The translations under genes and the position numbers were made by a program. A DNA stretch of 46,086 bases from Rhizaria sp. SCN 62-66 (taxonomy: Eukaryota). The notes beneath the pieces are model-generated. The model was not told where the DNA came from. It did no database searches and saw only the letters and a list, made by a program, of their open reading frames with translations. Within the stretch, counting starts at the first letter, position 1; every line of letters starts with the position of its first letter. Positions 1-46,086 of this stretch are shown here, piece after piece. The stretch spans positions 62,001-108,086 of the forward strand of contig MEDY01000053.1 in NCBI GenBank assembly GCA_001724265.1, written 5' to 3'.

Positions 1-311
1 TGCTTCCACCCTGCCACACCGCGCGCCGCCCGCGTGCTCGCGCCCGCCCACGTCCCCAGCCGCGTTCAAGCAGGCGTGCCCACTCAGCACCCCTTCTTTT
101 GCACCCCAAGGTTACCTTCTTCTAGTTCCCTCCGAACCCCCCGCGCCGCGCCGCCGCCTCGCTTTATCGTAGCCCGGCCTTGGCCCGCGCTCGCGCTCCT
201 AGCAGCCTCGGCTGCCCCAGCCCTGCTCTGACGCGCACGCACGAGCCGGCGCCCTCCTAACCCCCGCACGCTCGGAGCGCTAGCCCTCCGCGCGGCCCCC
301 GCCAGCTCACT

Positions 312-3300
312 ATGCGCCCCGGCGCGTCCTCGCAGCAGCCGGGCCAGCGCCGCCCCTCCGCGTCCTCCGCGGCGGCGGCGGCGGCGTACAGCAGCGGTGG
401 CGGCGGCGGCGGCGGCGGCGCTGGAGGCGGCGGCGGCGGCGCGGGGCAGATCCCCGGCGGCATGCCGTCGCCGACCTCGGCGATGATTGGCCCCGCAATG
501 TCGCCGTCGCCGCGGTACGGCACGCACACTGGCTCCACTCCAGCCTCCTCTGCCTCTGTACCTGCCTCAGCCTCGTCCTCAGTCTCTGCGTCTGCGTCCG
601 GGTCCGGCTCTGGGTCGATCCAGGTGCCGGTGTCGGTGCCCGCCGGCTACAGCAGCCGCAGCAGCCGGCCGCAGCCGCGTAGCGTGCTCTCCTCGGCCCG
701 CGGCTCGCACAGCAACTCGGCCGCGGCCACGGCGCCCGCCGGCAACTACACTTACACCGCGACCGCTTACACTGCGCCCGTCAGCAGCGCCGGCGCTGGC
801 GTGGCCGCCAGCGCTGCGGCGCAGAGCAGTCAGAACCACAACCGCGGCAGCAGCCGCGGCGCGTTCAGGTTCCCGGACCCGCTGTCGCCGCGGTCGGGGT
901 CGGGGGCCGTGCCAGCCTCGAGCAGCAGCGGCAGCGGCGGCATTGGTGGCAGCGGCAACAGCGGGGCGACGAGCGGCTCCGGCCAACTCTCGAGCGCCAC
1001 CGCCACCGCCGCTGCCGCTGCTGCTGCTGGGACGGGTCGTGACGCCGGTGACGAAGACATGGGCAGCCTGTTCCTGAGAGCAGACGACCTGCCCCTGTAC
1101 CCCGCCCTCAACACCACCGCGAACCTGACCAACTCCAGCAGCGGCAGCACTGCGAGCCGCCCCAATGCCAGCGCCAACGCCAGTGCGAGCTACGGCGCCG
1201 CGCGCGCGAGCGCCGCCCGCGGTTCGCTCGCCTCCCGCTCCGGCAGCGCCACCGCGGCCGCCGCGGCAAACGCAAGCGGTGCTCTGGGCGGCTTGGCGTG
1301 GGAGTCCGACACGTCCCCGTCGACGTCGCGGTCGCGCCCGCGGTCGCGCCCCGACCAGCCGGGCGGCTTCGGCGGCGGCGGCGGCGGCGGCTCCGGCGCG
1401 GCCGGGTTGGGGGGCGACGCCAGGAGCAGGCGCGAGGCAGCGCCGCCGCCGCGGATGCTGCCGCCCGCGCAACGCCGCGCCGTTGCGCAGTACCAGCAGC
1501 AACAGCCGTATCAGCCGAGGCAGGCATCTGGCGGCGCCAAGAGCCGCGGCGGCACCGCGGGCGACTTCGATGAGTACGCGCACTTGGCCGAGGGCCTGTC
1601 GTCCTCGTCGGCGTCGTCGTCCGCGCCGTCCTCTGCCGCCGCCTCGCCGCGCCGCGCGCAGGGCCAAGCGGGCGCCGCGGGCCGCGGGTATGCGCCGACG
1701 CTGAACACTGGCGCGCAGCAGCGCAACAGCAACAGCTACATGTACGGCAGCAACAACCCTGGCGGCAGCAACAGGCCTCGTGGCTCGATATCGAGCGCAA
1801 ACGGCGCTAGCAGCGTGAATGCAGCCAACAGTGCCGGGTTTGGCTCGATTTACATTCAAAACCAGAACCAAGCTCTGAACCAGGGCTCCGACGGCACTAG
1901 TCGCCCCAGCGGCAACGCCGCCAGCATGTCCCAGGGCCCCCGCGGCAGTTTCACCGGCGGTGCGAGCGCGAATGTGGGCGCCGGCGTCCACGCGAGCGGC
2001 GTCATGTACGACCCGGGCTACGGCGGCGGCGGCGGCTTCGGCGCTGACTATGGTGACGACGGGGGCGTGTTCGACAGCGGGCTCTTCTTCAACGAGAGAG
2101 ACACCGTCGCGGCCGCTGCTTCGACTCCCTCTTCCGCTACAGCAGCGACGCGGCAGCGCACGCAATCGCACCAACAGCAGCAACAGCAACAGGTGCAGCA
2201 GCAACAACAACAGATGCAACAGCAGCAACAGCAGCAGGGCCAGAGGCGCAGTCTCGGCGCCCGGCCCCAGCCTCTGACCATCGCCAACTCCAGCTCGGGC
2301 CCCGGCCCCGCCTCGGCCTCGCTGACCAGCCCGCTGCTGCTGCCGACGCCCACGCCGGCCGCCAGCAGCCTTGGCTACGGACCGGGCGTGGCTGCGCCAG
2401 GCACCGCCTCGCCCGCCACCGCCACCGCCACCGCGACTGCGGGCGGCGCGACCGGCGTGCCATTGACGCCGCCCACGCCGCCGCTGGCTCCCGGCTCCGC
2501 GGGCTCTGGCTCTGGCTCTGGCGCAGCGGTAGGCGGCGCTGCCAGCGGGGCTGCACACGCCGGTCAGCGCCTCTCCCCGTCCCAGGGCCACGCTCTCGCT
2601 CTGGCCCGCGCGCGCGCTCTAGCCCGGGAGCGCGCGCTAGCGCAGCAGCCTCCCGTGCCAGTGCCGGTCACCGCTTCAGCCGCCTCGGCCGCCGTGGCCG
2701 CCGCGGCCGCTGCAGCCGCCGGCGCCGTCGGGCCCGGCACAACCGCGGTGTCGTCGCTGGCTGAGCTCGAGGCTGTGTCCGCGGCCGCGCTTGCCGCGAA
2801 CGCGTTCAGGACGCCGGTGCGCCGCACGCCGACCCACGCTGCCGCCGCCGTGCCGGTGCTCCAGGGGTCCGCCGCGACGCCCGCCAGCGTTGGCGGCGTT
2901 GGCGGCGTCGGCGGCGTCGGCGCGATCGCCCCGCTGTCAAGCACTGGCACCGGTATGGGCGGAATGAGCGTCGGCACGGGCTTCGCGTTTGGCGGCGCGC
3001 CTGTGGGAGTGCCGGTGCAAGCAGCCTACTCGCCGCTGTCGTACAACCACTCGGTCTCCACCGCCAGCGGCTTCGGCGCCGGCGCTGGCGCTGGCAATGG
3101 CACGCCGTCGTTGTCCGCGTCCTCGCTGTCGCAGTCGCTTTCGCTGTCTATCGTTGGCTCCAGCTCCGCATCGGCCTCGGCGTCGACGCTAGGCCAAACC
3201 GGCAGCGGCAGTGGCGGCCTGGTTGGCAGCAGTCTGTTGCCGTCGCCGCCGTCGCCGCTTGTCATCACAACGCCCCACGCCTCGGTCACCACTGCACCAA

Positions 3301-6300
3301 CTACCTCGTCGACCGCGACCGTGGCCGCCTCGGCCTCGGCGTCGTCGATTACGGCGGCGACCGTGTCCGGACTCGGCTTGGGCCTCGGCCTGGGGTTGGG
3401 GCTCGCTTTGGGCGCAGCACCCCTGCAGTCGCCCTCGGTGGGCTCGCAGTCGCCGCCGCTGGCGACCCCCGGCATCCCGGCCGCGTCCTCGACCGTCGCG
3501 CTGGCGATCGGCTCGCCGTCGCACGGGCTCGCGGCGCAGGGGGCCGCGCTCACGCAGACGCACGCGCAGAGCCAACAGCAGCAACAGCAGCAGCACAGCC
3601 ACGCGCAGGGGCTGGCCCACGGCCACGCGCACGCGCTGTCAGCGCACGGCCTCCCGCCCGCGCACGCGCTCAGCCTGGGCGCGGCGGCGCTGGGCTCGCC
3701 GCCCTCTCTCGGCTCGCCGCCGGCGGGCTTCTGGGCCGTCGGCGGCGCGGGCGGCGCTGGCGCCGGGGCGGCGGGCGGCTTGGGCTCGCCGCCGGGACTT
3801 GCACACGGGTTTTCATTCACGCCCACGCACTCCGCCGCTGCGCAGTCCACCACGCAGTCCGCGGCGCAGTCGTTCTCGGTGCCTGCCACCGGGGCCGCGG
3901 CGACGACGCCGACGATGGGGGCTGCGACAACGCCCCATAGCGCTGCCGCGAACGGCAAGGCGAGCCCTTCTGCGCGCCCTTCGCTGATTTTGGTTTCTGG
4001 CGACGGCCCGTTGGGCAGCTCGCCTCCGCAACACCCTCTATCGCCGTCGGCCGTCTCCCTCAGCCACAGCCAGAGCTCCGCGACTGCCCCTGGAGCCAAG
4101 TCGAGTCCGCCGTACGCGCCACTCAGCCCCACTGCAGCCAGTGCAGCCAACCGCGCTGTCAGCGGCAGTCTCGAGCCCAGTGCAAATGCGAATAGTGCAG
4201 GCCCGCCGCCGTCGCCGGGCCCAGCCCGTCCGCGCCGCCGCTCCAGCCTCAAGGCTTCGGTTGCCGCCGCCGCCGTCGCCGCCGCTGCTGCGGCCGAGGC
4301 TGCGAGCGCCGAGGCCGCTGCGACCGGTGGCCGTCGCGACAGCGCCGCTGTGGGCGGTGATGCCGTCCCGCCCCCGGAGCTGCTGCTGCGCCGACGCACG
4401 ACCACCGCGCTCGCCTCCGCGCTCGCCTCTGCGACCGCGGCCGCGACCGCGGCTGCCTCTGTGCCGGGCACAGCGGCAGCGGCTGCGACGGAGACAGCGG
4501 CTGCGACGGCGGCGCGGCGGCGCGTGCGTGCGCGCGTGCAGCCGACCAAGGTCCGCGGCCTCACCGCCGCAGCGACCGCGAGCGGGGCCACTGCCGGCGC
4601 TCGCGCAGGCAGCGCGTCGCCGCTCTCGGCAGCTGCACCTGCAGTCGCTGCTGGCGCGAGCGCTGCGCCGCTGTCGCTGTCTCAACCGCTACCGCAGGCG
4701 CTGATGCCCGGTGTCGTGCCGCTGTCTCCCGTCGCCGTTGTCGTGCCCACCCCCACGGCCGCGAGCTTCTACACCGGCGGCAACTCCAACTCCAACAGCG
4801 TCACCAGCCCCGCCACCGCCGCGCCGGCGCCCGTGACGCGCGCCGCGACCGTGCCCGCGTCCGTCGCCACGTCCAGCGCCGCAGCGGCGGCCAGTGCGGC
4901 AGCGGCGGCCTTGAGCGCCGTCAGCGGCCTCGGCGTCGGCGCCCTGCGCGGCGGGGGCGGGCTGTCGCCGGCCACGAGCAACAGCGTGCCTGCTACCGGC
5001 GCCGGCTCCAGCACTGGCACGGGCACTGGCGCTGGCACTGGCTCTAGCGCGAGCTCTAGTTCCAGCTCGACTGCGACGACGACGGCTGCGACCGCGCGCC
5101 GGCCGTCTACCTCTGGTTCCCCTGCTACTGCGCCTGCAACAACCCCGAAGACCACGGCAACCTCTGGGGTGCCTGACGCAACGAAGGCGCTTCCGACTGC
5201 CAAGGCTGGAGCTGCAGCTGGCACTCAGGCTTCTGCTGCCGCTGCGATGACGTCTCCCCGGTCTCTGCCTCAGTCTTCGTCGTCAGCCTCATCTTCGTCG
5301 TCGTCTTCGCCGCTCGCGGCCGCCAGAAGCTCTGCCGTCGCGCTCGGCGGGGGCTACGGCGGCGACAGTAGTGACGAGGCCGGCGACGACAGCGACGACG
5401 GCGACGACGAGAACAATGTCGACGAAGAGGACGACGAGGAGAACGAGGACGACGGCGACGGTGACAGCGTTAGCAGCACCATCGGCGCTGCAGCTCCAGT
5501 GGCAGCTGCTGCGTCGTCGACCTCGGCGTCTCGCGCCGCACTGCCCACGCCGCTGCTCACGCCGCTGTCCCCGCTGTCGCCCGCGTCGCCGCCGCTGCGC
5601 GCGCCGGTGCCGCCAGCGTCCGCGCCCTCGGCGCCCTCCACAGTTGCGTCCGCGGCGGCAGCCAGCTCTAGCCCGCCCGCGACCGCTGCCGCGGCCGCCA
5701 ACGGCGCTGCGAGCGCGGCGCCGTCGGGAAAGATGACCGTGACCGCGAGCGCCGCAACCGCCGCGGGCACTGGCGGCGTCGGCGCGGCGCGGCCGGCCGC
5801 GCTGCGCAGCGCTGCTGAGGTTGACCCGCAGTCTTTGTCGATGTCGCTGCCGACCGCGCTCTTGCTGCCGACCGCGCTCACCACGCCTCAGTCGCAGGGC
5901 ACGACGACGACGACGACAGCGACGACGGCGAGCTCGGTAGCATCTGGTGCGACGGACCCTTCCAGTAGCAGCAGCAGTAGCAACGCGCCGACCGCGGCCG
6001 CCGCCGCCCTGGCCGCGCTGCGACCCGGCGCTTTGTTTCAGTCCCGCAGCGCAATGCCCACCGTGCCCGTCACCCCCGGCACGGACGCGCGACCGGACGC
6101 GCTGCTGGCGGTGCCGCTGCCGCTCAACGCCCCGGGCTCGGCGCCGCACTCCGCGGGCGCCGCGGCTCCTGCGGCGGGCCCCAGCGTTGATGGGGCCGAG
6201 GCGGCGGGCGGCTTAACGTCCGTGTCGTCGAACGGCACCGTGCTGTTTTACCAGGGCACGCCGTCAGCCCGCGCGCGCACGCTGCGCGGCCCAAGTGCCA

Positions 6301-9300
6301 GCACCCCAAGCACGGTCAGTCTGACCAGCGTGAGCGCGAGCGTGACGCGGTCGTCGCCGCTCGTCTCTGCGAACGCCCACAGCTTCCAGAGCCAGGGCCT
6401 CAGCAGCGCGATGAACCAGCAGCCGCAGCAGCCCGGTGCCAGTCCGAACCGCAGCCACAGCGGCAGTGCCAGCGCCAGCGGCGCGCACAGCGAGGCCGCG
6501 CACTCGCGCTCGCGCAGTGGCAGTGGCAGCAGCAGCGTTAGCGTCAGCGGCTCCGCTTCGGGCCTGCCCGGGAGCAGTAGCAGCAGCAGCAGCGCGGTTG
6601 TCGCCGCCGCCCCTGCCGCCGCAAGTCTGGCCGACGACGAATCAGCGCGCGCGCGCCGAATGTTCCGCGGCCGCCGCGCTTACGAGCGTGGCGTCACCAC
6701 CGCCCACCGCAGCACAGGCCACGGCTACAGCTACGGCGCGTCTGCTGATAGCGACGCCGAACCCGACTCGGACTACGGCGTCGGCGGCCACCACGGCGCG
6801 GACGGTGACGGCGACGACGACAGTGTGTGCACCGACTACGAAGATCTCTTCAGTCCCACGCCGCCGCCGCAGCAGTCGCCGACGGCCGCGCTGTCGCCGG
6901 GCGCGCGCGAGCGCCTGCGCCGCAGCAAGCGCGCGAGTGTCGTTGGCGCGGCCGCTGTCAAGGCAGCTGGTCGACGTGTGGGCGCAGGCAGCGCCGACGG
7001 CCGGAGTGACAGTGACAGCGATGTTGAGAGCGGCAGCGACGAGGAGATGCTGTTTTTTACAGAGACAGATCTCGAGAAGCACTTCTGGTCCGGCATCGAT
7101 GCGCCCTCCGCGTCGCTGTCGCCGGCGCTGTCACAGCAGCAGAGGCCGCGGACGCGGTCGCCCGGCGGCTCTGCCGGCGCCAGCGGCGGCGGCAACAACG
7201 CCGGAAGCGGGCCCAGCGCCCTGCCCTCGCACCGCCATTTGCGCGCAGCGAGCAGCGCCCGCCCTTCTGTCACTGCGTCTGCCGGGCAGGCACCGGCGCC
7301 TGCGCCTACGCCCACGCCGACGCGTGCAGCAACGAAGACAACCTCGTCGACCTCTGGCACTGGCACTGGCGCTGCCTCGGCTTCGGCTTCCGTCTCGTCC
7401 TCGCTGAAGTCCACACTGGCCGCAGCTGGCGCGAACGCCACCGTGAGCGCTGCCGGAACACCTCCAACTGCGACCACGGCTGCCGCGACTGCCCACATCA
7501 ACTCGCCGCACGCGGTTGCGCTGCGCATGGCTGGCGCGACGCGCGCGCGCCTGCAGCCTCTGTTCCCGCCTCCGCAGCCGCAGTCGCTGCAGCTGCTTCC
7601 CGCGCCCTCCCCGGGCTCTGCAACTGTCCCTACTGCGACCACGAATGTCTTCGCAGCGCCGCTGCCGTCGCCGACCGCAGCGCCGGTCGACGCGTCGTCT
7701 CCGCTGCCACAGACGCGAGAGCCCGGACAAGACGGCCATACCGTGGGCATGGACTCGCCATCCCTGCTGCTGGCTGCGCCCGTCGCCGCGAGCGCCGGCA
7801 TTGAGGCCGCTGCGGACGCAGTCGCCGCCGCGCTGGCCGCGCTCGCGGTCTCCGGCGCGCTACCTGCTGATGCCGACGCCGGCGCGGCCGGGAACGCCGA
7901 GAAGTCCGTCGCCGCCGCGGTTGATGTCGCGGAGTCGCTCTCGGCCACCGCGCCCGCGGCCGCTGTGGCGGCGGCGCGGCTCGCAGTCGCGGGCTCGGTC
8001 GCAGGCTCAGTCGCTGGCGTTGCCATCGCACGGCTCATCTCTGTCGTCGCCAACGCCGCTGCCACCGCGTCCCCCGACGCCGCTGAGATGCACGTCGAGA
8101 CGGGCGCCGACGCCGCCGCGGACATCGGCACGGCCGTGCCGCTTGCGCCCGTGCCTGCGGCCGTCACCGCGTCGGCCTTTGCCGCCGCCGCCGCGGCCGC
8201 TGGGTCCTGGCCCGGCGGCACGGCGCCCGGTGACGCCCCCGCTGTTATCTCTTTCTCGGAGCAAGTCTGGGCGATTCTACAGTGCGGACGCGTGTTTACG
8301 CGGCTTAAGCCTGCAGCCACGGCGCGCCGTGGACCCTTTGCGGCTGGCCAGTCTTCACGGCGCGTGTTCCTGTGCCGGTCTGAGCCGCATGACGCGTTGC
8401 TGCTGTTCAAGGACACCGGGCGAAAGACGCGCACGGGCCTGCCGCACTTTGCGCAGTCGCGCGCGATCCCGTGCGGCGAACTCATCGACGTGCAGCGCGG
8501 CCTTGTCGGCGTCACCAGCGAGGAGGTGGCGAGGCTCGGCGCGTGCGAGCGCCACTGCATCACCGTGTCGTGCGGCTCGCAACACGGCGTGCTGTACCTG
8601 CAAGCAGACTCGGTCAAAACGTGCTCGCTGTGGTGCTTTCTGCTGCTGTTGCTCAAGAACTACAGCGGTGTGCCCCCGCAGCTGCGCCCGCACATGCGCG
8701 TCTCTGAGTTTGTCGTGCCGCCGCCAAACCCGTTCTACTTGGCGCAGAAGCTCGACATGCTGTACGGCACGATTTTGCCGCCCGGCAAGGACAAGCCCCC
8801 GCGCGAGCGCAGCATCTGGCAGCAGATCTCGATCGCCTACGTCAAGGTGCCTGTGCTGCCGACTACGTATACTTCGCCAGCACCGGACGACCCGAGGAAC
8901 GCTCTCGCGGACGGCTCAACGAAAGAGGCACACCCGTCGACGACAACGACCGCCGCCGCGGTCACCGCGGGCACCGCTTTCGGCCGCGCCCTCCGCGAGG
9001 CCGTTGCCGAGGCCAACGCCGCGTCATCGAGCCGCAACCCGCCGCTGGTGCAGAGCGAGGCGCTGACGTCGCCCGCGTCGCGGCTGTCCATCCTCGCGAC
9101 CCCGGCGCCCATGTCCTCGGCGCAGACGGCGCTGCTGTTCGAGCGGCTGCTTGTCGCCGGCCAGTACGTAGCGCACTACCTCACGCCGACGTCCGCGCCG
9201 TCGATCCTGTTCCTTCGGCTGGACCCGTCGCTTGAGTCGATCGTGTTCCGCCACGACCGCATCGGCACGTTCAAAAGCTCGATCCCCGTCGCGGACATCG

Positions 9301-12300
9301 TCTCTCTGCTGCCGATGCGCGGCTCGCCGCTGCTGGGCCGCACCAAGTACCCAGTCACGCTGCGCCTGCGCTCGGGCTCCACGTCGGCCGTGTTCGTCGG
9401 CACCCTGCTCGCGCCGACCGAGCCCGACCGCGACCCCGACGCGACGCTCGGCTCCGCGGTTATGGGCGACAACCCCGTGCTCGCTGCCAAGGCCGCGCGG
9501 CCGCAATCGAGGCACGCACCCGCCACGCTGGCCGCCGCCGCCGCCGCGGGCGCCGCCACGACGGCCGTCCCGCAGGACACTGCGCTGGCGGGCGGCCGCA
9601 GGCTCGTCTCGCGTCTGCAGCGGCTGCGGCCCGGCACGGCGAGCGATTGCGAATCAGACTCGGAAGTGGCTGACCCCGCAGTAATGTTCGCGCTCGACCT
9701 CGACACCGCCATCAAGGGCGCGGGCCCCGGTGCCGTTGCCGCCGCGAACGCTGCCCTGGCCGCCAGTGGCGGGAGTATGCTGCGTGCAATGATGCCCGGC
9801 GTGCCCCGCAAGGGGGACCCCGACTTCCGTAACGCCATGTCATCGTTCTCAACGACAACGGCTGCTGCTGCGTCGCTGCACATGGTGCCGCCTGCCGCAG
9901 CGGCCGCAGCCGCTGGTCCGAGCGGTGCGGGAACGGAGGGTGGAACCACTCACGACAGCGCGGGCAACAACTACATGCACGTCGCTAACGTCAAAAAGGG
10001 CTCGGTCGGCTCTTTGGAGCTGCCGAAGGACGTGCTCACGCCCTACCCCGGCATGGCAGCCGCTGCGACGCGTGCCGCCGCCTTGCACGCCGCCGACTCC
10101 GTCGCCACCACCACGACGGCGAGCAGCGGCAGCACCAGCGGCAGCCTCGTGAGCGACGGCGAAGGCGGCACTTTCGGCGTCGTCGACGACACCGTCGCCG
10201 ACCTGTTGTGCCGCATGTCTGGCTCTCTGCGCGGCGTCACCACCGGCCCGCTCACCGCTGCGCTCGACTCGGTGGCCCGCGCGCGCGCCCAGGCCGCACT
10301 GGCGCTGCCCGCGCCGCACACGGGCGAGATGCCTCTGACTCTGGACTTCCACCTCGCCTTCAACGACTATCCTACATCGCTGCTTTGGTACACTGCGCTG
10401 CGCTGGCTGCGCGCGCGCGACGCCAAGCGCGCCGCCGCTGCCGCCGCCGCCGCCACTGCTGCCGCCGCTGCTGCCGCCGCTGCTGCCGCCGCAACTGGTG
10501 CAGCGACGACAACTGGTCGCCGCGAAGGCTACCCACATGGCTTTGTCCACGGCCACAGGCGCGGCGCTATGGTGTCGAAAAGCGCGCTCGCCGCTGCAGA
10601 CTTAAGCGCTGCGACTGCAGCCACCGCGGCGACTCTGGGCGCGACTGGCGCTCACGTAGGGCGTGCTCAGAAGCGGGCGACGGGGCGCGCCCGCGGTGCG
10701 CGCGCCAGCAGCATTGCAGTGGCCGCGCTCCCCGCAGCGGCCGCTGCCGCCGCCGCGGCCGCCGCGGCCGCTGCCACCCCCGGCATCGTGCAAAGCGACA
10801 GCGTTGTCGTCGCTGCTCCGGACGTCGAGGGCGACGTCGGCACTGTGCTGTCGATGTCGCCGTCACACGGCGGCGCCGCGAAGCCTGAGATCGATCAAGT
10901 CGACCTAGCCGAGGGCGAGGCAGAGGTGGGCGGAGAGGTGGGGCCCGAGGCAGAGCTCGAATTGGCGCTCACCAAGCGCCGCCGCTCTGCGTCCGGGCTG
11001 CCTCAGCTGCCGACGCCGACTCTCGCGCAGCCCCAGCAGCAGCAGATCGCGCAGCAGACGCTTGCGCAGGCCCAGGCGCAGGTGACTGCGCACGCCAACA
11101 TGCGCATTCTCGCGCCGCGCTCGGCTCTCTCAACGCAGGCCGCAGACGCCAAGGCGCGCGCAGGCTCATTCCTGCAGTACCAGTATTATGCGGACGAAGC
11201 CCCGGCGGCACAAACTCTTGCAGAAAAAGGCGGAGTCGCCACTCCAGCCGCGCCCGTCCCCACGGCGGGCGTGGACACTGCGCGCGCGCTAGATTGGTGC
11301 GCGCAGTTCTTCGCCACTGGCCGCGCGTTCCGCGCCTTCGGCCCCGATTCAGCCGGCCGCGTGTACTCGGTGCTGCGCCGCAACGCGCCTGGCGCGCCGC
11401 TGCCGCCTGTAAACGCGCGCCTCGACGCGCAGCAGCCCAGCTCGGCGGCCTCGCTCGCGTGGCAGGCACAGTCACTGCAGACAGCCGCAGCGTCGGTCGC
11501 CGGCCCCCCGTCCGCGTTCGTGCAGACGTCGCCGGCGCAGGCCGTTGCTGTCAAGGTCGTTGCTACGGACAGCCTCGAGGCTGAGACGGAGATGAGCGTG
11601 CTGCGCTACTGCCGGCACCCAAATATCACCGTCTTCTTCGGCGCGCACACGCCGACCAGCGTGAACACCACCGCGAGCCTGCTCTCGGTCGGAACCGCGC
11701 AGCGCACGTACTTGCTGCTCGAGCTCTACCAGTCTGGCTCTGTTGCTGCCGTGCTCGCGCGCTCGCGCAGGACGCTGCGCGAGTGGCATATTGCGCTGCT
11801 GCTGCGTGGCGTCGCCAGTGCGCTTATGTACTTGCACGCGCGCGGTGTCGTGCACCGTGACATCAAGGCTGCGAACGTGATGCTCTCCGCCGGTGGCACG
11901 GTCGTCAAGGTGGCTGACTTTGGCGTTGCATTGGTCGATCCCGACGCGCTTGACGCTGCAATCCGCGCCGAATCTGCCGCCGCCAGCGCCGGGCTGCGTA
12001 CGGAGGAGCACGCGCGCCTGCAGTCGCTGCAGGCCGCCGCAGCATCGCGCCTGGCCGGATCACCGCTGTGGATGTCCCCCGAGGTCCTCTCCGGCAGCAC
12101 GGCGACCGCGGCGGCGGACATCTGGGCGCTGGGCGTGCTCGCGGTCGAGACTGCGCAGCGCGGTCGCGTGCCGCACCAGTCGGCTGCGAGCGTCGTCGAC
12201 CTCGCCGTCGCGGTCATCACGGGGCCTGCGCCCACGGTCCCCATCGCGCCCGACACCGACTCTAGCGCCAACGCTGCGCCCACTTCTGTGACTACTGCTG

Positions 12301-15300
12301 ACGCTGCGGCTGTAACGGGGACTGCGGCTGCGTCCACCCGCAGCAACAGCTCTGTGGCGCCCGCCTGGTAGCGCGAGGCTAACAGGGGTTACTCGCCGCT
12401 GTTTGCCTCTTTTCTCGAGCGCTGCTTTGTCAAGGACCCGGAGCAGCGCGCCACGGCTGCGGAGCTGCTCACGCACCCGTTCCTCGCCGCCGCCGCACCG
12501 CTGGCCGCGGCCGCCCTGGCCGCCGCAGCCGTGGCCAGCGACGACGACGCTGCTATGCTGGCTGCCGTGGGCGGCGACACGGGGATGCGGGAGCAGCTCC
12601 TCGCGGTGGCGCACTTCACGCGCTGCGGCGAGTACCCTCTGCGCTCCGGGCCGGACTCGACGCTGTCGTCATTCTCCACGGCCACCGCGGCGTCGGCGCT
12701 GCACCGCACCCCGGCGCACGCTGGCGCGCCGCAGACCGAGAGGGCTGTGTCGGCCTCGGTGAGCTCGATGTCCCCGCTCGCGCTCGAGCCCGCTCTTGCG
12801 CCCACGGTCACGCTGCCCGGGCGCGGCGCAGCGCCGCTGCCCGCCGGTGTCGCGGGGCGCAGGCCGCTGTCGGACAACACCAGGGCGGCCGCGGCCCCCG
12901 TGTCCGCCGCTGAGTCCGCGGCAGCAGCAACAGCGACCGGCGCTGCGACAGCCGTACATCCCGACCAAGATGTGCTGCGCCGTATGCGGTCCGCCCCGAC
13001 TGTTGTCACCTCCGCGACCGATGCTGTCTCTACCGCCGACGTTGCGCAGCAGCAGAAACCGGCCAAGCCGGTACGCGCGGGCGTCGCTGCTGCTGTGGCC
13101 AAACCCAAGGCGCCACGCGTGCTCAAACTCGGCGACTGGGTCAAGGGCGAGGGCGGCAAGTGGCGCGCTGCGAACGCGCAGGACGTCGCCGCGTCCGTTG
13201 CTGCGGCCGCCGCTGTGACGATTGCGGCTGTGCCGACGGCTGCGACGGTACCTCTGTCGCCAAGTGGCTTCGTCTCGAGCCCCAGCGCTGGTGCTCAGCG
13301 CGCTGCTCCCGCGACTGCGCCCGCTGCCGGTATCGTCACCGTCACCGGCGCGCGGGCCGTCGAACAAGCGTCGAGCCGGGACTCTCAGTCGTCGTCGCAG
13401 ACGCCGTCGATTGCGCAGTCTCAGTCGCTGTCGATGTATTCGCAGCCGCAGCAGCTGTCGCCCATCGTTGCCTCCGACGCGACTACCGCGGGCTCGGCCT
13501 CGGCGATCGCCTCTGCCATCGGCGCGGTCTCTGCCTCGGTCGTTAGCGCTGTGTCCGGTGCCGCCTCGGAGCTGCCACCCGCGCCCGCGCCCGCGCCCGC
13601 CGCCGTCAGCTCGCTGGCCCTCGCAGTGCCCGCAGCGGCGGCCCGGGGCTCGGCCCAGCCGGCAGCGCGCTCGCTGCCCGCCTCGGCCGTGGTCGCCGCA
13701 GGCAGCCCGCAGTCGCGGTCCGCCGCGCCCTCGCTCGCACCCAGCATGCCGCCGCTGCCCGCGGCCACGGCTGGCGTCAGCAACGTCACCACAGGCCGGC
13801 TCGCGCTCGCACCCCCGATCACGGTCGGCGCGGGCGCGGCGTCGGCGCTACTGCTGCGGCAGCTCGTGGCGCCCTCGCAGCTCCAGATGGCGCAAGCGCG
13901 CATCCGCGGGCGCCCGCGCGGGAGCCGGCCGCCGCCGCTGTCGGTCGCGGCCGAGGGCGCGACCTCCGCGCCCACGCCGCTGCACTCGCCCCCGGCGGCC
14001 GCGGCCCGGCCCACGGCGGCTGCCGGCATGGAACAGGGCCGCGGTGGCCGCCGGGGCAGTCCCACGCGCATGCAGCAACTGCGCCAGCGCCAGCTCCTGC
14101 GGTTCGGCGCCGCCTCGGTGCCCACGTCGCCGATCATTTCCGGATACCGCCAAGCGCGCCCCGCCGGCCGCGCGCTGCCCCACGGCCACCGCGGCCATGG
14201 ACAGGCGCGGCGAGGACTTGGCCGCGGCGACGGTGAGGGCGGCGACGGCGACGAGGGCGGCGCCAAGGCCGCTGCGGCCGGCGGCAGCGCGCGGCAGATC
14301 GTGAGCATCGAAGAGCTCCGGCGCAGCGCGCGTGCCGTGTTGTTGTCGCTGCAAAGCGAGCTCGGCGAAAACAAGCCGTCCGACGTCACTGCTGTTGAGT
14401 CCGCTGAAGTCAGCGCCAGCTCGCCGTCGCCGTCCCCGTCGCGCTCGCCCTCAGTCACCAGCGAGCCCGACGCCGACGCCACCGCCGCTGCTACTGCGCC
14501 TGCTTCGAAGCTTTCCACTGTGGGCTCTGGCTCCGGTTCCGGCTCTGATGCTGACGCGACCGTGTCGGCCTCCACGTCGCCAGTGCTCGGCCCCATTGCC
14601 GCGTCCTCCGCTGTGACCATGCAGCCGTTGTCGCGCTTCCGTCACCGCGCCACCGCGCGCCCGCTCACAACCGCTATCGCTGGCGACGCGGCGGCCCTGG
14701 CAGGACCCGCTCGCGTCGCGTCGCCCGCTCTGGCTGCGACTGCGCTGGCCGAGGCCGAGGCCGCTGCGGCCGCGGGAACGCGCCTGGGCCGACACTCCGA
14801 GTACCGCCTGCGTCTGGCCGCCGCCGAGGCGCGCGCGCTGGATTCACAGTCGCGCTCGCCGGCGTCGCGCACCCACTCGCCCGCAGCGCGCGGCGCCGGT
14901 GCGGAGCGGGGCGACAGCGGCAGCAAGAGCCGGTCTGCGACGCCGCAGTCAGCGCGCCTGGCCCGCGGCCGTGACCGAGACCGCGGTCGCCCCGACGCGC
15001 TCGTGGGCGCGCGCTCGCGCTCGCCCTCGGCGGCGCTCATGCACTCGCCGCTGCCCGCAGTCACCGCCGTCACGGCCGCGGACGGCTATGTCAGCTCGTT
15101 TGTGCACGTGCGCGCCGAAACGCCCACTCGCGCACCCACAACGACGGGTACGTGCTCTGCGGCGCGGTCTGCGGCCACTGCGGCCGCGGTCGCCGCAGCG
15201 GTGTCGAGCGCGGAAGCGGGCGCCAGTGTGCTAGGCAGCTGGAGCACCACGCCCAGCGCGGCCGGCAGCGGCCGCAACACGCCGACGCTGCTTGCGAGTA

Positions 15301-18300
15301 GCACGTCCACTGCCGCTGCGGCCGCTGCTATGGTCAGCTCACCAACTGCTGTCATCGCAGCTCCGAAGCCTCGGATCACCGCGCCGGCTGCGGTGTCTGT
15401 TGACGCCGACATCGGCGAAATTGAGCTCGAGGACATCGACAGCGGCATCACAGAGGCAGAGCCCCTCGACGACGTGCCCTGCGCCGTGCCCGTGCTTGTG
15501 CTGGCACAGCGCCCGGCGCTCACCCTGCCCGGTTCGCTCCCCGGCCCGCAGGCGCAGTCGCGGACGCAGTCGCCCGCGCGCCGCCCGCCCGCCCTCGCCA
15601 TCCCGCCCCGCGCCGGCGCCACGGCGAGCAGCGTCGTCAAGTCCGTCATTGCGCTCGCGCCCGTGCATGTGACCGCCGCGCTCGGCGCTGATGCCGCGCC
15701 CCTTGGAGTCACTGTTGCTCCCAGTAGCAGCAGCGGTGGCAGTGGCGGCGGCGCCGGTGTGGTTGACAGTGGTATTGAGCTTGAGGAAATCGACATGATT
15801 GGTGAGTTCAACACCGACATTAGCAGTGGCCACAACCTCCCCAGCACTACTGCTCTCGTTGCCGCTCCTCCAACAACGCTGACAGTTGTGTCCGACTCCG
15901 CAAAGCACGACGCACAGTCACGCGCGACCCTCGCACCCCCCCGCAGCGGCGGCGGCAGCGTCACAGCCACTGCCGTGTGCGCCGCGACGACTCTGCCGCC
16001 CGCGCCGCTGACCGGCTACTCCGGTCGCCGCGACGGCTCCATGCTTACGCAGCACCACGACGATGACGACGACGCGGCCGCGGCGCGCGCGCTGGCCGCA
16101 CTGCCGCAACGGCTCCGCGCGCGCACGCAGGGAGCAGTGACGGACCTGCCATCGGTCTCCGCGGCGCACAGCCAGAGCCAACAGAGCGTGGCCAGCAGTG
16201 TCCCTCACGCCGCGGTCACTGCGCTGAGCCTTGGCGGCCACGTCGCCGTGCAGCCTGGGCTCGTCCCCGCGGCCGGCGCGCGCCGCAACGCCGCGTCCAA
16301 GCCGGCCCTCGCGCGCGGGCTGCGCATCTGCACTGCGGGCATCGAGCACGAGGACGAGATCGACGCCATCACCGGCCGCGGCGCGCTCACGCACACTTGC
16401 GGCGCGGCGTCGCACGGTCTTGCGGCGCCGCAGGGCGGTGCGGTGTCGGCGCTGTCCGTGCCTGCGGGTGCGCGGACCCAGATGGCGCAGGCGTTGCCGG
16501 ATCCCTGCAGCGAGTGCGGTATCACGCGCGCCGGCGAGTACGTCGCTGTGCCCTCGTACGGCGGCTTTGTGTCAACCACGAAACTCGCCTCAGTCGCGGC
16601 TGCCGTCTCGCGCGCAGGCCCTGTGACAGACCTGTGGCCCCTCGTGCACGCGCGCAGCACCGACAGCGCCACACTGCCCGGGGCAACTGCCGAGGACGCT
16701 CTGGCACACTCCGCAATGGTGCACTCGCACTCTTTCCCGATGCCACACCCTCACGTCCACGGTCACGCTCACGGCGTGGCCGCTGCGCCTGTGTTGCTGC
16801 CAGCCATGGTTCTGCCGGTGGGCGGCTTCGGCAGTCGGCGCGGCAGCGGCGACGCGCGCAACGCCACCGACTCTGCTGGGGGCCTCGGACTTGGTCCCAG
16901 CGGGCTCGCCGGCATCGGCGGCCGGAGCAGCAGCAACAGCGGCATGAGTGGCGTCAGCGATCCCAGCGCGGTCGCGAGCGGTTCCGGCGACATCGAGCTT
17001 GAGTCGCCGACCGAGATTGCCGCCGAGCTGGGGCTGGACTGGGGTACCGTCGCGGCGGCCACGCTCAAGACCGAGCCCCGCGCGCTGCACCACGCCGCCT
17101 CGGTGCAGGTTGCGAGCGCGCGGCAGGACTCTGTTACTTCTGACGCCAAGTACGACTCCGACGCCGACTCTGTCGCGGCGACGGCGAGGGCAGCTGTGCC
17201 GGTTGGACGCAAGCCCGGACTCGGCATCGCGACTGGCGGCGTTGCTGGCCGCCGCAGTGGCGCGCCTCTGCCGCCCGCAAGTGCAATCTCGACTGCAACA
17301 GCCACGGGCGCGTCTACGCCCGCAGCTGCGGCGGCGACCGGGCCGGTGGGCGGGATCACGCTAGCGCTGCCTCCACGCCGCAAGCCCGAGGTCCAGCTCA
17401 CCGTCCCCACGGGCATCAGCATGGGCAAGGACGCCGCCGTCGCAGGCTTGGTCCCTGCCGCTTCAACCACTGCGAACGTGTCCGAGGCCCTTGTCGCCGC
17501 CGCCGTCGCCGCTTCCCACGAGCACAGCCACCCCGGCGCTGCGGTGCACAGCATGGGCCCCCACAGCGCCAGCACGCTGAGCCTCGGCGGCGAGAGCAGC
17601 GGCGCGGGCGCGGCGGGCATGACTGGCATGACGAGCGTCAGCGGCGACGTTGCCATCGGCGACGGCGGCGACACGGGCCCCGAAGCGGGCTTCTCCATCA
17701 CTGGTCCCTGCCTCAGCTATGGTGGCTTCACCATCAGCCAGACCGGCATCACCGCGGCGCCGCAGCTGCTGCCCGCGCGCGGTCGCAACATCACGCCCGT
17801 TGCCGGAGTGCATGGACACCCCGGTGTGGGCGTGCACGGCTACGCTGACTCGGCCGCTGCCAAGGCGGCTGCTGCCGCGACTGCGGGACTTGCGATTCCG
17901 TCTCACCTACAGCAGCAGCAACAGTCCGCTGCGAATGCCGCCGCGCGCGCGCGCAGCCGGCCCCCGCTGCCCGCTGCACCGCCCGTAGCTTCTGTGTTGG
18001 CCGGTCCTCAGCGCAGCCGCAGCCGCACGCGCGACCGCGACGACGCCCTCGTTGGCGCTGCGGGGGCCGCCGGTGCGACTGCGGCTCCGCGCCCGCAGCA
18101 GTCCGTACATCACCTGCACTCGCCGCCTCAGCGCGCGCACTCGCGCCCGCGACTGGTGTCGGAGATGCTGCAGCGCACACAGCAGATTGCCGCGGCCCGT
18201 CTTGCAGGCAACGCGCAGAGCGATCACACGTACACCGTCAACACCGCCGCAGTCGCGGCATCGACAGAGAAGCGCGACAAAGTGTTGTTCTCGCCGCGCT

Positions 18301-21300
18301 TTGTCGAGTCGCTGATGATTGCGCAGCAGAACACGCACAGTCTGTCCGCGACCGTGAGCGTGGCCGTGTTCCAGCACGCACACGACCTTGAGCGCCGCCT
18401 CTCGCGCCCCGCGCCCGCCGTGGCCTTCCACGCGCACCCGCACGGAGACGCCGCTGCTGCGGCGCCCGGTGACGCGGCGCGCAAGCAGAGGCCGGAAGCG
18501 ACCAAGTCGCCGGCCCTACCGCTGATGCCTCTTGGCGCATCCAAGAGTGGTGGTCCCGTGCGCGACAGGTTTGGCACGGTCACGCTGAGCAACTTGTTGT
18601 CGCCCACCAGGGTCCGGATGCAGCAGGAGGCGTTTAGCAACAGCTCGACCACTGGCGCCGCCACCGTCGATGCTGCTGTTGCGGCGGGAACTGCGGCCGT
18701 GCATGTCGGCAGCGCCTTTGGCGCGTCGCCCACGCCCGCCGGCACTGCTGCGCCGCTGCGGCCGCGCCACAGCAGCAGCGCGGTCTCTCTGCGGGGGCAC
18801 AGCTCCGTTCCGCCCTCCGCCGCGGCGCCAGCGCCCGTCTCCACGCTGAGCGTGGGCGCTGGCGGCGTCGCGGCCGGCGGGCTCCTGGCCGTCACCGCAG
18901 GCTCCGCGGTCGACACCGCGTTGCTGCGCATGAGTCGGCGCCAGGCGTCCTGGCTCTGGCTGGGCCGCTACAAGACGCAGATGACGTCTTCGCCGCTGCA
19001 GCGCTCCAAGATCGGCCATCTGCGCCACTCCGCCTCGGCGCGCAACGCCGCTGCTGCAGTTGCCGCGGCGGGTGTCGCTCCTGCTGCTCCCGGCGCTGGT
19101 GCCGGCGGTGCTATCGCGCCGGGCACTGTGCCGGTGAAGCCCTCCGTGGCCGCTGAAACGACCGTCATGTCGCACGCGCCGAGCAGCGCAACGAGCCACA
19201 GCCACGCCGGCTCCACGACCAGGTACCGGCCGCCGCAGTCGTCCCCGTTATCGACGTCGATGACCACGTCTGTCTCCTCCTCGTCCGGCTCACACGCGTA
19301 CCGCTCCGCGCTCGACACTGCCGTCGCGCGCCCTGCTGTCGCAGTCGATACCGCGGGGGCGAGCGGGGGTGCGAGCGCCGCTGCCAGCGCTGGCCCCGGC
19401 GAGGTGGCGACTAGACCCGAGACCAAGGCTGTGCTGTCGCCAACATCTATCACCACGACCACCTCTGGTGCTAGCGCGATTGCCGTCCCCGCGACCACGC
19501 TCGCGTCTGCGGCAAGCACCGCTAGTGTTCCCGCGGTTTCGCCCCGTGCCTCCACCTACGCCGCCACCAGCGCCAGCACTGCCCAGGCCAAGCCCCGCTA
19601 CACAGTCACATCCCCCGAGCCTCAGCTCGCCACCGGCGAGATTACGGCTGCTACAGAGGCGGACTCTGTGTGGGCGCGAGTGCCTGAGGGGGATGGTGGC
19701 TCTGTGATGTGGGAAGACAACGATATCGAAGTGCGTTCGCTCGACGGCCACGGCTCCCCGCACTCCGCCGGCACGTACAGCGCCGCCTTCAAGGCCACCG
19801 GTGTGGCCACCGATGTCGCCGGAGTCGCCGGTGGCGCTGCGGAGCCGGCGGAGGTTGGCGAGGGCGTGATGGTCTTTGAGGCCGGTGTGGACCCCGGTGA
19901 GGCGCTGCTCTACGCCGGCGGCTACGACGATGACGACGAAGACTACGAGGCCTACGCCCACGGGCACGGGCATCTGCGCTCGTATGCGCGTCGGCACGAA
20001 GGGCTCGATAATATTGACGAATTTGGCGACGGCGATAGCGGGATGGACGAAGACGACGAGCGTGACGAGGACGAGGACGAGGACGAGGACGGCACTCTCG
20101 ACGAGGACGAGGAGGAAGAAGCTGCTGATGGCGACTACGAGAGCGCAGACGCGTCGTCGCGCCTCTGCACGCCGCTCTCTGCGTCCGACCTGGTCGAAAT
20201 GGCCTTTATCGGCCGCGGACAGCACGGCCGCGTCGTTCGCGCGCTCCACCTTCCCTCGCTCTGCATGCTCGCTGTGAAGCGCATCAACGCGTTCAACCTC
20301 TCCGCGCGCAAGCAGCTGCTTAAGGAACTCATCGCGTATGCGCGTTTGTCGTCGCCGTGCGTAGTCCCGCTGCTGGGCGCCTTCTTCGACCAAGGCACGA
20401 TTGTCCTCGCGAGCGAGTATATGGACCTCGGCGACCTGAAGCGCTTCGTGGCGCGCGTGGGCCCGCTCTCCGGCCACGCGCTGCGTCACGTCGCGCGCCG
20501 TGCTTTGCAGGGCCTGGCGTATCTGCACCGCGCATACCTGGTGCACCGCGACATCAAGCCCGACAACATCCTCGTTGACCACAAGGGCAACATTAAGATC
20601 TCCGACTTCGGCCTGCTCAAGGAGCTCGAAGGCACACGTTCTCTGACGACGTCATTCCTCGGCACGATGTCGTACCTGTCTCCGGAGCGTCTGACCTCCG
20701 CGCCGTACTCGTACCCCGCCGACGTCTGGGCCATGGGGCTCGTTCTGGTCTACTGCGCCACAGGCCGGCCCGCGTTCGCGACCTCGGACTACTGGCGCCT
20801 CTTCGACTCAGTCGTCACCGGCAACGCCGCCGCCGCAATCCTGAGCCCCGAGGTGCACGGCGAGCGCTTCTGCTCTCTGGTGCGGCTGATGCTGGCGCAG
20901 GACCCGACGCAGCGGCCATCTGCGCAGGAGCTGCTGCGGCACGACTACTTCTCTGAGCCCGATGCGCTGGCCGAGAGCTCGCCGCAGTACGCCGCGTTCA
21001 TCTCCGAGACCTTCGGCGCCGCGGCGGCGGGCGCGGCGGGCGGCGAGGACGAGGAGGGCGAGCTCGAGAGCGAGTTCCAGAAGGCCGTCGACGTCGTGGT
21101 GGACGCGCACTTCCATGGCATCCTGCGCGTGCCGCGCGCCGTGCTGCCACCCAGCGTGGCCGCCGCGCTCGGCCTGCCCGACCCCTCCAGCGCCGGCAAG
21201 GGCGGCAAGCCGGAGGACGCCGGCGCGAGCGGCTCGGTGACGACGACGGGCGGCGCCGATGCCAACAGTGACGGCGAGTTCGTCTGGGTGCAGGGCTACC

Positions 21301-21569
21301 GGCCGCTGCTTGCCGAGGACCACGAGCGCTGCCAACGGCTTGCCGACCTGTACCGCGTGCCCGTGTCGGCCGTGCGCGCCGCGTTCGAGGCCGCGCTCCA
21401 GCGCAAGCAGGAGGAGGCCGGCAATGCGGACATTCTGCGCAGCATCGGGCTTTTCGCCGTGCCGGGCAGCGCCAACGCGAGCGCCGCGGACTCGGCGGGC
21501 GTCGCTGCGACCGACAGCACGGTGGGCAGCGCCAGCGCCGCCGGCGGTGTTGTTGCTCCGCTTGTCTAA
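312..21569 (+). CDS. Giant dual protein kinase (2 PH-like domains + STE20/MST-like kinase + MAP2K/STE7-like kinase), ~7085 codons, with one in-frame TAG at 12369-12371
   Basis: ORFs 312..12371 and 12531..21569 share a frame. Only TAG 12369-12371 separates them, and the codons right after it read REANRGYSPLFASFLERCFVKDPEQRATAAELLTHPFL, the missing subdomain XI of kinase 1. An in-frame TAA at 258-260 bounds the ATG at 312; the frame ends at TAA 21567-21569. No AT-rich intron-like segment lies inside. Confidence 0.85.
2172..2237 (+). repeat. CAG/CAA trinucleotide tract encoding interrupted polyQ
   Basis: Translates to QQQQQQQVQQQQQQMQQQQQQQ. Confidence 0.9.
8259..8660 (+). other. PH-like domain 1 (PLC/Num1-type pattern) in the giant kinase
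   Basis: Globular island within low-complexity sequence: EQVWAILQCGRVFTRLK...RRVFLCRSEPHDALLLFK...RAIPCGELIDVQRG...CITVSC...VLYLQADSVKTCSLWCFLLLLLK, ending in the typical L-x-L-x-A....W helix. Pattern recognition only. Confidence 0.55.
9138..10412 (+). other. Split PH-like domain 2 with a ~300-aa low-complexity insertion
   Basis: N-part FERLLVAGQYVAHY...ILFLRLDPSLESIVFRHD...SSIPVADIVSLLP...YPVTLRLRSG (9138-~9410). C-part TLDFHLAFNDYPTSLLWYTALRWLR (10338-10412) carries the PH terminal Trp helix. Confidence 0.45.
11337..12485 (+). other. Kinase domain 1, STE20/MST(Hippo)-like, spanning the in-frame TAG
   Basis: VAVK (K codon 11553), EMSVLRYCRHPNITVFFG, HRDIKAANVML (11853), DFG (11916), GSPLWMSPE and DIWALG lie before the TAG; FLERCFVKDPEQRATAAELLTHPFL lies after it (invariant Arg codon 12447). 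Confidence 0.85.
20190..20951 (+). other. Kinase domain 2, MAP kinase kinase (STE7)-like
   Basis: IGRGQHGRV, AVKRI, RKQLLKEL, SPCVVPLLGAFF, SEYMDLGDL, HRDIKPDNIL, KISDFG, activation loop T-RSLTT-S (S/T-x5-S/T), GTMSYLSPERL, YSYPADVWAMG, QDPTQRPSAQELLRHDYF. These are STE7 signatures. Confidence 0.85.
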
Positions 21570-22622
21570 ATCAATTGCGAATCAGTTAAAGTCGTTATTA
21601 TAGTATGTATGTGATGTGATTTGGCATTAAAGGTTTAATATTAAGTATTATTCGTGTATAACCCCCGTGTTTTTAGTCCTTTATTCTATTATCTTTTCAT
21701 TCTTTTTTTTAGTCACTTTTGACAATCTTAAGTTCTAAGTTCGCCAGCTGTTGAAATGTCTGCAAACAAGCGCATGTTACCGGACAACAACAACGACGCT
21801 TTGTGTGACGTTGTTTTAATCCGGTCGCTGTTCCTGTGTGCATACGGTTCTCCGAATGTGGTCTATCGTAGATCACCACTCGTCGAGGACTCCGGCTGGT
21901 GCACTAACACCACAAGGAATAGTTTTACATTATTTGTGTTCATCTGTGCTGCGTGATACGTCGCCTTTTGCTTGTTTGTTTTACGTATGAGTTCTCTGTT
22001 TGTTTCTTCATTCCTATCTTCACTTGTACACTTCTTGTTACAACGAAACAAACGAATCTAACCGTGATTATGTTACGGCTGTTTTTCGACTACTGTGTCA
22101 CTGGCGACTGTTTGACTTGCGTCAGTTTGTTCACAATTCATGGAAAACCTTCTTTAAATACACGTTCCCTCTCTTCAATCTTCTGTTTCATTCATCCGTA
22201 TCGGCTCAGCTCTTGCTGTTACATGTGTTGCGATCTGTGATATGAATGCACGTGTTAGGCATAATCAAGAGAGACTTTACTTGAAAAAACGCGTGACAGC
22301 ATGTAACATAGGCTTACTGTTTTGATAATAAAATATGGCATTTTGTCATACATCCCATGAAGCAAAGAGGATGCTTTTCTGAGTCTTACCACAAACGTGT
22401 TTTCCTGGTGCGCCCAAAAAGTCGGCTTCCTCCGATACTTTCTGCATCCTGTGATCCACATTTCGTCGTCAAATAGCTACGACACATCCATGTCAAGTGT
22501 ACATTGATGCATTTCTTTTGTTTTCATTTTTAAAATTGCCTAAACTGTGTTCTTGTGTGAGAATTCTTGCATTTTTTAGGACCGAGGTGAGCTACTTGTC
22601 TCTCGAGGAAGCTCCCCAAGAA

Positions 22623-25600
22623 ATGGATGAGGTACGACAAGATAGTAACCTCAAAACAACGCATCATCTCGGAAATATATGCCATGCTTGATAATTTTTC
22701 ACATGTGTTGCCTATTTGCCATTGACGTTGCCTTCCACAGCACCTGGCTGACTTTCGTCACGCGCCGCGGAGCAGCGAAGCGGAGCAAGAGCAGCAACAG
22801 CGCCAGCGGCCGCGCCAACGCGCGTTCCCATCCCTCTCCAGCCTACCCGGTCGCCGCTACACGCTGTTTACCGTTATTGGCATTCTGCTTGTGATCTGCG
22901 TTGTCATTTTTGTCGCCGCAGTGACGAACTGGTTCCCCTCGTCACTCTTCTCATCCGCCGCCGTCACGCCTCCCGCCCACTCGGCCCGCGCGCACAGCCA
23001 CGCCAGCGCGGGTAAGAGCTCCGGCGCGACATTCATGCGGATGCTACATGACTCTGCTCCGCCGCCGCAGCAGCAGGGCCCGTCTGGCCTCGGTCCCGAG
23101 TGCGTGCCGTCCGGCTTCACGTTCGGCGCCGCCACGGCCTCGTACCAGGTGCGTCTTACACAAACGCTCGACAATGAAGACGCGCGTTGACAATCATGTA
23201 TGCGCTCAAAACGCGTTAATGTTGAAGAGTCTTTGTTTGTATTGGCCGGCGCAATGTTATTTATTGTCATACTGCAACGCCATGTCTTGAAGTCTCACAT
23301 GTGTCTCTGCACTCGCTCGCTTCTCTTTTGTTTTCCCTCCTCTGTGTGTCGCTCTCAGATCGAGGGCTCCGTGGCCACGGATGGCCGCAGCGCGTCGATC
23401 TGGGACGCATTCGCGCGCGTGCCCGGGCGCATTGCGGACAACACGACGGGCGACGTGGCGGCTGACAGCTACCGCCAGTGGCGCAACGACATCTCCCTAC
23501 TGCGCGACATGCACGCCAAGAGCTACCGGTTCTCGGTCAGCTGGTCGCGCGTAATTAACAAGGACGGCTCGGTCAACGCGGCCGGCGTCAAGTACTATGA
23601 GGACCTTGTGCGCGGGCTCGTGTTGGCGGGGATCCGGCCGTTCGCGACGCTGTTCCACTGGGACCTGCCGCTGTTCTTCGACGTCGCGCGGGAAAACTAC
23701 CCCCAGATCTTCGACAACACCACTGCCGCCGCCGCCAGTGCCGCCGCCAACAGTGCCAGTGTTGTCAGTGCCAGCGCCGCCGCGCGGTGCGCCGGGCCAA
23801 CGTGCCGCGGGCCCAGCGAGCCCACGAAGCAGTGGGTGGTCGACTCGGCGGGCCCGGTGCATCTGGCGTCCCATCTCAACACCACGGCCACCGAGCCCGC
23901 CTTCGTGGGCGCCGCGGTTGGCGCGCTGCTGGCCGACCTCGAGCTGCCCACCCCGCGCGCCGCCGACGCCCCTGTCACGGTCCGCGGCTGGGCCGACCCT
24001 TCCCGCTGGCTAGCGCCGCTCTTCCTGCGCTACGCCGCGCTCATGTTCCGCGTCCTGTCCCCGCTCGGCGTGCGCGACTGGGCTACCTTCAACGAGCCGC
24101 ACTCGTTCTGCGTGCTCGGCTACGGGTCCGGCCAGCACGCGCCCGGGCGCTGCGCGGACCGCGCACGGTGTCCCGCCGGCAGCGGCGAGCGCGAGCAGTA
24201 CCAGTGCGGACACACGGTGCTCCTGGCCCACGCGTACGCCGCCAAACTCTACAAGGAACACTATGCCAGCGCAAGCGTAAGAGCGGGCGCAAGTGCAGTC
24301 CCAACCTCTGCCTATGCCTCTGCCTCAACCTCTGCCTCTGCGTCTGCCTCTGTCTCCGCCTCGGACTCTGCTCAGACTGACTGCCGCGGCAGCATCACCA
24401 TCGTGCTCAACAGCGACTTCATCTTCCCCGCCTCCTTGGCGCCGCTGCTGCACACGCGCACCGCGGCCAACCCGCTGCCGCTGCTGTCGCCCGCCGACGT
24501 GGCCGCCGCGCCCGCGCCCGAGCGCGCCGCGGCGGCCCGCGCGCTGGCCTTCTCGCTCGGCTGGTTTGCTGACCCGCTGTTCCGCGGCGGCCGCTACCCG
24601 CGCGCCATGCGCCGCGGGCTCCCGGCTGGCATGCTGCCCGCGTTTACAGCGGCGCAGCGCGCCGTGTTGCGCGACGCGGTGGCGGACGTGTTTGCAGTCA
24701 ACCACTACACTAGCCGGTACGCCAGACCGGCGCCCGGCTGCGAGGACGTGGACGACGGAGACGACGACGACGATGACGACGGCGACGATGATGATTATTA
24801 TGAAGACCATGGCGGCGATCTTTGCAGCCGTGACGACACGAGTGGGCGCTCGCGACAAAAGCCGCAGCGGTCGCTGCTGGGCCGTATTCTCGACAGCGTG
24901 ATGCCGTCTCGCCGCGACCGGGAAGTTAGGCCGCCCCGCGTCCCAGCCCGCGCCGCCGCGGAGCGCACGCCGCCCTCGTGCGCGACCGTGAGCGAGCTCG
25001 ACGACGCGGGGCGGCTCATCGGGCCGCAGGCCGATAGTCCGTGGCTGTACTCGGTGCCGGCTGGGTTGCCGCTGCTGATGCAGTGGATCACTGAGCGCTA
25101 CAGCGAGCCGTTTCACCGCCTGCATGCGCGCTTCAACAGCAAGATGAGTCCGGTTGCGACTTGTGTGCCGCATGTGCCGAGCGCTGCCGCGAGCGCTGCG
25201 AGCTCTGCAAGGGTTTTAAGTGCGGCGAGTGCGCGTAAGATCCCGATCGTGATTGCGGAGAGCGGGTGTGACGAGCCTGGCCGCAGCGCGCCCGACCTCC
25301 CGCTGCCGGTCTACTTGCACGACCCGTACCGCACGCAGTACATGCAGAACTACTCGCGCGCGCTTTTCGCAGGCGCGGGCGCGCTGCAGTATAACGTGCG
25401 CGCGCTTTACGCCTGGTCGCTCGTGGACAACTTCGAGTGGGCTGAGGGGCTGTCCAAGCGCTTCGGGCTGTACTACGTCAAGTACACCAAGACTAACACA
25501 AGCAGCGACGCCGCGGCGGGAGGCGACGGCTACACTGTGGAGCGGCTGCCGAAGGAGGCGGTCAAGTGGTACGGCGAGCTCGCCAGGGACCACACGCAGC

Positions 25601-25641
25601 TGTGGCCAGTGTGTCCCGCGCTGCGCAGTGGGACTGTGTGA
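22623..25641 (+). CDS. Glycoside hydrolase family 1 beta-glucosidase with N-terminal membrane anchor; exons 22623-22631, 22741-23148, 23359-25641 (true start uncertain, may lie further upstream)
   Basis: FTFGAATASYQ|IEGS across the intron, GDVAADSYRQW, YRFSVSWSR, ATLFHWDLP, acid/base TFNEP, VNHYT, nucleophile IVIAESG, WSLVDNFEWAEGLSKRFGLYYV. Hydrophobic run TLFTVIGILLVICVVIFVAAV (22861-22923). Stop TGA. Confidence 0.92.
22632..22740 (+). other. Spliceosomal intron (GH1 5' region), 109 nt
   Basis: GAG|GTACGA...ttccacag|CAC; AT-rich; joins MDE to HLADFRH in frame. Confidence 0.6.
23149..23358 (+). other. Spliceosomal intron (GH1), 210 nt
   Basis: CAG|GTGCGT...ctctcag|ATC; restores the conserved SYQ-IEG motif. 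Confidence 0.92.
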
Positions 25642-26015
25642 TTGCGGGGGTTGTTGTGTGCGTGTGCACAGACGATCAGCATCAGCGCCGAAGTGACTCA
25701 ATTGGTTTTATTCAAATGAAACAAAGTAACTCGAAGATGTCATGATAATTTAAAGTTCAAAATATGGCCACTACTATCTGAATCGAAATAAAAAAAGTGT
25801 ATTAACTTTCTGGAGGTAAATCGAACGACGTCTGACATTTTTTTGTGTTTTAATCTCACGAGAGAAAGCCAAGCTAACATCGACCGGCCCTCGTATGATC
25901 GCGACCACACACGGCCACAGGGTCACGCGCGCACTCACTCTCACTCAGTGCAGTGACCGGCGACTCATAGTCTCGCCGCCCCACAACCTCACTGATTCGC
26001 AGCCTCGACGCCGCC

Positions 26016-28369
26016 TCACTCGGCGTAGCGCTGCGCGAGCGCGACCATGGCGGCCAGGTCGCGGCACAGCTCCCGCGCGACCGGACTCGCCGCGGAGCGC
26101 GCCCAGATGCCCGCCAGGTCGAGGTCCAGGTCCCCGGCCAGCACGCAGGCTTGCCCGGAGCCCAGGCAGAGCTCGGCGGTGAGCGCCAGCGCGGCGGCCG
26201 CAACGGCGGCGTCGCGCTCCTCGTTGAGCAGCGCCACGGCCGCGATGAGCACTTCGCTCAGGGGCTCGCTCAGCGCCGTGGCCTCGGACTCCGCAGCGGC
26301 CAGCGGGGCCGCGGTGCGCGCGGCCGGGGCCGGCAGCGCCGCGCGGGCGAGCGCGTGCAGCAGCTCGGCCGCGGCAGCGCGCGCAGGCGCGTGCGGGTGC
26401 GCGCTCAGGCAGCGCGTGGCGGCCTCGAGCAGCGTCGGGTCGGCGGCCATGGTGGAGGATAGCGACGGCAGCTGCGCGGTGTGATGGCGTGATAGAGAGA
26501 TATTAAGCAAGGGGGAACACAGTAGATAAGATAGATCAATAGATAAGAGAGATCATATGAGAAACAAAACAGTGGTATAATAAGCAATGAAAAACAGCAA
26601 GTATCCATTGACATCGTCTGATAACAGTAAGATTGATCTCATATAGTCAAATGACGCATGAGTGCTTTGTTACGGTGTCTGGATCCGTGACGCGGGACGT
26701 ACGAGTGCAAAGTTGAGCAGCGTCTGCAGCGCGACAGTGACGACCTTGGGCCCCAGCGCCATGTCCGCGCCCGCGGCCGGGCTCGCTGCGCCCGCGGTCG
26801 CGGTTGCGGTTGCGGTCGCGGCGGAGGTCGCGGTGGTCACGAGCTCTGCAAGGCGGGCCACGGCGGGCAGCGGCCGCGGCAGGGCGGCCGCGGCGCCATC
26901 CGCGGCGGGGCTGGCCAGCACGGCGCTGCAAGGGGACGCGGAACATGAGAGAAAGATGAGAGTGATAGCGGGCGTGAGATAGTGCGATGCACAGTATGCA
27001 CCAATGCCAAAACGAAAACATGATCGTCATAAAGTCTTTACAAGACCAGATAACTTAAAGTAAATTGCTATTCATGGTCAGACTATAGACACAAAGAAAT
27101 CACACGTACCGCAGCACATTGAGTAAAGGGAACAGGGAGATACCATCCCACGTTGCCGCAGCCCTTAACGACACAAAGGAGCCAAAAATAAAACAAAGAC
27201 ACAAAGTGAGATAAAATTTCACAAACAACCACATCTAAAATGTGATAAAATCATGAAGTAACGTTGCGTTTGCCTCAGCCTACGCACCTCGCGAGCGGCG
27301 GGAGCGCGCCCTCGACGACGTCGACGGCCCAGTCCGCGAGCGGGACCTTGCCCAGCAGCAGCAGCAGCTCGGCCACTGCGGCGGCCTCGTCGCCCGCGAC
27401 CGCGCGCGCCGGGTCCGCCGCCACGGCCGGTTTGCGCAGGGAGGCCTTGACCAGCACGCCCATCGACGGCAGCACGCGCGCGTCCACCGAGGGGGCCGGC
27501 AGCGTCGCGGCGGCGCCCGCGGCGGCGGCGGGGCCGGCGCGGAGCAGGGCCAGCGCGCCGTGGGAGGAGGCGCCGGCGGGCAGGGATACGGCCGGCATCG
27601 TGGTAGCGGCAGCGGCGGGGGCAACAGTGACAGCGGCAGTGGCGGGGGCGACAGGGGAAGCGGCGGACGCTGCAGCAGCGGCGGGCGTGGAGTTAGCTGT
27701 GACGGCGTTGGGGTTTGTGACGCTGTCGAGGGGCACGGCGCCCGAGCCCGCGGCGGCGGCAACCATGGCCCGCTGCGCGGCCGAGCTAATGGGCGGCAGC
27801 AGCAGCGACGCGTGCGAGGAAGTCAGGCCGCTCTCCTGCCACGGAACGAGCCCGATCCCGCCGCCGCCGGCCTGGCTGGCGAACGAGTCGCGCATGCGGC
27901 CTTGCATGCCGGTGATCATGGGCGCCATCATCTGTCCAATCGGCGTGTTGAGCACCTCGGCGGGCAGCCCCGTGATGTGGGCCGGGATGTCGCGCCCGCC
28001 GAGGAGGTACTTCGCGCAGTCCGAGGAGAAGTTGTTGCAGTTGTGGGTGAAGAGGTCGTAGGTCTCCGGCGTGAAGCGGTGCGACTCTGCGCGCAGGAAC
28101 TCGTGGAAGGCCTCCTGCGAGAGCGCCGTAGAGCCCAGCGCAATCTTCTGCATGGGCTGCCCCGCAGCCGTCTGCCCGGGGCGGCCGGCCTGGATGCCGC
28201 CGCCGTAGTAATACTCGTAGCCGAAGACGACAAGGCCGGTGTGGTAGATGGCGTCGATGGTGCGGCCCAGGAACATCGGCGACAGCGAGCGCGCCATGCC
28301 CTGCGACAGGTCGTACACGTACAGGTACACGGGTTCGCCACCAGACGAGGACGGGATGAGGCTGGACAT
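26016..28369 (-). CDS. DESI1: PPPDE/DeSI-family cysteine isopeptidase with PUL-like C-terminal domain; exons 28369-27288, 27163-27110, 26925-26703, 26471-26016 (~604 aa)
   Basis: VYLYVYDLSQGMARSLS...IYHTGLVVFGYEYYYGGGI and YDLFTHNCNNFS (catalytic His and Cys). Three frame-preserving GT-AG introns. The 54-nt exon encodes ATWDGISLFPLLNVLR, resembling the PUL-domain W...FP.LD.LR motif. Stop TGA. Confidence 0.88.
26472..26702 (-). other. Spliceosomal intron 3 of the DESI1-like gene, 231 nt
   Basis: CTC|GTACGT...accgcgcag|CTG; phase 0; AT-rich. Confidence 0.8.
26926..27109 (-). other. Spliceosomal intron 2 of the DESI1-like gene, 184 nt
   Basis: CG|GTACGT...ccccttgcag|C; phase 2. Confidence 0.8.
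27164..27287 (-). other. Spliceosomal intron 1 of the DESI1-like gene, 124 nt
   Basis: AG|GTGCGT...gtcgttaag|G; phase 2; T-rich. Confidence 0.78.
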
Positions 28370-28780
28370 CTGTTTTGGTGTCTAGCGTGGATGAGAGCAA
28401 GGGATACGGAGGGTGATAAATGAGATGTTTGAAACGGGGCATCTGAACAAAGGGATATCTCAGAGCTAGCATCGATTTCGCACAATTAAAAGATGATATA
28501 AATGTAAAATGGTGTGTTATATATCTAAGTCTCGCGAAATCTTCACTTGTCGGATTTATAAGGAGATGACGTGCTGTAAAGATGTCGACTTCTGGAAGAA
28601 CGCCTGATGCAGCAACAAAATGTCATTTGTGGTTGAAATCACTTCGGCACGAATCCTGCCATAATACAACACACATGCAAAAAAAGCATGTGTGATAGAA
28701 AACAATAAAGATACTTGTGTATTTTGACTAGGTAACAAATTGTACAGCTATTACATTCTAGCGCGCTGTTTGTTTATGGT

Positions 28781-31267
28781 TCAGAACAAGTCCTCTGCCT
28801 TGACTGGCGGCGCAGCCCCGCTGCCGCATAGCCCGCCCGCGCCGCCCGCACCGCCCATGGCCTTGCCTTGCTTCTCCTGGCGCTCCTCGGCGACGGCGCG
28901 CTCCCTGCGGCGGACCTGCGCGGCGAGTGCGGGGTTCAGCAGCGGGTTGGAGCTGTGTGCTGTGCGGCTCTCCTCGGGCGGCAGCGACAGACGCTGCAAC
29001 TCGACCGCCCCGCGCGAGCGCAGCTTGAGCAGGTAGTGCATCGTGTCGGGCGCGGGGAACGTCGCGGCGAGCGCGTTGGGCCGCGGGAGGCGCGTGAAGA
29101 CGGCCATCCCGTCGAAGTCCCCGAAGGCCGACCCGCCCGCAGCCTCGGGCCGAGCTGCGGCGCAGAAGGACTGGACCGCCAGCGCCGTGTGACCGGCGCG
29201 GTGCGTAGCCGCCACGAGCGCGGGGCCGCCCGCCGCGGGCGCAGGGCCCGCGAGCCACACCACGGCGCGCGCGCGCGCGGCGAGGGCGCGGAGGTGGGCC
29301 GTGAAGCGCGCGTACTCGGCCGCGACCTGCGCCGGCGACAGCGGCACCGCAGTGTAGGTGGTGATCACTGTGATCACGGCGGCCGCAGTCGCCGTCGTGG
29401 GCAGGACGGTGACCGTGGGCGCATAGAGCACGGCGGGCCACTGCGAGGGGCAGGAGAGCTTGACCAGCACGCGGGCGACGCCGGGGGCGTTGGCGGCGAC
29501 CACGGCATCGACCACGGCCACAGGCGTAGGCGCAGAAGCAGTGCCGTCGCAACTACCGCTGTTGTTCTCGCCGTTGTTCTCACCGTCGTTCGTGCTCGCG
29601 GCGTTGCCGGTGCTGTACCCGGTGAAGGGCGCGTCCGCGGGCAGCGCTGCGGCGGCGACGAGCGCGCGCGCCGTCCGGGCCAGAACACTGCCGAAGTACG
29701 CGCGCAGCGGCATCACGGCCCGCTCCGCCGCGGGCGCCGCGCCGGGAGCCATAGTATCGATGCGGGGGGCGGGGGCCGCGGCAGTGGTCACGGAGACAGA
29801 GGCCAGCGCGCCCGCGATCAGCAGCGGCGCCCGGGACGCGCCAGGCGCCCCGCCAACACTCGCGGTTGCTGCGTTGCTGTTGCTGTTGTTGTTGTTCGTG
29901 CTTGCGCCAAGGTTGCCGCGCGCATCGAGGGGCCGCGCGTACTTGTCGTACCGCCAGGCCGCCTTGAGCCCCCCGCCGCTGCTTTCACCAGTAGCTCCAA
30001 AGCCAGCGCCAGCGCCAGTGCCAGCGTCAGTGCCGCGAGCGTTGTCGGCGGAGGGGGCGGCCACAGCAACCGCGCCCGGCAGCGCGTTGGCATAGGCGAG
30101 GCCTGCTGCGAGCTCGTCCTCCTCCTCTTCCGCCGCCGCTTCCTCGGCAATCGCGCTCGCAGCGACTGAGGTGGCGGTGTTGCGCGTCGTGCTGTCACTC
30201 TCGCCAGCAGCCTTGCCTCGCCCTGACCCTGGCTCTGTTTCCGTTTGCGGCTGCGGCTGCGTCTCCGTGGCGGCACTCTCCGGCTCCTCGTCCTCGTTCT
30301 CGTTCTCCCCATCCTCTTCCCCTTCCTCTGCAATGAGCCCGCCGTCGCCCATCTGACCCATCTTAGCCTGCATGCGGGCCGCAAACCGGCTCCGCGGCGC
30401 ACGCACATTGGCACTGCCGCTGACAGCAGCATTCGCAGCCGCAGCAGCCGCAGCGTCACCGCTGGCATTCTGAGAGCCGATGTTGTTCTTCGAGAGCACG
30501 ACGTCGCCGTCGTCGGTGACCACGGACACGGCGCCCGCCATCGCCCTCGCCCCGGCGCCCGCGGCCCCAGCGCCCGCAGTCATAGCAGCGGCGCTACAGC
30601 TGCTGCTGCCGTAGTCCGCATTGCGATGCGCGACGCCCGCCGCGCCCGCCACGAGCGCCGCCGCCGCGCCGGCCTGCGCGTCGAGCACGACGAGCGCCTG
30701 GCCGAGCCGCGCGCCCTCGCGCAGCCACGCGCGCGCCAGCGCCAGGTGCAGCGCCGAGCCCGGGTCGGGGGTAACCGCGAGCAGCGTGCTGAGCGGCAGG
30801 CCGCCCGACAGCAGCGCGTCGAGCGCGGCAGTGCCCGTGGCCGTGAGGTGCTGCGCCGAGACCCAGGGCCGCACGCCAGGCAGCGGCAGCTGCGCCGCGG
30901 GGGCCTGCTGCGCGGGCGTCGCGGACGCGGGGCCCGCTGCACTAGAGCCGGCGCCAGCGCTAGCGCCGAGAGCGAGCGCGAGCGCGGGGGCGGGCGCGAC
31001 GAGGGCGGCGGGGCGGTGCGCGCGGATGACCGAGGCGATCGACGAGCGCGTCGCGGGGCGCGAAGACAGCGCCGCGGTGCCCAGCACGCCCGTGTCCACC
31101 GCGGGCGCGCTCGGCGAGGCGTCGCTCGCCGTCGCGGTGGCGTCCGCGGTCGCCGAGGCCGCGGACGCGCTGGCTGCGGCGGGGGCGGCGGGGGCGGCGG
31201 GGGCGGCGGGGGCGGCGGGGGCGGCGGAGGGCCGCGTGAACTTCTTGTTCATGCGCACGAAAGACAT
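28781..31267 (-). CDS. ELP4: Elongator complex subunit 4 (RecA-like fold), ~828 aa with low-complexity insertions
   Basis: GVRPWVSAQHLTATGTAALDALLSGGLPLSTLLAV, the Elp4 hallmark LKAAWRY (L-K-I-A-W-R-Y type), and C-terminal LKLRSRGAVELQRLSLPPE plus CG...DLF. Start placed at ATG 31267 (MSFVR), where codon bias begins. Stop TGA. Confidence 0.85.
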   Translation of the reverse strand: MSFVRMNKKFTRPSAAPAAPAAPAAPAAPAAASASAASATADATATASDASPSAPAVDTGVLGTAALSSRPATRSSIASVIRAHRPAALVAPAPALALALGASAGAGSSAAGPASATPAQQAPAAQLPLPGVRPWVSAQHLTATGTAALDALLSGGLPLSTLLAVTPDPGSALHLALARAWLREGARLGQALVVLDAQAGAAAALVAGAAGVAHRNADYGSSSCSAAAMTAGAGAAGAGARAMAGAVSVVTDDGDVVLSKNNIGSQNASGDAAAAAAANAAVSGSANVRAPRSRFAARMQAKMGQMGDGGLIAEEGEEDGENENEDEEPESAATETQPQPQTETEPGSGRGKAAGESDSTTRNTATSVAASAIAEEAAAEEEEDELAAGLAYANALPGAVAVAAPSADNARGTDAGTGAGAGFGATGESSGGGLKAAWRYDKYARPLDARGNLGASTNNNNSNSNAATASVGGAPGASRAPLLIAGALASVSVTTAAAPAPRIDTMAPGAAPAAERAVMPLRAYFGSVLARTARALVAAAALPADAPFTGYSTGNAASTNDGENNGENNSGSCDGTASAPTPVAVVDAVVAANAPGVARVLVKLSCPSQWPAVLYAPTVTVLPTTATAAAVITVITTYTAVPLSPAQVAAEYARFTAHLRALAARARAVVWLAGPAPAAGGPALVAATHRAGHTALAVQSFCAAARPEAAGGSAFGDFDGMAVFTRLPRPNALAATFPAPDTMHYLLKLRSRGAVELQRLSLPPEESRTAHSSNPLLNPALAAQVRRRERAVAEERQEKQGKAMGGAGGAGGLCGSGAAPPVKAEDLF
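31176..31227 (+). repeat. 9-bp tandem repeat (GCGGCGGGG)x5+, encoding (APA)n near the ELP4 N-terminus
   Basis: Read directly; gives five GGGGG tracts separated by CGGC. Confidence 0.9.
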
Positions 31268-31791
31268 TGCGGGTGGAGAACAAAAACGCGGCAAGGTGGC
31301 GGCTTGGTGGTGTGTCTGGTGGCAGGGACCTTGCTTAGCAGAGAGTTTGCGAGCGTCTGTGGCGCAGGCGGGACGGATGCAGGAGGAGATCCGGCCACAC
31401 GACGCTGTTTGTGGTGGGGACGCTCTAGGGAAACTGTGGAGAATGGAATAAAGCATATCAGAAGATATAATAAAGCGAAATAGTGTAAGGTATCGCCGTG
31501 CCCCACAATTCAGTTTGCTGATTGCTATTGATCGACGAGGGGTAGAGCTAGAGATGAAATACGGATGGTTCTAAGTCGGTTGTTGAGGTTCCGTGTCGAG
31601 AAGCTCGGTGGCTCAAGAGAACTGCTGCGTCACGCAAATGAACAGAAACCTCATGAATGAATCCGACTGTTGCCTTTTGCACAACTGCCCATGTTATTTC
31701 TCTGCGATTTCTTTATTCTGTTTATTTTCCTCACTTCAAACTCTTATCCTACGTCTCTCCCCATCATAGTTTTTTCCTCGGCCAGCACCGC
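31268..31791. promoter_or_regulatory. Divergent (head-to-head) promoter/5'UTR region between ELP4 and KRI1
   Basis: About 520 nt of lower-GC sequence between two outward-facing start codons. No specific element recognised. Confidence 0.5.
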
Positions 31792-32136
31792 ATGAGCAGC
31801 CTGTCGAGCAAAAAGCCTTCCTCCGCGGCGGCCGCCAAGCCCGCGCCCGCGGCGGCCACGGCGCCGAAGAAGAAGATGTTCAAGGACTTCGAGAACGCGG
31901 ACACGAGCAGCAGCAGCAGCGACAGTGACAGCGACGACGAGAAGACGGCGGCCGCGAAGCTCAAGGCCAAGAAGAAGGCTGCCGCCGCCGCCGCCGCCGC
32001 CGCCGCCGAGACGGCCGCCGCGATCGCCGCCAACGCCAAGGCCAGCAAGGGCAAGAAGACCGACAGCAGCGCCGCCGCCACCAGCAGCAGCAGCAGCTCT
32101 AAGAAGAAGAAGAAGGCGATGCTCGACAGCGACAGC

Positions 32137-32172
<36 letters not shown>

Positions 32173-35100
32173 GACAGCGACGAGGAGGACGCCGCCAAGG
32201 CCAAGCAAAGCAAGGCTGCCAAGACCAAGTCTAGCGCCGGCTCCAACGTGATTGAGCGGACCGTGATCGACCAGGAGCTGCTGAACAACCCGAACAAGCG
32301 CGCGATGCGCTTCGGCGACTCCGACTCGGACTCGGACGACGCCGCTGCCGCCTCCTCGCTGAACAAGCTCACCGTCAACAAGGAGTACGGCGAGAAGTTC
32401 GAGCGCGAGAAAGCCAAGTCGGCCTTCTCCAAGGAGACGCAGCGCACGCTGCAGCAGCTGCAGCAGCAGGTGCGCTCGCAGCAGCGCGAAGAGGCGCGGC
32501 TGCAGCGCAAGATCCGCTTCGCGCAGCGCTACGAGGAGCGCGCGGCGGCGGGCGAGGACCTGGCTCTCGAAGACGAGAGCCTGCCCGAGGGCTCGAGCGA
32601 CGAGGAGGACTACTCGAGCGAGGACGAGACGGGCAAGCTGATGGACGCCGATGTCGAGACGGGCATCTTCAAGGCGCTGCATGCGATCCGCAACAAGGAC
32701 AAGAGCATCTACGACAAGAACGCGACCTTCTTCAAGGCGCCTGTGTCGGACGACGACGACGAGGACAGCGACGCGACGGCCGCCAAGAAGGCCGCCGAGC
32801 GCAAGCGCGAGAAGAACAAGGTCACGCTGGGGTCTTTCCTGGCCGCGCAGGCGCAGACTGGCGGCGACGGCATGTTTGCTGACGACAGCACGGGCGACGA
32901 GGCGGCGGACCACGAGGAGCGGCTCGACGACGGCGAGCGCGACATCGCCCGCAAGGACGCGCAGCGCCTCGCCAAGGCGCAGGGCAAGGCCGCGCGCGCC
33001 AAGGCCCTCGCCGGCGGCGACGCCAGCGAGAGCAAGGAGGGTGGCAGTGGCGAGCTTAAGGCCGTGCAAGGCGGCGCCGAGAGCTACATGGAGGAGCAGG
33101 CGCGCCTGAAGCGGGAGTTCTTCGCGCAGCTCAAGGCCGAGGAGGCGGCCAAGCTGCGCGCCGACGCCACCAAGGCCGCCCTGGGCGCCACCCTGTGCGG
33201 CGAAGCCGGCGACAGTAGTAGCGACGAGGAGCTGTTCGGCAAGGCGCGCGTGGTGTTCGATCCGCTGGCTGAGGCGGCGCGCAAGCGCGGCGCGCTCGAC
33301 GGGCCCGGCGACAGCGACGGAGAGCTCTCCGACGCCATCATCGGCTCCGACTCGGACGACGACGATGGCGCGGACGGCGGCGAGGGCAAGACGGCGATGT
33401 CGCTGGCGCTGGCCAAGGCGCGCAAGCAGGACCGCGCGCGGCGCACGGCGATCAAGGAGGCCTCGGACGAGGCGGCCATGAGTCAGATGCAGTTCCTCGA
33501 GTCGTATCTCACGCAGGGCTGGTGGAAGGAGGGCGCGGCCGTGCCCGACGCTGACAAGGTGCTGGGCAAGGCGCGCGGCAACGCGCTCATCAACGGCGAG
33601 CACGAGCTGGAGGAGGACGACGACGCGGCTGAGAGCGATAACGACCGCTTCGAGGCTGAGCGCAACTTCCGCTTCGAGGAGCCCGGCGCCAACGAGCTGG
33701 CGCTGTACCCGCGCGCGCACCTCATCACCGACTCGCTGCGCATCGGCAAGGAGAGCCGCAAGAAGGCGCGGCAGCGCAAGGCGGACCGGCTGCGCGAGGA
33801 CAGGGAGCGCAAGATGGAGGAGATCAAGCGGCTCAAGAACGTCACCAAGCGCGCCATGGTGGACCGTCTCAAGGCCATCTCGGTCGTCGCGGGGCTGGCC
33901 GACCAGCTCGACGATGCGGCGCTTGCCAGCGATGCGGAAAGCGACGCCGAGGCCGACAAGAAGAGCAGCGGTAAGCTCATGTCGCAGCAGGAGAAGGAGG
34001 ACCGCATGCGCGCCAAGATGGCTAAGCGCAGCGGGTTGCTGTCGCTTGACCTGACTGGCGACTGGGACCCGGCTGAGTACGACCGCCAGATGGCCACGCT
34101 CTTCGGCGAGAGCTACTACGGCGCCGATGACGCGGCCATGGGCGGCACCAAGAAGGACAAGAAGAGCAGCGACGGCGACGACGAGGACGACTACGACAGC
34201 GACGACGAAGTGGACGTCGAGGAGCAGAAGCGCGCGACCGGGCTCGAGGTGCAGCGGCTGCTGGGTGAGATCGACGCCAAGACCGAGGCGCGGCTCAAGC
34301 GCGAGGCCGCCGACGCCGAGGCGCGCGTGGCCGCCGCGGGCGGCTTCGGGGACGACTCTGACGAGGAGGAGGGAGAGGAGGAGGATGAGGCCGCGTCGAT
34401 CCGCAAGGCCAAGAAGAAGCAGGCAGAGACGGCGCAGCTCGTCGCCACGCAGGTCCAGAAGCAGACCATGGCCACCAAGAAGTTCCTTCACCGCCAGGTA
34501 TGTGTATTGCGCGGTATTGCGCGGTATGATAGGTCATTTAACAGCTGTGTAGTATTGATTTGCTATATTCATCATGTATAGTCGTACTATATTCTTCGAT
34601 AACTATGTTTTTCGAATTGATTTTGTCGCCTTAACTTCAACTCTTGCTAATATCAGTCTCTATTCTTTACAATTCTTGTTTCGCTCACTGCGTTTACAGG
34701 TCGAGTCGCTCTTCGACGCCGACGGCGACCAGGAGGCGATCGCGTGGTGGAGCAAGGAGAAAGAGCGCCTTCTCAGCGGCTCGGGCGAGTACGCGCAGCT
34801 TAAGGGCCTGCGCGGCTACGAGAAGGAGCAGAAGATGAAGGAGATCCTGAAGGTCCAGATGGAGAAGCTCTACGACCTTGACAAGTCGGACGTGGTACGT
34901 TGCACATCGAATACTGTTCACGCTCAAATGACAATAACAATGGCTTCAATTCTACTTAAAACCAAATCCTCTTTGCTACTCTCATTAGCCAACGTGGTCT
35001 TGATACGACGTTTTAGATGCTGTATGCTCATGGTTCTTTTCCTTTACATATATCATCTTGCATTGTTGCTTACATAGCTCACCGGCTCGCGCTTCCAGTA

Positions 35101-35824
35101 CGAGGCCGTGCCCGCGCGCGACTACGGCATGTCGGTCGAGGAGATCCTCAATGCCGACGACGGCGAGCTCAACACGAAGCTCTCCATCAAAAAGCTTGCG
35201 CCCTACCGCGAGGACAACGACGACAAGCGCTCTTGGCGCGAGATCAAGAAGGCCGGCTCCATCAAGCGCAAGCTTGCCAACGGCGACGAGGTCTGGGAAG
35301 AGTACGTTTTTACCTATCATCTTGTGAAATCAATAAGTCCAACTTTGTATCGCAATGCTATCGTGTCTCATAACGTAATGTTTTCCTGTCGCTCACCTGT
35401 CATCTCTTCCTTTCATTCTCACCCTCACTAAATCCCCCACAGCAGCCCGGCGTTGTCGTCGAGCAAGGTCCACAGCAGCCGCTACACCGGTGGCGCGGGC
35501 TACACGCGTCCCGCGCCCGGCCCCGACGGCCCCGCCTACCGCCCCAACAACACCAGCGGCAGCTCCGGCGGTAGTTACGGCGGCAACAGCAGCAGCGGCG
35601 GCCCGGCGTGGAAGCGGCCCGCGGGCGAGTTCCAGAGCGCGGCCTCCCGCGGCGGCGCGCGCACTTTCACGCTCGACCCCCCCGCCCCTCGGGCCGGCGC
35701 CGGCGCAGGCACAGGCGCAGGCGCCAGTGCCAGTGCCAGTGCTGGTGCGGGTGGTGAGAGCAAGAGCCGCAAGACGGGCTTCATCGCCTCGGGCCCTGCG
35801 CAGAACACCAAGGTCAAGTTCTGA
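31792..35824 (+). CDS. KRI1: KRI1 40S ribosome biogenesis factor; exons 31792-34497, 34700-34894, 35078-35301, 35443-35824 (~1168 aa)
   Basis: LTVNKEYGEKFE, IFKALHAIRNKDKSIYD..TFF, FLESYLTQGWW, FEAERNFRFEEP...YPR...SLR...RK..R, DWDPAEYDRQM..LF...YY, and the Kri1 C-terminal motif RFQYEAVPARDYGMSVEEILNADDGELN...IKKLAPYR. Introns keep the frame. Stop TGA. Confidence 0.92.
32137..32170 (+). repeat. (AGC)n microsatellite encoding poly-Ser in KRI1
   Basis: ggcagcagcagcagc...agcagtagt run. Confidence 0.85.
34498..34699 (+). other. Spliceosomal intron 1 of KRI1, 202 nt
   Basis: CAG|GTATGT...tttacag|GTC; phase 0. Confidence 0.85.
34895..35077 (+). other. Spliceosomal intron 2 of KRI1, 183 nt
   Basis: GTG|GTACGT...tacatag|CTC; leads in frame into LTGSRFQY. 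Confidence 0.85.
35302..35442 (+). other. Spliceosomal intron 3 of KRI1, 141 nt (144 nt with the distal NAGNAG acceptor)
   Basis: GA|GTACGT...cccacag|cag|C; phase 2. Confidence 0.8.
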
Positions 35825-36077
35825 ATGGGCGAGTAAGTTTAGCAGAGCCAAAGATGTAACTAAGCAAGAAATTGGTCGGTGTAGTAGTGTTAAGTTATAA
35901 CATGACAACCCAGTTACAATGAGCGATATAACTTAGATCCACCATAATACAAATGAATAATGCATTCAACGGACGAATAATGAATCATAAAAGGTGTAAT
36001 TATCTATTGATGTAAACTATTTAATCTCTGGTTGTCAAATCATGTTACTCCTAACGATACTGCTGTCGACATTAGTC

Positions 36078-36216
36078 TCAGTACCCGAAAGCCCCGTAGT
36101 TGCTCCGCGGCGTCAGCGCGCTCGCACCAGCGCGCGCCAACGGCGTCCCGCCAGCCGCCCCAGCTCCGGTCGCATGCGCGCCCGACTGCGGCCGGCCGGA
36201 CCCAGGCCCGCTCGAA

Positions 36217-36251
<35 letters not shown>

Positions 36252-39200
36252 TGCAGCCGCGGCGGCCGCGGCGGCGAGGGCCATGTCTAGCGCGGACGCG
36301 CGCACGGGCGTGGCCGCGCCACCGCCGCGGCTGCTGCTGCGGGGGCCGCTGGGGGTGCCCGACCGCGAGTCAGCCACGCTGCCGCCGCCATAGTGGCCGT
36401 GGTGCGGAGCGTAGCCGTCGCGCACCGAGTCGCCGCTGCTGTCGCCGCCGCCGTCGCCGCCGCCGCCGCCATTGCCGTACCCCTGTCCGATCGAGGCCCG
36501 GCGGTCGCCCGCGCTGTCGCGGTAGTGTCCGTCGCGCAGACTGGCGTTGGCCGAGCCCGGGCCGCCGTAGCGGTGCATCGGCGCGCCCGCAGCCGCGAGC
36601 GCCAACGAGACACTGGTGCGCCGCGACGCCGCGGAGCCGAAGCCTGCGCCGACGCCGCCGCGGGGCGTGCTGGGCCCCGACTCGGCGGCCTGCGTGTGCG
36701 AGAAGGCCAGGATGTCGCCGCCGTCCAGCAGCGCCGCCAGCCCGCTTGCGCGCCGCCCGTGGAGGCCGCGCGTGCCGGCCTGGCCCGCCACCGCCGCAGC
36801 GCCCGCCGCCGCCGCAGCCGCTGCGGCCGCGGCAGCCGAGGACTGCGCAGCGAGGTTTACGCCCGGGACGTTGCCGCTCTGCCTGCGCATGCGGGCCGCG
36901 AGCGCGCGCTCCTGCTGCTCGCGCGCGGCCTGGTTTGCGCGCACGGCAGCCGTGTACTCAGCCTCGCTCTGCGCGGGCGCCGCAGTGCCGACCAGCTGCA
37001 CCGCGCGCGCCGACGCGGCTTGCACGGCGGCGAGCTCGGTCCGCGCCTCGGTCGCCTGCAGGTACTGCTGCAGGTCCTCATGCCGCCGCTGCGCCTCGAG
37101 CAGTGCGGCGTGCGACGCAGTCAGCGATCTCACGCCGCCCTCGCCCTCGCCCGGGGTCGCGCCGCCGAACGCGCCGTCGGCGTCGCGACCGAGCGCCGAC
37201 TGCGCCTGCGCCGACGACTGGAGGTTGCGGAGCCGGCGTGAGACAGCGGTCGGCGGCAGCGCGTCGGCGACGCCGCGCCGCGACGGACCCGGGCTGCCGG
37301 GCTGGTCGGGACTGCCGCCGCCGCCGCCGAAGCGGCCGCTGCCGCGCTTCTGCGGGCTATTGCTGCGGCTGCTGCCGGCCCCCGCCGCGGCGTTGGTGTC
37401 GCCCAGCAGACGCGCGAGCTCGTCCATCTCCTCCTTGGCGAGCAGCGCCGAGGCGCGCCGCTTGACGCCGCCCTCCACGGCCGCCGAGTCGGCCAGCAGC
37501 GCCAGCGACTGCCGCCGCAGCGCGGCCGCGCGCCGCCGGTTCTCGGACAGCTGCGCGTCGCCCTCGCCCGCGCCGTCAGCGCCGCCCGCGGCAGCTGCAG
37601 CGCTGGCGGGCGTGGCGAGTCCGACAGAGAGGGGTAGAAAGCGGCGCTCGCCGGCGTCGTCGCCGTCGTCGTCGTCATCATCCTCACCGTCGCCGCCGAA
37701 GCCGCCGCTGCCGCCGCCATTCAGCCCAAAGTTGATCCCAAGACGCGCGAGCAGCTCCCCGCCGGTCCGCGCGCGCGCACCGCCGATGCCGCCGACGCCC
37801 GCGGAGGCCGCTGCGCCGTCGGAGAGGTCCGCAGTGGCGAGGTCAATGTCGCCCCAATCCGTCTCGCCCCACATTCTCGCGCTCGTGCCTGCGTTGCGCG
37901 GTGTCGGCGCAGCCGAAGACGGGGCCAGGATGTCCGCCAGCGCCAGCGACGCGCCCTGCGACGGCGTGCGCGCGTGCCAGCGCCCGCCGCCCGCGCCGGG
38001 GCCGGCAGCGGCACCGCGCGCGCCGGCGACGTGCGACACGAGCGCGGCGGTACCATGCGCGCCCGCGGCGAGCGGCGCCGAGGGCAGCTGCGCGCGCACG
38101 GCCTCAATCTGCCGCCGCCGCAGCGCCGCCTGCGCCTGCTCGCGGTCGCGCTCGGCGTTCACGCCTGCAAGCGCGGTCAGAGAGAGCGAGAGCGGCATCG
38201 CGCCCATCGCGCCGTCAAGCCCGGTTAGCGACGCGCCCGAGCCGATTGTGGCGGCCGCGGCGGCGGGCGCGGCCGCGGCAGCGGCCAGCGCGGCGTCCGT
38301 CATGAGGTACGGGTTCTGCTGGTACTGCGCCTGGTTCATTAGCTGGTGCTGCGGCGGCGCGCTGTAGTCGCCGCCGTTGGCGCCGGCAGTGCGGAACACG
38401 TGGCGCACGCGCGCGCGTGTGGGCTCCAGCAGCATCGCCAGCTGCGTGCCGCCAGACAGCGCGGCCAGGGTCGCCGCGGCCGCCGCAGCGCCGCTCTGTG
38501 ACAGGCCAGCAGTGCCGCCGCTGGCGCCCGCGTTGCTCGCGGCGCCGCTCTTGTTGCGCTTCAGCTTGCCGGTACCAGTGTTGCTGTTGCTGGCGAGTGC
38601 TGCCGCTGAGACGGCTGAGGCGGCAACGCGCGCGGCCGCAGCCAGGTCCGCCGCAGCGCCGGCCCCGCGGCCCCTGCGGAGCGCGTCGCCGGCGTAGGCG
38701 TCCAGTTGCCGCTCCGCAGCCGCGTCCACAACGGCGCGCGGCGCGCCCGTGAAGGACTCCGCCGTCGCGCCGCTCAGCGCGCTCGCGTTCTCGGCCGCGG
38801 CGGCGGCTGCAGCGGCCGCGGCGGAGGCGGCTGAGGCCCGCACAGCGGCGGTCGCGGCGGCGGATGCGACGGAGGGCCCAGCGGCGTTGCCGGCTGCGGC
38901 GACGGCTGCCGCGGCGGCTGCCGCGGCCACGGCGGCGTTGCGCGCGGCCTGCGCGGCGACGGCCTGGCGCAGCGCGGGTCCGCTACTGGCCAGCGCGGCG
39001 GTGCCGGTGATTCGGGAGCCAAACTCGGCCCGCTCGCTCGCACCCGCTCCGTCGCCGCCGCCGTGGTAGGCGCCGCCGCCGCCGCCGCGGAAGGCGTCAT
39101 CTTCGTCGTCGAACAGCCCGCCGGCGAGCCCGGAGCCGCCGCGAGCTACCGAGGGGAACGGGGGGCCCGCGCCAGCGCCAGCGCCGGAGCTCGAGCCGGA

Positions 39201-42200
39201 GCCGGGGCCGGCGAGTGCGAGCACGGCGGGCACGTATAGGGTGTCCTTCGCGGCGGCGGCAGCGGCGGTAGCGGTAGCAGCGGAGGCGTTGGCGCCGACG
39301 TTGGCAGAGGCAGACGCCGCGGCAGCGGTTTTAACGCCCTTCTTGTTCGCAGCGTTGCTGCCGGTAATAGAATGGGCAGCAGCGTTGGCGGGCGCGGCCG
39401 CGGGCTTGGCGGGACTCGCGGCCGCGGCTTTTGTTGCCGCCGCCGCGGCCGCAGCGTCCACGGCGGCCGCCAGGTCCGCCTGCGAGTCAGCGACGCCCTG
39501 CATCACAAGCAGGTCCACCGAGGAAGTGCGCGCGTGCCGCGGCCGCACCACGCGGGCGCCCGCCGCGGCCTCCGCCTCGGCCGCCAGCGCCCCGCGCGGC
39601 CCCGCCGCCGCGCCCGACTGTCCGGGCGCAGCGGCCGCGGCGGGCGCGCACACGGAGGCCGCCGAGAGCGCCGCGCGCGCGAGCTTGACGGTGATGGGCC
39701 CCAGCGGCGTGCTCAGCGAAACCTCGACGGGCCCCGTGCCGCCGTTGCTGTGCCAGCCCTGCTGCCGCCTGCCGCCGCGCGCGGGCGCGGGCACGGACGC
39801 CGACTGCGCCGCAGCGAGCGCGGCGGCGGCGCGGCGCAGCAGCGCGGCCTCGGCCTCGCGCGCGGCGGCGCGGTAGCCAGCCGGCAGCGGCATCTGCGCG
39901 CCGGGTCCGACCTCGGCCGCGGCGGGCGCGGCGGCCTGCAGCAGCGCCGCGTTGGCACGCTCGGCGGCCGCGGCGGCAGTCGTCGCCGTGATCGCGCCCG
40001 ACGACTGCAGCAGCGCGACCGCGGACGCGGACGGACTCGCGCCCCCAAGCGTGTCGTTGGTGTTGTGGCTGTCGTAGCCGTCAGCGCCGCCATCGTCGTT
40101 GGGGCTGCTGGAGCTGGCGCTGCTGCTGGTGGGATTGAACTCGTCGTCGTCGTCGCCGTTGCCGCCCGCATTTCGCGCCGATGCAGCCGCGGCGGTGGCT
40201 GCGGCGGCAGCGGCGGCGGCTGCGCGCGATGCCGCGACGGCGCGCGGGCGCGGGACCCTGAGCCCGAGAGCCTGCGCGGCCGCCGCGGTATGCGGGGCAA
40301 CAACGCCCTGCAGCAGCGCCGCCGCGAGCGAGTACTGCAGCGCGCCGTCGCCGCCGGCCCCCGCGCCCGCAGTGCTGTCGCTCGCGGGGCGCGGGGCCAG
40401 CGCGGCGGTCAGCAGCGCGGCGGCGGCGGCCTCGCGGCCCGCGCAGAACACGGCCGCCACGGCTGCGGCCGCGGCCTCGGGGTCCGGCAGGAGGCCGCTG
40501 CCAGACGCGCGGGCGGCCCCGGCGGCCGACGCCGTGGAGTTGGCCGCGGACACGAGCGCTCGTTGTTGCTGCCGCGCCGCCGCCGCCGCAGCGTTCGCGT
40601 TGGCGCTGTTGTTGCCGGCGCCGGCGCTGTGCGCGTCCGCCGCGAAGGCCGTCAGCAGCGCCGTCACGCGCGGGGTCATGACGCAGTCCTCGGCCGCACC
40701 CGCGCCCACCAGCGCCGGCCCCGCCGCGCCCAGCCCCAGCCCTAGCCCGGCGTTGCTGGCCGCGGCGGCCGCGGCGGCGACGGCCGAGGCGGGGGGCGGC
40801 GCTGCGGACGCCAGCAGCGGCAGCCCGTTGATGAAGAGCCCAGCGCTCAGCGCGGCGGCCGCGGCGGTGGGCTCGGGCGCGGGCGCCGTGTCCGAGAGGA
40901 CGCCAGCTGAGTGCAGTAACCCCGTGAGCCCGACCATCCCGGCGGGCGCGGCGCGGCGCGTGCCGAAAGGGTCCGTGGCGGCCGCGGGCGGCGGCGGCGG
41001 CACGAAGGCGGGCGCGAAGAACGCCGCCGCAGGCTCGGGCGGGAACGACACGGGCAGCGCGTGCGCAGCCGCGGCCGTCACGTACACCGCGCGGGGGGCG
41101 CGACGGCGCCGAGTGCTCGCCGTCATACTAACGCTAGTATTGGCGCCCACCAACGTGGGAAAGCATGGATCGTGCCAGTCCGTGTATGCAGCCGAGTATG
41201 CACGGGAGAGTGCAGCCTGGAGTGAGAAAGAAAGCGTAAAATGACAAAATAAGAGTGAGTTGAAAAGTTCGTTCTATAATAAAGCCGCACAACGATGTTA
41301 ATGTTGAAATTTTGTGTTCAACGCACCTGGATCGCTTCCGACGCGGGCGCAGGCGCGGGCGAGGCAAGGGCGCTGCGCCAGAAAAGCGGCCCCGTGGGGG
41401 CCATCAGCGAGCGCGTCAGCTGCACCAACCGCTCGGGGCCCGTCAGAGCCACAGGCGCAGGCGCAGTCGACGCAGAGCCTGCACTGCTGTAGGTATGACT
41501 GTTGATGTTGGAGGAAGACGACGCGAGCAGCGGCGACGCCAGCATCCCCGACCGCGCGTGGTCAACGCCCGGGGGCGGCGACGGCGATGGAGACAAACCC
41601 TGCGCCTGTGGCGGGCCTCGTTGCGACGCGTTGGAACCCGCGCGCGACAGCCTGCTGCCAGCGCGCTGCAACTGCTGCTGCTGCAACTGCTGCTGCTGTT
41701 GCTGCTGCTGCTGGGCCTGCATGTACTGCTGCAGCTGCTGCGGCGGCACCGGCACCGCGGCGGTCGTCGCAGTGGCCGCGGCGGCCGCGAGTGCGGCACC
41801 GACCGGCGTGGCCAGCGCCGGCGGCAGCGCGGGCAGCGCGGGCAGCAGGTAAAGCGCCCACCACGCGGCCGCCAGCGCGGGCCGCCGCGTCGGCGGCAGC
41901 AGCGGCAGCAGCGCGGAGCTCGCCGCCACGCCGCCGGTCCGCGCCAGCGACGCCGACAGCGCAGTCGAGCTCGCGCTCAAGCTCTGCGAGGAGGGCGGGA
42001 CTGGCCCGGGGCCGGCGCCAAAGCCGCGACGCGTGAGCAGCGCAGTGGCGACGGCGGCGAGGGCGGCGGCGGAGAGCCCGCGCGGCAGCGAGCGGCGCGC
42101 GGGCAGCGCGGGTGCGCGGCGGGGACCCACGGACGCGGCGAGCGCGAGCGCGGGGGCCGGCAGCGGCAGCACGGACGCGAGCGCGCCCGCGTACGCACTG

Positions 42201-45200
42201 CCCATCGCACTGCCTGCATTGCCCGCACCACTCGCAGTGCTGGCGGAGGCGGCGCGCGCGGGGCGGATCAGACCGGAGAGCAGCAGCGCGGCATCGGACG
42301 CGCGCAGAGTCGGCGGCGGCGCGGCCGCGAAGGGCGAGCCCACGAGCAGCAGCGAGCCGTCGGAGCTGCCGTCGTCGTCGCCGCCGCCGCCGCCGCTGGA
42401 GCTGAGGCGCCGGAAGATGTCGTCGCCGAGCTCGGCGTCGTCGTCGGGGTCGTCGCCGTCGCTATCCTCGTCGCCGGTATTGCCGCCCGCGACGTTTCCG
42501 TCTGGAGAGTCGTCGTCGTCCTCCTCGTGCAGCCCACGCAGCCCCAGCCCCAGGCTGGCGCCGGCGATGCCGGGCACCGCGCCGGGGCCCAGGCGCGGCG
42601 ACAGGCGCGGGCTCAGGTTCAAGCTAGGCGCGGCGCCGGGCGCGGGGCCGGGGCCGTGCCCGGGGCTCAGCCGCGGGCTGCCGCGCGGGCTCAGCCGCGG
42701 GCTTGGGCCCTCCAGCGGCCCCGCCGCCGGCGCGCTCACATGGCCCAGCATGACGCCGGGCGCGACCGCAGCGGCGGCGCTGCTGCGGTACGGCTTGAGC
42801 GTGCGCGTGTGCGCCGCGCCCGTCCCCACCGTCCGCCTCACAATCGCGGCGGCGGCAGCGGCGGCGGCAGCGGCGGCGTCAGCGTACGCGTCGGCGTCAG
42901 CGGCCGCGGCGCCGTCGTCGCTGCCCAGCGGCGCGAGCGGGACCGCGAACGCGACGGGTCCGGAGTCAGTCGTTGACACTGCGGCTGCGGCGGCCGCGGC
43001 TGCGATGGCGGAGGATGCTGCGAACGCGCGGCCCGGCGTTGAGCCCGTGACCGCGGCCGCTGCCGCCGCCGCCGCGCTGGCCGCCGCGCCAGGCCCGGCC
43101 GCCGCGGCGCGCGACTTGGGCGCGTCCGCGGCGAGCGACTGTGCGGCCTGGTCGACAAGCGCGCGCAGCCAGTGCTCCTCCACGCGCCGGTGCAGCGAGT
43201 CGGGCGCAGTGAGTGCCGTCGCCAGCAGGCGCGCGCCCAGCAGCCGGCCCGCAGATGTGCGCGCGCGCGGCAGCGCCAGCAGCAGCAGCGCGAGCGCGCG
43301 CGCGGCGGGCGCCTTGACGGGCGCCGGCACGGTCGGCGACTGCACCAGTCGCAGCAGCAGCGGCGCCGCGCCGAGCTCCGCCGCGCGAAGCGACGCCGCC
43401 GACAGCACCGCCGTCAGACGCAGCGCGCCTGACGCGCGCGGCACCGCAGCGGCAGCAGCAGCAGAGCCAGTGCACGCTGCGGCGTTGCTGTTAGCCGCAC
43501 CAGTGCTGCTGCGCCTGGTCGCATCGCGGTGGGTGCCTTCGCTGTTGCCGTCGTCGTCGCCGCCGTTGTCGCCGCTGCTGCCAACAGCGCCGCTCGCGCC
43601 GCCGGAGCGCGTCGCGGCGGCCACCGCGGCGGCCGTGGCGGCGCGCACGCGCACTCTCTGGGCCGTGTCCGCGTCGCGCGCCTGCGCCAGCGCGTGCGCG
43701 ACGGCGGGCGCGGGCGCGGCGGAGAGCACCGCGCACAGCGCCTGCAGCGCGGTGATGCGCCGCAGCGCGCCCTGGCACACGGTCCACAGCGGCAGCGGGG
43801 CCAGCGGCGGCAGCGGGGCGAGCACAGGTGCAGACGCGTCCGCGGCCTTCGCATCCACAGCGTCGGCGTCGGCATCGGCATCAGAGTCGGATTCAGAGTC
43901 GATGCAGTCGCCCAATATCGCGGTGCTCAAAACAGGACTCTCCTGGCCCAGCTGCTGCTGTTGTTGAGCGCGGGTGTGCGCCCGGACCAGCGCCAGCGCG
44001 CGCTGATTGCGGCCGCGCCACACACGCGCCTCCGCCGCCAGCGCGCCCGCTCCAGCCCCGGCGCTCGAGCTCTTGTTTTTGGCGTTGACGCTGCTGCCGC
44101 TGTTGCTCGCGCCCGGAGTCGCGGTGTTGTCGAGCACGAGGACCGCCCCGGCGAGCGAAGTCGGGCACGCGAGCGAGAGCGGCGGCGGCGCGCCCGCGCC
44201 TCGGCCCGCGAGCGGCAGCCTATTGCGCTGCAGCGGCTGCGCGAGGATGTCGAGCAGCGCCTCAGTGACCACGCCCGCGAGGGAGAAGCGCACGGCAAGC
44301 AGCAGCAGCAGGTCCACGCCCGCCGCGCGCAGCCCCGCGTGCGGCGCGTCGAGCAGCGCCAGCGCGGCGTCGACGTGCGAGCTGCGCGGCCAGGGGCGCG
44401 CGCGCGCGGGCAGCAGCGCCGCGGCGTCCTGTGCGCGGTTCAGCCGCTGCGCCAGCGCCTCGGCCGCGCGCAGGGCGCTGTCGTGCGCCAGCAGCAGCCG
44501 CAGCGCGCGCGCGCCGCCGCCGTTCGCGCCGGAAGCACTGCCTGTGTGTTGCTGCCGCGGCTGCAGCGAGGGCGACGCGAAGGTGGAGGGGAACGGCGAG
44601 AAGCGGGACGGCGCGCGCGACGGCAGCAGCGACAGCGCCGCGCTTCCGCTCGCAGCAACAGCGTTGTCACTCGCCGAAGCAGCGGCCGGAGCGGTGGTGC
44701 CGGAACGCAGCAGCAGCCTGCAGAGCCGCCGGCCCGCGGGCGTCACAGCGCCGGGGCCCGCCGTGGTCGCGCTCGCGCCGCTGGCGACGTGCGTCGGCCC
44801 CGCAGTGACTAGCGCAGGCCCCGCGAGCGCGAGCGCCGAAGAACCGACATCGGCAGCCGACAGCGGGCCCCGCTGCGCGCCCGCGCCTGCGGCCCCGGAG
44901 CCGGCAGCGCCAGAGGCCGCGGCGGAGGCTGCGTGTGCGGGCAGCGCGGCGCAGAGGGGCGCGAAGGCGGCGCGCAGGTCGAACGTGACAAGCCCGGGCA
45001 GGCCCGTGGCGTCGGCCGCGCGCTGCAGCGCCGCCAGCAGCGCGCGCGCGCAGACGAGGCGGCACGCGGGCGGCAGCGAGGGCTGGCGCAGCGCCGCGCA
45101 GAGCTCGTCGTGCGCGTTGGTGTGGTACATGCGCCACAGCGCGGCCAGCGACGCGCCCGCGGCCGCGGCGGCGCCTGCCGCGCCGGGTGGCTGCGGCAGC

Positions 45201-46086
45201 GGCGCCTGCAGCGCGGCCTGCTCCAGCGCGTTGCTGCGCAGCGGCGCCAGCAGCGCGAAGTCCGGCGCCACGTCCCACTCCGCGCCGTCTGCGGAGCCGG
45301 CATTGGCACTGCTCGCGGTCGCGGCCGCGGCCGCAGTCGCGTGCGGCGAGGGGAGGCCGAGGCGCGCGTAGCCCGCGGCGGCCGCGGCGGCGGTGGCGGC
45401 GGCGGCGTCCAGGTCTGCCGCGGTGCGGCCGCGCTCATCCTGAGCGGCAAAGGGCGAGAGCGCGAGCGGCGTGCTAAGCAGCAGCACGAGCAGCCGGCTG
45501 GCCAGCGCAAAGGACAGCGAGTCCTCGGCCGCGAAGAGCGAGCGCACGACGATGCCCACGCCGCCCGCCTCAAACACGCGGCCGCGCAGCGCGCGCGACA
45601 GCCCCGGCGGCGCGCCCAGGCAGGGCACTTGCACGCGCGCGAGCGCCTCTGCGCCCACGGTCGCGCCCGCGATCCCCGCAGCAGCGGAGCCCCCGGCCCC
45701 CGCGCGCGTGTGCGTGTGCGCGTGCGCGGCCGCGAAGCCGTGCGGCAGCGCCAGCAGCCCCGCGAGCGCGCACAGCGCGGCGGGCTCATCGGTCAGCAGC
45801 GCGCTCAGCCAGTGGCTCGGTGGCACCCACACGGCCGTCGCGGCCGCCGCGGCCTGGCCCAGCGGCGCCGACACAGACGCGGCCGCGCCCATGGCCGCGA
45901 ACGCGTACAGCGTCGCCGCGTCGAACCGTGCACGCGCTGCCGAGGCGTTGCCGCTCGGGGTCGCCGCGGCGGCTGCGGCGCCGGCTGCGGCGGCCGGGGG
46001 CAGCGCGGCGGCCACGGCGGCGGCGATGGCGGGCCCCGCCGCGGCGGCGAGCGGCGCGGCGCGGCAGTCGGCGCGGTAGGCTTGCG
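36078..46086 (-). CDS. Very large uncharacterised ARM/HEAT-like, low-complexity protein (>3290 aa, 5' end outside the window); exons >46084-41327 and 41216-36078
   Basis: ORFs 41318..46015 and 36078..41153 join in frame via intron 41326-41217 (ATCCAG|GTGCGT...ctttctcactccag|GCTGCA). The frame stays open to the window edge. ARM/HEAT-like stretches include GAAPLLLRLVQSPTVPAPVKAPAARALALLL and ALLDAPHAGLRAAGVDLLLLL. Stop TGA. Confidence 0.75.
36217..36250 (+). repeat. (CCCGAG)n hexamer repeat encoding (GS)n in the ARM-like protein
   Basis: cccgagcccgagcccgagcccgagcccgagcccg. Confidence 0.85.
41217..41326 (-). other. Spliceosomal intron of the large ARM-like gene, 110 nt
   Basis: CAG|GTGCGT...ctttctcactccag|GCT; phase 0; the only AT-rich island in 10 kb. 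Confidence 0.88.

Follow-up and report, generated by a model that had tools for sequence, protein, structure and literature searches.

The giant reading frame and its two kinase domains

The window, by which we mean the whole 46,086-nt stretch of DNA that was analysed, carries on its forward strand an intronless gene of 21.3 kb, by far the biggest mutational target present in it, whose frame of 7,102 codons (261..21569, read from stop to stop) is interrupted by a single TAG. The features of this gene are as follows:

261..12368, + strand: upstream part of the giant single-exon frame (4036 codons open over 261..12371, TAG included)
11526..12485, + strand: kinase domain 1, MST/STE20-like, with three low-complexity inserts (Pfam Pkinase, PDB, alignment)
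12237..12389, + strand: 51-residue loop between the GPAPT motif and YSPLF, holding the TAG (MST1 alignment, AlphaFold2)
12367..12426, + strand: predicted RNA hairpin whose basal stem includes the UAG (pair A12370-U12423)
12368..12385, + strand: 18-nt GT..CTAACAG intron look-alike, in frame, misfitting the local introns in splice site, length and AT-richness
12369..12371, + strand: in-frame TAG, next base C (UAG-C), seen in the letters, the frame, DNA run X3 and polyA RNA-library run X6
12372..21569, + strand: downstream part in the same frame (3065 codons, TAA at 21567-21569)
12390..12485, + strand: post-TAG segment YSPLF...THPFL with helices H-I, subdomain XI and the invariant F and R (STK4 alignment)
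20199..20951, + strand: kinase domain 2, MEK/MAP2K-like, complete (Pkinase 4-263/263, E 2.7e-59)

Around the TAG (12363-12398) the codons are GCC TGG TAG CGC GAG GCT AAC AGG GGT TAC TCG CCG. The upstream part, whose first ATG is codon 18, is mainly low-complexity sequence rich in Ala, Ser, Gly and Thr, and a Pfam scan of the 3065 downstream codons found no domain besides kinase. GC by codon position is 0.69/0.68/0.82 upstream and 0.72/0.63/0.82 downstream, so that GC3 is 0.82 before and after the TAG. Among the other stop-free frames that overlap 1-21.6 kb, the two longest reach 679 and 607 codons; since the local GC content is 0.70-0.75, a run of thousands of stop-free codons is not due to chance. 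The original prediction that the frame continues without a stop for about 3065 codons past the TAG is confirmed. Every intergenic spacer and every intron of the window is an AT-rich island and there is none near 12.4 kb; the TAG site is therefore not a gene boundary.

Kinase domain 1 spans the TAG. Upstream of it, the Pfam Pkinase profile is matched only over positions 21-193 of 263 (100.2 bits), whereas with the TAG read as X the match extends over 21-263 of 263 (127.7 bits, E 6.9e-37; residues 76-395 of the translated piece 11301-12600), with the region of the Gly-rich loop (profile 1-20) unmatched. Only with the TAG read through does the domain show what is expected of a PF00069 member, namely a full-length match together with the Lys, HRD, DFG, APE and the Arg of subdomain XI. 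The best PDB matches are STK4/STK3, and the post-TAG segment aligns to residues 223-258 of human STK4/MST1 (8a5j_A; whole-protein E 2.3e-29). When the domain was aligned with 34 metagenomic STE20-like kinases (35 sequences with the query), all 25 invariant columns were found to be kept, those before the TAG including K12, E24, H112-R113-D114, N119, D133, G135, P187-E188 and D200, and those after it F298 and R310, which are invariant in 35/35 sequences. In the AlphaFold2 model built from that alignment (mean pLDDT 77.2), residues 291-320, after the TAG, reach 95-98, and the insert residues 251-290, which hold the TAG as residue 284, only 42-61. This insert belongs to a loop that is predicted to be disordered, in which MST1 has 6 residues against 51 here (query 239 to 291 versus chain 216 to 223). 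Letters, frame, Pfam, alignment and structural model thus agree with the original prediction of an in-frame TAG inside an otherwise intact kinase domain; the Pfam match with X, the STK4 match, the alignment and the model also bear out that this domain requires the post-TAG sequence, and the STK4 alignment with F298 and R310 that an MST/STE20-like subdomain XI lies directly behind the TAG.

The complete MAP2K domain that had been foreseen further downstream is kinase domain 2, whose closest solved relative is MEK1 (3sls_A, E 2.1e-40) and whose nearest protein-atlas cluster is named MAP kinase kinase family. The two domains thus resemble STK4/STK3 (E ~2e-29) and MEK1 (E 2e-40), respectively, and domain 1 keeps the catalytic residues of the MST/Hippo-type STE20 kinases. 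In contrast to STK3/STK4 and the MEK-type MAP2Ks, both domains here share one frame of about 7,100 codons and are interrupted and separated by long low-complexity inserts.

No protein of comparable architecture was found, either in a word-indexed protein search or in a HMMER scan of 1.84 billion representative proteins. The former gave nothing at E <= 0.001 with the 7,102-residue read-through (region 3690-4190) or with a 170-residue piece spanning the TAG, and the latter no near-identical protein: its best match (P0001, 235 bits) carries four or more kinase domains in tandem, with about 25% identity each, and another (P0003) is a repeat of kinase fragments. In metagenome contigs, where the window's own contig was not among the matches, 497 kinase-related loci were found; the best 80 of the 497 are all only 24-35% identical and so include no ortholog. 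The only other GC-rich locus (L070, GC 0.69) was rejected as a counterpart, being a different kinase in a different genome context. An exact 50-nt pattern spanning the TAG, in which the codon itself was left as NNN, gave 0 matches in genome contigs, and a protein-atlas comparison of the proteins of the window returned generic eukaryotic kinase and GH1 clusters only.

The TAG in DNA and RNA-library contigs

Contigs of four runs were compared with the window, among them X3, which is DNA from another study, and X6, a polyA RNA library from a third study. The TAG is real in both. A single X3 contig covers the site (12226..13836, depth 5.93) with 0 differences, and an X6 contig is colinear over 12307..12654 with 0 gaps, keeps the A at 12370 and has one difference, 12407 C>A, 36 nt from the TAG. 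Two X6 records (21 and 22) run colinearly over 11955..12654 with 0 gaps, although they could represent pre-mRNA or DNA. The original prediction had named CAG or TGG in DNA, and separate transcripts meeting at about 12.4 kb, as findings that would count against it; the X3 contig has TAG, and the X6 contigs run through. The contig joints listed include none at the TAG, and all have sides of 20-25 letters and lie in repeats. Past the end of the ORF the depth of X6 is 0.79 in the last bin (21343-21999), while the other runs continue, a hint that X6 is an RNA library. Run X4 has zero depth at the variable position 12407.

It is in our view quite improbable that the TAG arose in sequencing or assembly, or that it belongs to a heterozygous or minority allele beside an intact one. 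Contigs lose rare variants, so that a second allele could hide, and some variation within a sample does exist, since two X3 contigs carry differing letters at 9856. However, the DNA and RNA-library contigs both keep the TAG, none of the four runs lists an alternative letter at 12369-12371, and the single X3 contig at the site is counted on the same side. The TAG is moreover common to samples from 2015 to 2025 and, because the X6 contig also carries 12407 C>A, it stands on at least two haplotypes; it is therefore not a private recent mutation. The synonymous share of the natural variants is alike on the two sides of the TAG (5/16 upstream and 3/10 downstream) and near the neutral expectation. 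As for the earlier suggestion of either a sequencing error or a recent null allele, its first half fails on the independent contigs, and a fixed or recent null allele is the simplest reading that remains.

Introns and codon usage of the window

Eight introns were read in the window, among them 23149..23358, 34498..34699 and 41217..41326. They are 110-231 nt long and AT-rich (GC 0.33-0.46 in the first 80 nt, against 74-79% in exons), all 8 begin with GTRYGT, and they end with CTCAC or CTTAC boxes 5-15 nt before YAG. Homology backs them: exon 2 of the GH1 gene begins at profile position 20/453, and a Kri1_C domain (E 6.9e-18) lies behind two introns. A TAG at 34579 was considered as the terminator of the Kri1 gene and rejected, as it falls within the intron 34498..34699, the terminator being the TGA at 35822-35824; a TGA taken as the end of gene C was likewise discarded for lying in an intron.

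Against this background, splicing would have to remove the TAG with an 18-nt intron (GTAGCG..CTAACAG, 12368-12385) or with versions of 54 nt (12332-12385) or 66 nt (12354-12419). The candidate does have GT..AG ends and a CTAAC box before CAG|G, comparable to the CTCAC/CTTAC boxes of the real introns, and all three lengths are multiples of three. But GTAGCG is not GTRYGT, the candidate is short and GC-rich, and CTAACAG is no commoner in the window than chance would have it (2 found, 1.72 expected). The 66-nt version would delete ten residues that align to MST1 and to all 34 relatives, and 12368-12385 is retained in the X6 contigs, with the proviso that these could be pre-mRNA or DNA. Introns of about 18 nt are not known outside lineages in which introns are uniformly tiny. 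The site is thus not a typical intron; an intron here is unlikely, and splicing is the explanation to which we give the least credit.

The codon census bears on the variant nuclear code, with UAG as a sense codon, that had been put forward as one option. Throughout the six genes of the window TAG occurs once in 13,465 in-frame codons, five of the six having none. Even the least used sense codons are more frequent (TTA 7, AGA 10), and a free synonym of CAG (388), scaled by TTG/CTG = 64/579, should occur about 43 times. A genome-wide reassignment of UAG is unlikely for this reason, and that option is disfavoured. UAG could still be a rarely used sense codon, through a UAG-only reassignment or a position-dependent double meaning, in which case the gene would be intact; this too is very unlikely. 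The frame is open for 7,102 codons with TAG as sense, the TAG is stable across samples and kept in the RNA-library contig, and the six terminators of the window are TAA in one gene and TGA in five (the stop of gene C being read by eye), never TAG, which is the pattern expected of a reassigned UAG, although six genes are too few to tell. No tRNA gene of any kind and no Rfam family was found in the 46-kb window. As described in PMC5304391, known UAG-only codes look different: 126 genes of Iotanema spirale (UAG = Gln) held 204 in-frame UAGs, and in the rhizarian exLh (UAG = Leu) most of 71 genes had at least one, many at conserved positions. The window resembles both in having a nuclear in-frame UAG and, in its six genes, terminators that are TAA or TGA, but where theirs lie in most genes and often at conserved sites, this 46-kb window has a single TAG, far below the expected count and in a disordered, non-conserved loop.

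Termination or decoding at the UAG

Another proposed route was A-to-I editing of the mRNA, which would convert the UAG into UGG (Trp) at this one site, perhaps in one life stage, as in the pseudogene-like kinases of fungi. ADARs are not known outside animals, which speaks against editing here. Like the ascomycete PUK1-type genes described in PMC4817773 and PMC11156358, the gene has a UAG in the kinase domain, is otherwise intact and keeps its downstream frame; PUK1 of Fusarium graminearum is the precedent for the position of the UAG (PMC4817773). The U at -1 preferred by fungal editing (PMC11156358) is present, though trivially so, and the site lies within a predicted RNA fold that is better than random. 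However, PUK1 has two tandem UAGs, with editing proven by RNA reads, according to those reports, whereas here the UAG is single and the contig keeps the A. A12370, pairing with U12423, sits in a predicted stem and not in a hairpin loop, the setting that fungal editing is reported to prefer (PMC11156358). A>G accounts for 1 of the 15 letter changes listed for X6, and contigs can hide minority variants such as partial or stage-specific editing. No feature assigns the organism to the filamentous ascomycetes; its exons have a GC of 74-79%, and the lineage is unplaced, the atlas clusters being generic eukaryotic ones. Editing therefore found no support in these analyses, and we regard it as scarcely probable.

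A further route is read-through, for which there is an argument, albeit a weak one, from context: the bases after the six real terminators are A, T, G, A, A and G, and the base after the TAG is C, which at +4 generally raises basal read-through (for UAG, 1-2% in mammalian cells; PMC4615788). The predicted hairpin has a free energy of -33.6 kcal/mol (z -2.45, with 5 of 200 shuffles equally good), and 3 of 141 81-nt windows across the gene reach z <= -2.45, which places the TAG region in the top 2%. Such a better-than-shuffle fold could hint at a structure-dependent mechanism. Under programmed, efficient read-through, Gln, Tyr, Lys or Trp would be brought to the UAG by a near-cognate tRNA, possibly aided by the hairpin, and the 7,100-residue two-kinase protein would be a regular product, the 4,036-residue form being a second isoform. 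Such a mechanism would account for the intact downstream frame, for the two intact kinase domains, for a TAG placed in a predicted disordered loop, where any residue fits, and for its presence on two haplotypes and in samples ten years apart. As in the eukaryotic cases covered in PMC4615788, a leaky UAG-C is followed by an open frame. Unlike them, the next codons are CGC GAG, with none of the CAA UYA or CUAG-like motifs given there and no spaced downstream pseudoknot, and the stop interrupts a catalytic domain, where theirs precedes a C-terminal extension. The hairpin contains the stop itself and does not start some bases 3' of it, and one of its predicted pairs (G12377-C12407) is lost with the natural variant 12407 C>A. 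Programmed read-through is known to extend finished proteins and is not known to complete catalytic domains. No ortholog in which the stop might be conserved was found in metagenome contigs or protein libraries. The known stimulators being absent, this option has only the weak argument from context, and we consider programmed read-through unlikely.

We tentatively prefer, at slightly less than an even chance, a genuine UAG under the standard code: a nonsense change fixed in the disordered loop and passed only by basal read-through. The UAG would be present in the genome and the transcripts, and the nonsense substitution would be fixed, or at least dominant, in the lineage, so that the allele would be young and either null or strongly hypomorphic. 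Translation would mostly end at the UAG, releasing the 4,036-residue product, a kinase without helices H-I and subdomain XI, so that an active C-lobe should not fold. The protein of about 7,100 residues with both MST-like and MEK-like domains would arise only through basal near-cognate read-through, for which UAG-C, a comparatively weak terminator, would allow on the order of 1%, as in tested eukaryotes; the loop position of the site would make any inserted residue acceptable. What we infer here is that the code is standard, that termination is the chief outcome and that the change is young.

Several observations support a nonsense allele, namely the TAG in the X3 and X6 contigs, its occurrence on at least two haplotypes, its rarity as a codon, the lack of an AT-rich island, the misfit of the intron candidate and the size of the gene as a mutational target, to which the UAG-C context is added for basal read-through. 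An ordinary nonsense allele or young pseudogene would likewise show one stop and no sign of a dedicated bypass signal, here in a very large gene made mostly of low-complexity sequence. Other observations stand against it: (i) the 3,065 downstream codons are undecayed, with no second stop, an unchanged GC3 and a complete MEK-like domain, and the invariant kinase residues are retained before and after the TAG; a stop that is bypassed and one that is very young would both give this picture. (ii) Two haplotypes, and samples separated by ten years, have the TAG in common, which, with the intact downstream codons, sets it apart from ordinary nonsense alleles. (iii) None of the six terminators is TAG, six being too few to decide. 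(iv) The RNA around the TAG has a predicted fold with z ~-2.5. (v) With 9.2 kb behind a premature stop degradation might be expected, yet RNA-library contigs are present on both sides of the TAG, contig depth being no measure of degradation. The claim that the UAG is probably bypassed is not supported by the analyses run, and efficient decoding in this unplaced, very GC-rich wastewater-reactor protist, whether by programmed read-through, by an editing that is neither fungal nor animal or by a rare recoded UAG, is on the whole rather unlikely.

If the gene carries a plain nonsense allele, which we judge most likely, the finding is an ordinary one, and mainly a caution against reading a variant code into a single in-frame stop of a metagenomic eukaryote contig. 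The intron grammar of the window (GTRYGT, AT-rich, 110-231 nt) and the sharp contrast in GC between exons and non-coding DNA should aid gene calling in this organism in any case. If, by contrast, the UAG is efficiently decoded, the production of a 7,100-residue protein with MST/STE20-like and MEK-like domains would be under translational or RNA-level control. A stop bypassed on purpose would be a rare instance, outside ascomycetes and viruses, of a catalytic domain completed by recoding or editing, in a protein that fuses two tiers of the MAP-kinase cascade and in a lineage without a cultured or sequenced relative.

One reading frame and two kinase domains

Read stop to stop, the forward-strand frame extends over 261-12371 (4036 codons) and again over 12372-21569 (3065 codons, terminator TAA), the TAG at 12369-12371 being its sole break. 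Because no other stop-free frame across the same 21 kb is longer than 679 codons, both flanking frames have stops near the TAG, GC3 is 0.82 upstream and downstream of it, and no AT-rich island is found near 12.4 kb, although each spacer and intron in the window forms one, we conclude that 261-21569 is a single coding unit (gene A) and not two genes. About nine tenths of this frame is of low complexity, rich in Ala, Ser, Gly and Thr. The kinase domains are:

11526-12485, + strand: kinase domain 1, MST/STE20-like (Pfam Pkinase, STK4/STK3 matches), spanning the TAG
20199-20951, + strand: kinase domain 2, MEK-like and complete (Pfam; MEK1-like)

No further Pfam domains were found in 8001-11300, 12600-16199 or 16200-20150.

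The original prediction, an in-frame TAG within an otherwise intact kinase domain whose C-terminal part follows in frame, is fully confirmed, as is its stop-free downstream frame with a complete MEK-like domain. Upstream of the TAG, Pkinase covers only profile positions 21-193 of 263; with the TAG read as X, the match extends over 21-263 (127.7 bits, E 6.9e-37). The nearest solved structures to domain 1 are human STK4/STK3 (MST1/2; E ~2e-29), and the segment behind the TAG (12390-12485) aligns with STK4 residues 223-258, separated from the PPPT-like motif by 51 residues here versus 6 in STK4. We examined 44 loci from the best 80 metagenome relatives, picked by query coverage; 39 of the 44 translated free of stops, and the alignment holds 34, the near-duplicates L007, L016, L030, L033 and L038 being omitted. 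Domain 1 retains the residue of each of the 25 invariant columns; among them are the catalytic Lys, HRD, DFG and APE, encoded upstream of the TAG, and F298 and R310, encoded downstream. In the AlphaFold2 model built from this alignment (mean pLDDT 77.2, pTM 0.78), the TAG position, residue 284, falls within a loop of pLDDT 42-61, while the 30 residues after the loop score 95-98.

Neither an ortholog nor a second copy of gene A was found in JGI metagenome contigs, by word-indexed protein searches or by scanning 1.84 billion representatives in full with HMMER; when prokaryotic genome contigs were scanned for the exact pattern, as a check on mis-binning, there was no match. Two candidates were rejected: (i) L070, a eukaryote-like metagenome contig (1-6765, GC 0.69) whose low-complexity ORF of at least 1,280 codons ends in a STE20-like kinase that lacks the long loop insert, was ruled out at 28% identity; (ii) P0001, a library protein of 2,027 aa, contains four or more STE20-like kinase domains in tandem that closely resemble one another, and its high score, which mimicked that of an ortholog, is the sum over these.

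The TAG in independent DNA and RNA assemblies

The window contig is gene-dense and eukaryote-like, and the public runs containing it are metagenomes of bioreactor, wastewater and activated sludge. Logan contigs from four runs were placed on window 2000-21999. A DNA run from another study (X3) gives a contig over 12226..13836 with no differences and the TAG present. In a polyA metatranscriptome (X6), two contigs (11955..12319 and 12307..12654) have no gaps and one difference, the synonymous 12407 C>A (a further run, X4, has no depth there); the TAG is thus present on two haplotypes, and it is crossed unspliced and without A>G. No run lists an alternative letter at 12369-12371, in contigs that lose minority variants. 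An RNA library may contain DNA; however, X6 comprises only 270 million letters and its gene A contigs have a word depth of ~3-6, so that, with a genome of tens of megabases, carried-over DNA would have to make up tens of percent of the library. These contigs are therefore likelier to derive from RNA than from DNA, and could be unspliced pre-mRNA.

Since the X3 and X6 contigs keep the TAG and none of the four runs lists another letter there, the TAG is real: the first observation was right, and its suggested alternative of a sequencing or assembly error falls. That a second allele or an error still hides behind the codon is very unlikely.

Relative to the window, X6 also has three extra codons after 8161 (a 9-nt in-frame insertion), a length polymorphism in a low-complexity part, and X3 has two contigs at 9856, with C and T at depths of ~5.6 and 4.8, which means two haplotypes or strains within one sample. 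Of the natural variants, 5/16 changes upstream of the TAG and 3/10 downstream are synonymous, showing no difference between the sides and no clear constraint on either.

Splicing, recoding, editing and read-through

The TAG might instead be spliced out: G|GTAGCGCGAGGCTAACAG|G (12368-12385, 18 nt, in frame) resembles a tiny intron, and the genuine introns of the window were therefore read for comparison:

23149..23358, + strand: GH1 intron
34498..34699, + strand: Kri1 intron
34895..35077, + strand: Kri1 intron
35302..35442, + strand: Kri1 intron
27287..27164, - strand: gene C intron
27109..26926, - strand: gene C intron
26702..26472, - strand: gene C intron
41326..41217, - strand: gene F intron

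For two sets there is support from homology: the start of GH1 exon 2 coincides exactly with Pfam profile position 20 of 453, and the exon that follows two of the Kri1 introns encodes a Kri1_C domain (E 6.9e-18). All eight are AT-rich, 110-231 nt long and begin with GTGCGT, GTATGT or GTACGT (GTRYGT), and in several the final YAG is preceded at 5-15 nt by a box reading CTCAC or CTTAC. Their flanking exons have 74-79% GC, and the sharp contrast in composition (coding parts 70-79% GC, spacers and introns 35-46%) flags each intron and spacer. In contrast, the candidate starts with GTAGCG and is short and GC-rich, its segment is kept in the X6 contig, and CTAACAG occurs in the window at chance level (2 found, 1.72 expected). 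None of the seven GTRYGT sites in gene A is near the TAG or has AT-rich sequence behind it. Introns of about 18 nt are not known outside lineages where every intron is tiny. Splicing is very unlikely.

A variant nuclear code with sense UAG, also proposed originally, is compatible with the window's terminators (no TAG in six; one TAA, five TGA, that of gene C assigned by eye), yet six genes are far too small a sample for a decision. The ORF blocks of six genes, which predate refined intron ends and include a few dozen intronic codons, hold one in-frame TAG among 13,465 codons; the scarcest sense codons are TTA (7) and AGA (10). Given a TTG/CTG ratio of 64/579, about 43 TAG would be expected beside 388 CAG if TAG were a freely used Gln codon. 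The two UAG-only nuclear codes that have been described differ from this (PMC5304391): in-frame UAGs are common there, often at conserved positions. Iotanema spirale has 204 of them across 126 genes, and in the rhizarian exLh most of 71 genes hold one or more. No tRNA genes were found in the window. A code change or rare recoded UAG is quite improbable.

The 81 nt around the TAG are predicted to form a hairpin (12367-12426; z -2.45, equalled by 5/200 shuffles) with the UAG within its basal stem. Three of 141 windows across gene A reach this z in our own scan, and the predicted fold is a mild signal; 12407 C>A would disrupt one of its G-C pairs. The strongest local fold in the scan lies elsewhere, at 13800-13880 (81 nt, -50.9 kcal/mol, z -3.2). 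Restorative editing in fungi favours hairpin loops and U at -1 (PMC11156358), whereas the edited A would here be paired. Of the 15 letter changes in X6, a single one is A>G. Editing of the TAG appears highly doubtful. Programmed read-through finds its only positive point in the context, the TAG being followed by C and the real terminators by A, T, G, A, A and G. According to the review PMC4615788, C at +4 generally increases basal read-through (UAG ~1-2% in mammalian cells), but the stimulatory motifs listed there are absent at the TAG, and we consider a programmed event unlikely.

A stop codon in a very large gene

The reading we tentatively prefer, with a little less than even confidence, keeps the standard code and takes the UAG as genuine: a nonsense change would have become fixed in a loop that tolerates it, within a very large gene, UAG would terminate, and its passage would occur by basal read-through only. 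Together with the alternatives weighed above, this leaves some of the probability unassigned.

The window holds a second giant gene (36078-46084, - strand), with exons of at least 1,588 and ~1,713 codons joined across a 110-nt intron; it extends beyond the window end and matches no Pfam family at E <= 0.001. Gene A itself, ~7,100 intronless codons on the + strand, has both kinases in one frame, an architecture with no counterpart in the libraries searched: with its MST/STE20-like and MEK-like domains, two levels of a MAP-kinase cascade share one polypeptide.
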